Origin: Clavelina lepadiformis
Lineage: Eukaryota
Assembly: GCF_947623445.1 (NCBI RefSeq)
Contig: NC_135246.1
Span: 18,964,288 to 19,028,287, forward strand
Direction: 5' to 3'
Length of the DNA: 64,000 nt
The notes below the pieces were generated by a model. It ran no database searches. It saw only the letters and a list, made by a program, of their open reading frames with translations, and was not told where the DNA came from. Positions 1 through 64,000 of this stretch are shown one piece after another. How positions within the stretch are numbered: position 1 is the stretch's first letter; each line of letters starts with the position of its first letter. The position numbers and the translations under genes were made by a program.

Positions 1-118
1 TAATTATTAAACCGTTGATAATGGTAATTTAATTAGATAATTAGTAACGTGCAGGAGTTTATTATTAGACGAGGGTGTAAATTTACAAACATTTAATCTC
101 CAGATTCAGGTGTTGAAC

Positions 119-292
119 ATGAATGGAAACATAATTCCAGAAATCCCTTCCCGCGAATTTTTTGCCAAAGTTGAAGAGAAGCTGGATATGTGGGACTGCT
201 TTTCTCGCGGCGATGGAATCGAATTAGGACGAGCTGCAATCAAATCTGAAAGGAATCAGATCCAAAAAATCTTGAACGAGCTAGAAGACACG
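119..292 (+). CDS. candidate first coding exon of an unidentified gene (ATG at 119, GT donor after 292); product unknown
   Basis: 174-nt stop-free frame MNGNIIPEIPSREFFAKVEEKLDMWDCFSRGDGIELGRAAIKSERNQIQKILNELEDT ending at GACACG|gtgttg; no family recognised. Confidence 0.25.
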
Positions 293-3142
293 GTGTTGTT
301 CTTGTCTCGTTACGTTTGTGTGGAGTTGAAAATCAAAGAGAAATTTAATTTTTATCGAACTTTTTATTTGTAGAAGTTGAAGGTATGGATTGACGGTTTC
401 AGTTCGATTCGCCCGCAAAAGTGAAGTAAGGTCTTACACTGGTACGTACAATTATTTTTAAAGAAAAGATCGATTTCTACGTTTATTTTAATAAAAATAT
501 TCCTCAACAACATTTTTTTCCACAAAAACAAAGGTTGTCCGAGATTTTTTTCTGTCAATCGCGACCTGGACGGAAATCGTACCCAGAGTTATGACGACAT
601 TCGAGCGAGCGCCAAAATCTCTCCGCCACGTTTGGATGTATGTGGTTTGGTGAAGTGGATTTGTATTGTCATTAAATTTTGTTTTTACATTATTGCCGTG
701 TGTTTTGTCATAATAGGCATAATGATGTAAGAATAGCCTAATCGGTTATGATTTTGCGCGGTTTAATCGGATAAATTTCGGTTTTGAAACTAAGTTTTTT
801 TACTAACTGAATCACAAACGTTAGTGGGTACTTTGGAACTTGTAAAGAGCTATTTGCGTAAAATAGGAGTATGTATTTTGATCGGACGTGTTTACCTTCT
901 GTAGTGGCTTGATCAGATGTGTTTCCTTTTTTCAATGTGTTCTGTCACATGTAGCGTTTTATTTTTCAATGGTAATATACTGAAAACACACTTTGAAATT
1001 AATAGTGGCCAAGTAAAACATTGAAAGTACAAAACGAAACATGTAACAAAACTCATTCAAAATCACAATCCTGTTTAATAACTGCTTCTAGGCTGTCAAC
1101 AAGCAGGCTATCATATTTTGTTTAAGAAACATAGTTTAAGAGAATTAATAACAGAATTGACCACAAAATGAACTAAAAATAAACATAAGACAGCAATTAC
1201 TTTAGAAAATCATAATAAATATAAAATTTTAGCTCAATTATGGAATTCTTTGTTTTTCCTAAAAAAAAACTGTTTTAGACATTATTTAACCCTAAAAACT
1301 CTCAAAATTCAGGTAAACAATAGTGTATTAAAGCCATTCCTAAACATAATATGGTGCTCAGAGATCAAACTTATACAAAGCAAAATGTAACATTTCTATA
1401 CATGATATTACATTTTTGAGCAGCAAAAATCCTACAAACCCAACAAAGGAATTTTTGGTGAACATTGAGGAAATGACACTGGGGAATTTTTCTTTGTTCT
1501 CTACTGGACAATTAAAATCAAACATTAATATGCTTAATTCAGAGTAAATGGTGCTACATTTAAGGCTAAAATGTCACAACCTGACAACACCAATAAAACA
1601 ACTTACCTTAATTAAAATACTTAATTCAAGGACATCTTCAGAGCAAGTTTGTTAACTGTTTTTTAAGAAAAACACACCATCATTATCTAAAAAGAAAAAT
1701 GTATATGCATAGCACACTAACACTAAAATATTTGCTTGCAATCACACCTGGGCTAGGCTAAAATATAATAAACAAATACATATAACACAGTATAACATCG
1801 GTGAAGCAAACTACATTATAACCAATGAAGGAACAATCTAAACCGCATTCTTTGCATACTGCGCAATTTAATGTTCTGATTCACCTCTCAGTTCTATGAT
1901 TTAGAATAAGCTCACACACAACGTACATACACGACTGTTGGTTTGGATTGTCATGGCAATCAGAAGGATATCGACACAACAGTAATCATTTAATCAAGGA
2001 ACAGCTTGTAATAATTTATGGGCAATTAAAGTTAAACAACCTGTTTCCCCATTAGGTAATGTAGCAGTTAGGGAGGCGATGGCGAGGCTAGATCAAACAG
2101 TTACCAGGATAACTAGTATAGCGGCAAACACACCAGCAATCAAACATTATCACATGCGGCATAGATTAAGTTTGAATTTTCATAATGTACGATTGACCTA
2201 TTGGTTTGGAACAAAATCATATCGTGTTTACAATTACAATTAAACGTAATCTATACTTTTGCTTCCATTTATTGCCCAAATGTGCGGTCGAGATGTGCAT
2301 TAGTCTGTGCGGCGGAGTTTAACATAATTTTGCGCAAAAGCAGCTGGAATCCAACAGTTATGCGCAGGGAGTATTAATACTATATTTTCCCAATTTGACA
2401 AAAGTTCCTGTCTTGGCAATAATCTACACTTAGGCAAAGATTTAACTCTCTAATATTGTTAAAATCTAGTATTGATATATGTTGCAACTGGTTGGGCTGC
2501 TACGTTCGAGACTGCAGAGCTTGGCATAGGGGCACTCAATATTATTTTTGTCACGAGCTTTAGTGGCGCACTTAAGGTGCGTTATTTTGCATTTAACGAC
2601 TTCGACTAAGTTCTTTGCAATCAATTTTCAATGGATTTGAAGATTGAATAAGTCAAACTGTGCATATTTGCACACTGCATACGAAATTTGCACACTTCCA
2701 TTGCGTCTGAACATTTTTGCAAACTCGCATTTTTGGTTGTTTGGTGCACGCAATTCTGCAGGCCGAGCAACATGAATTCCAGAACACTTTTGTTTTTTTT
2801 CGTTCACAACACATTTTTATTTATACATTTTTCATTTCATCCTTGTCTTTACACAAAACAAACTTTTTAACAGTAAAAGCAGCAAAATCTTGACTTCAAT
2901 AAATAATAAATCTAACACAAATTATTTAATTTTTGCAAGCAATATAGGTTAAGAAAAATACAAATGGGATTAATTCTTGAAAAAGCTAGACCTGTACAGC
3001 AGGAGCTGATTAATAAGTTAGGGCGTTAGGCTATAAATTGCTAGTGATGCACATATACAGCGCATCAAAACCTTTCTCTAGGCCTAACTTGTAGCCTAGG
3101 TTTCGCTGTATGTTTCCTAAACTTGTAATTAAAGATAAGCTT

Positions 3143-3446
3143 GTGTTACAGATTTTCTTTTGCCAGATCCTTTTCTACCTTTTTCACGGCCCACTCAAAG
3201 CCAACGAACGTTTTTCAATGTAGCTCGATTGTATTTTCAAATGAGATTAAAAACACTCCTCTACGTTTGGGGCTTAACTTTCGGGACACACGTTCAAAAT
3301 AAGTCGATAAAATATAATAAAAGTAACAAGAGCAGATCCGAGGGACCAACAAAAACGACAGGTCCTCGTCTTCTACGCTCGTATCCTTACTGCCTTCGAA
3401 GGCCACGTTTTCTTAGGAAGGCAACCACTCCCGCCTGAAGCCCATA
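3143..3446. repeat. ~305-bp interspersed repeat, copy 1 (inverted partner at 46203-46513)
   Basis: near-identical sequence present again in reverse orientation at 46203-46513; the similar six-frame ORFs 3160-3438(+) and 46217-46495(-) are a side effect of the repeat. Confidence 0.7.
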
Positions 3447-3495
3447 ACTTCGTCTTAACAACGAAACATTTTAGGTAATAAATAGCATTTTTGGG

Positions 3496-3590
3496 TCTAG
3501 AATACAAGTGCACAACCACAGGATGCATTTGTATGCTAGACCCCAGCCACTCAAATTGTGACGTCATCTGGTTGTGCACTTGTATACTGT
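3496..3590. repeat. short palindromic (hairpin-forming) element
   Basis: inverted arms atacaagtgcacaaccac ... gtggttgtgcacttgtat separated by ~50 bp. Confidence 0.4.
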
Positions 3591-4019
3591 AGCCGCATGT
3601 TTATTACCAGCATTTCAACAACGGTGCTGGGTACTGGCGCGTGTTTTTCGAACCGCTATGAAATCTGTTAAGAACGCAACCAACTGGAAACATCACGTGA
3701 CGTAAAATTTTTTTTTACGCGACACAAATCGCTGACACGTGTGTAACATGTTCTAGTTATTCGTGGTGTTTTCTATGTTTCATAAAAGTGTGATACTTGA
3801 TCAAATCTAAGGCAACACGTGTTTATGTGTTCAATTTCAATATGTTTTATACGGTTTTCGAAGCAAAATAGATCTAAAACAACACACAAACAGGTAGGAA
3901 ACGCCAAAAAAGCATTTTTTGTGTTTATCAAGTGTTGTTTTGGTATAAAAAAAGAGGACAGTGTACCATTGTTGAAGATAAGTTAGGTAAGGAGAACAGG
4001 TGTGCAAAAAGTTGATTTT

Positions 4020-4160
4020 AGCTATTTTAGGTCTTACTGAAGTTATACTTAGGTTGTTATGTTATAACTTATAACATTTATGTTATAGGTTAACAACAAA
4101 CTATGAAATTAGCCCCGAACACACCATTTTTTCCGGTGAATTGTAGTGCCAGCCGTCACT
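4020..4160. repeat. dispersed repeat copy (ttaggttaacaa...ttttccggtgaa...tagtgccagcc)
   Basis: shares blocks with 5400-5530. Confidence 0.35.
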
Positions 4161-5399
4161 TTTAACTTAAGTTACATAGAGTAGACTCTGTCTTGTCTTG
4201 CATTGGTTACTTTCGTCGTTATGCCATTCTCACACTGGTGGAAAGATATAGCAAAAGTCTCATCATTTAGGTACATTTAAGCGTCCAGTATTCACCATAT
4301 GTCGCTGATTAAAATCGATGCCGGTTCTTCTAATCTCAAATAACCCGCTGTTAATTACTTGCTTTTCTCGTGGGAATGCATTTGCGTATACTGTACTATT
4401 GATTGTTTTGCTCTACTATACCCTCCGGTCTTATATCGCATTTTCTTTGGGTCAGCGCATGTGATTTCTATCAGCACGTCTTAATAATCGCTATAATCAC
4501 CGCACAATAGTATACAGCGCTACAGCGCAGTAGGTTGTTAGAAATGCATGGAGTTCGCAGCTAACAATAGGAAAGGTTTAGCCACATTTTTGTAACTAGT
4601 TCGCTCAAAACGTTTTCAAAGATCTCTGTTTTAGTCAGCTAGCTCAAATAAATAATAGACAATTCACAAAACTTCTCGTGTACGTGGTGTTGTACTGTAC
4701 ATGCGTAAATGACTTTTTCTACCGATTTGTAGTTTTACAATAAATACTTACAGCTCTGTGAGTTCCACAAACGGCTCAGGTTTGTGATTAGTTTAATAAA
4801 CGATAATGCCCGGGTAATTAAGATATCCGAACCGGTGACCTATAAATGCTATTTCACATCGTAATATTCTTTTTGATCAAATAACCTCTTTATGTTTGTC
4901 ATAAGGCATTTTCCCTGGTGACGTAATAATCGGTGCAACAATAATGTGACGTATTAATGCGATCACTATTCCGGATTTTCATTGATCAAACCGACGAAAT
5001 GACTCCGGGATGCAAAAGCAGCGAAGCTTATTACACAGAGCAACATGTTGTTAAAAAAATTTGCTTAGCTTTCAATGTTCTTTGTTTTGGTATTTTCGGG
5101 ACTGTTTAGAAAGCCTTCCTACTAAAATAACTTTCATAATAATTAATCAATCGAATCCTTACAAGTAACAAATCTTGGGAAGCTTTCGAAGTAATTTCTT
5201 ACAGAGTGACCTTATGTGTAGTGAATAGTTAAAGAATAGGATTAGTATTATTATTATTATTGTGGTTCTATCCGTCCTATACCTTATTTTATTGTGTATG
5301 GGAACATAGTCAAAGATAGGCTGTTAGATTAGGAAAATGGGAAGGAAAAAATCGATTTAAGCTTTTGGCGTTTAATTAAATTTATTTGTACCGTATATC

Positions 5400-5530
5400 A
5401 GATGGTAGATTTAGGTTAGGTTTAGGTTACTTTGTTATGACATTTAACTTAGGTTAACAATAAACCACGAAAAATAGCTTTGGATTTACGCTTTTTCTGG
5501 TGAAATAGTGGCAGCCATTTCTTATTCGCC
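5400..5530. repeat. dispersed repeat copy, ~230 bp upstream of gene A start
   Basis: similar to 4020-4160. Confidence 0.35.
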
Positions 5531-5773
5531 ACCGCCACAATGCAAGTTGGATAACGCAATGCTTTAGTGCCGTGTTAGGTTGTTAACATCTCAACGAGTA
5601 ACAAATATATTTGTCCAACTTCGATTTTATATTACTGAACGGTTTGTAAAAGTTATTTTTAAGCAATTTTGGATTAAAGGTTTTCAGTTCAGGTTTATGC
5701 CGTTTGTTAGTGTTTTGTTTATTGCTCACTGCGTTGCGTTGAAGACATCAATAGCTGAATGCAGCAACAAAAC

Positions 5774-5813
5774 ATGGCGGAACTGGAAGATTTGACTTCG
5801 CTGCAAAACGAGT
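5774..5813 (+). CDS. coiled-coil gene A exon 1 (MAELEDLTSLQNE), paralog of gene B
   Basis: ATG followed by GTGAGT donor; same exon length class and phase as gene B exon 1. Confidence 0.45.
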
Positions 5814-5969
5814 GTGAGTGTTATAAAAATGTTTATGAAATAATATCAATATGTATACAAAAGTCATTAGGTATGTTGTTGTTTCCTTTAAATAAACAGG
5901 GAAACTTTTTGTTTTCTTAAAACAGTTTGCTCACATACTTGTTTACTGAAGCTGTTAAATCTTGTTCAG

Positions 5970-6171
5970 TTGAAAGCTTGAAGTCCGAGGTTCAAGATTC
6001 GGAAAGAATTTCAGCTGAACTTCGCACATCACTTGAAACTGAGAAGCAAAGATCACAAGAGACGCTCTCTGCTCTAAAGCAAGAACAGAAACGTAACCTT
6101 GAATTGACAGCCATGGTTGAGCTGAGTTGTAATGAAGCCGAGAAACTAAAGCGACAAATTGATACGCTGAG
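5970..6171 (+). CDS. gene A exon 2 (ESLKSEVQDSERISAELRTSLETEKQRSQETLSALKQEQKRNLELTAMVELSCNEAEKLKRQIDTLR)
   Basis: acceptor cttgttcag; donor CTGAG|gtagtt; heptad-rich; ends ..IDTLR like gene B exon 2. Confidence 0.5.
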
Positions 6172-6250
6172 GTAGTTGCTGAAGAGTTGATGTAGGTTTT
6201 CATCAATTTGATGACGTATGCTTTGTGTATAAACACTTTCATTCTTATAG

Positions 6251-6371
6251 AATGAGTTTGCGTGCGGTTAATAAGATGTTGACAATTACGGAAGACGAAC
6301 GTAAAGAACTTGAAGAGCAGAAAATGAAAGAAATGAGAAGAAAAGCGCAGAGAGAAGAGTTGGAAAAACTG
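6251..6371 (+). CDS. gene A exon 3 (RMSLRAVNKMLTITEDERKELEEQKMKEMRRKAQREELEKL)
   Basis: acceptor ttcttatag; donor CTG|gtgaac; phase-compatible; parallels gene B exon 3. Confidence 0.45.
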
Positions 6372-6523
6372 GTGAACCCATATTATCCGAATGATAACAC
6401 GGCTAGTGTGATAACAACATGTCAAACTTCTACAAAGAAAAAAATACGTTGTTTTAGACAACATTTGCCGTTTATTTTTGCACAAACGCAACAGCTAACC
6501 AATACTTATTTAAACGTCAGTAG

Positions 6524-6675
6524 GTCTATGAAACGATAAATGTTGAAGAGAAACCTCCAAACCATCGAACCTTGAACGCAATTGAGAGAGATTGTGGCGA
6601 CATTTCCCAAACTAATAAGGAGCTGACTTCTAAGCAATTATCCCCAGAATGTGACGATATTCTATCGACATCAAA
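6524..6675 (+). CDS. gene A exon 4 (VYETINVEEKPPNHRTLNAIERDCGDISQTNKELTSKQLSPECDDILSTS); 3' exons of gene A not resolved
   Basis: acceptor cagtag; donor AA|gtacgt; same phase pattern (0 to 2) as gene B exon 4. Confidence 0.4.
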
Positions 6676-7355
6676 GTACGTATGACGCATTACTTTTACA
6701 AGATCGCACTTTTATTTTACATCGCGCTGACCAAATAATATATATCTTTATATGTATATTTTTATATTTTTAGATATAAATTATTCGAAACAAAAACAGC
6801 ATTTTGTGGGTATTATGATGCTTCTGTTTCTTGTTTGTGAACGTACCCCTTGTGCTTCTGTTACTTTCCAGAGGTTTCCTCTACTCTAGGAGTATAGACC
6901 CCTACGCTTATGAAAAACAAAGTTTGAATAATTAAGTAACAGTAAATTAATTGTTCAACTAAACCTTGTACATAGTTGGCGCTTATGTTGAGTTATCTGA
7001 AAGTATAAGCTAAATGGGAAGTGACGTTTGGTGTAGTTTTATTTGTGGTTTAGAATTTTACCAATAACTTTAAACGACCTCTCGCGGTAGTACAAATATG
7101 GCCTACGCTGCTTAGCCGTATAATAACATAGAAACTTTTCGCTTTATAAATGTATTTGCTCTGCAGATAAACTATTACCGCTGAGTGTTGCGATAGACTA
7201 GGGAAATACACGCAGCTACAGTAGGTTGTACTGTACTGTATGTGGAACTCCTTTTGATTTATCGTGTTAAGTCAAAATCTATTGATTAAAAGATTTGCTC
7301 TTGATGATAAATTGCAAACGAAACAGAAAATGTAAAAAAATATAAAAAGAAACTG

Positions 7356-7453
7356 GTGGCAAGTGGCAAGTGGCAAGTGGCAAGTGGCAAGTGGCAAGTG
7401 GCAAGTGGCAAGTGGCAAGTGGCAAGTGGCAAGTGGCAAGTGGCAAGTGGCAA
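7356..7453. repeat. microsatellite (GGCAAGT)n, about 13 copies
   Basis: perfect heptamer tandem repeat; ORFs 7356-7559 and 7370-7669 are its translation. Confidence 0.95.
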
Positions 7454-9622
7454 GCTCTTGCAGATTTGCAGAAGTATTTATTTGAAAGCTGTCAAAACGT
7501 TGTTCAAGTCAAAACATTTGTCGTTGCTAACAAAGTTAAATCTATTGCACCGGCTATAAGTACTAACGTGAATCCCCTAGTTCAGAACCTTAATGACGGA
7601 TATCGGGAGCATATCCTATACCCTATATACTTTCTTTGCGATTACCTAACAAAACAACAGTCGTACTGACGTTTTGAATATATTTTACAAGTTTTTCAAG
7701 CATGTTGTTGTTCATATTGAGTCGTATGTATTCGAAATAAACGGGTACGTGAGTGCTAAGCATAAGCCTACGAATTAAGGCAACATGGCCCTTATGATAT
7801 ATTGTAACAAGACTGTCGCTACAGATATTGGGCAGTTTGACATATACCTGATATATAAGCTACACTTAAATACCATTCACAAAAAATAAATTTGACCAGT
7901 AAAATTACCTGTATAATTTTTTTAATATGAATGATAGATCACACAAAAGCTATTTCAAATTGTTCTTATATTTTTTCAGTTCTTCTGAGGTAAATGCGAT
8001 AGAAGCAATCAAAACTGTGAGTGTTTTTCCTTGTCGGAAAAAGATTTAGCTTTCACGTTTTGCCATTTTATATTGCTCAGCATTTTCTTACTTTTATTTA
8101 TGTTTTCTATTAATTTTTTGCGTATTAAAATGATGAATTGTTGAGAAGGTTACAAAAAAACATAATCGAACTGATTGAAGAATTAAATCGAAGAAAATGA
8201 AGAAATCGCAAAAAAAATTGAAGAGAAGAATTCATGCTAAAATCTCTAAGATACAAGCAAACTTAAAATACCCTTCATGTGATCGTGACATCTCTTCGCT
8301 GTATTGCGAATTAAACAAATCGGAATATAAAGAATAAAAGATGTGTTTTTTTGCTGATATCTTTAATTTATGCAGTTTTCGCCATCGTTTGTAAAATCTG
8401 TTACCAAATTGCTTGAAATAAAAATACTTGAAGAGAATCCAGCAGTACTTGGTATCCAAAATGGATTGTGGCTTCCCCTCGAGGGGCGATAGATAGAAAA
8501 GGCAGGCATGACCACTGACCATTGTCTGCGGTTTGCTTCTGAGCGTAACACTCGTAGACCGCGTAGTGCGGAGTGTTCCACCTTCTAATTAAGAAGATTT
8601 GGGCGGAAAGGAGCAAAAACGGGTGCAAAGGTACTCAAGGCACACTAAAGCTACCTTGTAACTAGAAAGGAAGGTCGTTGGCGGCCATCGACGTTGAGGT
8701 TGAAATTACAAAAGACAGGGTTGTGCTGCCACTTCGCAGTTTATTTCGCCAGCTCAATGGACCACATTGATGCTTCAATCGCCAACTCATTGAAAATTTA
8801 GCAATGTGGACGGACATCTCAATTTCTGTGATCGGGTATGCATTTTTCGTAGGAACATAAAACGTTTTGAGTTAAAGTGGCTCTTATTGCTTAATAAGCC
8901 AATAAATTAAGAGTCATGTTAGGTCATGTCAGTCAATTAAGAGTCATAAAGTATGCCATGTTAGGCACCTACACCTGCGTTCCTGTAATGGTTACACTAC
9001 ACATATTCCTTGTAAATATGTTCTAAATTTCTGTAGCGTTTTATTTTCTACTACTAAACTACTCTCCCTGTGATACCTGCACTTCGGTTACAAGGAACAC
9101 AAAATCTGGGTATCGCTAACGTCATCTGATCAACATACATAACAATAAACCACAATAGACCACAAAAATGTCCCAGAAATAGGTCCAGTATTAAGCTATT
9201 TTCTATGCATCGACAAAGTATAAACAACGGAAAGCAAAAAATATAATACAAAACGGGATAGAGTAAATCTAACCGACTCTGAAGGCAAGTGTAAAGAGTT
9301 TTTATACCATTCTGGATCGAACAGGCATAGACAAATTTAATTTTGTGAAAAGTTAGTTGTACAGCTTCAATCGAAAATTGAATGTTCTCAGGTTTGAATC
9401 TTTTATCGCTTATTGAATGCACTGTTAGTTGAATTAACTAAAGAATCTGGAATGCACTAGAATCTAGTTTAGAGACAAAACTTTTCGTTAATTCGTTGAT
9501 GTTTTGCTAAACAATGATTTTAAATGATTGGAAAGCAGCGCACCAAGTCTTCACCACTGCCCATACCATCGCAATTGATTGAGGAAGACGCGCTACATTT
9601 TTTCTGCAAAAACGTTTTTAAG

Positions 9623-9838
9623 TTAGCTGGACACATTAGTGTAATTTATGAATACTGGTAAACAATTACAGTTACCCAAAATAAGTTCCAAATCCGCAAA
9701 TTTAGTCTTTAGAATGTTTAGTACTTCTTCCATCAGACGAGCTCGAGTCTGCCTTAGTTCTGATGAAGCACGATATTTGGAGTTTGCCTTTTGCTCTGCG
9801 ATCGCAACAGCTTTCAAGTCCTTAATTCTAGTAAACAC
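9623..9838 (-). CDS. gene D: candidate coiled-coil exon (…SSELRQTRARLMEEVLNILKTKFADLELILGNC); paralogous to 14772-14940 and 18425-18600
   Basis: stop-free heptad-rich frame; similar peptides in two other places, always just downstream of a C/E-type gene. Confidence 0.3.
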   Translation of the reverse strand: MFTRIKDLKAVAIAEQKANSKYRASSELRQTRARLMEEVLNILKTKFADLELILGNCNCLPVFINYTNVSS

Positions 9839-10030
9839 GGTTTAAAAGGAATTTAACGTAGCAGTCAACGAACGGAAATCCCTGAAAACTTCAAGCAAAA
9901 TTTAAAATTATTTTGCAAGATCGATTTTGCATTTAGTTTTAAGTTACAATTATTTATATAAACTTTGGATGCAAAAACTCGACATTTTCAGAAATTGGTG
10001 CTAAATTTTATCCAATATGTTGCATAAGCA

Positions 10031-10211
10031 GGGCTGTGATTCAGCCAGTTCGCACCTGTTCGTACGAACCGGTTCTTGGAATTTTAATGGACTCCGTGAA
10101 CCGGTTGTTAACAAGCGTATGTAGAGGCCCAGATATATATCGGCCCCGGGTCAATATGGTATGCTGCTAGTGACAGAACCGGTTGTTAAAATATTTCGAT
10201 CCCATTACTGT
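10031..10211. mobile_element. candidate short insertion flanked by a 10-bp direct repeat TGCATAAGCA
   Basis: identical 10-mers at 10021-10030 and 10212-10221; interior rich in gaaccggtt palindromes. Confidence 0.3.
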
Positions 10212-10667
10212 GCATAAGCACTATTTCTCCCAAAATATATAGTGCTTGCTTTGAATATTCAAATATCTTGGACACTGAGCATAAAGAATAAGCCTGAAAA
10301 AGCATTACGTTATGTTTTGCCGACGCAGTTCTCCATTAAGCCGATTTATCTCCGTCTGTCGGATTCTCAATTCTTCTTCTTCAGTGTGGTATGTTTCTTG
10401 AATCTACTAAAATTTATGTTTTAGGCTTACAAGTTTTTCCCCACAAATGTATGGCAGCATGGAAACATCTAAAATCAATGTTTTCCGATCTTCTCCCAAT
10501 GCAGTCGTTGGTCGCCTAACTGAAATAATCCCTTTTTCTCGGACCCCGACTTAAAAAGGGTTAACTTAATAAGCTATGTATGACGAATTAAAAAATTATT
10601 TGCCGAGCACGGGTTAGAAACCACTGGTGTAAACGCATCTTATTGTTTCCCCTTGTTCAGATTAATA

Positions 10668-10821
10668 TCATGGCTTTGTCGTAATTACTTCCTCGAAATC
10701 TAGCTTGAGTTTCTTGAACTTGTCCAAATGATCGCTTACGAATGTCTGTGTAAACAACTTCTCTCGTTCAAGCGTCATGGAATCCTGCATCAACGTTCCT
10801 TGGGTTTCCTCTAACTCGAGC
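10668..10821 (-). CDS. gene C terminal exon (LELEETQGTLMQDSMTLEREKLFTQTFVSDHLDKFKKLKLDFEEVITTKP*)
   Basis: acceptor cttacag; phase-1 join with upstream exon; stop TGA at 10668-10670. Confidence 0.5.
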
Positions 10822-10907
10822 CTGTAAGGAAAAAAACATTTCCGCCCAAAGCAGGATTCAATAGAACATTCAACGTCAATGTTTCCTTATGGTCCAAACT
10901 CCTTTAC

Positions 10908-11109
10908 CTCAGTTTATTGATTTCTTCATTCATATTCCTCTTCTCCTTTTCTAACGCCTCAATATTAGCTACAAGTTTCCGGCTGTTTTCTCCTTCCTCT
11001 TGAAGAGTTGTAAGTAGGCTGTTTGCTCTCGCCGTTTGAGTTCTCAACGATATACGAAGCACAGATGAGACGTCGTATTCCTGATGAAGCTTGGCCCCCA
11101 AGTTCTGAA
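10908..11109 (-). CDS. gene C penultimate exon (…QNLGAKLHQEYDVSSVLRISLRTQTARANSLLTTLQEEGENSRKLVANIEALEKEKRNMNEEINKL); 5' exons not resolved
   Basis: acceptor tttcccgcag; donor AG|gtaaag; 202 nt, same length and phase as gene E exons. Confidence 0.5.
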
Positions 11110-12041
11110 CTGCGGGAAATGTCAGAAGCTTTGCAATGATCAAAAACAAATCATTGCAAATACGAACTTTTCTTTCTAATCTTAAAGTATAAGATAAAAA
11201 CAACGCGTGTACTAGTTTACATTATATGCATTGTCAATATTTTATAAATCTTTTTTGTCTTTCGTGCATATTTAAAACCACAATACTACTGCACGGTACT
11301 CACGGTCATTTTGCAGTGCAGTTACATAATCAGGTCCTTCAGAATTGGGTACTTCTGCCATTTTACGCTGCTGAACTCAACCAGATATACGTCTTCAAAG
11401 CAATGCGCGATTACCAAGAAATGAACCGCACAGTTTCGAGCTAAAAGGAGACAAAGTACGTCATAATTACTACAAATATTTGAGCGAGCAATGTCTTTTA
11501 AAGGTTATATGTCCACAAATTAAAAAAGATCAATATTTTTCCTACGACTGCAGTTTGTTAGAAGAGCGGTTAAGAACGAACAAATGAGGGCAATGTTGGT
11601 TATCTAAGGCCTTTTTAGAACAACAAAAAGCCTCGTTAAAATGTTCCTGTTGTATATTTAGTGCGACATATGTTGTTAGTCAAAACGCCTTGAGTTACTT
11701 TATTGAGATAAAGTGCTGAGAAATGTCAAATATAAAATACAAGTTGTACAAAAACTCACTTATTTAGGCGCTGTTCACATATTCGTTCTTATTTTATTAT
11801 ATGATGTGTCAATGCAAATGATTTGATTTGTTTTAGCTTGTGCACAATCGCCTTTAAAGAAAGACTGTGTGTGCTGGCGCATTCCTTCTAGTAATTATGA
11901 CGCACTTTAACGCAGTTACTTTTAGCATAAAAATTTTCCGTTCAATTCTTGGTATTCGACGAGTAACGTTTGTTTGTGAATATAGCTTTGTGCTCATTTC
12001 ATTGCATTGAAGACATCGTTGACTGAAATCCGGAACATAAA

Positions 12042-12084
12042 ATGGCTGAGAAACTTGAAGCTACATCTTTATTACGAAGTCCTA
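12042..12084 (+). CDS. coiled-coil gene B exon 1 (MAEKLEATSLLRSP)
   Basis: ATG; GTGAGT donor. Confidence 0.55.
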
Positions 12085-12291
12085 GTGAGTACTTAAAAAC
12101 GTTTGTAACATATTTGTTATGTTTATACGGAAATAACCGTGTGTATGTAACCTTTATCCATTCATTATGCCCTGTATATTGTATATATATATTTCATGTC
12201 AGTAAAAAACAAAAAAAGATTAGCTTTTTACTAACTGTTCATTTGTGCTATGTAATTAGTAAAACATTCAAATTTACGGTTAAATACCTAG

Positions 12292-12490
12292 AGTTAGAGA
12301 TTCAATTGAAGAAGATAATCACCGCTGATCTTAGCACCTCGATTAAAACTGAAAAGCAGACATCACAAAGTCTTAGTTCAGTTCTTGAGAGAGAGCGAGA
12401 GCAAGAGCAAGTACCATCCAAGCCTGCGGCATTAAACCATCAGACGAACAAGACACTCGATAATGCTCACGAACGGATCGATACGTTGAG
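12292..12490 (+). CDS. gene B exon 2 (…LELEIQLKKIITADLSTSIKTEKQTSQSLSSVLEREREQEQVPSKPAALNHQTNKTLDNAHERIDTLR)
   Basis: acceptor tacctag; donor TTGAG|gtgtct; phase-consistent. Confidence 0.55.
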
Positions 12491-12576
12491 GTGTCTATAC
12501 ATAGCGTTTAAGTGATGGTGTTCATGCTGATCGATTCGATGAGGCATATACTTTAAGTGCTAAAATTTTTTCTCAG

Positions 12577-12682
12577 GTCAATGTTGAAACTGACTAATGC
12601 AAAGACGGCTCTTGCCGAAAAGAAGCTGCCAGAGGAGAAAACAAATACAGATGTGGAAGAAAAGAAGAATACGGAAAAGGTG
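12577..12682 (+). CDS. gene B exon 3 (SMLKLTNAKTALAEKKLPEEKTNTDVEEKKNTEKV)
   Basis: acceptor tttctcag; donor gtaagt. Confidence 0.55.
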
Positions 12683-12795
12683 GTAAGTACCAAGGCTAGT
12701 GTGATAGTAATATCAGTATTAAATACATCTCCGTCTGTTACCGGATAAACACTTTTGTACTTTACAATCAGAGGTAACCAATTTATAACAAAAAG

Positions 12796-12938
12796 GTGCA
12801 AGAAGCATTCAGTGCTAAGCAGCAATCTTGCCAACAGATCGTGAACCCAGTTAGAGATAGTCGTAATGTTTTCCAACTTTATCAAGAGCTGGCTTGTGAG
12901 AACCTACACTCGAATGCAGACCTTCCGTTTGAATTAAA
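12796..12938 (+). CDS. gene B exon 4 (VQEAFSAKQQSCQQIVNPVRDSRNVFQLYQELACENLHSNADLPFELK)
   Basis: acceptor acaaaaag; donor AA|gttcgt. Confidence 0.5.
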
Positions 12939-13147
12939 GTTCGTACATTACGTTTATACTAAAACACTCTTACTATGCTGAGTGACTGGGGAACTTAAAA
13001 TTATGCAGGCTGTGTATGGTCAAACTTTTTACACTTAAGAACTATTGTTGGCTTGTTGCCGTTTTGAAGAAAACATCAGCCAAACAATTAGCCAATGATT
13101 TGCTCCTTTTGCACGGTAGATAATACTTTATTTCTCATATGTTTCAG

Positions 13148-13193
13148 TTTTCTTCAGTCTGGTAAGCTGGAAAGAAAATCATCATCATCTGCG
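13148..13193 (+). CDS. gene B exon 5 (NFLQSGKLERKSSSSA)
   Basis: acceptor gtttcag; donor gtaagt; restores phase 0. Confidence 0.5.
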
Positions 13194-13296
13194 GTAAGTG
13201 TTTTATTGTCGAAAGTTGATTAATCTTTTACTGTAGGCTTCTTAATTCGGTATTTGCAAGCTTGTGCTTGTAATTTTTGTCGTTTTTGTGCTTTAG

Positions 13297-13437
13297 TTAC
13301 AAGATTTAGAGAAGGAGTTGGATAAAGCATTGAATGTTGTCGATGAACGCGTGGATCGGCTGGATAAAGGTATAAAAGACACAAAGAAAATTGAAGATCT
13401 GCTGGATTCATGCTTGAAAGAAATGGAGCAAACATAA
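13297..13437 (+). CDS. gene B terminal exon (LQDLEKELDKALNVVDERVDRLDKGIKDTKKIEDLLDSCLKEMEQT*)
   Basis: acceptor gctttag; TAA stop at 13435-13437; a partial copy of this exon recurs at 17262-17360 at the start of the second duplication unit. Confidence 0.55.
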   Translation, partial: LQDLEKELDKALNVVDERVDRLDKGIKDTKKIEDLLDSCLKEMEQT

Positions 13438-14771
13438 AACGTCCTTTATGTACTTAGTGTGATGTCATAATGTTGCTGTTTGGTGTTTTGCTTAAAAAGT
13501 TTTTTTATTTTAGTCACAGCTTGTGGTTTGTTACCTTTGAAAACTTGCGTGCAGTAGAAACACTTGACAAAATGTTGTTTGTTTTCACGTTGTGTAATTT
13601 GCATCAGAAAAATTTTAGTGCTTTCTTAAAATCCATGTTCTTAAGTAATAACCGTTGTCCATATTCGGTGTCATGCTATACTATGTACCCTAGACCAAGG
13701 CAGTTAAAAAACTAGAAGATGCGGTAAAGTATTTTATGTACTGCAAAGTCGATGTAATAGATATGTCCACAATAAATCTGTTTTATGTTGTCATTTTTGC
13801 TGTAGATGTGTATTTGACTAAAGCAACCATAAAACAGTAGAAAGACACTTATTATAGCAAATAACTTACAGTTAATTAACATAGAAAACATTTATTTATT
13901 ATTTCATTTTGCTTCTGAATCCCAGACACACACAATAACATTACTTGGCTTTGTAGTTAGTTGATTTTATTTCAGGGTTGTACTACTCCGTTGTAAGACA
14001 TATTTTTACTTTGGTTTGTAAGGAAAAGTTTTAATTAACAAGGTGCTCTTCGGAACGTCCAAATAAGCTGAACCATAAACAGCTTACCGACAGTAAGTAA
14101 TAAATATCAAGTACCATTTAATTCTGGTTGGAAGAAGATTAAACCAATTCTAAATTACCAGCAGTGATAAACAACACACGATCAAAAGAGATGGCATAAC
14201 ACAGAAGAAAGACATTTGAAGTGTATAGTGTATGAGTAATTGACATTAAAAATATTTTAATTCTTTATATTGCTTATGACACCCAGAATATGATTAAGTC
14301 ATGAGATACTTCCTTTCAGGATTGCATACTTCGTGCACTAGTGCGTTGTAAAGCGTATTTTTACTTTGGTTTGAAAAACACATTCACAAGGTCAACGGAA
14401 CGCCCAAATGAAGAAGCTGAACTACAAACGGACAACGATGATCCGTGTTTGCTATGAAATAGTTTTTCCAACAGCAAGTATATCAAGTACCATTTAATTC
14501 TGGATGGAAGATTAAACCAATTCTAAATTACCAGCAATGATAAACAACATAATTTCTACAAAGCAAGCGATATCAATATAATAACAAGTAACGAGTCAAT
14601 CATATCAGTATACATCAATCTGCCAGGGAGTTGTACCACACCGCAGTGTTGGAAGATTTCAACGTGCAGACAGATACGTAGTTTCTCTTTTCCATATGTT
14701 CCAGGCGAGCTATATTGTCTCTGCAAAAATATGTTCGTTTGACAAGTGTCAATTACTGATACAAAGGGCCA

Positions 14772-14940
14772 TTGCCTTGCAACCGTTACCCAAGAGAAGT
14801 TTTAGATTGTTAAAAGACTGTTGTAAATCGTGAAACACTTGTCTTGCCCTACGAGCCTCAGTCTGATTTTGCTGCAACGCAGCACAAAGTGCGAAGTTCA
14901 TTTTCTGCTCCATCTCCTGAGAAGCTTGTTGACTAAGAAT
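14772..14940 (-). CDS. gene F copy 1: candidate coiled-coil exon (…QASQEMEQKMNFALCAALQQNQTEARRARQVFHDLQQSFNNLKLLLGNG…), gene D paralog
   Basis: stop-free heptad-rich minus-strand frame, similar to 9623-9838. Confidence 0.3.
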
Positions 14941-15469
14941 TTAAATCGATGTCATTGCATACGAATATAGTCAAGCAATCTATTTAAAGCAATAAGTATT
15001 TTCAATATTTAAATTTAGAGGTATAACCAATGTAATGCATAAACGATGCAAATATTTTTCTTTCCAAAAGTAATTACTTAAAAACATATAGACGTGCATT
15101 GAGGGTTAGTCCCTCCATAAACTTAATGATTAGTACATATGATGCACAATTTTGCACCACCTCTCCCACCGACGCCTTGTCAAATTTTCCTGCTTTAGTT
15201 GTGATTTGTTAATTTTGTCATTGTTGCTAATACATTCGCTACTTTCATGGTCAGGACAAATTTATCGTTCCACACAATTATGACAAAAAATGAAATAAAT
15301 GGTCATTTATGCAAGGCAAAGTATATATGCATAGCTTTCAAAAGAAACTTGCCCGCTTCCCGGCATAAGAGATTTGGTGTTGGTTAGATTTTTTGGGCAA
15401 TATTTCTCTTCATTACGGACAGCTTTGCAGACCTAAAACAGTTAAATTCGTTCCATCATTTGACACTCT

Positions 15470-15646
15470 TTAAATTATCATCATCAAACAAACCGTGTTA
15501 GTGCCATGATGTTGTCCACCCATGTCTGGATTGTGTTGCCACATCTCCATTTTGTTTGATGCCTGCTCTCTTTGCAATTCTTCGTATCTCGCCTTCTGCT
15601 CTTCCAGCTCCTTGATTTTAAGAACCAACTCTGAGTTGGTCAATTC
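15470..15646 (-). CDS. gene E copy 1 terminal exon (EIVELTNSELVLKIKELEEQKARYEELQREQASNKMEMWQHNPDMGGQHHGTNTVCLMMII*)
   Basis: acceptor ttttcttag; stop TAA at 15470-15472; phase-1 join. Confidence 0.45.
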   Translation of the reverse strand, partial: ELTNSELVLKIKELEEQKARYEELQREQASNKMEMWQHNPDMGGQHHGTNTVCLMMII

Positions 15647-15729
15647 CACGATTTCCCTAAGAAAAATTTCCAAAGGGATAAAACCTCAGCAAAATGATCA
15701 GCATCAAAAGTAACTTGTGAAACTCATAC

Positions 15730-15931
15730 CTGCATTCATCGTTTTCTAAAATTGCATGACTTATCTTCTGCTTTAATATTGAAGTTGCATTTATCAGCTC
15801 CTCGTTACGTTTCTCTTCCATCTCGAGGTCAGTAAGAAGATCACTTGATCTTTTTCTTTCAATTTCAAGTGTTGTTTGAAGACTATCCAAAGTTGACTCA
15901 AATTCAAGAATCTTGGACCTTAAGTACTTAA
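15730..15931 (-). CDS. gene E copy 1 penultimate exon (…KYLRSKILEFESTLDSLQTTLEIERKRSSDLLTDLEMEEKRNEELINATSILKQKISHAILENDEC)
   Basis: acceptor gttgcag; donor AG|gtatga; 202 nt like gene C exon 10908-11109. Confidence 0.45.
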
Positions 15932-16039
15932 CTGCAACGTTTAACAGCTTCAGTGAGCAATTATAACCTATACTTGAGCAAAATCGAAGTTATTGGAAAA
16001 TCTACCTTCTCCCAATGTTTATGTAATGTTATAAGTGGG

Positions 16040-16530
16040 CTGTACCGCGGTACTTCATTTGTATCGATACCGGTACTGTCGGTATTTTTGAAAAAAGTAC
16101 CGAAACTCGGTACCGAATTACTTTTTTCAAGAAATTTTGGTCGGTCCCAGTCCCGGTACTCGGTACTTTTCAGGTGATAATTCATTTCAAAATTTTGACA
16201 AATACGTTTTCAAAAATACATGTTAATTAATCCTTAATATTAATTTTAGCATTTGTTGATAATTTTTTAATCTAAAAATGTCAAGTATAATTGCAAGCGA
16301 TTAACATCACATATGTTTTGACCTAGATTAACCTTTACTAGGGGCATAATTGCGGCAAACATTGCATTTGCTGCAGCATCTTTTACACAAAAAGTATCGG
16401 TACCGAGTAGGCTTATCGACAAACTATCAAACTACTTTTTTAAAATAGTACCAAATACTGGAACTGTCGGTACACTTTTTGCAAAGTACCGGTACCGTTA
16501 CCGACAGTACTTTAAAAGTACCGACGGCAA
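16040..16530. repeat. palindrome-rich MITE-like element (GGTACCG / CGGTAC / TACCGACAGT motifs), copy in unit 1
   Basis: dense inverted repeats ggtaccgagt / actcggtacc; terminal tgtcggta ... taccgacagt. Confidence 0.4.
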
Positions 16531-18424
16531 ACCTCGGTTTAATTGTACACATTTGTACACCTATAATCATTTTTGTATAAGTTTTAACTGTAAATTACCG
16601 AATTTCATACTAATGTTATAGTTATAAGTATAGTTGTAAGTTATAATTCGCCATTATACTCACTTTCGCTTTTCGCAGAGGGGAAAGTTCCTTGCTCTTC
16701 TGTCATTTTCTGTTCAGCTTAAATACTTACGTCTTCAAAGCAATGCAACGAGTTGATGGCAGACTATGGCTGCTTGTCGATTACCACGAACAGAAGTGAA
16801 AAGTTTGAAGACGAATAAAGCGTGATCAGTAACGTCATAATTACGCGAAATCGTAGCGTATTTTTTAAAGACGATTTGTCCACAATTTAAAAAAGTTGAA
16901 TAATTTTCTTATTAGTTTGTCAGCGGTGTAGGAGAGAATGATTCAAAACGTCAACAGAGTACGTTTTATTAAGCTTGGTAGATTCAACAAGATGATTAGA
17001 ATTTAATACACTTCCTTGCCGAAATGATTAACTATTGGCAAATCTAGGATTGTAACCAAGTTATATTTTTCTGACTCGAGTCAAGTCGTGTAATTTTGAG
17101 TTGTGATTCGAGTAGAATCGAGTCAATTTAAGTTGTGACTACACTCAAGCCAATTTAAACTATGACTCGAATAAAGTCAATGTTTTTAACGTAAAAACTA
17201 TTCTGAGGTCACACTATGGGTTGCAATAAACTGATCAGTAGGTCTATATATAAGTAGTAGGTTATCGATGAACGCGTGGATTGGCTGGATAAAGGTATAA
17301 AAGACACCAAGAAAATTGAAGACCTGTTGGATTCATGTTTGAAAGAAATGGAGCAAACATAAAACGTCCTTTATGTACTTAATGTGATGTCATAATGCTG
17401 GTGTTTGGTGTTTACAAAGTTTTTGTAAAATTATTCACAGCTTGTGGTTTGTTACCTTTGAAAACTGGCGTGTAGTAGAAATACTTGACAAGATGTTGTT
17501 TCTGTTTTCACGTTGTGTAATTTTCATTAGAAAAATTGTGGTTTCCTAAAATCCATGTTTGAAGTAATAACCTTTGTCCGGTGCTATGCTACTGTGTACG
17601 TTAGGCTCACGTACGCAGTTAAAAAACAGAAAATGCTGTATAAAGTATTTTATGTACTGCAAAGTTGATTTAATAGATATGTTCACATTAAATCGGGTTT
17701 TATGCTGTCATTTTTGCCTGAATGTTTATTTGACTTTCTTAACCATTGTCAACTCTGAATGTTGGGAAAAAATATTTAACTGTGGTCTAATAGGCTACAT
17801 TTCTTAAAAACGATCGAAGGAGATTGCTTAAGACAGTAGAAAGACACTTTAAGTGTAAGTTAGTAATTAACTTTGAAAACATTTTAATTCTTTATTTTGC
17901 TTATGAATAATCCCAGACCACACTTATCATTTCATTAACTTCTATGAGACACTTCCTTTCAAGGATGCATACTTCGTTCACTAACTTAGTCAAAAACACA
18001 TTTACAAGGTGAAACCCTGCGGAAACGTTCACATAAATAAGCTGGACTACAAACGGACAACCATGATCCGTGATTTCTCCGAATAAGTTTTACTGACAGT
18101 AAGAAATAGGCCTTTCAAGTACCATTTGATTCTGGATGGAAGAAGATTAAACCAATTCTAAATTATCAGCAGTGATGGACAACACAATTTCTACAAAGCA
18201 AGCGATACCAATATAGTAATAATAATAAGCAAAAAGTCAGTCATATCAATGTACATCCATCTGCCAGGGAGTTGCACCATACTGTAGTATTGACCGAAAG
18301 AATTCAACGTGCAGATAGATGCCTACTTCCCTTTTCAATCTGTTCCAGACACGTTATATTGTCTCTGCAAAAATATGTTCCTTTGACAAGTGTCAATTAC
18401 TGAAACAAGGGACCATTGCTTTGC

Positions 18425-18600
18425 AACCGTTACCCAAAAGAAGTTTCAGATTGTTAAAAGACTGTTGTAAATCGTGAAAAACTTGTCTTGCCCTACGAGC
18501 CTCAGTCTGCTTTTGATGCAGCGCAGCACTAAGTTCAGAGTTGTTTTTCTGCTCCATCTTTTGAGAAGCTTCATCTTTTTCACGTCTGTTGATAAAAGCT
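18425..18600 (-). CDS. gene F copy 2 (duplicate of 14772-14940)
   Basis: duplicated unit. Confidence 0.3.
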
Positions 18601-19300
18601 TGACGTGATAAAACTGAGTTTTTGACTAAGAATTTAAATTGATGTCATTGCATACGAATATAGTCAAGCAATCTATTTAAAGCAACAAATATGTTCAATA
18701 TTTAGCTTTAGAGGCATAACTAATCCAGTGCACGTACAATGCAAATATTTTTCTTTCCAAAGGTAATTACTTACAAGCATATAGACGTGCATTAAGGGTT
18801 AGTCCCTTCATAAACTTAATGATTAGCATATTTATGTTCACAGAAGATGCGGAGTAGGCCTAATTATTTGTAGCAGATAGAGTTTTTACTTGTATCTAAA
18901 CAGGTTTGGTGCTTTAACGGTCGCTATAAATTTGCCTTTCCTAAAATTTATCTTTATGATGCACAATTTGTCACCCCCTCCCCCACCGACGACTTGTCAA
19001 ATTTTCCTGCTTTACTTGTGATTTGTTAATTTTGTCATTGTTGCTAATACATTCGCTACTTTCATGGTCAGGACAAATTTATCGTTCCACACAATTATGA
19101 CAAAAAATGAAATAAATGGTCATTTCTGCAAGGCAAAATATATATGCATAGCTTTCAAAAGAAACTTGCCCGCTTCCCGGCATAAGAGATTTGGTTTCGG
19201 TTAGATTTCCTGGGCAATATTTCTCTTCATTACGGACAGTTTTGCAGACCTATTAAATTACAGTTATTACCTATTAAACAGTTACCTATTAAATTACCTA

Positions 19301-19523
19301 TTAAACAGTTAAATTCGTTCCATCATTTGACACACTTAGGATTATCATCATCAAACAAACCGTGTTAGTGCCATATTGCTGTCCACCCATGGCTGGATGG
19401 TGTTGCCACATCTCCATCTCGTCTGATGCCTGCTCTCCTTGCAATTCTTCGTATCTCGCCTTCTGCTCTTCCAGCTCCTTGACTTTAAGAATCAACTCTG
19501 AGTTGGTCACTTCCAAGATTGAC
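19301..19523 (-). CDS. gene E copy 2 terminal exon (SILEVTNSELILKVKELEEQKARYEELQGEQASDEMEMWQHHPAMGGQQYGTNTVCLMMIILSVSNDGTNLTV*)
   Basis: duplicate of 15470-15646 with diverged C-terminus (stop shifted). Confidence 0.4.
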
Positions 19524-19596
19524 CTAAGAAATATTTCCAAAGGGATAAAACCTCGGCAAAATGATCAGCATCATAAGTAACTTGTGAAACTCATAC

Positions 19597-19798
19597 CAGT
19601 ATTTATCGTTTTCTAAATTTGCATGACTTATCTTCTGCTTTAATATTGAAGTCGTATTTATCAGCTCCTCGTTACGTTTCTCTACCATCTCAAGGTCAGT
19701 AAAAAGATCGTCTGATCTTTTTCTTTCAATTTCAAGTGTTGTTTGAAGACTATCCAAGGTTGTTTCAAATTCAAGAATCTTCGACCTTAAGTACTCAA
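19597..19798 (-). CDS. gene E copy 2 penultimate exon (…TTLEIERKRSDDLFTDLEMVEKRNEELINTTSILKQKISHANLENDKYW)
   Basis: acceptor cattgcag; donor TG|gtatga; 202 nt. Confidence 0.4.
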
Positions 19799-19899
19799 CT
19801 GCAATGTTTAACAGCTTCAGTGAGCAATTATAACCTATACTTGAGCAGAATCGAAGTTATTGGAATATCTACCTTTTCCCAATGTCTATGGAATGTTAT

Positions 19900-20395
19900 A
19901 AATGGGCTGTACCGCGGTACTTTGTTTGTATCGATACCGGTATTGTCGGTATTTAAAAAAAAAGTACCGAAACTCGGTACCGAAGTACTTTTTTGAAGAA
20001 ATTTTGGTCAGTCCCGGTACTCGGTACTTTTCAGGTGATAGTTTATTTCAAAATTTTGACAAATATGTTTTCATAATTACATGGTAATTAATCTTTAATA
20101 ATAATTTTAGCATTTGTTGATCTTTTTTAATCTAAAAATGTCAAGTAAAATTGCAAGCGATTAACATCACATATGTTTTAACCTAGATTAACCTTTACTA
20201 GGGGCATAGTTGCGGCAAACATTGCATTTGCAGCAGCATTTTTTACACAAAAAGTATCGGTACCGAGTACCGACAAACTATCGAAATACTTTTTTAAAAT
20301 AGTACCAAATACCGGGGCCCTCGATACATTTTTTGCCAAGTACTGGTACTGTTACCGACGGTACTTATGAAGTGCCGACGGCCAATCTCTGTGTA
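19900..20395. repeat. palindrome-rich MITE-like element, copy in unit 2
   Basis: duplicate of 16040-16530. Confidence 0.4.
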
Positions 20396-22090
20396 GTTGT
20401 ACAGATTAGTACACCTATGATCATTTTTGTATAAGCTTTTACTGTACATTACCAGAATTTCATACTAAGGTTATAGTTATAAGTATAGTTGTAAGTTATA
20501 ATTCGCCATTATACTCACTTTCGCTTTTCGCAGAGGGGAAAGTTCCTTGCTCTTCTGTCATTTTCTGTTCAGTTTAAATACTTACGTCTCCAAAGCAATG
20601 CAACGAGTTGATGGCAGACTATGGCTGCTTGTCGATTACCACGAACAGAAGTGAAAAGTTTGAAGACGAATAAAGCGTGATCAGTAACGTCATAATTACG
20701 CGAAATCGTAGCGTTTTTTTAAAGACGAGTTGTCCACAATTTAAAAAAGTTGAATAATTTTCTTATTAGTTTGTCAGTGGTGTAGGAGCGAATGAATCAA
20801 AACGTCAACAGAGTACGTTTTATTAAGCTTGGTAGATACAACAAGATGATTAGAATTTAATACACTTCCTTGCCGAAATGATTAACTATTGGCAAATCTA
20901 GGATTGTAACCAAGTCATATTTTTCTGACTCGAGTCAAGTCGTGTCATTTTGAGTTGTGATTCGAGTAGAGTCGAGTCAATTTAAGTTGTGATTCCACTC
21001 AAGCCGGTTTAAACTATGACTCGAATAAAGTCAATGTTTTTAACCTAAAAACTATTCTGAGATCACACTATGGGTTGCAATAAACTGATCAGTAGGTCTA
21101 CACTCTACACCGTTATGGCTGTCTACAAATTAGTCTGGTTGTTACTTAACCTACTACAGAGTGTTGTAATTGTTTAGAAAAATATCCGATTTTGTGACCT
21201 AAAGTTGTCTTTCTTGCTGTGTCGATTGTCATAACGTGACTCAAATCGTTTGGAGGCTGACTTGAGTCAAGTCGAGTCATCGAAAAGCTTGACTCGAGTC
21301 AAGTCAATGACTCGATTCATTGCAAAACTGGTAATAAAATTAAAAACACAAAACGTTTTAACCGCTTTGCTTGGTACAACAAATGATAACAAAGTCGAAC
21401 TAAATGTGTTTTCGCACCATAAACCGAATCGCAGAAACTTGACTGGGGACAAAATTGCAAGTAAAGCAACAGGAAGAGAACACGATTGATATTTGGATAT
21501 TGTTGGTATTCTGAATGGTTTCTTATTCACACCTTTATATATACTTTATTTGTTTGATGGAGATACGACACTTTAAAGAAACTTTGATTATTAGTTTGTT
21601 CTTTATAAATGGCGTCTGGTTGATGCCACATTCTTGGGATTCCCCCTTTTCCTGATGATGTTATTTTGGGAAACCAGGCTTACCAGGCCTACTAGCCTAC
21701 TGCCTATATGGCATTTCGGATTTTCGGTTACAATTTGAGAGGGATAGGTTACAGACTACAGCATATTGGTTACAGACAGGATCTAGGCTACTGGATGTTG
21801 ATTGTTAGACAGGGCATAGTTATTGGTTGTGATGTTCATTCTACATTGAAAACATTTGGGTTTGCTCTTCAAAAACGGGTTGTTTTCGACTTTGGGGCGG
21901 GGATTTCCCCGAAGTATAATAATTTTTTTTATGTTATTTGTTTTGACTGCTAACTTATTTACCCCGTTACCACGAAATAAAGAGCTTTGATAACGTCACA
22001 CTTTGCTGGCTTTGAGGTGGTTGTGTATTTTCGTAGTCTAACCCTGAAATCCAGTTTAAAGTAAAGAAACTTTTGTGCGTCATGCCACAG

Positions 22091-22440
22091 ACCAGCGGTT
22101 CCTAAACTTTTTTGAGGGCGACACAAATCCGAGTTTGGTGAACATCTCGCAGCCCAAGCTTCAAACATCGTATTTTAACACGAAAAAATAACGATTGTAT
22201 AGATGATTTTTTTGCAGTAGCTAAGTTGCAATGTCAGCAATTTACTCTTTTCTCAAGTACCTTGGGGCCTACGCTACAGACAGACACAGCAGACAAGCAG
22301 TGATAATAATCTGATCCACTCACTATGGAACAATGTATTTTATTAGAAACATCGGTTTGCATCGCCTTGGTGCGACCCATCTTTTGACTCTTCGCGACCC
22401 TTGTTTGGGTCGTGACCCATACTTCGGGAACCACCGCCAT
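22091..22440. mobile_element. diverged MITE of the same family as the hAT-like elements at 55147-55484 and 60305-60642
   Basis: 5' end ggttcctaaacttttttgagggcgaca and 3' end gggtcgtgacccatacttcgggaacc match the family termini (ttctcaaact…gggtcgcgacccc) in inverted orientation. Confidence 0.45.
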
Positions 22441-22718
22441 AGACTACCATCGAAACCTGACGTAATTTCCCGTTTGGTTTACGCCTAAATATGTAAGAAT
22501 ATCTTTGCTAGGCCTTGTGACATGTTAAATCACTGCAATGATCTAAATGCCAACTTTTGATTTTAATGAGTTAAATTGATATCGCCAAATATAAGTTTAA
22601 AGACTAACATCAATTATGCCTAATCACCACAAAGTTATTTTGTTAGCAGGTTATGCTAAGGAGTGCTGTAAAATCTTTTTTGAATAATTTTCGCAGTTAT
22701 CAGTTAGGATTACAAGCA

Positions 22719-23717
22719 ATGGCACCAGGCAGAAAAAGGAACCGTGGAAAGGGAAATAGTGAACCTACCACTAAAAAAGCAAAATCAAATGCAAAGAAAA
22801 CAACTGATAATGAGATTACAACAAAAGACGACCCTATTGTTGCCCCTGTGAGTGGGGTTATAGAAAATGGTCAGGGTGACAATGGATCAAGTGATGTTAC
22901 TGCTGTGCCACGGGAAACAACAGCTGATGGTCGAAGATACAATCTTAAAATTGCATCGTGGAATGTAGCCGGTGTTCGAGCCTGGGTTAAAAAAGACGGG
23001 CACAAGTGGCTCTGTGAAGAAAGTCCTGACATAATTTGCTTGCAAGAAACTAAATGTGCTAAGAAAGATATTCCGAAGCAACTGAAAGACATGAGTGATT
23101 ACAAAATTTACTGGAACGAAGCCAAATCGGTCAAAGGATTCAGTGGGGTGGCTTTGTTATCTAAAGCTAAACCCATGCAAATTGACTATGGTATCGGTGT
23201 CGAAGAACATGATCAAGAGGGGCGGACAATTACAGCTGAGTATGAAAAGTTTTATCTTGTGACCACATATGTTCCAAATTCTCAAAGAGGTTTGAAGAGA
23301 CTCAGTTATCGCATGAAGTGGAATGAAGATTTCCTGACTTACTTAAAGAGTCTTGATGCCAAAAAACCTGTCGTTCTCTGTGGAGACATGAACGTTTCAC
23401 ATCTTGAGATAGATCTTGCCAATCCAAAATCAAACAGAAAAAATGCGGGATTTACTCAGGAAGAAAGGGATGGAATGAGCACGCTTCTTGAAAGTGGGTT
23501 CGTGGATACTTACCGCAAATTCTACCCCGACTTGATAAAAAAGTACACGTTCTGGACGTACATGAGCAATGCTCGAGCCAAGAATGTCGGTTGGAGACTC
23601 GATTATTACATTGTGTCAGAGAAATGGATGGACAATGTGTGTGATAATGTCATAGAGCCGTCAGTTATGGGAAGTGACCATTGCCCTGTTGTTCTCTTGA
23701 TGGCAATACCAGAGTGA
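22719..23717 (+). CDS. APEX1: DNA-(apurinic/apyrimidinic site) endonuclease, ExoIII/APE1 family, single exon. An in-frame upstream ATG exists at 22653; the APE1-like N-terminus MAPGRKRNRGKG starts at 22719
   Basis: colinear with human APE1 along the whole protein: SWNVAGVRAWVKK, ICLQETKC (catalytic Glu), TTYVPN, VLCGDMNVSH, NAGFTQEERDG, WTYMSNARAKNVGWRLDYYIVS, GSDHCPV (catalytic His); Lys-rich NLS-like N-terminus. Confidence 0.85.
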   Translation: MAPGRKRNRGKGNSEPTTKKAKSNAKKTTDNEITTKDDPIVAPVSGVIENGQGDNGSSDVTAVPRETTADGRRYNLKIASWNVAGVRAWVKKDGHKWLCEESPDIICLQETKCAKKDIPKQLKDMSDYKIYWNEAKSVKGFSGVALLSKAKPMQIDYGIGVEEHDQEGRTITAEYEKFYLVTTYVPNSQRGLKRLSYRMKWNEDFLTYLKSLDAKKPVVLCGDMNVSHLEIDLANPKSNRKNAGFTQEERDGMSTLLESGFVDTYRKFYPDLIKKYTFWTYMSNARAKNVGWRLDYYIVSEKWMDNVCDNVIEPSVMGSDHCPVVLLMAIPE

Positions 23718-24303
23718 CAAGCTTGAAGCAAACTTTTTTGTGCTTAAAAACTTATTATTACAAGTATGTGTCAGTAATGTCTGTATACTACCTTTGTGTT
23801 GGTACAAATAAAACCAGATTTGGTGCATTCAAGGGTTATTTTTATGCTTGTTAATTGCCAGTAATTCTGTTTATTTCAGTGCTAGTTTATTACTCATTTG
23901 TTTACGGTAACTGCTTAGTACGTTGTGCATGGTTATCTTTCTTAGCAATGTATCCATTTTAGTTTGGTGCTGCAGTTGTTATGTGAGTACGGTCACTACT
24001 AGTAAATTCTGTGAGTTTTTAATGATTTTTATCATCACTGCCACGATTTTCTTATAACAAATGTCATTTTCAACTTCGTTTCATTTCTTTTTTGTGTTTG
24101 GAATTTATATGATATTGGCTTAAGTAGCAACATCAGCTTCTTACCGGTATTTGTGTGACCATAAGCTACTGCATTAACTTATTGATATGTTGCAATGCTG
24201 TGAGCTGACTTGTAAATATTTTCATAAATTTCAAGTTTTCTGTGTTATAATGATTTAAAAAGCTTTTGATGAATTCTGTTGTGTGTTGATAAAACAAGTT
24301 ATC

Positions 24304-24447
24304 ATGGGGCTGTTCGAAGAGAACCCGCTGTTCATAAACAAACTCTTTGTCCTCGATCTTGGATCTGCTTCGCATAAAACTAAGAAGAAGGTTCGTGAAA
24401 AGATCACAGAAAATGGCGGAACCATCTCATATATTTTGACAAAGAAG
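24304..24447 (+). CDS. PARP4: PARP4 exon: start codon and BRCT part 1 (MGLFEENPLFINKLFVLDLGSASHKTKKKVREKITENGGTISYILTKK)
   Basis: matches human MVMGIFANCIFCLKVKYLPQQQKKKLQTDIKENGGKFSF; donor AAG|gtgcgt. Confidence 0.65.
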
Positions 24448-24640
24448 GTGCGTTATAGTTTGTTGACAAAGCAGAAAGGTGTTATGTGACACTTTATTTG
24501 ACAAGTAAATTTGTGCTTAACTCTATATATATACGTATGCCTGTACACCAGTATATGAATAAGGTAACTTACATGAATAGAAAAAATTGCCCTACAAGCC
24601 TTAAAGTTTTTACGTTGTACATAACAGTGTTCTTATTCAG

Positions 24641-24842
24641 AGTCATTTTGTTGTGGTCCCACACAGCAAAGGAATCCGGGTAGATACATACAAGACTCGA
24701 AAAGCGCAACAGCTTGAAATTCCAGTTGTGTCGCAGGATTTTGTGTTTGATTGCGTCGAAAGAAATTGCATTGTTGACACAGACCAGTATTGTGCTGCTG
24801 GATTAACAAAAACTGACAAATTTAGCAAAGGAAAAATTCAGG
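24641..24842 (+). CDS. PARP4: PARP4 exon: BRCT part 2
   Basis: acceptor cttattcag; donor G|gtaagc; phase 0 to 1. Confidence 0.55.
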
Positions 24843-25219
24843 GTAAGCAAATAACTCGAAGTGAAAGGAGTAATTATATCTATTAATCTTTTCTTGTCTG
24901 CCACAGAAAACATTCTGTTCATACTTGATCCAAATACATGAGTCATCCCAATTGTGTTTTATTGTGACGTAATAAGAACCGCCATCCTCGTCATAATTAA
25001 GTGATAATTTGCATTTTTGACCACTAACCTATGGCAATAGCTGCTTAACTGCTACATATTAGTACAAATCCTTTCACCATATTTACTGACAACTACTCTT
25101 TGATTTAAGGCCAACTTGTTTTTGGATTTGCTCCTCACTGCAATAAATGAATATATACTTAACATTTATTGAACGTTTTACAATTTGCACAAATTAAGAT
25201 GGTATTTTTATAACTTTAG

Positions 25220-25377
25220 TGTCAAACTGGGATTCATTTTCTGGAAAAAGTCACACCAAAACCAAATTGACTTCCACACAAATACAAGCATTGGCATCAC
25301 GTCGGTATCAAAGTCATGCAAAAGATTGCCCAAAGTTTTCAGAAAATTTCAGTATCGTTAAATTTGCAATTCTACAG
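25220..25377 (+). CDS. PARP4: PARP4 exon (…DCPKFSENFSIVKFAILQ, compare human PQDFEVAKYNTLEKV)
   Basis: acceptor aactttag; donor CAG|gtgcat; phase 1 to 0, consistent with the preceding exon. Confidence 0.5.
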
Positions 25378-25585
25378 GTGCATTTAATTTCAAGGTTTAT
25401 TCCATTCATTTTCCACGTGATTAAGAAACTAACAAGAAAAATTCTAAATTTTTAATAAAATGTGTTGTAATGCCGGGCATTAAGCGAGAATGAAAATATT
25501 TATCAGAATTTTATGCTAATCTGTAATTACAATGACTATTATCATCATGATGTTTCAACAATCACAACAGTTTCTTCCACTTTAG

Positions 25586-25773
25586 GGTGCAAAGCAAGGA
25601 AAAAACGCTGACAATACCCAGATCTTGTGCATTGTGGAAATGCATGTTCCCGTTGCATTGAAAAGTGAAGCAAATCCAGCCAACTACGTCAGGATATTGG
25701 AGCAATCTTGTGAAAAGAATTCATCGATTGATGAAGTTACCAAAAAGCAGTCATTGGAATACTTCTTTGACAG
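25586..25773 (+). CDS. PARP4: PARP4 exon (GAKQGKNADNTQILCIVEMHVPVALKSEANPANYVRILEQSCEKNSSIDEVTKKQSLEYFFD)
   Basis: acceptor ccactttag; donor GACAG|gttgag. Confidence 0.5.
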
Positions 25774-25946
25774 GTTGAGTCAACCGTTTACACATTTCCG
25801 ATGTTCTATTGTTTCCTGTTGGTTATTGTTGATGCAATTTATGCATAAGCTGGTGCGTGCATAAACCTGACACCGGGCTATATAATTATAATGATGTTGT
25901 TTTTGATTTCTTGTTGAAATGTTGTTTTTGACACTTTGTTTTGCAG

Positions 25947-26064
25947 TTGCACCAAGGCGTTGACCTATATGCAGTACTTGGTGAATGAAAAAGTTGCAAA
26001 ATTGCACTTGGTGGTTGTTCATCAAATGCCGTCAATAAAACTTGGCTCTTCAAAACTGAGACAA
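25947..26064 (+). CDS. PARP4: PARP4 exon (SCTKALTYMQYLVNEKVAKLHLVVVHQMPSIKLGSSKLRQ)
   Basis: acceptor tttgcag; donor CAA|gtaatg; phase-consistent. Confidence 0.45.
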
Positions 26065-26440
26065 GTAATGATTTTTTTTAAATTTACTCCTCAAGTTTAT
26101 ACTCAGTGTTGTTTTCGTTCTTTTAAAAGAGAAGCTTTTCTGGCTCGGAAAATAGGTTAAGTTTTGTGTGAATACATTAAAGACACTGAAAGCAGCAATT
26201 GACATAATACATTGACATAATACATTTGACATAATACATCCCAATACACTGTCTACTGTGAAGTAGCATAGGGCACAGCAATTACTACAGAAAGAAACAT
26301 TTAAATTTTGCTGCAGTTGTTTTATTATTGTCTGGTTGATTTTGTAATGTTCCACGAATGTTTCATGACATATCTGTGTAATAAAAAAGTCAGGCAAAAT
26401 TTTCATTATCATCTCTAACCTCATCATCCTTTATCCTCAG

Positions 26441-26581
26441 ATGCTCGATGAGATGGGAGCATCTGGTGGTGTGCTTCATCCTGAAGTGACAAAGTTGGTT
26501 TACGGCATTGCCACTCTTGCGTTTGGTGAACTTCGAAACGGTTTGAGCCACAGAGATGTTGCAAGCATCACTCCTGATGAG
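26441..26581 (+). CDS. PARP4: PARP4 exon (MLDEMGASGGVLHPEVTKLVYGIATLAFGELRNGLSHRDVASITPDE)
   Basis: acceptor tcctcag; donor GAG|gtgttc. Confidence 0.45.
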
Positions 26582-26702
26582 GTGTTCTAGTTGCTGGAAA
26601 ACTCATTTAAGTTTGTCCTAGAAACAATATAAAGTTTACAAATAGAATAAGTTTAAGTTTGCCATGGAAATACTATAAAATGGAATTTCTGACTTTCACC
26701 AG

Positions 26703-26867
26703 ATCACCAAGGCAGTTGTCATCCTGATGAAAATCCGGAAATCAATCGACAACAACATGGACACGTCCGACTTGTCTAACGACTTTCACTCTCTTCTTTC
26801 CCTCACTGGTCCTTGTGAGGTCATAAACGACAAAAAAGTTTTGTCTCGGAAACAAGACTTTGTCCAG
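26703..26867 (+). CDS. PARP4: PARP4 exon (ITKAVVILMKIRKSIDNNMDTSDLSNDFHSLLSLTGPCEVINDKKVLSRKQDFVQ)
   Basis: acceptor tttcaccag; donor CAG|gttttc. Confidence 0.45.
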
Positions 26868-26967
26868 GTTTTCATTTGATATTTTTAAAACCGTTGCGGA
26901 TAAAATTGTTCTGCGGTAATAAAAAAGTTATCAATCCCATAGACATGATATTGTGTGTTGCGTGCAG

Positions 26968-27176
26968 CTTCTGAAAGATACGATGCTTCTCTCCGAGAGT
27001 ACTTCGAACGAAATTATGACATCACTGGGAAGGAAAGACAGAAATGAAGACGATAAGTTTTCTGTCGTCGCTCCTTTGTACAAAATGTTCAAGAGCGCCA
27101 TCGTCTGCTTAGAAGATGATGATTCTGAATACATCGACATCCTAAAACTTCTCAGGAAAGAAACTGAATCGAACAG
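26968..27176 (+). CDS. PARP4: PARP4 exon (LLKDTMLLSESTSNEIMTSLGRKDRNEDDKFSVVAPLYKMFKSAIVCLEDDDSEYIDILKLLRKETESN)
   Basis: acceptor cgtgcag; donor AG|gtaaaa. Confidence 0.45.
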
Positions 27177-27469
27177 GTAAAATTTTATTTATTTGATGCT
27201 GTAATTGTAAACCAGTCTTATCTAGCAGTTGTAGTGTGTGCCGCCTGGGCCATGTTATTCATGCTTCGATGTTTATAATTTCAAGTTATAGCATTTATTT
27301 TAAATACGTTGAAAAGTAGAAGAGTTTTTTTTTGATTTTCCGATATTTTGACTATTCTGAAACAGTAATTTTTATAGTAGTTTGAAAAAATTTCATATTA
27401 TTTGTGTTGAGTTTAGCGTAGTCTTTACCAAAAAAACAGTTCAGCTCACGTAAATGCCATTATTTTTAG

Positions 27470-27575
27470 CTTTCAAGTGAGGAACATTTTTCGAGTTCAT
27501 CGTGGCATTGAAGATTCAAATTTCACACAATCGCTTCAGCCCACCAGGCTTCTCTTCCACGCATCAAACCCACAG
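27470..27575 (+). CDS. PARP4: PARP4 exon: catalytic domain start with His of the H-Y-E triad (…FQVRNIFRVHRGIEDSNFTQSLQPTRLLFHASNPQ)
   Basis: matches human VLQIFRVGRVNETTEFLSKLGNVRPLLHGSPVQ; acceptor tattttag; donor CAG|gtgaaa. Confidence 0.7.
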
Positions 27576-27713
27576 GTGAAAGTACAATTGCTTTCATTCG
27601 TAATGCAACTTAGTTTGTGTGGGCCTCCATTTAGTTTTTCTGCTTTCAAATGCGTGGTTGTAATCGAGTGTAGAACAACCAGTGGAAGTAGTTTTGAAAA
27701 ATTTTTTTATCAG

Positions 27714-27835
27714 AACTTTATCGGGATCTTATCTCGGGGCTTATTACCCCCTCTAGTGGTTGTGAGTGAGCACGGAGGAGAAAGAAGTGATGTCGGGATG
27801 CTTGGAAACGCCATTTATTTTGCCGATGACGCAAG
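27714..27835 (+). CDS. PARP4: PARP4 exon: catalytic domain with the Tyr position (NFIGILSRGLLPPLVVVSEHGGERSDVGMLGNAIYFADDA)
   Basis: matches human NIVGILCRGLLLPKVVEDRGVQRTDVGNLGSGIYFSD. Confidence 0.7.
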
Positions 27836-28019
27836 GTTCGTCAGATCAACCAACAGATTCCTGCTTTAGTTGAAAGTGTCACAGAAAATCTTAAATTGTT
27901 TAGAAGATAAAGATAAAGTTTTAATCTTCTGGAGTGGAACCTTCTAAATTTTTAGCGTAGAATATTTTCTTAACAAACAATTTTCTTAATAAACAATTTT
28001 TGAATTTCTTGATTTGTAG

Positions 28020-28247
28020 GACGAGTCTTCAGTTTTCAAAAGTTAATCCTGTCACTGGAACACGACTCATGCTTGTCAACGAGGTTGCGCTAGGACATTG
28101 TCATGACTACAATAGACATATGCCATCGCTCACTTGCCCACCAGAGGGCTATGACAGTGTACGGGGAATTGGGCGACGAAATGATCCGAGCTCGGAGTTT
28201 GAGAATAATGAATACGGGATATACAACGTGGCTCAGCAAAGAATGAG
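28020..28247 (+). CDS. PARP4: PARP4 exon: catalytic domain with the Glu position (…TGTRLMLVNEVALGHCHDYNRHMPSLTCPPEGYDSVRGIGRRNDPSSEFENNEYGIYNVAQQRM)
   Basis: matches human TDGTRLLLICDVALGKC…APPGYDSVHGV…DFEDDEFVVYKTNQVKM. Confidence 0.7.
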
Positions 28248-28615
28248 GTCATTTTATGGATGTTTTTGATTTGAGTGGAAACTTCATTTCAGACTGAAAT
28301 TTTGAACAAGGAATTTTTTAACATGCTACAAATCAGTGTTTTTGAATGTTCACATTGCTGAATATTTTGTTTATCACTTCAGTGTACCTTGCCGACATTG
28401 TTAGTACTGAGTGTGTAGAAAAACTGTTGAAAAAAAGAAAAAACCTTGTGCGAACATGCGATCAGTTTAACAGATTATTTACATTGATTTTTGTGTGCAA
28501 AATGCTCCCATTAGTTAAAATACTCACGTATCAAATTATTGAACAATGCTATGAAAACCGTCCCTCAATATATCCTGGTATTTTTTGGAATTAATTGTTA
28601 GCTTTCTTTTTGCAG

Positions 28616-28649
28616 ATACTTGATAGAGTTTGTGCTCCCGGATGACAAG
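28616..28649 (+). CDS. PARP4: PARP4 small exon (YLIEFVLPDDK, compare human YIIKFSMPGDQ)
   Basis: acceptor tttgcag; donor AAG|gtatgt; phase-consistent. Confidence 0.55.
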
Positions 28650-29046
28650 GTATGTCCAATAAGTTGTCCTCCTGCCAGCCTAGATATTGTGAACAAGATG
28701 GAAGGTTATGAAATGGTGGGTATTCTGGGTTCATGGTTGTTGGAAAAAACTTTTAAATTGTTACGATGTTTATTAAATGTTCAAAGTCGTGTTTGATATG
28801 TTTTTAAAACTTATTTTCTGTCAGTCAAGGCATCAAACAAGGTTTAAGCCCAAATAACCATGGAAAATTTATATGCTTAACTCTCCTACTGTTTTGCTGT
28901 TTTTTCATCAATGTCGGGATGTGTAGTTCGCTCCATTTGATTTCTTTTTGTTTTTGTTTATCACCCAACCAACCTTACACAAACACAATCTGCAAAACAA
29001 CACAAAGTAACTTAAGCTTAAGTCTAATGTAGAAAAATATTCAACT

Positions 29047-29190
29047 TCTATCTGAAGGTGGATTTCATTGACATCGAACTCAGAAGCGATCCACTGGACA
29101 AGGTCAAGCCTGGTTTGCTCATCAAGCATGAAGGAGAAGAAGTTCAAGTCCCGCTGCGGGAAGTCCATGTCAGAGCCAAGATGATGGACA
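29047..29190 (+). CDS. PARP4: PARP4 exon (VDFIDIELRSDPLDKVKPGLLIKHEGEEVQVPLREVHVRAKMMDMVAE)
   Basis: compare human LVPLEDVHIKGRIIDTVAQ; 144 nt. Confidence 0.55.
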
Positions 29191-29435
29191 TGGTTGCTGA
29201 GGTTGGAATCTATGTCATTGTTAATTTCGTGTAATATTAATAGATATCATAAACTTGCTATTGTTCTATGGTGCTTGTATTTGGTATGGTTCATTTTTTA
29301 TGGATATTTAGATTTCGTTTATGTATAGATTTAGATTCTGTTTTGATTCGTCATCTTTGGTGAAGTTGAGAATACCGTGTTCAGTAAAATATTCAAACCT
29401 CAGTCTTACATGTCAGTTCTCAATTCTTTGAACAG

Positions 29436-29567
29436 GTCGTTGTCATGCAAGCTTATGCAAATGACTCAGATGCGGCCGTTGAAGCAAAATACGTCTTTCC
29501 ACTCGATGACTCTGCTGCTGTTTGTGGTTTTGAAGCTTTCATCAATGGAAAACACGTTGTCGGCAAG
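29436..29567 (+). CDS. PARP4: PARP4 exon: VIT domain start (VVVMQAYANDSDAAVEAKYVFPLDDSAAVCGFEAFINGKHVVGK)
   Basis: matches human VIVFQTYTNKSHVPIEAKYIFPLDDKAAVCGFEAFINGKHIVGE. Confidence 0.75.
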
Positions 29568-29865
29568 GTTTCTAATTATGATGCAATATCCTCATTGAAA
29601 AATTATCGCAAAAGTCACGGCCATTTACTTTATGCAAATAGAACCACAGTTTTGTCTGTTAAAATGTCCACCAAGGAAAATGCAACTTTTATCGTTCTCA
29701 TTTAATTCAAATCTCCATAAGGAAACTTTGCAACATTTGAAAACTTTGTCTTTTTGTTCAAACTGAAACCATAAAATTAAAAAAATCAATTTCATCTTGT
29801 CAACATCAGTTAAAATCTTGGACCTTTTCTTGAAAGACCGGATGTAAAACCTTCATCTTTTACAG

Positions 29866-29952
29866 GTCAAGGAGAAGGAAGTTGCTCACAAGGAGTACCG
29901 GGAGGCAGTGGAAGCTGGACATGGAGCTTATTTAATGGATGAGGAAAAAGCC
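29866..29952 (+). CDS. PARP4: PARP4 exon: VIT (VKEKEVAHKEYREAVEAGHGAYLMDEEKA)
   Basis: matches human IKEKEEAQQEYLEAVTQGHGAYLMSQDAP. Confidence 0.7.
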
Positions 29953-30174
29953 GTGAGGATAATTTACTGTTTGTGCACAATTTTTTCTTTGTGTATTTAT
30001 GAGCTTACATGCATATTGCTGCGGTCTATTTGTGTTCTTTAAGATAGATGAGCTTTGCCGGATTTGTGATGTCATAGCGGAAGTGTTTATTTTTATAAAA
30101 AAATTCCAAAACAGCAGTTTAACAAATTTTTAATCTTTCAAATCGAATGTTGTTTCTATTTTTTCTCTACGAAG

Positions 30175-30404
30175 GATGTTTTCACCGTCAGTGTCGGGAA
30201 TCTTCCTCCAGGAGCAAAAGTTCTCATAAAAATAACCTATGTTGCCGAGTTACCCGTTATCCCCGGCACCGATGGATCATCGGATTCGATCCAGTTTTAT
30301 CTTCCAGCCTCAGTAGCGCCATCAGTGAGGAACGACATGCTGATATCCGGTCCAGTCACCCAGACAATGACGGACAGAGTCACGGCTGACAGAGGTCAAA
30401 CGAG
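30175..30404 (+). CDS. PARP4: PARP4 exon: VIT (DVFTVSVGNLPPGAKVLIKITYVAELPV…RVTADRGQT)
   Basis: matches human DVFTVSVGNLPPKAKVLIKITYITELSI; the downstream donor was chosen by phase continuity. Confidence 0.6.
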
Positions 30405-30537
30405 GTGGCCAATCAATTATTTTCGCATCGAGCATTTTGAGTTTTATTTCATTTATGACCCTCCTGTTGGAATGAGTGGTCTTTTTGCTCTCTGGAGTTG
30501 CTGATTTGTTCTCACCTTTAGTTTTATGTTCTTTCAG

Positions 30538-30619
30538 CGTCACGTCATTGGTTGTGTCGGTTGAAATGCCGTTTGATATTCGCAAAATTGAGTCACCAAC
30601 TCATAGAGTTCATATCAAG
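30538..30619 (+). CDS. PARP4: PARP4 exon (SVTSLVVSVEMPFDIRKIESPTHRVHIK; compare human SFSLTMSIEMPYVIEFIFSDTHELKQK)
   Basis: acceptor ctttcag; donor AAG|gtcggt. Confidence 0.6.
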
Positions 30620-30772
30620 GTCGGTGTCATCGGAATCTAAGCGGAGCCATTATTTGAAAAAAAATTCATTTTAATCGTGTTGTCTGATGCAGTGAGAACG
30701 AATACAGTTTTGAAAAGTATCAGATCTTGCTTTTCACAGTTAATCAACATGGTCTGATTTTTGTGTTTGCAG

Positions 30773-30913
30773 AAAACTGCTGCAAAAGCTTGCGTACGTC
30801 TCGCGCTAAAAGAAAATCTGGGAGACAGGGATTTTCGTTTGTTGGTGAGTCTGGCTGAAATTCATGTTCCGAGAATGTGGGTAGAGCGCCACCCGGAAGA
30901 CTCAGACAGTCAG
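30773..30913 (+). CDS. PARP4: PARP4 exon (KTAAKACVRLALKENLGDRDFRLLVSLAEIHVPRMWVERHPEDSDSQ; compare human LSAAYLPRMWVEKHPEKESEA)
   Basis: acceptor gtttgcag; donor CAG|gttcga. Confidence 0.6.
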
Positions 30914-31222
30914 GTTCGAATTTGTGAATTTTGTGTTTTATTCTATTCTCAGTTTATTATAGCATATTCTAAAGAGACAAAAATTGCTTTATTATGAAAA
31001 GTTTTTTTTTCTGGTGATTGTTATGTATGTTTCATAAAATAATATGCTTGTCAACGTGTCCATAACTACTGGAAAAGAAAATAAGTCTTTATGAAAACAC
31101 TTCTGGTTTTCTTGCAAAAACCATTTCATAATTTCTTGTATAGATTTGTGTTACATGTGTGTAATATTGTTGCTTATATATTATTTACTATATATTTATG
31201 TTATGGTATCCCAATGTTCCAG

Positions 31223-31354
31223 GCATGTATGGTTGCTTTCTATCCCGAATTTGATGCCAAGCCAATATCAGATTACAAGGCGGTTATCATGTTGGACATG
31301 TCACGGTCAATGGCAACAACGCCACCAAACAACCTGGAACGTGAAGTAAAAAAG
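31223..31354 (+). CDS. PARP4: PARP4 exon: vWA start with a DxSxS MIDAS-like motif (…AVIMLDMSRSMATTPPNNLEREVKK)
   Basis: compare human VIICLDCSSSMEGVTFLQAKQIAL. Confidence 0.6.
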
Positions 31355-31447
31355 GTGAAATAATCAGCAATAACCACCTCAATTAGCTCGGTTTTAGGGT
31401 TCAATGAAAGCTTATTTCCAGTGCTTTTATGATTATTTTCTGCTCAG

Positions 31448-31591
31448 TTGGCGTTAATGATAGTTGCCAATCTTCCTCAATGCTGCACAATCAATGTCGT
31501 TCGTTTTGGTTCAACGTATCAGGAATTATTCATCCTTGAACAGCCGCTCAGTGATAATATTATTCGAGAGAAGTCGGAGGCATTCATCCAG
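31448..31591 (+). CDS. PARP4: PARP4 exon: vWA (LALMIVANLPQCCTINVVRFGSTYQELFILEQPLSDNIIREKSEAFIQ)
   Basis: compare human NIIQFGTGYKELFSYPKHITSNTMAAEFI. Confidence 0.55.
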
Positions 31592-31910
31592 GTAAGCGAT
31601 AACTTTTCACATAAAACGGAAAAAAATTAAAAGCTAATATTTTTGTAAACATCAGCTTTTTGTGTTCTTTTAACTCCTGAAATGTCTCATCCTGCTGTGT
31701 TGAAATCATGCAAATATTTTTCATTTTGATGTAATACTTTTTAGGACTTGTCGTAGACTAAAGCAAATATTTACTGCATGAAGATTTCTATTGATATGTT
31801 AATCAAGGTGGAGACATAGATTGATCCATCGTCACTTGTTCAGCATCAATCAACTTTTATTTCTATTGAAGAGAATTTTAAATATTTTCCTAAAACGAAA
31901 TGTTTTGCAG

Positions 31911-32131
31911 CAATGTTCTGCTTTGATACTTGGTTCATCCGATGCCTGGCGACCTTTGACCTCGTTAGCGAACATCCAAAACTCGCCAGGTCATTCCGAT
32001 CAGATCACAAACATATTCCTGCTTTCCGATGGTCACCTCAGTGAAGAGGGGGTCCTGCTGCAGCTCTCCGCATCACTTGGAGGAGGAGGAAAGGATGGCG
32101 GCATCACCCGGATATTCACGTTTAGTGTTGG
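31911..32131 (+). CDS. PARP4: PARP4 exon: vWA (…WRPLTSLANIQNSPGHSDQITNIFLLSDGHLSEEGVLLQLSASLGGGGKDGGITRIFTFSVG)
   Basis: compare human NILLVSDGHLQDESLTLQLVKRS…TRLFACGIG. Confidence 0.6.
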
Positions 32132-32222
32132 GTGAGTTGATGCTGTAGAAGTTGTTTCATTTTTTCTTGCCGTGAACTTTTGAACTTCACTGACCCTTCA
32201 CTTTTATACGTGACATTTGTAG

Positions 32223-32322
32223 CTCAACTGCCAATCAGCATTTGATGAAGGGCATTGCGACTGCATCTGGTGGCGCTCATGAGCATTTCAGCAGTGACTC
32301 AAAATCGAAATGGCGAGGCAAG
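32223..32322 (+). CDS. PARP4: PARP4 exon: vWA end (STANQHLMKGIATASGGAHEHFSSDSKSKWRGK)
   Basis: compare human STANRHVLRILSQCGAGVFEYFNAKSKHSWRKQ. Confidence 0.65.
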
Positions 32323-32625
32323 GTTTGTAAAGTGAATTGCAATAACATTGGCATGATCTTGTGTAAAGTGTTCTTTTTTATCTTAAAAGAAAACATGAAA
32401 TATTACAACCAGTGTTTTTGCTTAAACTTTCGTAGCTTTTGAATTTTGAATTGGAGGTGGAGATGTTTTCTATATTGCAGTTGTTAGATAATTTCTAAAG
32501 ATTACCTGAAGTTACTATAAACTTTTTCTTTTCATTGCACCAACGTTGGCAAATGAATGATGTTTTGCCACCAGCTTGACAATAAAAGTTTGAGAAAGTG
32601 ACAATGTGACTCATAATTGCATGCA

Positions 32626-32812
32626 GGTTAAAAGTCAGTTGGAAAAATCCAGTCAGCCACTGCTGACAGATATCAGGATTGAATGGAAAAGGTTCGATGA
32701 TGCTTTTATGAACGCAGAAATCGATTTTCCGATACAAGCTCCGGAAAAAATAAAATCTCTCTTCAATTCGTCACGCTTGGTCGCATACAGTTTCATACCT
32801 CACTGCACACAG
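32626..32812 (+). CDS. PARP4: PARP4 exon (VKSQLEKSSQPLLTDIRIEWKRF…LVAYSFIPHCTQ)
   Basis: compare human LLVYGFIPHCTQ; my reading of the printed sequence disagrees by 1 nt with the ORF-track frame here, so coordinates may be off by 1. Confidence 0.55.
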
Positions 32813-32879
32813 GTAAATTCATGCAACTGCCTAATATGGTCATGAAGGAAGTTTTAATGACTGTATTATCCTGTCATAG

Positions 32880-32960
32880 GCAGAATTGTTTGCAAAAGTT
32901 TGTGGAAGTGAAATATCAGCTGTTGTGTCGACGTCAGATTTGAGCATAACAACCGGGAAG
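32880..32960 (+). CDS. PARP4: PARP4 exon (AELFAKVCGSEISAVVSTSDLSITTGK)
   Basis: compare human ATLCALIQEKEFRTMVSTTELQKTTGT. Confidence 0.55.
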
Positions 32961-33196
32961 GTGATTACAACATCATTCCACTTTTCCTGTTTCATTTATT
33001 TCTCAGTATATCAATAGTTTGTGTATAATTTTTGCTATTTTTTGAATTTGCTAACATAAATTTTAGTTGTTTAGTTTTGAAAACGATAGATTAAACAGGT
33101 ACAATTGTGCATGTATGGCATTGCAAATATGCAAGAACATTTCTTGTTGAGTGTATTTCACCTCTAAACGGTTAAAAAAGCTGTCATTGTTTTCAG

Positions 33197-33379
33197 ACTC
33201 TTCATCGACTTACAGCTCGAGCGATGATCCGAGATTACGAAGACGGAGCGCACGATGTTGATCCGTTGCTCCGTGACAAGATAAAGACGACACGAAAACC
33301 TCACATCATCGAACTGAGCATTTCTCAAGATGTTGTTTCTCCTTACACCAGCTTCGTCGCCATTGAGAAGAGAGAAGAG
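33197..33379 (+). CDS. PARP4: PARP4 exon (TLHRLTARAMIRDYEDGAHDVDPLLRDKIKTTRKPHIIELSISQDVVSPYTSFVAIEKREE)
   Basis: compare human MIHKLAARALIRDYEDG…TSFVAVEKRDE; alternative donor at 33387. Confidence 0.6.
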
Positions 33380-33444
33380 GTGGAAAGGTTGTAAAGATTC
33401 AAAACTGATCTCTTTGAACTGAACGGTGTTTGTACTTGGAATAG

Positions 33445-33558
33445 GGTGAAGATTTAACAACCAACGAAGGTCCGACGATAAATGAGCTCGTAGCGATTGA
33501 AGATGTCGATGTCATCCCTGAGGTGGCATGGGAGGAGGAGGTTATAGAGGAAGACGTC
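33445..33558 (+). CDS. PARP4: PARP4 exon (GEDLTTNEGPTINELVAIEDVDVIPEVAWEEEVIEEDV)
   Basis: compare human PKVSELIAKEDVDFLPYMSWQGE; donor GTC|gtaaga. Confidence 0.5.
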
Positions 33559-34360
33559 GTAAGATGATCGGATACTTTTATTGAGTTGATTTATCTTAGT
33601 TAATTAATGTCAAGTGTTTTATTCTTATCATAAGTCAGAAGTATTTTATCGATAAAATTCACATTAACTTGTTCAAGTCCATGCTTCATGCACGGCACGA
33701 GATACTTTTTTGCCGTGAATGTATCAGCTATGTGTGTTGAGAGATTGTACTTGTCTACGTCAAACCATTATGCAACAAAATGTCATTCAATGCAGCCCAT
33801 TTTATACCCGAACGTAATCTCTGACTCCAGTTAATTAACCTGCTGCGTTAATAGCCCTTGTACTTTACCAGTCTCTGAGCCGACACAGTAACAACAATCC
33901 GACTTGTCAGGTTTTTTTTTATTCAGGGCTTCGCAGCTTACTGGCTAGCTTGGTCTTATACAACTCATCACGGTAATAAATTGAAGTATTAATATATGCT
34001 CAAAACAAAAGGCGGTAAAACATCATTATAGAATTTCTTATTTTGCGTTTACACTCTCCCAAAACACAGTGTGCTAATGTCCCAAACCAGTTGCCGAATA
34101 TATGGCGTTATGGTTTATCGTTCTTTCAGTTTGGTAAATGTCTGAGATTGATTGTAGAAGTCATAATGAATAATTTAATGAGCGGAATGCTCCAACTTGA
34201 CATTTGCAGGTGATGATGCACCATCATGTAGCACTTAATGCAGTCATTTATCATCAGTTCTAGTCTAGCCGTTACATTTTACATGCAATGTTTGCCTTAC
34301 ATTGCGTAGTTTTTTTAAAAATTGATCGGTTTAAAAATCTGAGATATATTTAGACTCCCA

Positions 34361-34548
34361 TAGACAACTTGAGGAAGGAATTAGAAGCGGCTGAGGTGTC
34401 GTACGGAACTTCAGTTTTCCAATCTCAACGCCACTTTGAAAGTGCAAACGATCTAGCAGACAGTTTGTGTGATGTTGAACGGAAGGAAGCAGAGATTTGG
34501 ATAGCTGCAACCAGGTCAAAGTTAAACATGGAAACCAATCTACCATGT
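34361..34548 (+). CDS. PARP4: possible PARP4 exon (…RKELEAAEVSYGTSVFQSQRHFESANDLADSLCDVERKEAEIWIAATRSKLNMETNLP); phase link to neighbours not established
   Basis: stop-free frame between ag and gtacgt; no homology support. Confidence 0.25.
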
Positions 34549-34834
34549 ACGTTAGAAAATTTGCTGTTTGCCTTACAGATTGTATTATATTTTTAAGCAT
34601 TGCAAACGTGTAAAGTTATTGGTTATTATCTGTATTTTAGGAGATGTTTTTATCGTTATTTGAATTATAGTTTGTCAATCTCTTGTAGACATTTGTTATT
34701 ACAACTTTCTTGTTAGTACTTTGTAATTTTTATTTATTACAATTGATTTATTGCTTTAAAAATCAAACATATTTTGTTTCATCCCATGTAACTTTGCGCT
34801 TAGATTGACAATTTTCTTGTCGATATTTTTCCAG

Positions 34835-35072
34835 CTGTTAACAGCGACATGGTCAAATTGTTGTCTAAATCAGAAAACAACGAGGAATTACTTCGCACTT
34901 TCGCCACAATTTTGTCAACGCACGACATATCCGAATGGTGTCTTTGTTCGGCCGAGTCAAAGGAGATAATTCCGATGGTGACCCTTCTCTTGGCTTCGAT
35001 TCGCAAGTTAGATATCACTGATCTCACTGATACTAAGATTATGGAATGGAAAAATCATCTAAATAAACTATC
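34835..35072 (+). CDS. PARP4: PARP4 exon (…VNSDMVKLLSKSENNEELLRTFATILSTHDISEWCLCSAESKEIIPMVTLLLASIRKLDITDLTDTKIMEWKNHLNKL)
   Basis: acceptor tttttccag; donor tcg|gtaagt; its phase (2) joins in frame with the following large exon. Confidence 0.45.
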
Positions 35073-35405
35073 GTAAGTATCCTATCTTTGATTGTCATCG
35101 TATTTGTCGTCCATTATTGTTGTATCGCATTAAAATTAGAAGCAACTTTATTTTTCAAACACATAAGTAGGTTGAATAACTTTTTCTCAGCTGAGATAGT
35201 TATTACAATAGACCTGTTAATTACTTTAAATATTATTATTATCTTATTCATATTAAGATATTTTGTTTGTAAAACTAAGAACTTTCAAATCCAGCAATTT
35301 CTTTCGTTTGCATTTTTAGTTCTTTCCAAACCAGTGCAAAACTATTGTGTAAGAATGAGAATTTATGTGACTAGAGTTTGTGAATTTCCTTATTTAATTC
35401 TGCAG

Positions 35406-37402
35406 GGATCATGTTGTGAGCTCAGATGAAAGATATTCTGAACATGAAAGATCGTCATCATCATTTGATTTTGATTCAGCGGCTATGTGGGGTCTGTCTA
35501 GTAGTGCTTCTTATTCAGAGGCCTCTTCTTCACACTCCGATCCTTCATCATCTTCCCCTCTTAGAACTAATTACCGACAAAGTCGAGCTCCGCACGATTC
35601 TGAAAGCTCCGATGATGAAATGGGATTCTGTGTGGTGGATTGCTTCATGGATGTTTGTCCCACTCCGGTGGTCATTGATGCAGGAAGCGACTCTGTGAAG
35701 TTGGGTTACGCTGGGAAGCCTGCTCCGGAGGCTTCCATCCCGACCATCGTTGGAAGACCGCGGCACAAAGGTGTGATGGTTGGTATGGGACAGAAAGATT
35801 CTTATGTTGGGTCAGAGATTGATGACAGCAGAGTTAGAGAATTTAGCCCGGACGCCATTTCAAGTTCGAAACGTTTCAAGAAGATGAGGAAGAAATTAAG
35901 TGCTTTCTCGAAAGCATCTTCAGCTCGAGATGTGGTGCCTGATGGCAATAACAGAAGGTCAAGATCAAGAAGCAGATCCAGGGAGAGAAGAAGCTCAAAA
36001 GATTCACCAAATGTGGATTATCTTCGAGATATGATGTCGAACGCGATGAGTTCAATGCTGCAGCGATCAGCTGATGATGAACTGCAAGATAAATCTTCTC
36101 CAGTTTACATCCCAACAAGTCCAAGTTTTGCTCAAATTGAGAAATTGGAGCCAACGGTTGAATGTGATTTGTTATCCGATGAGCCGCTGGAAGCCCAGAC
36201 GAAAGATATTTCTCCATGGAAGGCTCTAAATGCAGAAGACAAGTTGGCTGAAGGTCCGGCAACATTCGGTGCTGCACAAGCTCACACCAGGTTTAATGAC
36301 CAACCACTGTCGCCACCAAAAGCAGATTTATCCTCAAGTATACCAGCCTTATTTCTATCCTCACGCCGTGTACAGGGTGATCCTGTGCCTGGTCTGACTC
36401 AGTCTTTTGGTGTCCGACCGCCATTGGCAGGAGGGGTGTCTGGGCAGTTGTTTGGGGCTTCTTCGCAGAACCAAGTAGTATTTGATAACTCAAGCGTTTC
36501 ACAATCGTCAGGGAATTTCGGGGGATTTGGTGCATTACGTGCAGCAAACATTCCTGCTGGGCTGTTTGGAGCCAAATCACGATCTCCGACCCAGCATGTT
36601 AATTCTTTGGCTGCACCGCATTCACCACCAGCATCTTTGGAGGAAGAGTCCATGGAGGTATCGTGGGAATCTGCCTCAAAACCTGTGCAACCCCAACTAG
36701 AGAGTGACTTGTTATTTGATGTTTCTCTGGCTGCGCCACCACCACCTCCTCCTCCAACATCTTTCTCATCTGATGTTCCACCACCTCCTGGAGCCTTTGC
36801 CCCTCCACCTCCACTAGCCCGAGGATTCAGTGGATCATCATCACGACGGCCTCCACCGCGTCGTAACCGATTATCACCACAAGAAAGAGAGACCAGGTTA
36901 TGCGAAGAAACGCCAGAAATTGCGAATCAATATCGTCCTCCAGCCGCGACTACATTCAATGCTGCATCATACTATCCACAGAAAACAATGCTTACCAAAT
37001 CCATAGAGAACTTTACTCCACCTCATCCTAAGCTGACTGAGGAACCAGACTCACTCAAGGCGTCCACATCACCGAGTGTAGTGTCAACACCAGCATTAGA
37101 AAGCATATTTGGAACAGAAATTTTTACAACGACACGGGCACGACGAAAGACCTCTTTATTGGCTGAATTGTGTCCAGATAAACAGAAACTATCCGTGGAG
37201 AGTAATCGTCGAATGCGAAGGTCAAGACGACGTTTAACAAGCGTTGCAGGAAACTGCCCAAGCATCATCGGAGAATTACTTAACTTGGCACCGCCTAATC
37301 CTTCTCAGTTGCTGACCAGGATTACTGGAGATGTTTTTTCACGTTTATCTTCAGAGGATGTTCGCTTAATGGCCGTAGAACTTGGAAAGTTCGAGCAGGT
37401 TC
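35406..37402 (+). CDS. PARP4: PARP4 large low-complexity exon (~2 kb; Ser/Pro/Arg-rich). It contains an actin N-terminal-like segment at about 35626-35830 and a polyproline stretch ([27 protein letters not shown]). The 3' boundary is unresolved: donor at 37398, donor at 37402, or the stop at 37435
   Basis: 672-codon open frame in an AT-rich genome; in frame with the upstream exon through acceptor ctgcag at 35405; resembles the human PARP4 S/P-rich region (…SKRKHRKIPFSKRKMELS… vs [18 protein letters not shown]). Confidence 0.55.
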
Positions 37403-37766
37403 GTTCGACTTCTTTCTATTTATCTTCAACATGAAAGGAAACTTTGTTTTACAGTGTTTTCATGCTTTTTATCACTATATTTTCAATCATATTGTTCACT
37501 ATTTCTTTCAATTATGTTATGTGTTAAATCTGATATTTAAGACATTAATTTATTTCATACTTTTGTTCAATAATCTTGCCGTTGTCTCCGACACAGGGCC
37601 ATAGTTTTTGGTTTCTTCCCTTGTCAGATGAGAGGTTTGAGAAAGTAACGGTGAGTTGCAGAAATGTACTCAAGGAAGTTGGCGCATTATCACTGGGTAG
37701 GAAAAAAGAAAATGTATAGACTTGTCCTTGCATCATTTATTAATGTTAGTCGTGAATTTCTGACAG

Positions 37767-37831
37767 GAGAAAAGATTTATGCCACCTTGTGGAAGATGAT
37801 ATGCACTGCTTTTGTGATTTGGGCTCTCCAG
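37767..37831 (+). CDS. PARP4: PARP4 C-terminal exon (EKIYATLWKMICTAFVIWALQ; compare human LLDLIATMLVLQFIRTRLE)
   Basis: acceptor ttctgacag; donor CAG|gtactt. Confidence 0.5.
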
Positions 37832-37978
37832 GTACTTTGGTCAAATATTAAACATTGAGTATTTTTGTTTGAAAACCCATTTTTATAGCCGGAAGTCATT
37901 GGGTGTAATGTTCATTAATACATCATTAAAATGTGGGTTCGCAAACGTAACAATACAATTTTTGATTTCTGCTGGCAG

Positions 37979-38099
37979 CTTGCAGTCAGTATGAATGTGT
38001 TATATAACACCACGGTTGAAGAAATGTTAACGGTTGCTCAAAGTTGGCTCAAGAAACAAGACAGTGAGACTCCGAGCTTACATTTCAGGCTTGAACTTG
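37979..38099 (+). CDS. PARP4: PARP4 C-terminal exon (LAVSMNVLYNTTVEEMLTVAQSWLKKQDSETPSLHFRLEL)
   Basis: compare human IPWAFEAIKQASEWVRRTEGQYPSICPRLEL; donor TTG|gtaaga. Confidence 0.65.
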
Positions 38100-38727
38100 G
38101 TAAGAACTTCACTGTCTCAAGTAAATTTATTGCAGAAGACTTCGATGGACAAAGAAATTACAAAGCTTTTATATTAAATATAAAATATTTTTATATAAAT
38201 TACAAAGTTGTATTTTTCCTATTTTTGACGTTTGTTATGCCGGAACAAATGACAAAATCACAGTGATGTAACGTAGGGTTTTTAAACTATTTTTGTTCGT
38301 GGCCCCTTCATTCTGCTAGGAAATATGCATGTGACCTTATTGTACAGCATATAAAAGGCATAAACCACCCAATCTTTAACGAACCTTCCAACTTTCCTCA
38401 CATATTGATTCCATTTAATGATGTCATAATCACCACCAAACAAATTTAAAAGGTGCTTCAAACCTGCAACACAGTTTTGATCATAATTATTTAACAAGTA
38501 GGCCTGGGAAAAATTCTTAGCTTAATACGTATTAGAAACCTTCTTTGAAATTTGGTGAACTTGTTTCTGCAAAGCCTCCGCAAGACAACATTTTTGCAAC
38601 TTTAACTTCATATATTAGGTTTAAGAAAGCCCCGATGTAAAGCATCAAAGTATGGAATGTATTGTTCACCGAATGTATAAACCAGTGTGCAATGTTATGC
38701 TGTAATATTATTTTTTCTCATCCACAG

Positions 38728-38846
38728 GTAGCAAATGGGAGGAGGCAGCTTTAAACTTCTTTTCAATGGTTATATCCGACGTCAACGATTCTGACAGTGT
38801 CATATCGGAAATGACGAGACTGGCTAAACTTTTGATCAAGAAATAG
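38728..38846 (+). CDS. PARP4: PARP4 last exon (GSKWEEAALNFFSMVISDVNDSDSVISEMTRLAKLLIKK*)
   Basis: compare human GNDWDSATKQLLGLQPISTVSPLHRVL; phase-1 join; TAG stop at 38844-38846. Confidence 0.65.
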
Positions 38847-40772
38847 AGAAAGTCCCTGTCCGGAAAACCTTGATATTTCGACTTACGTTAGAAAAATCAA
38901 CTTCAAACATAGAATATGGAGTTAATTAACTGAATGAGCTTTCTACTGGAACGATCTTGTATAAATCAAAGGCTTTTAAATCCAGGACGCAAAGTCATTA
39001 TGTCTGTCTCCAAAACAAGTTTGATCTCAATCTCAGCAAATTGCAATGAAGTCAAACAGCATTATTGTTTGTCATTATTATGATTTTGTGTGTATTTTAT
39101 CCCACGGACTTTCGTTTGAAATATTATCAAATAAAAATAATTTTTTAAAATTAGCCATCAGATTCAGTGCGATATTTTGAAATGGAAATACATGCTTTTG
39201 ATGTAGTTTATTATATCACTACTCTCACACTGGTTGTATTTGTACAAAATCTCAGATACCTTACTCATACGTATGTAAATGTGTGTGTAACTGTGTTTAG
39301 TAAGTATATTTGTGCAAGTAGTTTGAAGCTTATACAAAGTTTTTAGCAGTAGTTGTAGTAGCATTGTTATCGTATCCTAGGTGTGATTAAATCGCCTATA
39401 TCTGAGGTGTGATTAAATCGCCTTCCAGACTGTAAACACAGTTCTGGTAAAATGAAGCTCAAGTGTTATCTTATATAATGCCAGATTTAATCTGCTCTTA
39501 TGCACTTGTTCATTGTAGCCTTATTTTTATGCATTTGTTTATGGTGTTTTAATTTCCAAGGTATTGTGTACATTTCCTAAATTTCTTATCCAGGCACTTG
39601 TAAGTTTAAGCTTGATTGTAGTAGGTCTGTATATTTCTGTGTGAAAATTATTTTGAGTTCTCTATCATTGATAATATCACTCAAATAATTAAAATATGCA
39701 GCTTGTATCAATCATGTGAATGTCATTACCAGGTGCGCGCTCATATTACTCTACTATTAAAACACTTTGATGTTTTAAACTACTGGTGGTCTTCAACGTT
39801 TCTTAAACTTAACGAGCATCTGCTTACCGTACCAAATCCCATATGCATGCATTCTCACTATGTGCTTTGCCAGAAAGCAAAGCAGTTTATTTGCAATCTT
39901 CCCTGTAAATTAAATTGTAGCTTTTTATTCGGGGAATTACGTAGTATTTTAAATGGATTGGAATGGCATCCATGCGAAATTTACATACATACTCACTTGG
40001 TAAACTTTGAATTTTAACAATGAATCAAATCAGCTTCATAAGATACTATTTACTACTAGACCAGTTAAAAATAGTTACTACACAGCAAGTTACGCATGAG
40101 CGAGTACGATTTAAATGGTGTTGCTAATTGTTTGGTCAACATTATTATCACTGCTCAAACATTTCTAATGAACAGGAAAGTTAAAAATTTTTGTAAAGTG
40201 ACATCTCTCACCATATTATTTGAACACCTAGACAGGATAACAATCTTTTATATGATTTCCACATTTATAATCTAAAAACAGTTGCACGTAATAATTTCAT
40301 CTACAGACATTTTATCAATCCATTTTATATCAAACAATGATATGTACTATTAAATATACTTGTGACATCATAAAGAAACCTGATAAAAGCTCTAGTGGCA
40401 ATTTTAACATTCCTCAAATGAGTGCAACAGGACATCGTGAAAGAGCAGACAATAGAAATCATACTCTGACTAATTATGACAGAAATGGCGAGAACACAAT
40501 GATTTACTGCATAGCAGTAGCGCCGCAACCAATAAAAAGCTAAAAACGGAAGAAATTGCACAGGTAGACAATTCATTGACAAATTAATTTGCAGATCAGT
40601 GGTAACACATTAACCCAACAACTTTCAGTTCATGGACTAAGTGCCCATCACAATTTTAAAATCAATTTTTCTCATTTTGGAGAGTTTTCTATTGATTTTA
40701 TGAGCAGCTCAGTATTTGTAAAAAATATAAATGAAATGCAAAATGTTAGATTTGACCTTTGAGAAATGATCA

Positions 40773-41111
40773 TCATCTTCCTAGTCGCCTTCCTCCTCCT
40801 GTCTGCCCTCTTCCTGGTCCACCACTAGGTCCTCTGCTTCTCGGAGGTGCGTTATCTGTCCTTTGCTGACTTGATTTTACAACAAAATACAGTAGTCCGA
40901 GAAACAGGAGCCCGGGAAGCCCGACAAAGATGAGCACCAGCAATGCAGCGACCGTCATAATCGGTTCAACTGTGTGCGACCCTATGTTCCATCTTGGTAT
41001 GCCAACTTGTAGAAGTTTCTGATTCCAGGTATCAAAGATCGTTGGCCCTCCTTGATAGGCGTCGTTTTGTCTGTAGTTGCCCTCCTGTTGTTCATCCCTG
41101 TTCACGCCTCC
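40773..41111 (-). CDS. FAM241B: FAM241 (DUF4605) family small single-pass membrane protein, exon 2 (GGVNRDEQQEGNYRQNDAYQGGPTIFDTWNQKLLQVGIPRWNIGSHTVEPIMTVAALLVLIFVGLPGLLFLGLLYFVVKSS…*)
   Basis: pattern matches my recollection of human FAM241B (…FNDLNRQLVNMGFPQWHLGNHAVEPVTSILLLFLLMMLGVRGLLLVGLVYLV…); acceptor ttcttag. Confidence 0.55.
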   Translation of the reverse strand, partial: GGVNRDEQQEGNYRQNDAYQGGPTIFDTWNQKLLQVGIPRWNIGSHTVEPIMTVAALLVLIFVGLPGLLFLGLLYFVVKSSQQRTDNAPPRSRGPSGGPGRGQTGGGRRLGR

Positions 41112-41394
41112 CTAAGAATGTTAAAATTTTGACGTCAGCAACTGTGCAAGTAATGTAAGACATGTGCTACGTAAATGAATCTAACTTTTAAGCTAGATCA
41201 CAATATTACACATGAAGCATATGTGCTGTTTGCATGAAAACAAAACTGGATCAAATATATGATTCAGTGAACATTGTTTCCAATGAAACTCCCTGTAACT
41301 AGTAAACGAAAAAATTGTAAAACACTCTGAAGTGGAATATGCTGTGCAAGATACATGAACTGGTAAATTTTGCACAACATTAGATATTACTTAC

Positions 41395-41481
41395 AATTCT
41401 TGAAGTAGAACTGGTTGGAGTTCTTCTAATTCTAGGATCGTCATCCTGCACAATCTCACCATTTGCTAAAATACGAACCAT
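41395..41481 (-). CDS. FAM241B: FAM241-like exon 1 (MVRILANGEIVQDDDPRIRRTPTSSTSRI)
   Basis: ATG at 41479-41481 (minus); N-terminus MVRILANGEIVQDDDP as I recall it for FAM241B; donor ATT|gtaagt. Confidence 0.55.
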
Positions 41482-41991
41482 TCTATATGATAACTTTTAG
41501 TTTCTGAAAAAGAATTTAAGGGTTAAGGATAGTGTTTTTCAACCCTTAGAAAGACACTTTGTTTTATCACAAACATCTCATTTGGACATCCAACCAGTGA
41601 TGCAGATGAGTAGTCATAAAATCAAAATAAACTGCTAATAATGCAACAGAAATTTTTAAATGCCAAGTATTAACTGAAAAACTACGAGTATGAAATTGTA
41701 TAAAAATGAGAGATTTAATGATATAGGGTTTTTATCCACAATAGCATTCCCCATACGCACCAGTGCATTTGATGATATAGACAAGTAAGAAAAGAAATAA
41801 TTATGCTTAAACTGATAAACTGCCTCTGGTGCGAAACAAGGGCATAAAATACAATTAAAGTTTAAAAAATTATTAACAGAATCTGCTAACACAGCACATT
41901 CCTTAAAATAGCTTTAAGTTGTGCCTTGTAATTAGCATTACGTTCGACAAACTGTTTTACATGTGTCATTTATTACCATTACAGATCCATT

Positions 41992-43620
41992 TCAAAAATT
42001 ATCATTTTCTTGAGCAGTGTGGTTCTGGTTTCTTTCCCAAATTTCCACTTCTTTAACCATTTCATCATCAGAGAGTTCATTAAAACTATTTTTTAATCTC
42101 TCCTTGACGGCTTCGGGAAATGGAATGGGATCAGATCTGTAATTCCTGCATTCATAATCATGACATTTCTGATAGCAATACATTGTTTTTAGGTTGGCCA
42201 CGTATAAGATTCCATTGCTTTTATGTTCACGACCAATGTTTCCACAATACCTTGTTCCTGTGATTTCATATGATATGGTTTTGGTGGTTGGGAAATACCT
42301 TTGCATACGCACGAAGGCATCCGAATTAAATTGTTTTATTAGGTCAGTCACAAACGCATGTAGCTCCTTGAATGGTACGTCAGTGTCATTGTCTTCTGGT
42401 ATACATGACTCGTCATACTCAATGTTATGCGATGTTCCACTGACCAATTGGGAATTTTTATAAGGTGAAACATATGCGTTTGATTTTTTATCGTGTTCAG
42501 GCATTTCTAGTATTGTTAAATCATCACGATTAAAAACATTTGTTATAAACGAAGAAAAGAATATAAGTTCATCTCTACATTGAGTGAGCCCACCGTTTAA
42601 CTTCTTGGTTTTGCTTGGGGACATCATGTGATGCATGTGATGTGATGTGTGCATCATGTGATGCATGCAACAAGTTGTTCTGATGTTGACCGGTTCAAAG
42701 GGAAATTGACAATTCTCAGAAAGCTCCAACTCTCGAATTTTTCCTTTTTTACTGGAATGAAATAAACGGAAATTTCGATTGTTTGAATAAACAGATTGAT
42801 CAACGAATAATTGTTTTTCACCACTAGAACTTGTCACCAAAAGGTTGCTCAAGTCATCTGCATGGTCTAAAGAAGTTATCCAATGTTTGGCAATAGCATC
42901 AACATCACTAGATACGTCATTTTTCAGCTTAAGATAAGACAGCAGATCACAACAGATTTTTTTAACAAAGTTTCCAGCTTCCAAATTATTTTTAAAAGCT
43001 GCATTAGGTACATGCCAGATAAGATGTTGACTAAACTTGGTTTCTGTAGTGGAGTCCAATTCTACAACGTTTCGCCTTGAACAATTGACTTTAAATTCAT
43101 TGTACAGACATTTGCAAGTGTATGTGACCCACATTTGTATCATTGACTCTGTGTTTTTTGTCTTGTTCAAAGTCTTATCAAATTCCAGGTCAAAGTAGAG
43201 ATGACACAGAGCTCCTGATTGGATAAGCTCATAAAAATGTCTCTTTCCTTGAGCCATCTGAATGTAATACGACCAGAATTCTTCCAGACTTGCCACAACA
43301 TAACGCCTGGCCCCAGGTCTTGAGTTATCAATTTCGAAAGAAAACACAAAAGCATGTTGGTGCTTCTGAGTTTTTGCATAATCTATAGCATCGCTTTGTT
43401 TGTAAAATAGTTTCCACAATGGCGGTGGCAACCACACATCTGACAATCTTGGTTTGTAGGTCATTTTTACTGGATTCTCCTGATAATCTTTCATCCGCTT
43501 TTCAATATTGCACTGGTGTTTAGTTTTCAACTTTTTTATCATGGCGCCAACACAGAGCTTTCTATAACAAATTTTGCTAACATTAAAACAACAAAAGGTC
43601 CACGATTTCAACATCGTCAT
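41992..43620 (-). CDS. PRIMPOL: DNA-directed primase/polymerase PrimPol, apparently intronless (542 aa)
   Basis: archaeo-eukaryotic primase motifs: motif I CHLYFDLEF (DxE), motif II KFSQHLIWHV (SxH), motif III NFRLFHSSKKGK; UL52-like Zn finger CGNIGREHKSNGILYVANLKTMYCYQKCHDYEC; acidic C-terminal tail; colinear with human PRIMPOL. Confidence 0.85.
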   Translation of the reverse strand: MTMLKSWTFCCFNVSKICYRKLCVGAMIKKLKTKHQCNIEKRMKDYQENPVKMTYKPRLSDVWLPPPLWKLFYKQSDAIDYAKTQKHQHAFVFSFEIDNSRPGARRYVVASLEEFWSYYIQMAQGKRHFYELIQSGALCHLYFDLEFDKTLNKTKNTESMIQMWVTYTCKCLYNEFKVNCSRRNVVELDSTTETKFSQHLIWHVPNAAFKNNLEAGNFVKKICCDLLSYLKLKNDVSSDVDAIAKHWITSLDHADDLSNLLVTSSSGEKQLFVDQSVYSNNRNFRLFHSSKKGKIRELELSENCQFPFEPVNIRTTCCMHHMMHTSHHMHHMMSPSKTKKLNGGLTQCRDELIFFSSFITNVFNRDDLTILEMPEHDKKSNAYVSPYKNSQLVSGTSHNIEYDESCIPEDNDTDVPFKELHAFVTDLIKQFNSDAFVRMQRYFPTTKTISYEITGTRYCGNIGREHKSNGILYVANLKTMYCYQKCHDYECRNYRSDPIPFPEAVKERLKNSFNELSDDEMVKEVEIWERNQNHTAQENDNF

Positions 43621-44478
43621 TTAGATCTATAAAAAGTGTCAGTGCTATTTTATGTGTGTTCAACTAGTGTATCTGCTACAGTGAAAAGCATGGCAACTGC
43701 ATTCCCATGTAATTTTGAGAGTATGCTTCTCGAAACACTAATACGCAAGACTATTAGCAACACTATTCTACTTCTACAGAAGTCACAAAATTAGGACTAT
43801 TCCATGAAATGTGGGACAAAATTACTAAAAAATAAAGTTTGAATAAATTTGGATCTCACTAAAAACCTGAAACGAAGAAAATAGGCCTATAGTTGGAAAA
43901 CCCTGTTTTTAATTTCAGCCCTTTTGGTGTGTCCTATAAATTTCACTGCTTATTATTTAGTTGGAATCATTTTCTGTATGAGACTACGTTTTCTTTTAAG
44001 ATTAGTTTTCATCTTAGTTTAGTTTTCGTTTCTCATTAAATTAATGTAAAACTAATCCACACCGACCCCAACGCTCACTTTTTGTGACTAAATTTGAATG
44101 CTTTGTACCCAATACTTTGAAAAGGTTGTTTAGGCTTAGCAGAGGTAATCAGAAATGAAGAGACCCTTTTAGCATGTGAGGGTATCTTTACTTAATTTAC
44201 CTGTTAAATTGTCTGATTCTATTGTTGTGTGCAGTTAGAATACTGCAAATCTTTTGTCGGCCGAAAGGTTTTAAATTACAATTACAATAGAAATGGTTTA
44301 CAAAAAAAGGTTTTCTTATAGGTGCGTCACACTTTCTCAATATAACGAATAACAGGACATAACATAAGCAATACTACTGCTTATTTATAAGATGTCTATT
44401 GAATTGCAATCACCATGGCTAGCCTGTTGATTTCAATGATTCACTCAGCTAACTCTGCCCGCTAGTAGAAGTGCGAGC

Positions 44479-44908
44479 TACTAGGGATGTGCCGCGAGGA
44501 AGATTATTCTGGTTCGTGCGAGCCCGAATGTCATGAAGGTCGACACGAACGAATTCCGAATCTATTCGTATTAGAACCAAACAATAAAATTTCATCCAAA
44601 ATTTTTCAAGTCTTGCTTGTAACATGATGTAATCGATAAACAAATCGTTTTCTTTCGAAAAATAGTGTTTAAAAAACGATTGAAAAAGCGAAATCGTTAG
44701 GAAAACCACCTTCATTGTAAGTAGTGCTGACTCTAGTTTAGCTTTGTCGGGAAACTACATCATCATTTTTAACAAAAGTCAGTAAATTTATAAGAAATAT
44801 TATATTCGGGTTTGCCATTGTTGGTATTCGTATTCGCCCGAATCTTCCATAAAGGCGATATTCGGCGAATCTATTCTTATTTGGGTTCGTATTGGCCCAT
44901 TCCTAGTA
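44479..44908. mobile_element. non-autonomous DNA transposon (MITE-like, ~430 bp) with ~15-bp imperfect TIRs tactagggatgtgcc / ggcccattcctagta and subterminal ttcgtatt…gcccgaat repeats
   Basis: terminal inverted repeats plus repeated subterminal motifs at both ends; the 88-aa minus-strand ORF 44449-44715 is not convincing as a gene. Confidence 0.4.
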
Positions 44909-46202
44909 AATACCGTGAAAGCGATGGGAGTGAAAATGCTCGACATGAAAAACGCACTCGTACCAGGTGAAGCGAGTAAAACAATGTTTAGACAACGGGA
45001 GATACATATAGTTGAAGCTGATACATTGAAACATAGATAAATAAAAATTAATCAATGTTAAGAAGCGGCCAAACGGGCCTTTCCGATAAAGATTTCTAAT
45101 AACTTATTAATAGATGCTAAAAAACAACCTGGGAACATCAATCAACCGAGCAATAATCTCAATCAATTTATTTTTGTCAAAAGCGTGGCTGGGACGAAAA
45201 ATAAAGCCAGAAGTTAATAACTCGAGCCAATAACTGGTTAAAAGTAACAAAGCCGAAAAAGCCTAAAACGGGCACAAGAAAAATGACATTAATAATTGGT
45301 GGTAACAACAAGCACGACCACAAAACCGAATTAGTTGATTCCATAAAACGAAAGTTGAAAAAGTGAAACGTAAGAAGACGGGCAAGTGGTGTGTTCAAGC
45401 AACTGATGAATGAAAATTGCTTCAATGCTGTAGCCTACATCAGCGAGTGGAAAAGAAAATCCATCCCGGGGAAGAGCCCGGTTTCTGGTGGCCATAGCAC
45501 TAATTAAGTAACGGCGTCGTTGATTAGCCCGAGTTTATACAGCAAGAATGCACAGTAATGATAATGTTTGGAAGATTAGATGACAATAGGCTACTACTTG
45601 TTATTGTCTAAGATCTCTACGATTTTTTTGAACGTCTCACGTAGGACTTTAAAAAACCTGTTCAGACCAATCAGAAGGCAACATGGTTGGTGTTACTTTC
45701 TAGCCTGGGAATTACCCTAGCAGTTGGCTTGCTTCAATGTCCCAAATCGCGTGCAGATTTAAGCTAAAAATTGGCATGAAAGGGGCTAAATATAGGTTTT
45801 TTAAGCAAAAAAATGTAGGGGAGACCCCTACATTTGTTGAAACATCGCTGTTTTAGTACTCTCCGAACATCTTTGTAAATGTTTACTGCCCCTTAGTGAT
45901 TGGCAACGATGTTATCTATTATTCTATTCACCATGTTAATTTTATTGGTTTCGGAGCAGAAGCATAAGATTGGTACACGTGTGGCAAAATAATATTTCGC
46001 CCCATTGTTTGTTTGTTTTTCGAGTGTTTTCCCACGCTTTTATTTTTGTTAGTTAATCATCAGTTAGCTTTTATTCTGTTTGTTATCACTTATCACCATG
46101 ATTTCTCTTGTCCACTGCTTTATTTCATGTTGTTTTCTTTGCCGCCTCAAGTGTTTCGATGTAGCCGAGCGCGGAATCATTGCGTGTCATTTTTCGGTTG
46201 GT

Positions 46203-46513
46203 GTCCCGCATGGGCTTCAGGCGGGAGTGGTTGCCTTCCTAAGAAAACGTGGCCTTGGAAGTGAGTAAGGACACGAGCGTTCAGGACGAGGACCTGTCGT
46301 TTTTGTTGGTCCCTCAGATCTGCTCTTGTTGCTTTTATTATATTTTATCGACTTATTTTGAACGTGTGTCCCGAAAGTTAAGCCCCAATCGGAGAGGAGT
46401 GTTTTTAATCTCATTTGAAAATACAATCGAGCTACATTGAAAAACGTTCGTTGGCTTTGAGTGGGCCGTGAAAGCGGTAGAAAAGGATCTGGCAAAAGAA
46501 AATCTGTAACACA
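46203..46513. repeat. ~305-bp interspersed repeat, copy 2 (reverse orientation relative to 3143-3446)
   Basis: see copy 1. Confidence 0.7.
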
Positions 46514-49500
46514 AAATAAAATGCTATTATTGTGATATTATTAACGTTATTTTACTTGTTCATACTCATAACCCAGGGTAACAATCTTTAATAAATTGCA
46601 ACCTTGACTAACTGACCTTTGTTGTCCTCGATTAATCCACTTCTTCCAGAATGTCTTCCTCGAACTCTTCATCGCTGTCTATTTCATAAATCCCAAAATG
46701 TTGTGTTCGATATGCCAAATCTTGTTTTTCTTTGGCATCGTTTTCTTCATGTTCCATTAGACTGTATAATTGTACAAAAGATAACTTCAATGACAAGGTT
46801 GACATTTTCATGCCACTACCAGTCTATGTTTTGGATGCAGACAAATGCTTGCTACTGCATTTAAATCTAATGCTTTATGTCAACTTTTCAAACACTATTT
46901 TGTGCAGTCCGCTTTGTCATTAGGCTAAAATTTTCAATTAAGCATTTGGTTTCAAGGTTACTACATTTTTCTTACATAAATACATGCTGATAGAAACAAG
47001 TATGTCCAGTTATATACAGATATGTATGCTATACATGTTCAAGAACGCACTTATTTAGAAGATGCCCGATTCGATAACCATCTCCTTCATCGGAAAACTG
47101 TAATCGATGATCAAAATTTGGAGCTGCAAATAAATAATCTTAAGTAATCCAACGTCTGATATAAGCTTATTGATATATTCAACTAACATACTTGGACATA
47201 CTGGGACATCTTATATATTCAAAACTTTGTGATCGAATGTCGAACAACTCCGTACAACAATAAGGCATCGGTTCCAACAAAGTTTTTAATTGCAATGGAT
47301 CCAATATTATGAAGCCATAGTAGGGACGAACGTAGCTATAAAACAATGAGCGAGTTAAGAAACCCAGCCGAGACAAGCTATAGTAGACGAAAATAGACGC
47401 AAAGTAGAATATAAAATCCATCAAAAAATGAGAAAAGATTATACATAATACGGTAATGAGCTGGACTTACCTTGAATAAACAAACAAAGTTCCTTCCATT
47501 ATAAATTCCTCCTAAAAAAATTGAAATTTGTTTCAAAAATATAGACGATAGATTAATAACTGCTGGAATGATTACACGGAGAAGCTATTAAAGTAACACC
47601 AGCTCTTTGCAGAAATATTAAGTAGACTGAAACATTTAAAATACAGATAGTGTAATTACCATAAAATGGAAAATATGTAAAAAATTTCAAACAATAAACA
47701 ATATACACAAGCAACATACCGTTTTTGCATTTGAATTGTACAGATAAGCTTCAACTTGAATTGCAGAATCTATCATGTGCGAAATGTTAGAATTATGACG
47801 CCGAAGTATTCTCAAAATAACGTTCTTTTCCATTTCAGAAAACATCATGAAAATTAATTTGTACGGAAATGCAGAAAACCTGGTATTTTAATCGCGAGCA
47901 ATCTTATAACTTATATATACACTACAAAAAAGATTTTTTTTAAAGTAAAACACATTCCTTAGACAAACTTACTTGTCATCTGCTGTCATTCTACAAGACA
48001 ACTGGTTTTATAGGGCAGTCATCTTATTAAAACAAAGGGATTGTCTAACTCTAACAGAAAAAATTTCAAGCAAAAAAAGAATTTGAAACCATGGTCTCAA
48101 AAGTAATCAACGATGAAATGAACGCAGGTTCAAAGTTGTGAATAGGTAAATATTGCACAATCATGGTTAGCACCTGTTGCCCTGAGACAATGAGCTTTCT
48201 TGGTTTACACACTCACACGATTTTTTTGACTTAAAATAAAATAAAATGAAACGTTTAGAAACCCAGCAGCGTTTTAGTTTGAAATCAGGAGGAAATTAGG
48301 TGTGAGTTGGATAACAACATGCAACGATTGGCATCACCAGATAAGTCACTGAACGTAAGTTCGAATTGGAGAAGATGAACATGAAGTGTTTGGTTCTTAC
48401 ACAACCGGCTGGGAAACAATGTGAGAGATATAACCAGACTGAGCAATATAACTTGTTCGCATGTGAAACTTAAATATGCGAAAAATATTCTTTTTTCAAA
48501 ACGTAACTCAAACGGTTTAACCCTTTTTTGCCCTGGTTTGAGTCCAATGGATCCAGATGATTTTCAGATTCTGGTAATTATTGATAACACTATTTAGCAT
48601 ATCGACCACTACGATATAACGATTGCAAATTGCACGTTAACCGCGCTATATCAGTACACTAAAGCAAAAAGTAAAACGTCAAACCCATACTTACCCCGCA
48701 TGAAATGAATAATTTGAAATGTGCCTCGCAAACAAGCAAGCTATGTATTATGTTCAGTTCTAAGCGTTACTAACAGAAATATGTTAAAATACACTAAAGT
48801 GTTGAATTACAAAGCATACATTTCGTCACAATAGCCAGTGCATTTTGTCATGTACTTTTAATCGTTGTTAGACAGTGTATTTGATTATTTTATTACAACA
48901 CCTTTGGCTTACACGTTATGAAATTTGTATATTATATGTACTAGAGTAACTAGACTATTTAGGGAGAACCACTTGTCCATGCTCCCGGCACAAACTCTAT
49001 TTTTAGGAGCCAGAAACGATGTTATGTTTTCGATTTTTCGTTCTTTACATTTTCTTGTTTGCGACTCCTTATCGGTTACAACCATTACAATATAAAGTTC
49101 TGGGAAATCTCCAGACAACATTTTTTCAAAACAATTGCAATAGTCAAAACAAAATGGTCTTATCGTCAAACATGGCAGGTTGCTTGTTGTTATCGTTGTC
49201 AAGTGATGTGAGCTGATTCTAACCCCCAACTTTCAAAAAAGGCGATATGGGCATTGCAGTTGTTAATAAGAAGCTGTTTATTGTTTAATCGAGTTGTAAA
49301 AGTAAACTTAAATCATTTCCATGTTTCAAAAACGTATCTGTTGAGAAGAAATATGTCACAAACTTATTATGACGTTAGTACAAGTTGGGTGAGTATTCTG
49401 GCTTCGACGAAGTTCAGGAGTAAAACAATGTGCGTGATAACTAGTCGAATATTTTGGGATCATAAAAGTTTTTACCTCTTTATTCTTTATTTGCTAAAAC

Positions 49501-52500
49501 CGTGGCAATATTAAGTGTTGTGAGTCACTGACAGCATTGTTATAACACGATGACTCTAGTCGAGATGGACTGATGGTGATCAAATAGAGCAGGTTGCTTG
49601 TTGATCTGGTTGTCAACCATTGAACGAAATATTTCCATGATCTACTTCCAAAAAATCAAGTTCCACTTTGCGTGCGTTATTTCAATATTGTGCTCGATGA
49701 AGTGTCAAACTTTACGTGGGGGTTGTTTTAATAAAGGCAGAGGAAAGCAGTGTTACGAAATTTACCGTACATTAAAATACGAGAATACGTTTCGATTGAT
49801 TTTAAGAAACTTCTGAGGCATAGAAGCGCAAAATTCTTGGAATATCTACACCAATTTTGGGCGGTTTCCCTCATCGCAATCAAACGTCGCTACTGAGTAT
49901 AATGAATGTTTAGATTTTTGAGTACGATGAGTGCATATGTGACGTGTAGTTTTAAGTTTTAACAGTTTTAAGTTTTAACAATTTCAGCCTAACGTTACGT
50001 TAGGCTGAAATTGTTTGATTTAATTGTGGTGAGCAATCGTCATAAAATCAGAAACAGAAATAATTGAAACTCTATGAGAGGCACAACTGAAGCGAACATA
50101 AAAACAAGGATGTACCCAATCATAAACACGTCCGTTCGGTTGCTCACTCAAACGTGGAACGAATTGTAATTTACTTAACATGCACACCAAACACAAGAAT
50201 AGTTAATTAACACGCTCAAAACGACGCGATTGCATGATGTAGTACTAACTTGATTTATTTGAGGTTGCAGGTTTTCGCAAAAACACACCATCGATGCAAA
50301 CATAAGAAACCATCCAAAAGCATAATGCGTGATCACAATCAATGCGCTAATATGACATCTATGAGTTAGTGGTGGCAGTGAATAGAAATATGTGATATCT
50401 AAACATCATGTTTAAAAATTAAAAGCGATGTGATACTGGAAGGAAATATTAAAATAATGTTTGGTAATGCTGCACTATTGTGAGTGTGACAGTGTGTACT
50501 TTTTTTAGTCACACACAAATAAAACATTTAGAGTTTGATATATTTAAAAATCTAAAAACCACTGGATATATCTTCCCGATATAAGCAGGTTGTCTAGCTT
50601 TCATACGAATTGAATAATAGTGAAAATAGTTGTGAAATATATACTTATACATACTTCCTATACATGCGGTTACTTATGTAAATGCTTGTCGCTAACTGCA
50701 AAAATGGTTCCCATCATTTATTAAGTGTCACATTGATATTTTACAAGATTTTGAAAATATCTCGACTCTATGCTTACAATTACATTGTGCTGGAAACAAT
50801 AAAACTTTTTGGAGCCCAAACGTTATTCCACCACACGTTTTGCCGTCGTTAGGCGAAGTTAAACTAAAAGATAGCTTATATCTACCAGCTAGATACAGGA
50901 AACTTTCAAAGGCAGCAAGAGACTAAATAATTGTTTTTTATACCGTATGATATTTCGAATTTTGTACAAATACAGCAGAAAATTTATAAAACATAGTTTA
51001 TTTATTGTTATTTTCGATATAAAACATGATTCGAAAAAACAAACATATATACGTGTACAAAATACGAAAAAAATACAAATCACACTTAATATAAAAGGCG
51101 ACATTTTTAATCAGTTGATACACAATAATACAACACTGAACTTGGAAATCCCAAAATATAAATATAAAACAATTGAATTCAAAAAAAATCCAGAAAATTT
51201 AATCCCATAATTTAATAATTTAATTTAGTCCTTCAATGGGAGTCGCTTCACGGTCCATTCTATCTATTTGCAAAGACTGTAAAATAATCGCAAAATCATT
51301 GCTCAGTAATAATCGCTTTTAATTTATATTACCATCAAATCAGCGTTTGTTCATAATGTTACCGCTTGGTGTTTCATAGTAATATGTATAAGTTTATGTG
51401 CATCTTTATAATGAAGCTAATACTCACTCGTTTAGAAGATATCCCATGCGTCTGCAATCGACCATGTTTTCAAATTTTAAGCCGAAACCCATTGCTGAAA
51501 CATATAAAACATAAACTCCAATATATTGTCCAATGCATTCTCAACTTAGGCTACTACTACGGTATAATCGATCATATTGAATGCACTTACATTTAGTATT
51601 TCTGGTCACCAGGAACGTTGAATATTCATGAAATTCCAAACCAGGATAGATAGTTTGGCTCCAATTAATTATCCAATCTGTCTTGGTTCATGATGGTGAA
51701 ACCAAATGTAGGGCAATGCATAATGTCAAAACTTGAAAGAATTTATGTCAAAAATTGTGGTAAAAATTGCTGTATTATGTAAAAAGCTAAACAAACAGAA
51801 CAAGATTAAAGAACAGACAAAAAACACTTTTAATATTTCACAACCTACAACAACACATAACTGAAAAGTCAAATTAGAAAATGCAAAACAATGTGCTCTA
51901 CATCCTTAAAGTACTCGGGATAAACTACTGCATAATGCGAAATATTGATTAAACGGAACAAGACTTAAAAAATACTAAACAATAAGGTAATTTAATAACT
52001 TTGGCTTACCGTTTATGAACAAATATCGTTCCGTCCATTTCAATGCTTTTCTTGAAAAAAACGTTTATTTTAATGTAAGATTCCATTGTTGTAGAACTAT
52101 TTCATACATCTTATAGGGAATCTTTTTTGCTCGGCAGCAAAGGAGGGCATAAAACTTATTAAAAAGTTGTAACTTTGTGATCTCAATCATCCAAGCTACC
52201 AAAACGAATCGGACAAAATTGCAGCATAATTTAGCCTTTGCAGAAAGATTAAAGTTAAACTATAGTTAGAATGATTATTTAAATTTATACCAACAACATA
52301 CCCATTCTTTGCTTTCATCATTGAAAATATAAACCGCAACTGGATTTGCAGAATCAAGGATGTCCGAAACGCTTTGATCTTCGCGAAGAAGTGCTTTCAA
52401 ATTAACTTCTACTTCACCTTCGAACGCTATTATGTACCAAGCTGCTATTTAACACTGACCTATAAAGAACAAGTCAATTTTGAGTAATAATGCAATTGTA

Positions 52501-54025
52501 TGAATTAAAGAGAATACAAAAATTTTTTATGTATTTATGGGCAAATGCGAATTCAAGTAAGATGGTTGACTAAGCTATCATAGAGTATCATCTCATCAGA
52601 CAACACTACACTACTAACAGGAACCAAAACTTGACTGATCGATCTACTGTAATTCTGAAGGGGTCATGTCCCAATTCAAAGAGATAGGCTTTTCAATGCA
52701 AAGTACATTAAATCAAGAAGCTACCAACGCAAAACTACATCATAAACCTACCCTGAATTTTGGCTTGCAACAAGACCTAGGTTATGTCTGTCTACAGTCT
52801 TAATTTGGACAAAATCCATGTACTCAGTTTTCTATAACAATTGCCTAAACTTTACAACAAGTTTTTAGCTTAACATTTTATGACAAATACTCCAAAAAAA
52901 CAAAAATTCAAACCCACACAAAATTTACAACTTAGCCTAGACCTGGAACCAGCTGTCGTCAAAGCAACGACGAACTACTCCACATCGACGTCACATGCGC
53001 ATTGGACCGGAAAATTTTTACTTTTTTTAATATGACGCATTGAGTGCGACACGGTCACAATCACTGTGTTGCCGGCACAAAATTGTCGTTTTATTGGGAA
53101 GTGACCCCTTAAACGTGAAGAAATTCATAAATTTTAGTTTTACTTATGACTATATCTATATATAGATATCTATATATATTATATAAGGTAAGTGATTAGG
53201 ATTAGGATTAGGTGATTAGTAGGGCAAGTTTTTGCAACTTTTGCAACTTTTTTTACAGCTTCCGGCAGCTTCCTAAATACTCAGGATTTATGTGAGTCTA
53301 GCCAGCTGGTGGTCTAGACACCAATCAGCTGGTGGTCTAGACGGTCAAATGGTCATCAAACGGTTGTTGGCTCGTCGCTCTGCGGCTCGCTGGTTTGAAC
53401 CTGCAGCTTGTCTGTCGACGTTCTCCGGTTTTTCCACTGTGCTATGAGTTCCCCCCACCCACCCTATGCTTTCTGCGCATCTTGACTTTATTGCTTTAGG
53501 ACTTTGGGCGTTTTTGCAATATTATTGTGCACTTTAACGCAGTCGGACTTACAATCTCGCAAGAAAAGCAGGAGGTGGGTGGACAAGGTTTGGAACCTGC
53601 AAACTCTGGGAGGATATTCGGCAACTTACAACCAGAGCAGTATTAACCGGTGTTGATATCTTGTTATTATGCAATACCTAAATTATTCCAACATCAGTAG
53701 TTGTTACGGCTGTTAAACTTTAGTTACTGTACATTGCTTTCGTCAACCAGAATATGTTGCAAATTACCCGCTCTGCCTTCAGTCAGGCCAATGGCGCAGC
53801 ATCCTGATGCACATTAGGTGGAGAGTAAAGTTTAGTGAATAACAATCCAAAGGTTCCCGGTTCAAACCCAGGACCTTGCAAGTCCGTTTCGGCGTATAAA
53901 CTTGAATTCCAAATGTTTTCATTGGTTTTTTTAAAAAATACACCACAACTGTGCTTAATGTTCAATGCAAATAGATAAAATCGCACTTTTCGCAAATCAC
54001 TTATGGAAGCGTGATTCCAATTCCG

Positions 54026-54107
54026 CGTTGTCGGCAGGATTCGAACCTAAGCGGGCAGAGCCCAGCAGATTTCTAGTCTGTCGCCTTAACCACTCGGCCA
54101 CGACAAC
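54026..54107 (-). tRNA. tRNA-Ser (anticodon AGA)
   Basis: 82 nt; 7-bp acceptor stem GTTGTCG/CGACAAC; A box TGGCCGAGTGG; long variable arm; B box GGTTCGAATCC; anticodon loop CTAGAAA; anticodon-stem last pair mismatched. Confidence 0.85.
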
Positions 54108-54185
54108 TGTGCTTAATGCATAGATGAAATAGTTAAAATACCACATTTCCGAATATCCATATGAAATTGCAAAAGTAATATCGGC

Positions 54186-54267
54186 GTTGTCGGCAGGATT
54201 CGAACCTACGCGGGCTGGGCCCAACAGATTTCGAGTCTGTCGCCTTAACCACTCGGCCACGACAACT
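54186..54267 (-). tRNA. tRNA-Ser (anticodon CGA)
   Basis: as above; anticodon loop CTCGAAA; clean cloverleaf; T4 run downstream. Confidence 0.9.
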
Positions 54268-54343
54268 GTGCTTAATGCATAGATGAAATAGTTAAAATAC
54301 CACATTTCCGAATATCCATATGAAATTGCAAAAGTAATATCGG

Positions 54344-54425
54344 CGTTGTCGGCAGGATTCGAACCTACGCGGCCTGGGCCCAACAGATTTCGAGACTGTC
54401 GCCTTAACCACTCGGCCACGACAAC
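54344..54425 (-). tRNA. tRNA-Ser (anticodon CGA) variant with a T:T mismatch in the anticodon stem and an altered variable arm; possible pseudogene
   Basis: anticodon stem ACAGT / TCTGT. Confidence 0.6.
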
Positions 54426-54502
54426 TGTGCTTAATGCATAGATGAAATAGATAAAATCGCACTTTTCCGAATATCCATATGAAATTGCAAAAGTAATATC
54501 GG

Positions 54503-54584
54503 CGTTGTCGGCAGGATTCGAACCTACGCGGGCTGGGCCCAACAGATTTCGAGTCTGTCGCCTTAACCACTCGGCCACGACAAC
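54503..54584 (-). tRNA. tRNA-Ser (anticodon CGA)
   Basis: identical to 54186-54267. Confidence 0.9.
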
Positions 54585-54661
54585 TGTGCTTAATGCATAG
54601 ATGAAATAGTTAAAATACCACATTTCCGAATATCCATATGAAATTGCAAAAGTAATATCGG

Positions 54662-54743
54662 CGTTGTCGGCAGGATTCGAACCTACGCGGGCAGGGCCCA
54701 ACAGATTTCGAGTCTGTCGCCTTAACCACTCGGCCACGACAAC
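54662..54743 (-). tRNA. tRNA-Ser (anticodon CGA), variable-arm variant
   Basis: same backbone; variable arm GGGCCCTGCCCGC. Confidence 0.85.
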
Positions 54744-54820
54744 TGTGCTTAATGCATAGATGAAATAGATAAAATCGCACTTTTCCGAATATCCATATGA
54801 AATTGCAAAAGTAATATCGG

Positions 54821-54902
54821 CGTTGTCGGCAGGATTCGAACCTACGCGGGCATAGCCTAACAGATTTCAAGTCTGTCGCCTTAACCACTCGGCCACGACA
54901 AC
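54821..54902 (-). tRNA. tRNA-Ser (anticodon TGA)
   Basis: anticodon loop CTTGAAA; variable arm TAGGCTATGCCCGC. Confidence 0.85.
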
Positions 54903-55015
54903 TGTGCTTAATGTGAAATGCAAATAGATAAAATGGCACTTTTCTCGAATCACTAGATAGATTCCACCATGTCGGTGTTTCCGGAATCTTCTCCTGACTT
55001 TCAAATCTGACAAGA

Positions 55016-55146
55016 TGAAAATGTAGCTAGCGTAGTCTAGATAAAAATCTAGCTAGTGTAGTCTAGATGAAAATGAAGCTAGCGTAGTCTAGATGAAAAT
55101 CAAGCTAGCGTAGTCTAGATGAAAATCAAGCAAGCGTAGTCTAGAT
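55016..55146. repeat. 26-bp minisatellite (AGCTAGCGTAGTCTAGATGAAAATCA)n, about 5 copies; the same block recurs in every unit and is the target of the MITE-A insertions
   Basis: direct tandem copies with point variants. Confidence 0.8.
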
Positions 55147-55484
55147 CAGGGCTTCTCAAACTATGGGTCGCGACCCCAAATGGGGTCGCGTAATGAAATT
55201 TTGGGGTCGTAATGAAATAGTTTAATTTAGTCTAGTGCCGGTAGGTTGTAGTCTTGCCATGATGTCAATCTGAAGTGGCCAAGTTTTTCAAAAAATCACA
55301 TGGAAATGACTGCATTTTAGGGCCGTTATGTAAGCGGTCCTTGATGACTTTACAACCAGCCCGGCCTGTGCACATGGATTAACATGGATTTAATGTCATT
55401 AACGTGAATGTCCCCATAATGGGGTCGCATAGAAATATCTTTTCCAAAATGGGGTCGCAGAACAAAAAAGTTTGAGAAGCCCTG
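55147..55484. mobile_element. hAT-like MITE-A (338 bp), copy 1, with a perfect 8-bp TSD GTCTAGAT
   Basis: TIR CAGGGCTTCTCAAACT … AGTTTGAGAAGCCCTG (5' YARNG-type start); identical 8-mers at 55139-55146 and 55485-55492; internal ggggtcgcg repeats; units 2 and 4 have the uninterrupted empty site. Confidence 0.8.
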
Positions 55485-55728
55485 GTCTAGATGAAAATCA
55501 AGCTAGCGTAGTCTAGATGAAAATCAAGCTGATTTCGAGACCTAGCTACGCCTACGTCTCTGTAGTGTATTAACTATAAGCTAGTTTCAACTAAATTTTA
55601 AGTATTAAAGTAAACTTCTGTTATTTTCTTAAGGGGTCATGTCCCAATTCAAAGAGATAGGCTTTTCAATGCAAAGTACATTAAATCAAGAAGCTACCAA
55701 CGCAAAACTACATCATAAACACCCGATT

Positions 55729-56088
55729 CGTCTGCTTTCCGCCCATTGAAATGGGTGGAAATGCGGTATTATTTTCCCATTAGAATGCCAGGAAGTATGC
55801 CTTTCTTACCCTAGAGTAAAATATATGCATTTGGAATGGGGAGATGTTTACTTCGGCAGAAATATAGTTTGTGGGAAACCCCATTGCTGAAAGCAGGTCC
55901 ATTTTAATGGGCGGAAAAATAGACGAATGGGGTTCACAAACCATATTTGTGCCAAAGTAAAATTCTCCCCATTCCAAAGGCATATATCTTACTCTAGGGT
56001 AAGAAAGGCATACTTCCTGCCATTACAATGGGAAAAATTTCCCGTACTCTGGACCATTTTAATGGGCGGAAAGTAGACGAATGGGGTG
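55729..56088. mobile_element. MITE-B (~360 bp) with ~35-bp TIRs, present only in unit 2; TSD TCATAAA(C), 7-8 bp
   Basis: TIR CACCCGATTCGTCTGCTTTCCGCCCATTGAAATGG vs reverse complement CACCCCATTCGTCTACTTTCCGCCCATTAAAATGG; interrupts the sequence catcataaac|ctaccctgaat, which is contiguous in units 1, 3, 4 and 5. Confidence 0.75.
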
Positions 56089-57351
56089 TCATAAACCTAC
56101 CCTGAATTTTGGCTTGCAACAAGACCTAGGTTATGTCTGTCTACAGTCTTAATTTGGACAAAATCCTTGTACTCAGTTTTCTATAACAATTGCCTAAACT
56201 TTACAACAAGTTTTTAGCTTAACATTTTATGACAAATACTCCAAAAAAACAAAAATTCAAACCCACACAAAATTTACAACTTAGCCTAGACCTGGAACCA
56301 GCTGTCGTCAAAGCAACGACGAACTACTCCACATCGACGTCACATGCGCATTGGACCGGAAAATTTTTACTTTTTTTAATATGACGCATTGAGTGCGACA
56401 CGGTCACAATCACTGTGTTGCCGGCACAAAATTGTCGTTTTATTGGGAAGTGACCCCTTAAACGTGAAGAAATTCATAAATTTTAGTTTTACTTATGACT
56501 ATATCTATATATAGATATCTATATATATTATATAAGGTAAGTGATTAGGATTAGGATTAGGTGATTAGTAGGGCAAGTTTTTGCAACTTTTGCAACTTTT
56601 TTTACAGCTTCCGGCAGCTTCCTAAATACTCAGGATTTATGTGAGTCTAGCCAGCTGGTGGTCTAGACGGTCAAATGGTCATCAAACGGTTGTTGGCTCG
56701 TCGCTCTGCGGCTCGCTGGTTTGAACCTGCAGCTTGTCTGTCGACGTTCTCCGGTTTTTCCACTGTGCTATGAGTTCCCCCCACCCACCCTATGCTTTCT
56801 GCGCATCTTGACTTTATTGCTTTAGGACTTTGGGCGTTTTTGCAATATTATTGTGCACTTTAACGCAGTCGGACTTACAATCTCGCAAGAAAAGCAGGAG
56901 GTGGGTGGACAAGGTTTGGAACCTGCAAACTCTGGGAGGATATTCGGCAACTTACAACCAGAGCAGTATTAACCGGTGTTGATATCTTGTTATTATGCAA
57001 TACCTAAATTATTCCAACATCAGTAGTTGTTACGGCTGTTAAACTTTAGTTACTGTACATTGCTTTCGTCAACCAGAATATGTTGCAAATTACCCGCTCT
57101 GCCTTCAGTCAGGCCAATGGCGCAGCATCCTGATGCACATTAGGTGGAGAGTAAAGTTTAGTGAATAACAATCCAAAGGTTCCCGGTTCAAACCCAGGAC
57201 CTTGCAAGTCCGTTTCGGCGTATAAACTTGAATTCCAAATGTTTTCATTGGTTTTTTAAAAAAATACACCACAACTGTGCTTAATGTTCAATGCAAATAG
57301 ATAAAATCGCACTTTTCGCAAATCACTTATGGAAGCGTGATTCCAATTCCG

Positions 57352-57433
57352 CGTTGTCGGCAGGATTCGAACCTAAGCGGGCAGAGCCCAGCAGATTTCT
57401 AGTCTGTCGCCTTAACCACTCGGCCACGACAAC
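57352..57433 (-). tRNA. tRNA-Ser (anticodon AGA)
   Basis: copy of 54026-54107. Confidence 0.85.
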
Positions 57434-57510
57434 TGTGCTTAATGCATAGATGAAATAGTTAAAATACCACATTTCCGAATATCCATATGAAATTGCAAAA
57501 GTAATATCGG

Positions 57511-57592
57511 CGTTGTCGGCAGGATTCGAACCTACGCGGGCTGGGCCCAACAGATTTCGAGTCTGTCGCCTTAACCACTCGGCCACGACAAC
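57511..57592 (-). tRNA. tRNA-Ser (anticodon CGA)
   Basis: canonical copy. Confidence 0.9.
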
Positions 57593-57669
57593 TGTGCTTA
57601 ATGCATAGATGAAATAGTTAAAATGGCACATTTCCGAATATCCATATGAAATTGCAAAAGTAATATCGG

Positions 57670-57751
57670 CGTTGTCGGCAGGATTCGAACCTACGCGGGC
57701 AGGGCCCAACAGATTTCGAGTCTGTCGCCTTAACCACTCGGCCACGACAAC
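57670..57751 (-). tRNA. tRNA-Ser (anticodon CGA)
   Basis: variable-arm variant. Confidence 0.85.
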
Positions 57752-57828
57752 TGTGCTTAATGCATAGATGAAATAGATAAAATCGCACTTTTCCGAATAT
57801 CCATATGAAATTGCAAAAGTAATATCGG

Positions 57829-57910
57829 CGTTGTCGGCAGGATTCGAACCTACGCGGGCATAGCCTAACAGATTTCAAGTCTGTCGCCTTAACCACTCGG
57901 CCACGACAAC
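57829..57910 (-). tRNA. tRNA-Ser (anticodon TGA)
   Basis: copy of 54821-54902. Confidence 0.85.
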
Positions 57911-59660
57911 TGTGCTTAATGTGAAATGCAAATAGATAAAATGGCACTTTTCTCGAATCACTAGATAGATTCCACCATGTCGGTGTTTCCGGAATCTTCT
58001 CCTGACTTTCAAATCTGACAAGATGAAAATGTAGCTAGCGTAGTCTAGATAAAAATCTAGCTAGTGTAGTCTAGATGAAAATGAAGCTAGCGTAGTCTAG
58101 ATGAAAATCAAGCTAGCGTAGTCTAGATGAAAATCAAGCAAGCGTAGTCTAGATGAAAATCAAGCTAGCGTAGTCTAGATGAAAATCAAGCTGATTTCGA
58201 GACCTAGCTACGCCTACGTCTCTGTAGTGTATTAACTATAAGCTAGTTTCAACTAAATTTTAAGTATTAAAGTAAACTTCTGTTATTTTCTTAAGGGGTC
58301 ATGTCCCAATTCAAAGAGATAGGCTTTTCAATGCAAAGTACATTAAATCAAGAAGCTACCAACGCAAAACTACATCATAAACCTACCCTGAATTTTGGCT
58401 TGCAACAAGACCTAGGTTATGTCTGTCTACAGTCTTAATTTGGACAAAATCCTTGTACTCAGTTTTCTATAACAATTGCCTAAACTTTACAACAAGTTTT
58501 TAGCTTAACATTTTATGACAAATACTCCAAAAAAACAAAAATTCAAACCCACACAAAATTTACAACTTAGCCTAGACCTGGAACCAGCTGTCGTCAAAGC
58601 AACGACGAACTACTCCACATCGACGTCACATGCGCATTGGACCGGAAAATTTTTACTTTTTTTAATATGACGCATTGAGTGCGACACGGTCACAATCACT
58701 GTGTTGCCGGCACAAAATTGTCGTTTTATTGGGAAGTGACCCCTTAAACGTGAAGAAATTCATAAATTTTAGTTTTACTTATGACTATATCTATATATAG
58801 ATATCTATATATATTATATAAGGTAAGTGATTAGGATTAGGATTAGGTGATTAGTAGGGCAAGTTTTTGCAACTTTTGCAACTTTTTTTACAGCTTCCGG
58901 CAGCTTCCTAAATACTCAGGATTTATGTGAGTCTAGCCAGCTGGTGGTCTAGACACCAATCAGCTGGTGGTCTAGACGGTCAAATGGTCATCAAACGGTT
59001 GTTGGCTCGTCGCTCTGCGGCTCGCTGGTTTGAACCTGCAGCTTGTCTGTCGACGTTCTCCGGTTTTTCCACTGTGCTATGAGTTCCCCCCACCCACCCT
59101 ATGCTTTCTGCGCATCTTGACTTTATTGCTTTAGGACTTTGGGCGTTTTTGCAATATTATTGTGCACTTTAACGCAGTCGGACTTACAATCTCGCAAGAA
59201 AAGCAGGAGGTGGGTGGACAAGGTTTGGAACCTGCAAACTCTGGGAGGATATTCGGCAACTTACAACCAGAGCAGTATTAACCGGTGTTGATATCTTGTT
59301 ATTATGCAATACCTAAATTATTCCAACATCAGTAGTTGTTACGGCTGTTAAACTTTAGTTACTGTACATTGCTTTCGTCAACCAAAATATGTTGCAAATT
59401 ACCCGCTCTGCCTTCAGTCAGGCCAATGGCGCAGCATCCTGATGCACATTAGGTGGAGAGTAAAGTTTAGTGAATAACAATCCAAAGGTTCCCGGTTCAA
59501 ACCCAGGACCTTGCAAGTCCGTTTCGGCGTATAAACTTGAATTCCAAATGTTTTCATTGGTTTTTTTAAAAAATACACCACAACTGTGCTTAATGTTCAA
59601 TGCAAATAGATAAAATCGCACTTTTCGCAAATCACTTATGGAAGCGTGATTCCAATTCCG

Positions 59661-59742
59661 CGTTGTCGGCAGGATTCGAACCTAAGCGGGCAGAGCCCAG
59701 CAGATTTCTAGTCTGTCGCCTTAACCACTCGGCCACGACAAC
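59661..59742 (-). tRNA. tRNA-Ser (anticodon AGA)
   Basis: array copy. Confidence 0.85.
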
Positions 59743-59819
59743 TGTGCTTAATGCATAGATGAAATAGTTAAAATACCACATTTCCGAATATCCATATGAA
59801 ATTGCAAAAGTAATATCGG

Positions 59820-59901
59820 CGTTGTCGGCAGGATTCGAACCTACGCGGGCTGGGCCCAACAGATTTCGAGTCTGTCGCCTTAACCACTCGGCCACGACAA
59901 C
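59820..59901 (-). tRNA. tRNA-Ser (anticodon CGA)
   Basis: array copy. Confidence 0.9.
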
Positions 59902-59978
59902 TGTGCTTAATGCATAGATGAAATAGATAAAATCGCACTTTTCCGAATATCCATATGAAATTGCAAAAGTAATATCGG

Positions 59979-60060
59979 CGTTGTCGGCAGGATTCGAACC
60001 TACGCGGGCATAGCCTAACAGATTTCAAGTCTGTCGCCTTAACCACTCGGCCACGACAAC
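59979..60060 (-). tRNA. tRNA-Ser (anticodon TGA)
   Basis: array copy. Confidence 0.85.
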
Positions 60061-60304
60061 TGTGCTTAATGTGAAATGCAAATAGATAAAATGGCACTTT
60101 TCTCGAATCACTAGATAGATTCCACCATGTCGGTGTTTCCGGAATCTTCTCCTGACTTTCAAATCTGACAAGATGAAAATGTAGCTAGCGTAGTCTAGAT
60201 AAAAATCTAGCTAGTGTAGTCTAGATGAAAATGAAGCTAGCGTAGTCTAGATGAAAATCAAGCTAGCGTAGTCTAGATGAAAATCAAGCAAGCGTAGTCT
60301 AGAT

Positions 60305-60642
60305 CAGGGCTTCTCAAACTATGGGTCGCGACCCCAAATGGGGTCGCGTAATGAAATTTTGGGGTCGTAATGAAATAGTTTAATTTAGTCTAGTGCCGGT
60401 AGGTTGTAGTCTTGCCATGATGTCAATCTGAAGTGGCCAAGTTTTTCAAAAAATCACATGGAAATGACTGCATTTTAGGGCCGTTATGTAAGCGGTCCTT
60501 GATGACTTTACAACCAGCCCGGCCTGTGCACATGGATTAACATGGATTTAATGTCATTAACGTGAATGTCCCCATAATGGGGTCGCATAGAAATATCTTT
60601 TCCAAAATGGGGTCGCAGAACAAAAAAGTTTGAGAAGCCCTG
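60305..60642. mobile_element. hAT-like MITE-A, copy 2, same insertion site and TSD as copy 1
   Basis: identical TIRs and GTCTAGAT duplication. Confidence 0.8.
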
Positions 60643-62156
60643 GTCTAGATGAAAATCAAGCTAGCGTAGTCTAGATGAAAATCAAGCTGATTTCGAGACC
60701 TAGCTACGCCTACGTCTCTGTAGTGTATTAACTATAAGCTAGTTTCAACTAAATTTTAAGTATTAAAGTAAACTTCTGTTATTTTCTTAAGGGGTCATGT
60801 CCCAATTCAAAGAGATAGGCTTTTCAATGCAAAGTACATTAAATCAAGAAGCTACCAACGCAAAACTACATCATAAACCTACCCTGAATTTTGGCTTGCA
60901 ACAAGACCTAGGTTATGTCTGTCTACAGTCTTAATTTGGACAAAATCCTTGTACTCAGTTTTCTATAACAATTGCCTAAACTTTACAACAAGTTTTTAGC
61001 TTAACATTTTATGACAAATACTCCAAAAAAACAAAAATTCAAACCCACACAAAATTTACAACTTAGCCTAGACCTGGAACCAGCTGTCGTCAAAGCAACG
61101 ACGAACTACTCCACATCGACGTCACATGCGCATTGGACCGGAAAATTTTTACTTTTTTTAATATGACGCATTGAGTGCGACACGGTCACAATCACTGTGT
61201 TGCCGGCACAAAATTGTCGTTTTATTGGGAAGTGACCCCTTAAACGTGAAGAAATTCATAAATTTTAGTTTTACTTATGACTATATCTATATATAGATAT
61301 CTATATATATTATATAAGGTAAGTGATTAGGATTAGGATTAGGTGATTAGTAGGGCAAGTTTTTGCAACTTTTGCAACTTTTTTTACAGCTTCCGGCAGC
61401 TTCCTAAATACTCAGGATTTATGTGAGTCTAGCCAGCTGGTGGTCTAGACACCAATCAGCTGGTGGTCTAGACGGTCAAATGGTCATCAAACGGTTGTTG
61501 GCTCGTCGCTCTGCGGCTCGCTGGTTTGAACCTGCAGCTTGTCTGTCGACGTTCTCCGGTTTTTCCACTGTGCTATGAGTTCCCCCCACCCACCCTATGC
61601 TTTCTGCGCATCTTGACTTTATTGCTTTAGGACTTTGGGCGTTTTTGCAATATTATTGTGCACTTTAACGCAGTCGGACTTACAATCTCGCAAGAAAAGC
61701 AGGAGGTGGGTGGACAAGGTTTGGAACCTGCAAACTCTGGGAGGATATTCGGCAACTTACAACCAGAGCAGTATTAACCGGTGTTGATATCTTGTTATTA
61801 TGCAATACCTAAATTATTCCAACATCAGTAGTTGTTACGGCTGTTAAACTTTAGTTACTGTACATTGCTTTCGTCAACCAGAATATGTTGCAAATTACCC
61901 GCTCTGCCTTCAGTCAGGCCAATGGCGCAGCATCCTGATGCACATTAGGTGGAGAGTAAAGTTTAGTGAATAACAATCCAAAGGTTCCCGGTTCAAACCC
62001 AGGACCTTGCAAGTCCGTTTCGGCGTATAAACTTGAATTCCAAATGTTTTCATTGGTTTTTTTAAAAAATACACCACAACTGTGCTTAATGTTCAATGCA
62101 AATAGATAAAATCGCACTTTTCGCAAATCACTTATGGAAGCGTGATTCCAATTCCG

Positions 62157-62238
62157 CGTTGTCGGCAGGATTCGAACCTAAGCGGGCAGAGCCCAGCAGA
62201 TTTCTAGTCTGTCGCCTTAACCACTCGGCCACGACAAC
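62157..62238 (-). tRNA. tRNA-Ser (anticodon AGA)
   Basis: array copy. Confidence 0.85.
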
Positions 62239-62315
62239 TGTGCTTAATGCATAGATGAAATAGTTAAAATACCACATTTCCGAATATCCATATGAAATTG
62301 CAAAAGTAATATCGG

Positions 62316-62397
62316 CGTTGTCGGCAGGATTCGAACCTACGCGGGCTGGGCCCAACAGATTTCGAGTCTGTCGCCTTAACCACTCGGCCACGACAAC
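62316..62397 (-). tRNA. tRNA-Ser (anticodon CGA)
   Basis: array copy. Confidence 0.9.
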
Positions 62398-62474
62398 TGT
62401 GCTTAATGCATAGATGAAATAGTTAAAATGGCACATTTCCGAATATCCATATGAAATTGCAAAAGTAATATCGG

Positions 62475-62556
62475 CGTTGTCGGCAGGATTCGAACCTACG
62501 CGGGCAGGGCCCAACAGATTTCGAGTCTGTCGCCTTAACCACTCGGCCACGACAAC
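62475..62556 (-). tRNA. tRNA-Ser (anticodon CGA)
   Basis: array copy, variable-arm variant. Confidence 0.85.
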
Positions 62557-62633
62557 TGTGCTTAATGCATAGATGAAATAGATAAAATCGCACTTTTCCG
62601 AATATCCATATGAAATTGCAAAAGTAATATCGG

Positions 62634-62715
62634 CGTTGTCGGCAGGATTCGAACCTACGCGGGCATAGCCTAACAGATTTCAAGTCTGTCGCCTTAACCA
62701 CTCGGCCACGACAAC
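62634..62715 (-). tRNA. tRNA-Ser (anticodon TGA)
   Basis: array copy. Confidence 0.85.
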
Positions 62716-64000
62716 TGTGCTTAATGTGAAATGCAAATAGATAAAATGGCACTTTTCTCGAATCACTAGATAGATTCCACCATGTCGGTGTTTCCGGAAT
62801 CTTCTCCTGACTTTCAAATCTGACAAGATGAAAATGTAGCTAGCGTAGTCTAGATAAAAATCTAGCTAGTGTAGTCTAGATGAAAATGAAGCTAGCGTAG
62901 TCTAGATGAAAATCAAGCTAGCGTAGTCTAGATGAAAATCAAGCAAGCGTAGTCTAGATGAAAATCAAGCTAGCGTAGTCTAGATGAAAATCAAGCTGAT
63001 TTCGAGACCTAGCTACGCCTACGTCTCTGTAGTGTATTAACTATAAGCTAGTTTCAACTAAATTTTAAGTATTAAAGTAAACTTCTGTTATTTTCTTAAG
63101 GGGTCATGTCCCAATTCAAAGAGATAGGCTTTTCAATGCAAAGTACATTAAATCAAGAAGCTACCAACGCAAAACTACATCATAAACCTACCCTGAATTT
63201 TGGCTTGCAACAAGACCTAGGTTATGTCTGTCTACAGTCTTAATTTGGACAAAATCCTTGTACTCAGTTTTCTATAACAATTGCCTAAACTTTACAACAA
63301 GTTTTTAGCTTAACATTTTATGACAAATACTCCAAAAAAACAAAAATTCAAACCCACACAAAATTTACAACTTAGCCTAGACCTGGAACCAGCTGTCGTC
63401 AAAGCAACGACGAACTACTCCACATCGACGTCACATGCGCATTGGACCGGAAAATTTTTACTTTTTTTAATATGACGCATTGAGTGCGACACGGTCACAA
63501 TCACTGTGTTGCCGGCACAAAATTGTCGTTTTATTGGGAAGTGACCCCTTAAACGTGAAGAAATTCATAAATTTTAGTTTTACTTATGACTATATCTATA
63601 TATAGATATCTATATATATTATATAAGGTAAGTGATTAGGATTAGGATTAGGTGATTAGTAGGGCAAGTTTTTGCAACTTTTGCAACTTTTTTTACAGCT
63701 TCCGGCAGCTTCCTAAATACTCAGGATTTATGTGAGTCTAGCCAGCTGGTGGTCTAGACACCAATCAGCTGGTGGTCTAGACGGTCAAATGGTCATCAAA
63801 CGGTTGTTGGCTCGTCGCTCTGCGGCTCGCTGGTTTGAACCTGCAGCTTGTCTGTCGACGTTCTCCGGTTTTTCCACTGTGCTATGAGTTCCCCCCACCC
63901 ACCCTATGCTTTCTGCGCATCTTGACTTTATTGCTTTAGGACTTTGGGCGTTTTTGCAATATTATTGTGCACTTTAACGCAGTCGGACTTACAATCTCGC

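Follow-up and report, generated by a model that had tools for sequence, protein, structure and literature searches.

Organization and annotation of the gene cluster

The window analyzed here, which is the whole stretch of 64,000 nucleotides from the ascidian Clavelina lepadiformis (light-bulb sea squirt), contains five short genes for helical proteins, designated A, C, B, E1, and E2. Two further genes are located directly upstream, so that the cluster numbers seven genes or more; it reaches past the span given in a preliminary description of this DNA and past the edge of the window, and an eighth copy is present on another contig. The encoded proteins are 194-233 aa in length and are specified by 5-6 coding exons.

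Gene A (LOC143465407) is located at 5759-8049 on the plus strand, with coding exons at 5759-5813, 5970-6171 (202 nt), 6251-6371, 6524-6675, and 7980-8049 in isoform X3; isoform X2 uses different 3' splice choices. Gene C (LOC143465481) occupies 9593-11361 on the minus strand, with coding exons at 11304-11361, 10908-11109 (202 nt), 10740-10821 (for which the RefSeq donor lies 51 nt further on), 10309-10403, and 9676-9827, and a terminal exon of 11 nt at 9593-9603. Gene B (LOC143466236), which is annotated with isoforms X2-X4, lies head-to-head with gene C at a spacing of 680 bp and extends from 12042 to 13437 on the plus strand (coding exons 12042-12084, 12292-12490 (199 nt), 12577-12682, 12796-12938, 13148-13193, and 13297-13437). 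The remaining two genes are on the minus strand: E1 (LOC143466237) at 14710-16706, with coding exons at 16664-16706, 15730-15931 (202 nt), 15494-15656, 15353-15432 (GC donor), 14790-14932, and 14710-14720, and E2 (LOC143465463) at 18354-20561, with coding exons at 20519-20561, 19597-19798 (202 nt), 19361-19523, 19170-19249 (GC donor), 18434-18585, and 18354-18364.

All five genes correspond exactly or nearly exactly to "uncharacterized protein" models in RefSeq or ENA. The spliced model of C matched P0005 (199 aa, 100%), that of E1 matched P0008 (213 aa), that of E2 matched P0007 (216 aa), and that of B matched P0031 (225 aa); the model of A matched P0010 (199 aa) when the upstream ATG at 5759 was used, and also P0011. 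The gene models of two independent annotation pipelines, RefSeq (XP_) and funannotate (CAK), were in agreement, and the latter were guided by RNA-seq (PMC10950049). RefSeq names the family members "uncharacterized protein LOC...".

Short conserved promoter blocks, shared by all five genes, are found upstream of them. Gene A has the block GCGTTGCGTTGAAGAC (5731-5746, plus strand, repeat family D18). For gene C, GCATTGCTTTGAAGAC (11391-11406) and GTAATTATGACG (11459-11470) lie on the minus strand within 11391-11470, and for gene B, GTAATTATGACG (11891-11902) and TCATTGCATTGAAGAC (11999-12014) lie on the plus strand within 11891-12014. The minus-strand blocks of E1 are GCATTGCTTTGAAGAC (16731-16746) and GTAATTATGACG (16833-16844), within 16731-16844, and those of E2 are GCATTGCTTTGGAGAC (20586-20601) and GTAATTATGACG (20688-20699), within 20586-20699. 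Four exact matches to GTAATTATGACG were located at family genes and a site with one mismatch elsewhere (24989), a total of five against 0.33 expected, and GCATTGnTTTGAAGAC had five matches, one at each of the window genes, against 0.26 expected. The blocks have been kept among deep paralogs, and the family genes appear to be co-regulated via a conserved promoter module.

Paralogy, helical character, and recent duplication

The short alpha-helical/coiled-coil genes constitute one real, uncharacterized, lineage-specific, and locally duplicating family. The exon chains of A (40(55)/202/121/152/... nt) and B (43/199/106/143/46/141 nt) have GT-AG introns with one GC-AG, and the phases after exons 1-5 are 1,2,0,2,0 in both. 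The proteins are 30% identical over 171 aa (BLASTP with composition correction, E 2e-6). The exon-by-exon correspondence, identical phases, MAE...TSL start, and IDTLR end of exon 2 that had been described before were confirmed. In every family member the intron after exon 1 is in phase 1, and exon 2, with 202 nt (199 in B), is followed by a phase-2 intron. The phases of exons 1, 2, 3, and 4 and the promoter blocks are common to the A/B and C/E types, which are also connected by pairwise BLASTP (A-E2 8e-6, A-C 4e-4, G-A 1e-9, where G is a further paralog, as is H below); other pairs gave B-H 4e-11, G-H 5e-12, E1-G 5e-7, and C-E2 8e-5. The 3' ends differ, with the 11-nt stop exon in the C/E genes and other 3' exons in A and B.

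Several features of the preliminary description have to be revised in light of these models. The 202-nt exon that it reported for C, E1, and E2 was found in all three (10908-11109, 15730-15931, and 19597-19798) and is exon 2 of 6 rather than the penultimate exon; the phase-1 exon regarded as terminal (10668-10821 and its equivalents) is exon 3, which is spliced to three more exons in the annotated transcripts. The D/F coiled-coil segments are indeed open, spliceable exons (9676-9827, 14790-14932, and 18434-18585), but each is the fifth exon of its gene (C, E1, or E2), and they are not a class of their own. The three proposed gene classes are thus reduced to one family, because the D/F exons are 3' parts of the C/E genes and A/B are homologous to C/E.

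The proteins had also been described as uniformly heptad-rich and alpha-helical. Long helices were obtained in AlphaFold2 models of E1 (residues 11-123, pLDDT 90-98, and a second helix at 163-212) and of B (14-53, 61-130, and 176-223), and heptad a/d occupancy exceeded that of shuffled sequences in six of the eight members (no more than 9 of 200 shuffles reached the observed value), but not in E1 (23/200) or in the off-window copy E3. The predicted long alpha-helices and, in those six members, the heptad periodicity are features of the dimeric coiled-coil class, and E, K, Q, L, or R account for about 47-50% of residues.

The suggestion of a duplicating locus is supported by the array of local paralogs and by a recent event within it. 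E1 and E2 are the products of a tandem duplication of 3.86 kb, in which part of the last exon of B was copied as well, as seen in direct-repeat families D1-D17, which are spaced 3.6-3.9 kb, and in self-match hits of the window. The first unit (13336-17246) comprises the 3' half of the last exon of B, the B 3' region, and the whole of E1 with its promoter, and the second (17261-21100) comprises a truncated copy of the last exon of B and the whole of E2 with its promoter. The truncated copy, which consists of the last 33 codons of B and the stop (17261-17362, plus strand; tblastn of B residues 193-225 against 17261-17359, 94% identity), is a relic of the duplication, and no annotated gene has been called over it. 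The upstream 540 bp of E1 and E2 differ by 3.0% and the introns by 7.6% (p 9e-5). Nonsynonymous divergence (dN 0.081) is close to the intron rate, and a dN/dS of 0.61 (p 0.11) does not reject neutrality for this young pair. Judged by these rates, the coding sequences of the small genes evolve almost neutrally fast.

Homology to a gene with a PACT domain

No named family was found for the small proteins in Pfam, the PDB, or a word-index search of 5.8 billion proteins, and no Pfam match reached the gathering score. Precomputed annotation links gene C to a single family, PF14389 (Lzipper-MIP1). This model aligned with C residues 12-91 at 26.9 bits, short of its gathering cutoff (32.2), and was rejected; the other members had no match, and the similarity is of the generic coiled-coil kind, leucine-zipper-like heptads being common to both. 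Cor1/SYCP3/XLR are amplified testis coiled-coil families, and scanning against Pfam at E up to 1 gave no match to the Cor1 family model. The same scan, which covered A, B, C, and an E1 model (143-aa exon 1-3 version), likewise gave no PACT domain (PF10495), and none is recorded for the full-length E1 and E2 proteins P0008 and P0007.

An exhaustive profile search (hmmsearch over 1.84 billion proteins), which gave 15 profile matches, returned exon-2-like ORFs with whole-library E values from 9e-13 (P0013) to 8e-4. In three eukaryotic ENA assemblies (L002, L003, and L004), this ORF belongs to a colinear series of about 20 conserved ORF segments (exons) on the same strand, with about nine on each side. 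A PACT exon is located 4.2-5.3 kb downstream in L002 and L004, and the PACT region of L002 scored 86 bits against the PF10495 cutoff of 25. The small and large genes have the same acceptor and donor phases at exon 2 (1 to 2), exon 3 (2 to 0), exon 4 (0 to 2, end AA|GT), and exon 5 (2 to 1, end ..DLxxIL-G|GT). The preceding exon of the large gene ends in ..QLQNE-G|gt, comparable to ..SLQNE in A exon 1 and ..ALQND in C exon 1, and exon 1 of the small genes corresponds only to the tail of that longer exon. Five consecutive exon boundaries agree in phase and flanking residues.

At the protein level, family members are 44-51% identical to exons of the PACT-domain gene over about 70 aa, including the non-heptad motifs DLRTSLExEKQRS and NAHExIDxLR, and ESSRCEALRAALD of G aligned with ERGRCEELHSALE of L002. 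A comparison of the family with the large-gene segment using hhalign gave 99.0% probability and E 5.9e-18 over 143 columns, although coiled-coil sequences can inflate similarity scores. The closest relative is L005, which is only 1 kb long and could be a further small paralog instead of the parent; its parent-like exon is 49-51% identical to A exon 2 (BLASTP), and matches to its correspondingly numbered exons gave 2e-9 for exon 3 of A and 6e-5 for exon 4 of B. Exon 2 of each paralog is closer to L005 (34-49%) than to most sister paralogs (18-43%), a star-like pattern of divergence. The Clavelina parent gene does not lie in the window, and the 15 profile matches included no long annotated PACT protein from Clavelina or from a vertebrate.

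Origin of the family and its possible role

The shared intron positions and phases indicate common gene ancestry and not convergence, and the five-exon colinear homology with identical phases makes it probable that the small genes are PACT-less partial duplicates of a pericentrin/AKAP450-type gene. As in the preliminary description, no named family could be assigned to them, but the family is not an orphan. As the source we propose a single partial duplicate of a large pericentrin/AKAP450-family centrosomal scaffold gene with a PACT domain. The duplicated piece would have begun in the tail of one internal exon and run on through the four that follow it, five consecutive exons in all, about nine exons upstream of PACT. 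It would have come under a promoter of its own, acquired a start codon within its partial first exon, and been closed by a short new 3' end. Further copies would then have been added locally by duplication in direct and inverted orientation, E1/E2 being the latest. The products may form parallel coiled-coil homo- or heterodimers and, lacking the PACT targeting module, may act as soluble adaptors, modulators, or competitors. They would associate with the homologous rod segment in the parent scaffold, or with the binders of that segment, at centrosomes or ciliary basal bodies.

The closest known proteins are the PACT-domain centrosomal scaffolds pericentrin, AKAP450 (AKAP9), and Drosophila PLP. 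The small proteins are homologous to some 160-200 residues of coiled coil from within a gene that ends in a PACT domain, and long alpha-helical coiled-coil sequences are common to both. In contrast to the scaffolds, which have thousands of residues, the small proteins have neither the PACT domain nor the N-terminal scaffold regions, and their genes have their own promoter and start codon and at least seven fast-diverging clustered copies.

It might be argued that this is a de novo, orphan lineage-specific coiled-coil family that came to resemble the PACT-gene exons through its heptads and E/K/Q/L-rich composition, and the biased composition, the absence of any Pfam, PDB, or named-protein match, and the lack of an annotated pericentrin or AKAP9 protein among the profile matches fit such an account. 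It is nevertheless very improbable, since the shared intron positions largely refute it, and the E values, the identity in non-heptad motifs, and the five-exon colinear match with the same exon-end residues oppose it as well. A reversed direction, in which the small gene is older and its exons entered the large PACT gene in some lineages through exon shuffling or fusion with a neighboring small gene, is given equally little credence. The annotated PACT proteins of well-studied animals are absent from the profile matches, so the exons may not be universal in pericentrin or AKAP450; however, three species have them in the middle of the series of segments, exon 1 of the small genes matches only part of a larger exon, small genes were detected only in Clavelina in the searches made here, and the paralogs diverge star-like from a slowly evolving, large-gene-like sequence.

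A further alternative is that the copies are transcribed but functionless segmental-duplication debris, in which decaying fragments have been called as genes. The pace of nonsynonymous change between E1 and E2, with a dN/dS not significantly below 1, the orphaned B exon, and the 3' part of gene A, where the last exon of the B type has been lost and several alternative ends are used, agree with this explanation, which we nonetheless regard as unlikely. Although exon 2 identities are only 18-43%, a distance at which neutral decay would have broken the frames, the open reading frame, canonical splice sites, and exon phases are intact in each of the eight copies. Moreover, the promoter is more constrained than the introns, its blocks are conserved among deep paralogs, and two pipelines, one of them RNA-seq-guided, produced identical models.

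The favored origin, in which a partial duplicate of the scaffold gene would have given rise to coiled-coil adaptors or competitors, can be extended to a more specific role. The proteins might be "mini-pericentrins", co-regulated PACT-less fragments of the pericentrin/AKAP450 rod that pair with the parent or titrate a partner and so tune the organization of pericentriolar material or basal bodies in an ascidian-specific setting. Unequal embryonic cleavages or the multiciliated pharyngeal stigmata would be candidate settings, and rapid protein evolution would reflect ongoing conflict or subfunctionalization. This extension is speculative and rather improbable; the ancestry and the conserved promoter make up the whole of its support.

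A parallel is provided by the primate NBPF/Olduvai family, which goes back to PDE4DIP (myomegalin), a scaffold gene of the centrosome and Golgi. There, too, partial duplication of a large gene for a coiled-coil centrosomal scaffold led to an independent lineage-specific family that amplifies locally and evolves fast, from another parent gene and in another animal lineage; we know of no sequence relationship between NBPF and the Clavelina small genes. In NBPF, amplification involves both whole genes and a domain inside them, whereas at the Clavelina locus whole 1.4-2.3-kb genes have been duplicated with their promoters.

The finding has no bearing on a long-standing open question, and its importance is therefore moderate. 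If correct, it would offer a clean, datable case, in the sister group of the vertebrates, of a new gene family that began as a fragment from within an essential centrosomal scaffold gene. Once equipped with a promoter, a start codon, and a stop exon, this fragment would have been amplified locally. The conserved promoter module is suited to reporter assays in ascidian embryos. Eight "uncharacterized" Clavelina proteins would thereby be given an ancestry, together with a testable hypothesis, namely that they interact with the rod segment of pericentrin/AKAP450 or with its partners.

Gene models and extent of the cluster

Gene models were built by hand from splice sites and intron phases and were afterwards compared with public proteins. 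The G+C content of the window is 31-44% per 2-kb bin (approximately 35-37% over the gene array), its introns are of the GT-AG type, and the spliced translations match proteins of Clavelina lepadiformis, a colonial ascidian, at 100% identity. Five small coiled-coil genes lie in the window. Gene A (5759/5774-8049, plus strand) is LOC143465407 (proteins P0010 and P0011), and gene C (11361-9593, minus strand) corresponds exactly to P0005, the RefSeq model of C (LOC143465481, P0006) having a donor 51 nt further on. Gene B (12042-13437, plus strand) is isoform X1 of LOC143466236 (P0031), while E1 (16706-14710, minus strand) and E2 (20561-18354, minus strand) are LOC143466237 (P0008) and LOC143465463 (P0007), respectively. 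A second public assembly of the array locus (GCA_961645235.1), for which the RNA-seq-guided annotation Cvlepa_BANY2021 is available (PMC10950049), is 98-99.8% identical to the window. For B, E1, and the upstream family member G, the CAK and XP models, which were made by different pipelines, coincide.

In C, E1, and E2, exon 5 is followed by an 11-nt terminal exon, which codes for EKM* in C and for ETI* in E1 and E2 and is preceded by a conserved tttttgcag acceptor. Exon 4 of E1 and E2 ends in a GC donor (GG|GCAAGT; 15347-15353 and 19164-19170, minus strand), so that intron 4 is of the GC-AG type; RefSeq and CAK models alike use this donor, which is conserved between the two copies. At the exon 3/4 junction of B (12680-12800), RefSeq isoforms X1-X4 have either VV or V, a one-codon difference, and an alternative acceptor removes 14 residues, a pattern suggestive of NAGNAG-type splicing and of alternative 3' splice sites. 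Intron 4 of gene A contains a perfect (GTGGCAA)n microsatellite of approximately 14 units (7342-7474), whose length is unequal between the two public assemblies. Intron 1 of E1 (16040-16530) and E2 (19900-20370) contains a segment of approximately 500 nt with a high density of GTACCG/CGGTAC motifs, possibly an inserted repeat element, in which the repeat search found no long inverted repeat.

The CAK protein accessions run sequentially along the contig, from CAK8671222 (E2) through CAK8671223/224 (E1), CAK8671225 (B), CAK8671226 (C), and CAK8671227/228 (A) to CAK8671230/231 (G) and CAK8671232 (H). G (P0014/P0022, LOC143466168) and H (P0017/P0023, LOC143465468) are located approximately 5.0 kb and 9.2 kb upstream of the window start in locus L006, with a methyltransferase gene and thymidylate synthase farther out. 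A 227-aa gene ending at approximately 424 (window 1-424, plus strand, continuing upstream in L006 and in the second assembly) was considered as a further paralog and rejected, as its translation is leucine-rich-repeat-like; this unrelated gene is interposed between G and A and, judged by position, is presumably CAK8671229. An eighth, E-type copy (P0009, CAK8690240) is found on a separate 1.4-Mb contig of GCA_961645235.1. This third E-type copy is 75-80% identical to E1 and E2 and may represent a genuine additional gene, a haplotig that was not collapsed, or a copy-number difference between the two individuals that were sequenced.

Directly downstream of the cluster is an intronless 354-aa ORF (22653-23717, plus strand) resembling AP endonucleases of the APEX1/exonuclease III type. 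The part of the window with the highest G+C content (43.5%) harbors a 672-aa ORF (35416-37434, plus strand) with an actin-like N-terminal motif (...GRPRH) followed by serine-/proline-rich low-complexity sequence. A single-exon 542-aa ORF (41992-43620, minus strand) is similar to PrimPol-type primase-polymerases and has a C-terminal cysteine/histidine motif. Further downstream, 17 tRNA-Ser genes with anticodons AGA, CGA, and TGA (54025-62715, minus strand) form four tandem clusters, with a spacing of approximately 159 nt within clusters and 2.3-3.3 kb between them; the long 'ORF' at 53997-54737 is merely a translation of these genes.

A single family with a common promoter module

The preliminary description of this array had recognized its coiled-coil genes, which was confirmed with corrected gene structures, and had divided them into three classes. 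That division does not hold, because exon phases are common to all five genes, BLASTP links cross the types, and the upstream regions align; the genes constitute one family. The segments at 9623-9838, 14772-14940, and 18425-18600, which had been set apart as a class of their own, represent the fifth exons of C, E1, and E2. In all five genes, a short first coding exon with a phase 1 end is followed by an exon 2 of 202 nt (199 nt in B), whose phase 2 end falls on an R codon (on a W codon in E2); exon 3 runs from phase 2 to 0, and exon 4 from phase 0 to 2. Composition-corrected BLASTP alignments, in register with the exons, gave E-values of 2e-6 (A-B), 8e-6 (A-E2), 4e-4 (A-C), and 6e-5 (C-E2), and the types are joined together by G and H (A-G 1e-9, B-H 4e-11, G-H 5e-12, E1-G 5e-7).

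Approximately 230 bp upstream of each ATG can be aligned among the five genes, and a related promoter block precedes G. Two upstream blocks are prominent, namely GTAATTATGACG and GCATTG(n)TTTGAAGAC, the latter approximately 35 nt before the ATG. B, C, E1, and E2 each carry one exact copy of GTAATTATGACG, which makes four in the 64-kb window, and the only occurrence outside the family genes is a near-match with one mismatch (24989-25000, minus strand), giving five matches versus 0.33 expected. For GCATTGnTTTGAAGAC, every one of the five genes has a single match, five in total versus 0.26 expected, and for both motifs five matches were attained in 0 of 100 shuffles. C and B are arranged head-to-head, 680 bp apart, with one promoter copy each. 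Since the upstream regions align at all genes, the whole transcription unit with its promoter was copied, in both orientations. From the conserved promoter, we infer that the family genes are co-regulated.

Relationship to a PACT-domain gene

A Pfam scan of A, B, C, and E1 returned nothing above any gathering score, and the sub-threshold matches (Lzipper-MIP1, Rootletin, TPR_MLP1_2, CREPT, and others) were coiled-coil noise. PDB sequence searches with the family profile and with a segment of the large gene described below yielded no meaningful match, the matches to HA2, VraR, and Cep85 (E 0.0017) all being generic coiled coil. Long helices were predicted using AlphaFold2, heptad periodicity was significant in most family members, and a Foldseek comparison of the E1 model with the PDB gave zero matches, as is expected of a bare helix. 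A word-index search of 5.8 billion proteins retrieved Clavelina proteins only. Nothing was found by scanning JGI metagenomes with the exon 2 alignment or in the full-text literature, which was searched for peptides of the family and for partial duplication of pericentrin.

A six-sequence family profile, compared exhaustively by hmmsearch with 1.84 billion representative proteins, matched G, H, and unnamed short ORFs from ENA assemblies, which carry the exon 2 sequence of the family (DLRTSLExEKQRS...EIDxLR; whole-library E 9e-13 to 8e-4). Annotated long PACT proteins were absent from these profile matches, and prokaryote-style ORF calls on metagenome contigs had exposed the exon-level homologues. 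A further match, P0016 (409 aa, four internal repeats), was judged to be an unrelated repetitive coiled coil. In three orthologous loci of related eukaryotes (L002, L003, and L004), the exon 2 homologue lies within a colinear series of approximately 20 conserved, same-strand, exon-like segments, with about nine upstream and nine downstream of it. In L002 and L004, the last element of this series, 4.2-5.3 kb downstream, is a PACT domain (PF10495), the C-terminal centrosome-targeting domain of pericentrin/AKAP450-type scaffolds; the L002 region scored 86 bits versus a cutoff of 25.

Exon structure is also shared. The exon 2 homologue in the large gene has a phase 1 acceptor and a phase 2 donor (..L-R AG|GT), as in the small genes, and the next two exons run from phase 2 to 0 and from 0 to 2 (AA|GT end), as in A and B. 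The preceding exon ends in phase 1 with ..QLQNE-G|gt, compared with the phase 1 ends ..SLQNE| and ..ALQND| of exon 1 in A and C. The fifth of these large-gene exons starts in phase 2, ends in phase 1 with ..DLQAIL-G|GT, and matches both exon 5 of the minus-strand genes (..DLELIL-G|GT, ..NLKLLL-G|GT) and the C-termini of G and H, e.g., ESSRCEALRAALD versus ERGRCEELHSALE. In L005, a 1-kb metagenome contig, exon 3 matches that of A (2e-9) and E1 (1e-3), and exon 4 matches that of B (6e-5). A profile-profile comparison of the eight paralogs with four large-gene segments gave 99.0% probability (E 5.9e-18, 143 columns).

L005 was obtained from the same seawater metagenome run (ERR771006, PRJEB8682) as L007, a contig 99.7% identical to window 11931-12875; this run therefore contains Clavelina lepadiformis nuclear DNA. 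L005 is thus plausibly also Clavelina DNA, either the parent gene or its least-diverged copy. The parent PACT gene had no match in the window by tblastn. In exon 2, each paralog is 34-49% identical to L005 and less so to most of its sisters (18-43%), which is what independent divergence of the copies from a parent that itself changes slowly would produce.

Divergence and origin of the copies

The segments 13336-17246 and 17261-21100 are two copies of a 3.86-kb unit. Each unit includes the final 33 codons of B and all of E1 or E2, and the B fragment of the second unit persists as an orphan (17261-17362). Between the units, divergence is 7.6% in introns, 3.0% in the 540 bp upstream, and 0% in exon 1, with dS of 0.134 and dN of 0.081. 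The promoter has changed significantly less than the introns (p 9e-5), nonsynonymous sites show no better conservation than introns (p 0.92), and dN/dS (0.61) is not significantly below 1 (p 0.11). This near-neutral coding rate points to weak constraint, except on helix-forming character and reading frame. Frames and splice sites are intact in eight of eight copies at 18-43% exon 2 identity, which argues against simple pseudogenes. An origin as transposable elements was also considered and rejected, on the grounds that the copies are local, that each has its own promoter, and that the repeat search of 4000-24000 found no inverted repeats of at least 40 nt.

The family consists of partial duplicates, lacking PACT, of a pericentrin/AKAP450-type gene. 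The copied piece was the end of one exon together with four others. Each copy has a start codon, a promoter that is new, and a short stop exon (other 3' exons in A and B), and local duplications, both direct and inverted, multiplied the family. The preliminary reading of a duplicating array outside any named family was sound, and this ancestry had been missed. The proteins would be dimeric coiled coils. As they lack the PACT targeting module, they could bind one another, the corresponding segment of the parent scaffold, or the partners of that segment. The feature is of moderate interest, and the array genes are a truncated form of a known kind of protein, without a family name of their own.

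What the first reader, a model, noticed from the sequence alone, without database searches (positions are those of the whole stretch)
35600..35850. Actin N-terminal-like segment embedded in frame in the large Ser/Pro-rich exon of the vault-PARP (PARP4) gene
The 672-codon open frame at 35416-37434 translates, at about 35626-35830, to [56 protein letters not shown]. Actin residues about 8-63 read [57 protein letters not shown].
- The DNase-I-binding-loop stretch [21 protein letters not shown] is 21/22 identical, while the flanks have diverged to about 50%. That is not what a recent canonical actin pseudogene would look like.
- The segment is in frame with upstream Ser-rich sequence and is followed by RS-repeats ([12 protein letters not shown]), a polyproline stretch and the rest of a low-complexity exon.
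- By splice phase that exon joins the upstream PARP4 exon (34835-35072, phase 2, to acceptor ctgcag|G at 35405) and lies between the vWA exons and the PARP4 C-terminal exons.

If this is real, this species' vault PARP carries a partial actin subdomain-1/2 mimic (D-loop), or the segment is an exonised actin fragment. I do not know of this being described for PARP4.
Basis: partly seen in the sequence, partly recalled or inferred. Interest (0 to 1): 0.75.

Follow-up and report, generated by a model that had tools for sequence, protein, structure and literature searches.

The report
Actin D-loop copy inside vault PARP
A sea-squirt vault PARP (PARP4) gene really does encode, inside its large disordered exon, a 58-residue copy of actin's N-terminus whose D-loop stays almost letter-perfect from sponges to tunicates; it is one of several borrowed pieces of very conserved cell proteins that vault PARPs carry, a feature listed briefly in 2014 but never explained.

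Summary
Window 35659-35832 (+) encodes a 58-residue match to actin residues 7-64 (PDB phmmer E 1e-15; Pfam Actin above its cut-off). It lies in frame in a 1,993-nt exon (35406-37398) of PARP4 in the ascidian Clavelina lepadiformis, between the vWA core and the C-terminal vault-binding exons. The public annotation calls one 2,228-aa PARP4 product with a weak Actin hit.

It is not species-specific and not a recent pseudogene. The same actin segment (about residues 2-72) sits at the same place in PARP4 of a sponge, cnidarians, bivalves, a flatworm, a hemichordate and an ophiuroid. Residues 36-55 (D-loop) are 97% identical to actin; the flanks are 37-53%, and the surrounding tail is unalignable. 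The ATP-binding loop is destroyed.

It is one of a set of interchangeable tail modules: 14-3-3, ubiquitin, calmodulin, Ras-family GTPases, a SNARE fragment and the ribosomal P-stalk peptide. The window has a P-stalk-like motif at 35596-35640. These occur across animals, Amoebozoa and Euglenozoa.

Perina et al. 2014 already listed actin, 14-3-3 and ubiquitin domains on PARP4-like proteins, so this is a new, better characterised member of a known architecture. The most likely function, inferred only, is a displayed actin-surface mimic that recruits D-loop-binding factors to PARP4 and the vault.

The parts
24304..38266 (+). PARP4 (vault PARP) gene of Clavelina lepadiformis, approximate span from the annotated start to the inferred stop codon
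   Evidence: tblastn of four PARP4 orthologues gives colinear hits at 24328-33531 (BRCT, PARP catalytic, VIT, vWA). The public annotation starts the gene at L001:11586, which is window ~24304, with a 2,228-aa product. The species was identified from 100% identity of the neighbouring APEX1 ORF. H, Y and E catalytic motifs can be read in the ORF translations (LLFHASN, AIYFADDA, NEYGIY).
33469..33540 (+). End-of-core motif GPTINELVAIEDVDVIPEVAWEEE, which marks where the variable tail begins
   Evidence: It matches GPSIEELVSKENVDSLPYMGFEE and similar motifs in the orthologues.
34835..35072 (+). Small tail exon upstream of the large exon (no recognisable module)
   Evidence: Acceptor AG and donor GTAAGT are present and it leaves 2 bases for the next exon. 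It is not 14-3-3-like (hhalign probability 0.1; no relevant Pfam hit).
35406..37398 (+). Large disordered tail exon (664 codons), the positional counterpart of human PARP4 exon 30
   Evidence: Acceptor ctgcag|G and donor CAG|GTTCGT are present and the frame stays open across both junctions. Apart from the actin block, nothing in it matches Pfam or PDB. Daugherty 2014 describes the largest PARP4 exon as disordered and positively selected.
35596..35640 (+). Ribosomal P-stalk C-terminal-peptide-like motif [15 protein letters not shown]
   Evidence: The motif (acidic/Ser run followed by MGF-x-hydrophobic-hydrophobic-D) appears in 4 of 20,000 shuffles of the exon. The same motif occurs 16 times in 13 of 260 PARP4-family proteins, always in the tail. 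Pfam Ribosomal_60s is above its cut-off in the Euglena and D. purpureum PARP4-like tails. Pfam does not call it in the window itself.
35659..35832 (+). Actin-like block (actin residues ~7-64): three beta-strands of subdomain 1 plus the D-loop of subdomain 2
   Evidence: Supported and by the alignment with 8 orthologous PARP4 blocks. AlphaFold2 models strands at VVIDA, SVKLGY and the third strand with pLDDT about 70-82.
35752..35811 (+). Invariant core [20 protein letters not shown] (actin residues 36-55, the D-loop and its borders)
   Evidence: 161/166 cells are identical to actin across 9 PARP4 proteins of 5 phyla. The same core is found in oyster, Nematostella (all 5 full-length isoforms), Hydra (3 isoforms) and Macrostomum. 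AlphaFold2 pLDDT is below 50, so it is predicted flexible when alone.
35953..35994 (+). RS dipeptide run [14 protein letters not shown]
   Evidence: A comparable run occurs in the tail of Gigantopelta PARP4 (P0142).
36736..36756 (+). Poly-proline run (7 P) within [26 protein letters not shown]
   Evidence: Runs of 5 or more prolines are common in PARP4 tails of invertebrates and vertebrates.
37597..38266 (+). C-terminal exons (37597-37650, 37675-37696, 37767-37831, 37979-38266) encoding the conserved PARP4 C-terminus (presumed MVP-interacting region)
   Evidence: The assembled peptide hits the extreme C-termini of PARP4 orthologues: Styela 1854-1934 of 1951 (E 6.5e-9), Nematostella 2251-2345 of 2354, and Trichoplax, Acropora, birds and sponge. 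There is no Pfam hit. The exact internal splice choice is inferred.

Best explanation
The segment is an old, selectively maintained copy of the N-terminal ~60-70 residues of actin, built into the disordered linker exon of vault PARP (PARP4) between the vWA core and the C-terminal vault-binding region. It cannot be an actin: it lacks about 300 residues of the fold, and its phosphate-binding loop is destroyed. What selection keeps is the D-loop and its borders (actin 36-55), which is predicted to be flexible on its own. I therefore read it as a displayed mimic of actin's subdomain-2 surface. On this reading it works as bait: factors that normally grip actin's D-loop bind the copy and are brought next to the PARP4 catalytic head, and into the vault when PARP4 is anchored there, to be ADP-ribosylated, sequestered or positioned. 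Candidate factors are the barbed-face cleft of another actin subunit, D-loop-directed enzymes and D-loop-binding proteins. It is one member of a set of interchangeable tail modules copied from very conserved hub proteins (14-3-3, ubiquitin, calmodulin, Ras-family GTPases, a SNARE fragment, the ribosomal P-stalk peptide), which points to a general 'copy of a hub protein as adaptor' logic for this linker. Shown here: the anatomy, gene context, phylogenetic spread, conservation pattern and module family. Inferred: that it binds D-loop partners, and what happens to them afterwards.
For: Homology and gene context. The same actin segment sits at the same tail position in Ephydatia, Hydractinia, Rhopilema, Mytilus, Saccostrea, Pinctada, Ptychodera and Amphiura, and in Magallana, Nematostella, Hydra and Macrostomum. 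Conservation: residues 36-55 are 97% identical to actin against 53% (residues 5-35) and 37% (56-72); G15 is lost in 9/9, N12 in 8/9, and S33T is shared by 7/9. The block is 65-89% identical between species pairs while the 100-aa flanks are 13-28%. It is present in every full-length RefSeq isoform of Nematostella and Hydra. The core is predicted disordered and the strands moderately ordered. Module family: Pfam and phmmer hits for 14-3-3, ubiquitin, EF-hand/calmodulin, Ras, Synaptobrevin and Ribosomal_60s, all downstream of the vWA domain, in animals, dictyostelids, Pelomyxa, Euglena, Diplonema, Entosiphon and Bodo. Paralogues share the core but carry different tails: Hydractinia 90.7% identical over 1,209 aa, Saccostrea 90%, and two Pelomyxa PARP4s. 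Context from papers: the equivalent exon is the only positively selected part of vertebrate PARP4 (PMC4038475). PARP4 is tethered to the vault wall by its C-terminal domain, next to the TIR-like NADase TEP1 (preprint 10.64898/2026.05.01.722283).
Against: No binding, transcript or functional data exist for this block in any species. A 20-residue peptide taken out of the actin fold may not adopt the conformation that partners recognise. Positions that are buried in real actin (R37, P38, Y53, G55) are also invariant here, which a simple surface-mimic model does not need. The tail of vault-bound PARP4 faces the vault lumen, which limits access for large partners. Vertebrates, Styela, amphioxus and gastropods lack the actin block, so whatever it does is dispensable or replaceable. 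The Amphiura copy is split at actin codon 41/42 and looks more actin-like, so a single origin is not certain.
Confidence: 0.5

Rival explanations
1. Endogenous cytoskeletal tether. The D-loop copy inserts into the hydrophobic barbed-face cleft of G- or F-actin, as the real D-loop does between filament subunits. Together with the proline-rich tracts it links PARP4 and vaults to actin or to barbed-end machinery. This is a specific sub-case of the bait model in which the partner is actin itself.
For: FH1/EVH1-type proline runs are common in PARP4 tails, including the window (36736-36756). The sponge tail has a canonical-looking WH2 motif, LLNDVTKGVSLKKV, after proline repeats. Sponge and cnidarian copies also keep SKRGIL (actin 60-65), the second longitudinal contact loop of subdomain 2 (the structural role is from established knowledge of F-actin). 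PARP4 and MVP co-purified with Evl/VASP from dendritic cells (PMC9581539). Perina 2014 noted actin or actin-binding domains in PARP4-like proteins and proposed a cytoskeletal link.
Against: It does not explain why the same linker carries 14-3-3, ubiquitin, calmodulin, Ras, SNARE or P-stalk pieces in other lineages. No WH2 motif is present in the window or in any other of the 260 proteins scanned. As far as I know, isolated D-loop peptides have not been reported to bind actin. Bilaterian copies have lost residues 60-72.
Confidence: 0.2
2. Integrated decoy. The block, like the other hub-protein modules, is a pathogen-facing bait. Toxins or effectors that target or use actin's D-loop region bind or modify the copy on PARP4 and are thereby trapped in the vault, ADP-ribosylated or sensed.
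For: The equivalent exon is the sole focus of recurrent positive selection in primates, bats and other vertebrates and was proposed as a host-pathogen interface (PMC4038475). The module repertoire turns over between lineages, and paralogues keep the core but swap the tail, as in immune receptor families. The copied proteins (actin, calmodulin, 14-3-3, ubiquitin, small GTPases, SNAREs, the P-stalk peptide) are, from general knowledge and not tested here, classic targets or activating cofactors of bacterial toxins and ribosome-inactivating proteins. The vault partner TEP1 is a TIR-like NADase related to an antiphage system.
Against: This is entirely circumstantial, and these proteins are also simply the most conserved and abundant hub proteins. 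The actin block itself evolves under strong purifying selection, not diversifying selection. A decoy should track the real target, which fits, but it gives no arms-race signal in the block itself. A panel that included cyclophilin, profilin and cofilin found none of these in the tails. No effector is known to need only actin residues 36-55.
Confidence: 0.2
3. The identity to actin is maintained by recurrent gene conversion from, or repeated re-capture of, actin genes rather than by selection on a PARP4 function.
For: The Amphiura copy is interrupted exactly at actin codon 41/42 (which, from memory, is where chordate actin genes have an intron). It keeps S33 and runs on to ...PIEH (residue 73+). 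Its first half is tandemly amplified about 9 times. That points to DNA-level exchange with a genomic actin gene in at least that lineage.
Against: Flank changes are inherited within clades (bivalves VMDMGSL..EFET; cnidarians DTGM[AH]) while only the core stays actin-identical. Conversion tracts confined to about 60 nt in every lineage over hundreds of millions of years are implausible. In Clavelina and Ptychodera the block is contiguous in one exon. No actin gene lies in the window.
Confidence: 0.05
4. A neutral, recently exonised actin retro-fragment peculiar to this genome, or a gene-model or assembly artefact in which the block belongs to another transcript or is intronic.
For: No RNA evidence for Clavelina was available. 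Some public models around such blocks are clearly imperfect: Amphiura and Ptychodera models stop at the block, and the Pinctada model continues into a calmodulin-like sequence.
Against: The frame is open for 672 codons with consensus splice sites in matching phase on both sides. Orthologous blocks occur in 13 other species, including RefSeq models and all isoforms in Nematostella and Hydra. Module-bearing PARP4-like transcripts are present in Euglena, Diplonema and Entosiphon transcriptome assemblies. No remnants of the rest of actin are present.
Confidence: 0.03

Closest known systems
PARP4-like (Clade 5, vault) PARPs with appended actin or actin-binding, 14-3-3 or ubiquitin-related domains, as catalogued by Perina et al. 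2014 (DNA Repair 23:4-16; PMC4245714, section 3.1.2)
   Same: The same core architecture (PARP catalytic, VIT, vWA) with an extra domain C-terminal to vWA that hits actin. 14-3-3 and ubiquitin occur at the same place in other lineages.
   Different: That survey reported SMART/Pfam hits in Salpingoeca, Capsaspora, Acanthamoeba, dictyostelids, amphioxus and sea urchin, in one paragraph and a figure. It did not note the following: only actin residues ~2-72 are present; the D-loop is the invariant part; the block is widespread in Metazoa up to tunicates; P-stalk, calmodulin, Ras and SNARE pieces belong to the same set; paralogues swap tails; and such proteins exist in Euglenozoa, whereas the survey placed the clade's origin in the ancestral unikont.
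Human PARP4 exon 30 region (residues 1223-1582), the disordered, positively selected linker (Daugherty et al. 2014; PMC4038475)
   Same: The same position in the gene (the largest exon, between the vWA region and the MVP-interacting domain), disordered, proline-rich, and highly variable in length and sequence.
   Different: No homology to other proteins was found in the vertebrate exon, and it evolves by diversifying selection. The Clavelina exon contains an actin-derived island under strong purifying selection plus a P-stalk-like motif. Two fish tails do retain P-stalk-like SEESDDDMGFGLWD and ESDDDVGFGLYD.
Actin (PF00022), subdomain 2 / DNase-I-binding loop
   Same: Residues 36-55 are identical or nearly so. 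The beta-hairpin scaffold residues D11, G13, G20, G23 and P27 are kept.
   Different: Only about 15% of the fold is present. There is no second phosphate loop, no hinge, and no subdomains 3 and 4. G15 is replaced in all copies. It cannot bind nucleotide or polymerise as actin.
Integrated decoy domains of plant NLR immune receptors, and POTE-actin fusion genes of primates (both recalled from general knowledge, not tested here)
   Same: A piece of a host protein is built into an unrelated multidomain protein. For integrated decoys there is also a lineage-variable repertoire and paralogue-specific domains.
   Different: POTE-actin carries a full-length actin retrogene and is primate-specific. NLR decoys are attached to a defined NLR signalling chassis and have effector-triggered outputs that have been shown experimentally. 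Neither applies here.

Membership tests
Actin family (PF00022; actin/Hsp70/hexokinase ATPase fold) | Sequence match to the family model above the curated threshold | tested here: met
   32.2 bits against a cut-off of 27, but only profile positions 6-51 of 410. PDB actins give E 1e-15 over residues 7-64.
Actin family (PF00022; actin/Hsp70/hexokinase ATPase fold) | Complete four-subdomain fold of about 375 residues | tested here: not met
   Only actin residues 9-63 are detectable. tblastn with a full actin at E<=10 finds no further significant piece in the 64 kb. The rest of the exon matches nothing in PDB or Pfam.
Actin family (PF00022; actin/Hsp70/hexokinase ATPase fold) | Intact phosphate-binding loop 1 (D11-N-G-S-G15) | tested here: not met
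   The window reads DAGSD. G15 is replaced in 9 of 9 PARP4 copies and N12 in 8 of 9.
PARP4 / vault PARP (Clade 5 PARPs) | Domain order BRCT, PARP catalytic, VIT, vWA | tested here: met
   Colinear tblastn hits of four orthologues at 24328-33531. The annotated 2,228-aa product has BRCT, PARP, VIT and VWA_3 hits.
PARP4 / vault PARP (Clade 5 PARPs) | H-Y-E catalytic residues in the PARP domain | tested here: inconclusive
   The motifs LLFHASN, AIYFADDA and NEYGIY can be read in the ORF translations of 27477-28269 and look like the H, Y and E motifs. I did not make a residue-level alignment to a solved PARP.
PARP4 / vault PARP (Clade 5 PARPs) | C-terminal MVP-interacting (MINT) domain after the variable linker | tested here: met
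   The assembled exons 37597-38266 hit the last ~80-95 residues of PARP4 from Styela (E 6.5e-9), Nematostella, Trichoplax, Acropora, birds and sponge. There is no Pfam model hit. Binding to MVP is not testable here.
PARP4 / vault PARP (Clade 5 PARPs) | Physical association with vault particles | not testable with these tools
   Needs biochemistry or cryo-EM in Clavelina.
PARP4-like proteins with an appended hub-protein domain (Perina et al. 2014) | An extra domain with homology to actin, 14-3-3 or ubiquitin located C-terminal to the vWA domain | tested here: met
   The actin block lies about 230 residues after the end-of-core motif and before the C-terminal domain. The published description was read.
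Integrated decoy / bait of an immune sensor | The module is derived from a host protein that pathogens target | tested here: inconclusive
   Derivation from actin is shown. That the relevant selective agent is a pathogen factor is not shown.
Integrated decoy / bait of an immune sensor | Lineage- and paralogue-specific turnover of modules on a conserved chassis | tested here: met
   Hydractinia, Saccostrea and Pelomyxa paralogues share the core but not the tail. Different modules occur in different phyla.
Integrated decoy / bait of an immune sensor | Effector binding or modification of the module triggers a defence output | not testable with these tools
   Requires infection and biochemical experiments.
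Ribosomal P-stalk C-terminal peptide (C-terminal end of PF00428) | Acidic/Ser run followed by MGFGLFD-type hydrophobic motif | tested here: inconclusive
   The window has [15 protein letters not shown] (35596-35640). It fits the motif pattern in 4 of 20,000 shuffles and resembles the Batillaria EEESDEEMGFCLFD. Pfam does not call it in the window, and the LFD end is changed to VVD.
WH2 actin-binding motif | LLxxIxxGxxLKK[VT]-type motif | tested here: not met
   A pattern scan finds it only in the sponge tail, not in the window exon or in any other of the 260 proteins.

The most novel reading that the evidence does not exclude
Vault PARP is an ancient eukaryotic 'bait array'. Its disordered linker displays interchangeable copies of the hub proteins that intracellular pathogens and toxins must touch: the actin D-loop, calmodulin, 14-3-3, ubiquitin, Ran/Rab GTPases, an R-SNARE, and the ribosomal P-stalk tail. 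Effectors are captured next to an ADP-ribosyltransferase and the TIR-like NADase TEP1 inside a closed cage. In vertebrates the same exon has shifted to rapidly evolving sequence. This would give the vault, whose function has been unknown for about 40 years, a concrete and testable role in innate immunity, and it would be the first integrated-decoy system described outside plant NLRs.
Probability: 0.2. Interest if true: 0.9.

Novelty: new member of a known kind. Interest (0 to 1): 0.6.

Why it matters
The function of PARP4 and of the vault is a long-standing open question. The only evolutionary clue so far is that one disordered exon is under positive selection in vertebrates.

This window shows that in a tunicate, the closest invertebrate relative of vertebrates, the same exon holds a 20-residue stretch that has stayed identical to actin's D-loop since before sponges and bilaterians split. 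The same linker carries copies of other hub proteins across three eukaryotic supergroups.

That turns a 'featureless disordered region' into a set of defined peptides and domains with predictable partners. These can be used directly as baits in pull-down, cleavage and ADP-ribosylation assays. It also extends module-bearing vault PARPs to Euglenozoa, which suggests the family is older than previously inferred.

The existence of actin, 14-3-3 and ubiquitin hits on PARP4-like proteins was already in the literature (2014). The value here is therefore characterisation and synthesis, not first sighting.

Tried and rejected
1. Searching with the whole exon was swamped by actins. Its top hits, which score about twice as high as ordinary actins, are tandem-actin gene-model fusions and nothing PARP-like.
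2. I tested whether the two small exons upstream (34369-34596 and 34849-35072) are a degenerate 14-3-3 module as in Ptychodera. They are not (hhalign probability 0.1; no Pfam hit).
3. Decayed full-length actin retro-copy: rejected, because no other actin remnants exist in the window.
4. Alternative-isoform explanation for Hydractinia P0200 against P0166: rejected. They differ throughout at about 10% and are paralogues or haplotypes with different tails.
5. Exact look-ups of the window's APEX1 and PrimPol ORFs as I first delimited them failed. The annotated APEX1 starts at an internal Met, and that version identified the species.
6. Look-ups of Nematostella and Mytilus PARP4 loci to examine intron positions failed.
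7. Pfam on the assembled C-terminus gave nothing. Homology was shown by phmmer against orthologues instead.
9. I did not run a fold search on the AlphaFold model, because its confidence (mean pLDDT 54) is too low to be meaningful.
10. A resemblance of [15 protein letters not shown] (35869-35913) to the MARCKS effector domain, and of the GLFG/SFG stretch to FG nucleoporins (Pfam E 0.49), are unverified impressions and not findings.
Full report
**What is in the window**

Its residues 82-139 (window 35659-35832) match actin residues 7-64:
- PDB phmmer gives E 1.3e-15.
- Pfam Actin gives 32.2 bits against a gathering cut-off of 27, covering profile positions 6-51 of 410.
- tblastn of a full-length actin gives E 9.5e-18. 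That search finds no other piece of actin anywhere in the 64 kb, so this is not a decayed full-length copy.

The rest of the exon matches nothing in Pfam or the PDB.

**Gene context**

tblastn with four PARP4 orthologues gives colinear hits from 24328 to 33531 (BRCT, PARP catalytic, VIT, vWA), and then the actin block. The conserved motif GPTINELVAIEDVDVIPEVAWEEE (33469-33540) marks the end of the core, as it does in the orthologues.

The exons 34835-35072, 35406-37398 and 37597-37650 have AG/GT signals in matching phase. Spliced together they have no stop codon.

The exons after the large one (37597-37650, 37675-37696, 37767-37831, 37979-38266) assemble to a peptide that hits the extreme C-termini of PARP4 from Styela (E 6.5e-9), Nematostella, Trichoplax, Acropora, birds and a sponge. 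So the large exon is internal to PARP4. It occupies the position of the largest exon of vertebrate PARP4.

The neighbouring intronless APEX1 ORF is 100% identical to a protein of the ascidian Clavelina lepadiformis. In that assembly (GCA_961645235.1) the annotated gene at this place has a 2,228-residue product with BRCT, PARP, VIT, VWA_3 and weak Actin hits. An independent gene model therefore includes the block. I had no transcript data for this species.

**It is not peculiar to this species**

A composite query of the window's PARP4 exons without the actin core retrieved PARP4 orthologues, several of which already carried a Pfam Actin hit. Local phmmer places an actin segment (about residues 2-72) around residue 1,300 of the following:
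- Ephydatia (sponge)
- Hydractinia and Rhopilema (cnidarians)
- Mytilus, Saccostrea and Pinctada (bivalves)
- Ptychodera (hemichordate)
- Amphiura (ophiuroid)

An exhaustive HMMER search of 1.84 billion representatives added Magallana gigas, Nematostella, Hydra and the flatworm Macrostomum. All five full-length RefSeq isoforms of Nematostella and all three of Hydra contain the core at the same position.

**What is conserved**

| Feature | Result |
|---|---|
| Actin residues 36-55 ([20 protein letters not shown]) | 161/166 cells identical to actin, 9 PARP4 proteins of 5 phyla |
| Actin residues 5-35 | 53% identical |
| Actin residues 56-72 | 37% identical |
| Hairpin scaffold D11, G13, G20, G23, P27 | invariant |
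| G15 of the phosphate loop | replaced in 9/9 |
| N12 | replaced in 8/9 |
| S33T | shared by 7/9 |

Sponge and cnidarian copies run to about residue 72, whereas bilaterian copies end near residue 60.

Between species pairs the block is 65-89% identical, while the 100 residues on either side are 13-28% identical. AlphaFold2 with the orthologue alignment models the three N-terminal strands at pLDDT about 70-82. It leaves the invariant core below 50. The most conserved part is therefore predicted not to fold by itself, which points to constraint from a partner.

**The block belongs to a family of tail modules**

Downstream of the vWA domain, Pfam and phmmer find these modules:

| Module | Where found |
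|---|---|
| C-terminal half, or all, of 14-3-3 | Amphioxus, Ptychodera, Gigantopelta, three dictyostelids, Entosiphon |
| Complete ubiquitin, many copies ending in LRLRGG | Seven gastropods, Sinanodonta, Euglena, two Diplonema species |
| Calmodulin-type EF-hands | Pinctada, Mytilus, Bodo |
| Ras-family modules | Two Pelomyxa paralogues (one Ran-like, one Rab-like) |
| Synaptobrevin fragment | Bodo |
| Ribosomal P-stalk C-terminal peptide | Sponge, gastropods, a millipede, two fishes, dictyostelids, Euglena |

The window itself has [15 protein letters not shown] at 35596-35640, just upstream of the actin block. This pattern arises in 4 of 20,000 shuffles of the exon.

Paralogues with about 90% identical cores carry unrelated tails in Hydractinia and Saccostrea, and the two Pelomyxa PARP4s carry different tail modules.

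Several module-bearing sequences come from transcriptome assemblies (Euglena, Diplonema, Entosiphon). That is mRNA-level evidence that such fusions are real.

**How the block is encoded elsewhere**

In Ptychodera the block is contiguous in one exon, while the 14-3-3 module is split over three.

Amphiura is different:
- The block is interrupted exactly after Q41, which (from memory) is where chordate actin genes have an intron.
- The first half is amplified about nine times in tandem.
- The second half (through ...PIEH) lies about 2.5 kb downstream, at the start of the next called gene.

The Amphiura model is therefore truncated. That copy may also have exchanged sequence with a genomic actin gene. 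This is why I do not claim a strictly single origin.

**What was already known**

Perina et al. 2014 (PMC4245714) reported the following as domain hits:
- PARP4-like proteins with appended 14-3-3 (dictyostelids, Acanthamoeba, amphioxus, sea urchin, Capsaspora).
- An 'additional domain at C-terminus ... (e.g. actin)'.
- Ubiquitin-related domains in Acanthamoeba.
- 'Actin or actin-binding domains' in Salpingoeca, Capsaspora and Acanthamoeba, which they read as a link to the cytoskeleton.

Daugherty et al. [quoted passage not shown] They found no homology in it.

Within the searchable library I found no paper that connects these two observations. None notes that only actin residues ~2-72 are present with an invariant D-loop. 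None describes the P-stalk, calmodulin, Ras or SNARE pieces. Papers outside that library could exist.

**Interpretation**

Shown: an ancient, selectively maintained, partial actin copy in the PARP4 linker, one of a set of hub-protein-derived modules.

Inferred: it acts as a displayed mimic of actin's D-loop surface that recruits whatever grips that loop to PARP4 and the vault.

Two more specific versions compete.
- Endogenous actin tether. In favour: proline-rich tracts in many tails, a WH2 motif in the sponge tail, retention of the 60-65 loop in early-branching animals, and co-purification of PARP4 and MVP with Evl/VASP (PMC9581539).
- Pathogen-facing decoy. In favour: the positive selection of the equivalent vertebrate exon, module turnover and tail-swapping paralogues, and the vault partner TEP1 being a TIR-like NADase.

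None of this was or could be tested functionally here. Gene conversion, neutral exonisation and annotation artefact are unlikely, for the reasons given under the rival explanations.

**Verdict**

The claim of novelty is overstated, because the architecture was catalogued in 2014. Even so, the depth and precision of the conservation, and the breadth of the module family, make it a useful and fairly surprising lead into PARP4 and vault function.

Noticed in passing
window 35596-35640: The motif [15 protein letters not shown], immediately upstream of the actin block, resembles the ribosomal P-stalk C-terminal peptide (...SDDDMGFGLFD). It arises in 4 of 20,000 shuffles of the exon. Clear versions occur in PARP4 tails of sponge, gastropods, a millipede, two fishes, dictyostelids and Euglena.
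   Followed up: yes
window 35953-35994 and 35869-35913: An RS dipeptide run ([14 protein letters not shown]) is shared in kind with the tail of Gigantopelta PARP4. A basic stretch, [15 protein letters not shown], reminded me of the MARCKS effector domain, but I did not verify that.
   Followed up: partly
window 36391-36579 and 36736-36756: There is a GLFG/SFG/FGG-rich stretch (Pfam Nucleoporin_FG only E 0.49) followed by FH1-like poly-proline tracts. One Hydractinia paralogue (P0166) has regular GFCFG repeats in its tail where its sister has the actin block.
   Followed up: partly
L002 (Amphiura filiformis CM076873.1) 86991-88508 and 90992-91096: The first half of the actin block (actin residues 17-41, ending ...GRPRHQ) is repeated about 9 times in tandem, roughly 170 bp apart. 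The second half (residues 42-76) lies about 2.5 kb downstream at the start of the next annotated gene. The split is exactly at actin codon 41/42, and the RefSeq PARP4 model is truncated there.
   Followed up: partly
Proteins P0200/P0166 (Hydractinia), P0147/P0178 (Saccostrea), P0460/P0446 (Pelomyxa schiedti): PARP4 paralogues share a core but have completely different tail modules. The Hydractinia and Saccostrea pairs are about 90% identical over the core; I did not measure core identity for Pelomyxa. Tail pairs: actin block against FG-like repeats in Hydractinia, and Ran-like against Rab-like in Pelomyxa.
   Followed up: partly
Proteins P0450 (Bodo saltans), P0413 (environmental), P0423 (Dictyostelium purpureum): Further tail pieces: a Synaptobrevin/R-SNARE fragment (Pfam E 2.5e-8) next to EF-hands in Bodo, a histone-H4 N-tail-like GRGGKGLGKGGAKRGAKLLRN (E 6.5e-4), and a weak RNA polymerase II CTD heptad hit (21.8 bits) in D. 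purpureum.
   Followed up: partly
Proteins P0435, P0461, P0467, P0458, P0450 (Euglena, Diplonema, Entosiphon, Bodo): PARP-VIT-vWA proteins with tail modules exist in Euglenozoa. The 2014 survey placed the origin of this PARP clade in the ancestral unikont.
   Followed up: no
Gastropod PARP4 tails (P0132, P0137, P0142 and others): The internal ubiquitin modules are full length and several end in LRLRGG followed by further sequence. Ordinary deubiquitinases might therefore cut PARP4 there, leaving a PARP4-ubiquitin product with a free GG end.
   Followed up: no
L003 (Ptychodera flava CM083792.1) 36568-37978 and 41413-41703: The 14-3-3-like module is encoded by three exons and the actin block by one. 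The RefSeq model ends shortly after the actin block, and a 1,077-aa gene without Pfam hits starts about 1 kb later. That gene is probably the rest of the tail.
   Followed up: no
window 22653-23717 (+) and 41992-43620 (-): Two apparently intronless genes flank PARP4. One is an APEX1 orthologue, 100% identical to a Clavelina lepadiformis protein that starts at an internal Met. The other is a PrimPol-like ORF with a Herpes_UL52-type primase zinc-finger hit (E 4.8e-9).
   Followed up: partly
Protein P0144 (Ephydatia muelleri) residues ~1500-1670: The sponge PARP4 tail has proline-rich repeats followed by a canonical-looking WH2 motif (LLNDVTKGVSLKKV), in addition to the actin block and two P-stalk-like peptides. 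It was the only WH2 match among the 260 proteins scanned.
   Followed up: partly

Follow-up and report, generated by a model that had tools for sequence, protein, structure and literature searches.

In a 64-kb stretch of DNA from Clavelina lepadiformis, an ascidian tunicate (the window, analysed over its whole length), we find what we read, with a probability of roughly 85%, as a nested tandem array of true nuclear tRNA-Ser genes of the UCN box, amplified by unequal crossing-over with satellite-like dynamics. ARAGORN and Rfam RF00005 (gathering score 29) each returned exactly 17 genes over the window, all tRNA-Ser and all on the minus strand, from 54026 to 62715. They recur with a period of 159 bp (TRF scores 764–1631) in sub-arrays of 6, 4, 3 and 4 genes, bearing out a preliminary description of this DNA. 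In the direction of transcription every sub-array reads UGA, then CGA(n), then AGA; the order given in that description, AGA first and UGA last, holds in plus-strand coordinates only. The cassette UGA-(CGA)n-AGA and about 1.7 kb of unrelated spacer make up a 2.3-kb higher-order unit, and since four complete units (3349, 2286, 2496 and 2309 bp) and part of a fifth are present, the earlier figure of about 2.3 kb repeated 4.4 times describes the base unit reasonably well. The left boundary had been placed correctly at 52653/52654, judged from repeat families and from sequence common to the allelic locus L119 of a second assembly; the array continues past the right window edge and ends beyond 64000. 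The layout, in which the unit anchor point is an arbitrary choice, is:

52654–64000, minus strand: whole higher-order tRNA-Ser array (repeat families D8–D17, unit alignment, boundary common to allele L119)
52740–56088, minus strand: unit 1, 3349 bp, 6 tRNA genes, MITE-like insertions 1 and 2 (unit alignment)
56089–58374, minus strand: unit 2, 2286 bp, 4 tRNA genes, without the insertions and without a 23-bp segment (unit alignment)
58375–60870, minus strand: unit 3, 2496 bp, 3 tRNA genes, MITE-like insertion 1 (unit alignment)
60871–63179, minus strand: unit 4, 2309 bp, 4 tRNA genes, without the insertions (unit alignment)
63180–64000, minus strand: start of unit 5, partial at the window end (unit alignment)

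Identity between units is about 99.8%, reaching 100% over hundreds of bases in places, and only five substitution columns of the unit alignment separate them. Their length differences come down to tRNA repeat (exactly 318 bp and 159 bp), insertions of 346 bp and 376 bp and a 23-bp indel, and the core of the earlier description, a higher-order array of one backbone carrying AGA, CGA and UGA and changing by whole 159-bp steps, is supported. The truncated repeat that closes each sub-array is made up of an upstream-flank copy, then the initial 9 nt of a tRNA (GTTGTGGTG) and then a T7 run; apart from it, we found no tRNA-derived sequence in the spacer. Insertion 1 splits the minisatellite in units 1 and 3, with an extra minisatellite copy at 55491–55516 and 60649–60674; its copy in unit 3 (60304–60643) is identical, and it is missing from units 2 and 4 and from allele L119. 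Insertion 2 has two 155-nt arms, 85% complementary, and a flanking TTTATGA duplication. The 2.3-kb unit contains no long ORF, and no terminal repeats were found bounding it. The spacer elements and the left neighbour of the array are:

53933–53993, minus strand: truncated 159-bp repeat closing sub-array 1 (others at 57259–57319, 59568–59628 and 62064–62124)
55013–55146, minus strand: 26-bp minisatellite AGATGAAAATCAAGCTAGCGTAGTCT, 5–7 copies, directly upstream of the UGA gene (TRF)
58021–58192, 60171–60304 and 62826–62997, minus strand: the same minisatellite in the other units, upstream of each UGA gene
55146–55485, no strand: MITE-like insertion 1, about 340 bp, within the minisatellite, terminal inverted repeats CAGGGCTTCTCAAACT
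55719–56089, no strand: MITE-like foldback insertion 2, in unit 1 only, missing from allele L119
51598–52409, minus strand: DCP1-like gene copy A, adjoining the left array boundary (context)

In this haplotype, DCP1-like copy A is probably a pseudogene: it reads ATA at the site of a paralogue's ATG, and its exon 3 is frameshifted. Another DCP1-like copy is found at about 47266–47848. The window also holds an APEX1 ORF whose product matches a Clavelina lepadiformis protein at 100% identity.

The 17 genes have their acceptor, D, anticodon and T arms in common except for the point changes given below, and they comprise five distinct sequences, AGA (four copies), CGA-a (five), CGA-b (three), CGA-c (one) and UGA (four), rather than the three implied earlier. 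In Rfam, UGA genes score 64.3 bits, eight CGA genes 62.9, one CGA gene 58.6 and AGA genes 51.5 (E-values 1e-8 to 1e-11), far beyond chance. By sub-array, in transcription order, the genes are:

54821–54902, minus strand: tRNA-Ser(UGA), sub-array 1, transcribed first (ARAGORN, Rfam 64.3 bits)
54662–54743, minus strand: tRNA-Ser(CGA) variant b, sub-array 1, variable loop CCU, stems all paired (ARAGORN, Rfam 62.9 bits, fold)
54503–54584, minus strand: tRNA-Ser(CGA) variant a, sub-array 1, variable loop CCA, stems all paired (ARAGORN, Rfam, fold)
54344–54425, minus strand: tRNA-Ser(CGA) variant c, sub-array 1 (Rfam 58.6 bits)
54185–54266, minus strand: tRNA-Ser(CGA) variant a, sub-array 1 (ARAGORN, Rfam)
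54026–54107, minus strand: tRNA-Ser(AGA), end of sub-array 1 (ARAGORN, Rfam 51.5 bits, fold)
57829–57910, minus strand: tRNA-Ser(UGA), sub-array 2 (ARAGORN, Rfam)
57670–57751, minus strand: tRNA-Ser(CGA) variant b, sub-array 2 (ARAGORN, Rfam)
57511–57592, minus strand: tRNA-Ser(CGA) variant a, sub-array 2 (ARAGORN, Rfam)
57352–57433, minus strand: tRNA-Ser(AGA), sub-array 2 (ARAGORN, Rfam)
59979–60060, minus strand: tRNA-Ser(UGA), sub-array 3 (ARAGORN, Rfam)
59820–59901, minus strand: tRNA-Ser(CGA) variant a, sub-array 3 (ARAGORN, Rfam)
59661–59742, minus strand: tRNA-Ser(AGA), sub-array 3 (ARAGORN, Rfam)
62634–62715, minus strand: tRNA-Ser(UGA), sub-array 4 (ARAGORN, Rfam)
62475–62556, minus strand: tRNA-Ser(CGA) variant b, sub-array 4 (ARAGORN, Rfam)
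62316–62397, minus strand: tRNA-Ser(CGA) variant a, sub-array 4 (ARAGORN, Rfam)
62157–62238, minus strand: tRNA-Ser(AGA), sub-array 4 (ARAGORN, Rfam)

Each gene encodes a class-II tRNA of 82 nt, has its A and B boxes inside the gene and is preceded by a T/A-rich, conserved flank. The A box TGGCCGAGTGG, the B box GGTTCGAATCC and G73 are kept in all 17 copies, and the window copies have the long variable arm and C32-U33-N-G-A-A37-A38. A T4 terminator stands at +11 in 13 of 13 CGA and UGA copies; the first T4 run of the AGA copies comes only at +46. CGA-c, which sits in the 318 bp of extra repeat of unit 1 (alignment columns present only there), has a U31:U39 mismatch, a variable-arm mismatch and a cloverleaf at −23.3 against an MFE of −32.3 kcal/mol, and is probably a damaged gene. 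The AGA copies carry two mismatches, A27:C43 and U49:C65, both at stem ends, the latter at that of the T stem. An A-C mismatch had been reported in every AGA copy at the base of the anticodon stem; it is indeed present in four of four, but the pair concerned is 27:43, at the stem end away from the loop. With a predicted cloverleaf about 4.7 kcal/mol weaker than that of the CGA copies, the AGA copies are the structurally weakest of the window genes, and their role as this genome's working tRNA-Ser(AGA) is uncertain.

The array is still changing between individuals. At allelic locus L119 (GCA_961645235.1), whose array boundary is identical to that of the window, the first unit has four genes (UGA, CGA-b, CGA-a, AGA) against six in the window, contains CGA-b and CGA-a without CGA-c, lacks both MITE-like insertions and has a unit spacing of 2309 bp. 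These differences in gene number and insertions are direct evidence of ongoing repeat-number change, and they directly support the unequal crossing-over that had been proposed to be ongoing here.

A spurious ORF running through the array matches some 20 gene models of Clavelina, spread over at least six contigs, and through these mis-annotated models, a sample of the genome rather than a full scan, we collected 359 family copies in 214 kb; genome-wide the family numbers hundreds of copies. Anticodons in the sample are CGA in 314 (87%), AGA in 23, UGA in 18, CAA in 3 and GGA in 1. Anticodon shift within a tandem family, as first suggested from the window, is supported by the shared gene bodies and by independent shifts at other loci. 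'Type I' AGA marks (T43C, C49T, A51T and G58T) are common to the window, L001, L003 and L006, and 'Type I' UGA marks to the window and L001; the UGA-CGA-AGA cassette thus marked existed before the family dispersed to several loci. Elsewhere, the L002 UGA copy shows 0 differences from its CGA neighbour, L005 AGA copies show 1–2 from CGA copies of the same array and L004 CAA copies are 2 differences away, with AGA shifts in several lineages lying 1–2 substitutions from same-array CGA copies. The anticodon has changed several times independently, including from CGA to CAA, a Leu anticodon, on a Ser body.

Intact promoter, terminator and cloverleaf signals suggest that the array supplies isoacceptors for UCN codons and that window copies would be transcribed, serylated and used in decoding, but some or all of them could be silent. 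The best-surviving alternative, unlikely but worth taking seriously, is that the array is a non-functional tRNA-derived satellite of silent relics whose anticodon variation is neutral mutational noise. The family sample gives this reading substance: 136 sequence variants occur among the 359 copies, all stems are paired in only 23 (6%), so that 94% have one stem mismatch or more, 251 copies have an exact B box, and the anticodons CAA and GGA are present. CGA to UGA and CGA to CAA would be the two CpG transitions, and the pattern recurs on L009, an unrelated animal contig. In L002 and L004, tRNA-body diversity (0.049–0.050) about equals that of the spacer (0.044–0.056), and conservation is no higher in stems than in loops; in L005 and L008 body diversity is about half that of the spacer, so constraint or gene conversion is possible in part of the family. 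Against silence, 16 of the 17 window copies retain both the A and the B box, the terminator and a cloverleaf of 51–64 bits; these scores clearly exceed the gathering score and rank at the upper end of the family range (29.6–67.1 bits). The cloverleaf is also the MFE structure of CGA-a and CGA-b. As a rule, internal Pol III promoters render such genes transcription-competent.

Less probable again is a dosage-tuned cluster, in which selection favours many tRNA-Ser genes with an anticodon mix matched to UCN demand. Window copies are among the best preserved in the family, with all stems paired in eight of nine CGA genes and less diversity in stems (0.016) than at unpaired sites (0.057), and three UCN anticodons stand in fixed order in every unit, an order repeated at L001, L003 and L006. 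However, low stem diversity may reflect only youth, because the units are so nearly identical, and the large arrays lack excess stem conservation. CGA makes up 53% of window genes and 87% of the family against a 9% share of UCG among Ser codons (16 of 180, a small sample from three window ORFs). AGA, read as IGA, is expected to do most UCU/UCC decoding, yet it is the structurally weakest copy, and copy number differs between the two assemblies.

We consider it similarly improbable that the 2.3-kb cassette is itself a mobile element or is carried by one, an idea that would account for the many loci. L001 is a solo unit, nearly complete and circularly permuted, 540 kb away on the same contig, L006 has inverted twin cassettes, and spacer homology is common to the window, L004 and L005. 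Nevertheless, the unit has no long ORF, no terminal repeats were found around it, the homologous segment ends differently in the window and in L001, and segmental duplication or re-insertion of an excised circle fits the same data. Repeats over-expanded or mis-joined by the assembler are scarcely credible: near-identical 2.3-kb units are hard to assemble, but these are individually marked by tRNA number, two insertions, the 23-bp indel and five substitutions, a second, independent assembly shares the boundary and contains two or more units built alike, and the family lies on at least six contigs. SINE-like or retroposed pseudo-tRNAs, the refuting case raised in the preliminary description, can likewise be set aside, for although tRNA-derived SINEs are common in animals, the window copies are full-length cloverleaves with high Rfam scores (51.5–64.3), in a strict head-to-tail 159-bp period with an upstream flank common to the copies, no A-rich or SINE body tails and a spacer free of other tRNA-derived sequence.

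On our preferred reading of genuine, recombinationally amplified genes, each 159-bp repeat would be a self-contained RNA polymerase III unit, with TTTT 11 nt downstream in CGA and UGA copies. Copy number would shift at both repeat levels via unequal crossing-over or replication slippage. The anticodons differ by point substitutions at nt 34 while the body is common to all, and further shifts, all derived from CGA, keep arising. We infer the recombination mechanism with a precedent in Arabidopsis, where unequal crossing-over has been modelled for a tRNA array (PMC2886086).

That array, 27 tandem Ser-Tyr-Tyr units on A. thaliana chromosome 1 (Kane, Freeling & Lyons 2010, PMC2886086), is likewise a multi-gene tRNA cassette in tandem, evolving in concert and drifting neutrally in copy number between close relatives. 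Its cassette combines two amino-acid identities at one locus, whereas that of Clavelina has three isoacceptors of one identity and body, a nested 159-bp level and a multi-locus family. In a survey of isoacceptor shifts, 39 of 44 involved the first base of the anticodon, with clusters of co-varying sites in the variable region and around 27:43 (Rogers & Griffiths-Jones 2014, PMC3923123); Clavelina genes, too, are alike in flanks and body, differ at nt 34 and have accompanying changes in the variable arm and at position 43. The surveyed shifts separate syntenic orthologues of related species, whereas those in Clavelina separate tandem paralogues, recurrently and at 0–2 substitutions divergence. 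Entamoeba also has tandem tRNA units with intergenic short tandem repeats, paralleled here by the 26-bp minisatellite upstream of each sub-array, but there nearly all tRNA genes are contained in 25 types of array covering >10% of the genome (Tawari et al. 2008, PMC2652664), whereas in Clavelina, an animal, we saw only tRNA-Ser arrayed. Evenly spaced, same-strand, near-identical tRNA genes are shared with Hydractinia, where spacers span hundreds to thousands of nt, and Nematostella (PMC11067881), with zebrafish and Xenopus clusters (PMC2888827) and with the human 1q23.3 tRNA VNTR, which also varies in allelic copy number but has a 7.3 kb unit and binds CTCF (PMC4041453). A single-backbone, three-anticodon cassette is not described for these five, and we found no literature report of a tunicate tRNA array of this kind. 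Tandem tRNA-Ser arrays with a period of about 160–190 bp and mixed anticodons on one body also occur in the animal contigs L007 (ENA ERZ26222911), where nt 34 is the sole difference between AGA and UGA copies, and L009 (ENA ERZ25074608), CGA-dominated with UGA, CAA, CGG and GAA variants, and in Syngnathus scovelli gene model P0133; these arrays arose independently, because their backbones and spacers differ from those of Clavelina.

The array is thus of a kind already described in other eukaryotes, in tRNA tandem arrays and isoacceptor anticodon shifts. Within Clavelina, the window locus is a young, well-preserved member of a family of which many members are decaying. Because the family is genome-wide, CGA-dominated and in large part decaying, its amplification appears to behave like satellite DNA rather than being tuned to codon demand.

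The 64-kb window yielded exactly 17 ARAGORN tRNA calls, every one a tRNA-Ser on the minus strand, and Rfam model RF00005 placed 17 of 17 above its gathering score of 29, at 51.5–64.3 bits. Read in the direction of transcription, each window unit runs from UGA through one to four CGA copies to AGA; the AGA-first order described earlier holds in forward-strand coordinates and is the reverse of the transcriptional order. The array is built from five distinct 82-nt gene sequences, named here by anticodon.

tRNA-Ser genes of the window array and their sequence variants
54025–62715, minus strand: tRNA-Ser genes in groups of 6, 4, 3 and 4 (ARAGORN)
CGA-a: five copies
CGA-b: three copies, one variable-loop base different from CGA-a
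CGA-c: one copy, with mismatch U31:U39 and one mismatch in the variable arm
UGA: four copies, C34U plus four variable-arm changes
AGA: four copies, C34A, U43C and G49U plus two variable-loop changes

A 14-nt variable region with a stem of 3–4 bp and a G as last templated base (G73) are found in all five variants, and the anticodon loop C-U-N-G-A-A-A is kept in every window copy. A long variable arm and a G73 discriminator are identity elements for SerRS (reviewed in PMC9976931). An internal Pol III promoter is expected to have an A box TRGCNNAGTGG and a B box GGTTCGANNCC, with transcription ending at an oligo-T terminator. All 17 copies carry the A box TGGCCGAGTGG and a perfect B box GGTTCGAATCC; a TTTT terminator lies at +11 in the 13 CGA and UGA copies, whereas all four AGA copies have no T4 run before +46. 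Computed folding returned the cloverleaf as the minimum-energy structure of CGA-a and CGA-b (−29 to −30 kcal/mol) and a preferred non-cloverleaf fold for CGA-c, and the AGA cloverleaf was about 4.7 kcal/mol weaker than that of CGA-a and CGA-b because of mismatches A27:C43 and U49:C65. The first of these is the A-C mismatch noticed previously, which is real and sits where the anticodon stem ends away from the loop; U49:C65 is a second mismatch alongside it. We read the window copies as real and probably transcribable genes.

Tandem Repeats Finder recovered the 159-bp period in the window with scores of up to 1631. The left boundary of the array falls at 52653/52654, and successive higher-order units start 3349, 2286, 2496 and 2309 bp apart, followed by a fifth unit cut at the window end. 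The units run head to tail on one strand with a constant period inside a bigger repeated unit, bearing out the nested, higher-order array first proposed (159-bp period, units of 2286–3349 bp). Alignment of the four complete units left only five substitution columns, the remaining differences being indels.

Length differences and insertions among the complete window units
318 bp: unit 1 longer by two tRNA repeats
159 bp: unit 3 shorter by one repeat
23 bp: indel
346 bp: insertion 1, MITE-like with terminal inverted repeats, within a 26-bp minisatellite, in units 1 and 3
55146–55485 and 60304–60643: the copies of insertion 1, with 23-nt terminal inverted repeats
55719–56089: insertion 2 (376 bp), MITE-like foldback with 155-nt arms, in unit 1 only

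Insertion 1 alternates across units 1–4 (present, absent, present, absent), hinting at a still larger two-unit period. Further copies of the MITE-like insertions were absent from the ~230 kb examined. From their terminal inverted repeats, flanking duplications and presence or absence between units and alleles, we infer that the insertions may be mobile. Every sub-array closes with a truncated repeat comprising the upstream flank, 9 nt of tRNA and a T7 run. This remnant, which follows each AGA gene, was the sole match when we considered whether the spacer consists of degenerate tRNA repeats, and that explanation was rejected. A permissive Rfam scan of 52400–57400 gave tRNAs and no other RNA family, its sub-threshold hairpin matches being due to the foldback insertion, and the spacer holds no long ORF besides spurious frames through the tRNAs. 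GC content is ~41% inside the array and ~36% outside it in the window. A bacterial promoter and terminator scan, a method not applicable to a eukaryote, gave zero results.

Comparison with a different assembly of the same species, GCA_961645235.1, showed the array to be changing. The two sequences are 99.4% identical over 21 kb in the APEX1 region, and the allelic locus L119 was reached through a DCP1-like protein, an exact look-up of the PrimPol-like ORF having matched no record. The array boundary sequence is identical in L119 and the window, whereas the boundary-adjacent unit has four genes in L119 (UGA, CGA-b, CGA-a, AGA) and six in the window. Both insertions, polymorphic between window units, are missing from this L119 unit and from the allelic array; the next L119 unit follows after 2309 bp and likewise has four genes. 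Copy number therefore varies between alleles, as unequal exchange would predict, and the difference of six versus four genes is direct evidence for what had previously been deduced from the window, namely that repeat number changes in whole 159-bp steps.

The sequence beside the array contains the following genes and repeats.

Features of the window outside the array
13336–14927 and 17261–18571: second repeat pair upstream of APEX1
15431–17246 and 19296–21100: direct repeats upstream of APEX1, ~1.8 kb, ~93% identity
22653–23717: intronless APEX1 ORF
24300–39400: multi-exon model of a large gene with BRCT, PARP, VIT and VWA domains (2228 aa in GCA_961645235.1)
35416–37434: 672-aa ORF inside the span of that model
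41992–43620: PrimPol-like gene (Herpes_UL52 domain), after that model
47266–47848 and 51598–52409, minus strand: DCP1-like (mRNA-decapping) tandem paralogues

The APEX1 ORF matches a Clavelina lepadiformis protein at 100% identity, with other ascidians next best; the direct repeats near it were seen as secondary BLAST matches in the two-assembly comparison, and the large multi-exon gene looks PARP4/vault-PARP-like. In the DCP1-like copy adjoining the array, ATA replaces the initiating Met of the related protein P0208 and the reading frame breaks in exon 3, which mark the copy as a probable pseudogene in the window haplotype. P0208 itself is only ~84–91% identical, and the corresponding L119 position lacks a gene call, so P0208 probably represents another paralogue located elsewhere.

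The wider family was reached by translating an accidental ORF through the CGA genes and searching it against a protein collection. About 20 models annotated 'unnamed protein product [Clavelina lepadiformis]' matched, spread over six or more contigs of GCA_961645235.1, and the DNA surrounding them carries the same 159-bp repeat.

Other Clavelina loci of the tRNA-Ser family
L001: isolated UGA-CGA-AGA trio on the same contig as the window, at a distance of 540 kb
L002: 47 copies
L003: 31 copies of mixed anticodon, with one GGA on the opposite strand
L004: 55 copies, in units of ~3 kb
L005 and L008: 95 and ~101 copies on a single contig, their starts separated by 46 kb
L006: two inverted cassettes

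The L005/L008 region spans at least 67 kb. A Hamming scan found 359 copies in the 214 kb sampled, representing 136 distinct sequences, with anticodons CGA (314, 87%), AGA (23), UGA (18), CAA (3) and GGA (1). All 24 stem pairs are intact in 23 of the 359, eight of these in the window, and Rfam scores at the other Clavelina loci range from 29.6 to 67.1 bits. Satellite DNA would combine many loci and high copy number, both seen here, with monomers that evolve free of constraint on their product. At L002, a tRNA-Met(CAU) gene (17064–17135, minus strand) lies 1.3 kb past the end of the 47-copy array, near FANCL.

Several public protein models are annotation artefacts: Clavelina P0121–P0132, P0136, P0137, P0143 and P0175 and Syngnathus scovelli P0133 are translated tRNA-Ser arrays, recognizable by the repeated motif VVVAEWLRRQTRNLLG...GSNPADN, and P0191 of Magallana gigas is possibly another. 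Some have faint spurious Pfam matches (DUF6116, Tuberin and others).

The UGA, CGA and AGA copies of the window share a common body and common flanks, the pattern of descent by isoacceptor shift, in agreement with the anticodon switching on one backbone that the preliminary description had claimed. The diagnostic extra substitutions of the window AGA and UGA forms recur at L001, L003 and L006, so the UGA-CGA-AGA cassette is older than the dispersal of the family. Younger, independent shifts occur at four loci besides. At L002, one UGA copy equals its CGA neighbour in every position but nt 34; at L005, AGA lineages stand 1–2 substitutions away from CGA copies of the same array; and at L003, one AGA copy is two substitutions from a CGA copy. 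L004 contains copies that combine a serine body with a leucine anticodon, two substitutions from their CGA neighbours and raised to three in number by unit duplication; they keep the long variable arm and G73 and score 58.5 bits (Rfam).

Family members with other anticodons
L004:1057–1138, 4152–4233 and 18902–18983: three Ser-body CAA (Leu, UUG) copies
L003:11481–11562, minus (opposite) strand: tRNA-Ser(GGA) of the same family, 61.4 bits

A G34 serine gene is unusual in eukaryotes, where UCU and UCC are normally decoded by A34 edited to I34. A CpG allows two transitions, and these turn CGA into UGA or CAA, which may be how both changes arose. The exact Clavelina backbone had zero matches in a metagenome scan; a looser core (D-arm and anticodon stem) found 108 mostly single-copy eukaryotic tRNA-Ser genes with anticodons AGA (65), UGA (38) and CGA (5), none of them in arrays. 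Anticodon shifts are documented, most isoacceptor shifts affecting the first anticodon base and co-varying with the variable region (PMC3923123), and the Clavelina shifts fit both aspects of this pattern.

Complete Pol III signals, Rfam scores at the top of the family range and lower diversity in stems (0.016) than at unpaired sites (0.057) argue for the competence of the window copies. Against dosage tuning stand the rarity of UCG, which makes up 16 of the 180 serine codons that three window ORFs contain, whereas CGA genes dominate; tRNA bodies as diverse as the spacer at L002 and L004, with stems conserved no better than loops; and stem mismatches in most family members among the 359 sampled copies. 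At L005 and L008, tRNA-body diversity is about half of spacer diversity, which may leave constraint or conversion acting in part of the family; L002 and L004 show unconstrained evolution, for which L005, L008 and the window give no clear sign. A tRNA-derived SINE or retroposed pseudogene does not fit copies that are strictly tandem, full-length and tailless, separated by spacer whose only tRNA-like remnant is the terminal truncated repeat. In our reading, satellite-like amplification and decay govern family size. The most far-reaching version, to which we give roughly one chance in five, is that one tRNA-Ser gene in a compact chordate genome of ~210 Mb gave rise to many hundreds of putatively Pol III-competent copies, forming a satellite-like family that spans multiple loci, is polymorphic between individuals and goes on spawning anticodon mutants, CAA included.

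Tandem tRNA arrays have been described in Entamoeba (PMC2652664), Arabidopsis, with an unequal crossing-over model (PMC2886086), humans (PMC4041453), fish and frogs (PMC2888827), and Hydractinia and Nematostella, such arrays still being termed unusual (PMC11067881). Our literature searches brought up no account of tRNA arrays in tunicate nuclear genomes, and tRNA goes unmentioned in the Clavelina GBE genome-resource paper (PMC10950049). The array is a further case of a known structure; no novel class of genetic element emerges from it. Other animal sequences offer parallels. One contig (L007, ENA ERZ26222911 ctg474464) consists of tRNA-Ser repeats throughout, 35 copies in 6 kb with a period of ~170 bp, and its main AGA (14 copies) and UGA (7 copies) forms differ solely at nt 34. 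Another (L009, ENA ERZ25074608 ctg175048, 182x coverage) holds 90 tRNA-Ser copies in 20 kb with a 189-bp period and anticodons CGA (62), UGA (16), CGG (Pro, 6), CAA (Leu, 4) and GAA (Phe, 2) on the serine body; this CGA-dominated, decaying array is independent of the Clavelina family. The pipefish 'protein' P0133 (Syngnathus scovelli LOC125994133) is a translated array with a period of ~159 bp.

These observations expose ~20 protein models of the public Clavelina annotation as spurious, plus at least one in a pipefish, and show that counting tRNA genes in genomes of this type does not measure decoding capacity. With three isoacceptors on one body and shifts at 0–2 substitutions, the family gives an unusually clean view of tRNA family change, and its repeat hierarchy differs between two assemblies of one species. 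The Ser-body CAA copies are candidates for natural mistranslating tRNAs: if expressed, and if serylated, they would place serine at UUG codons. On the low-probability reading given above, such expression would make the family a lasting natural reservoir of new isoacceptors and of mistranslation at a low level.
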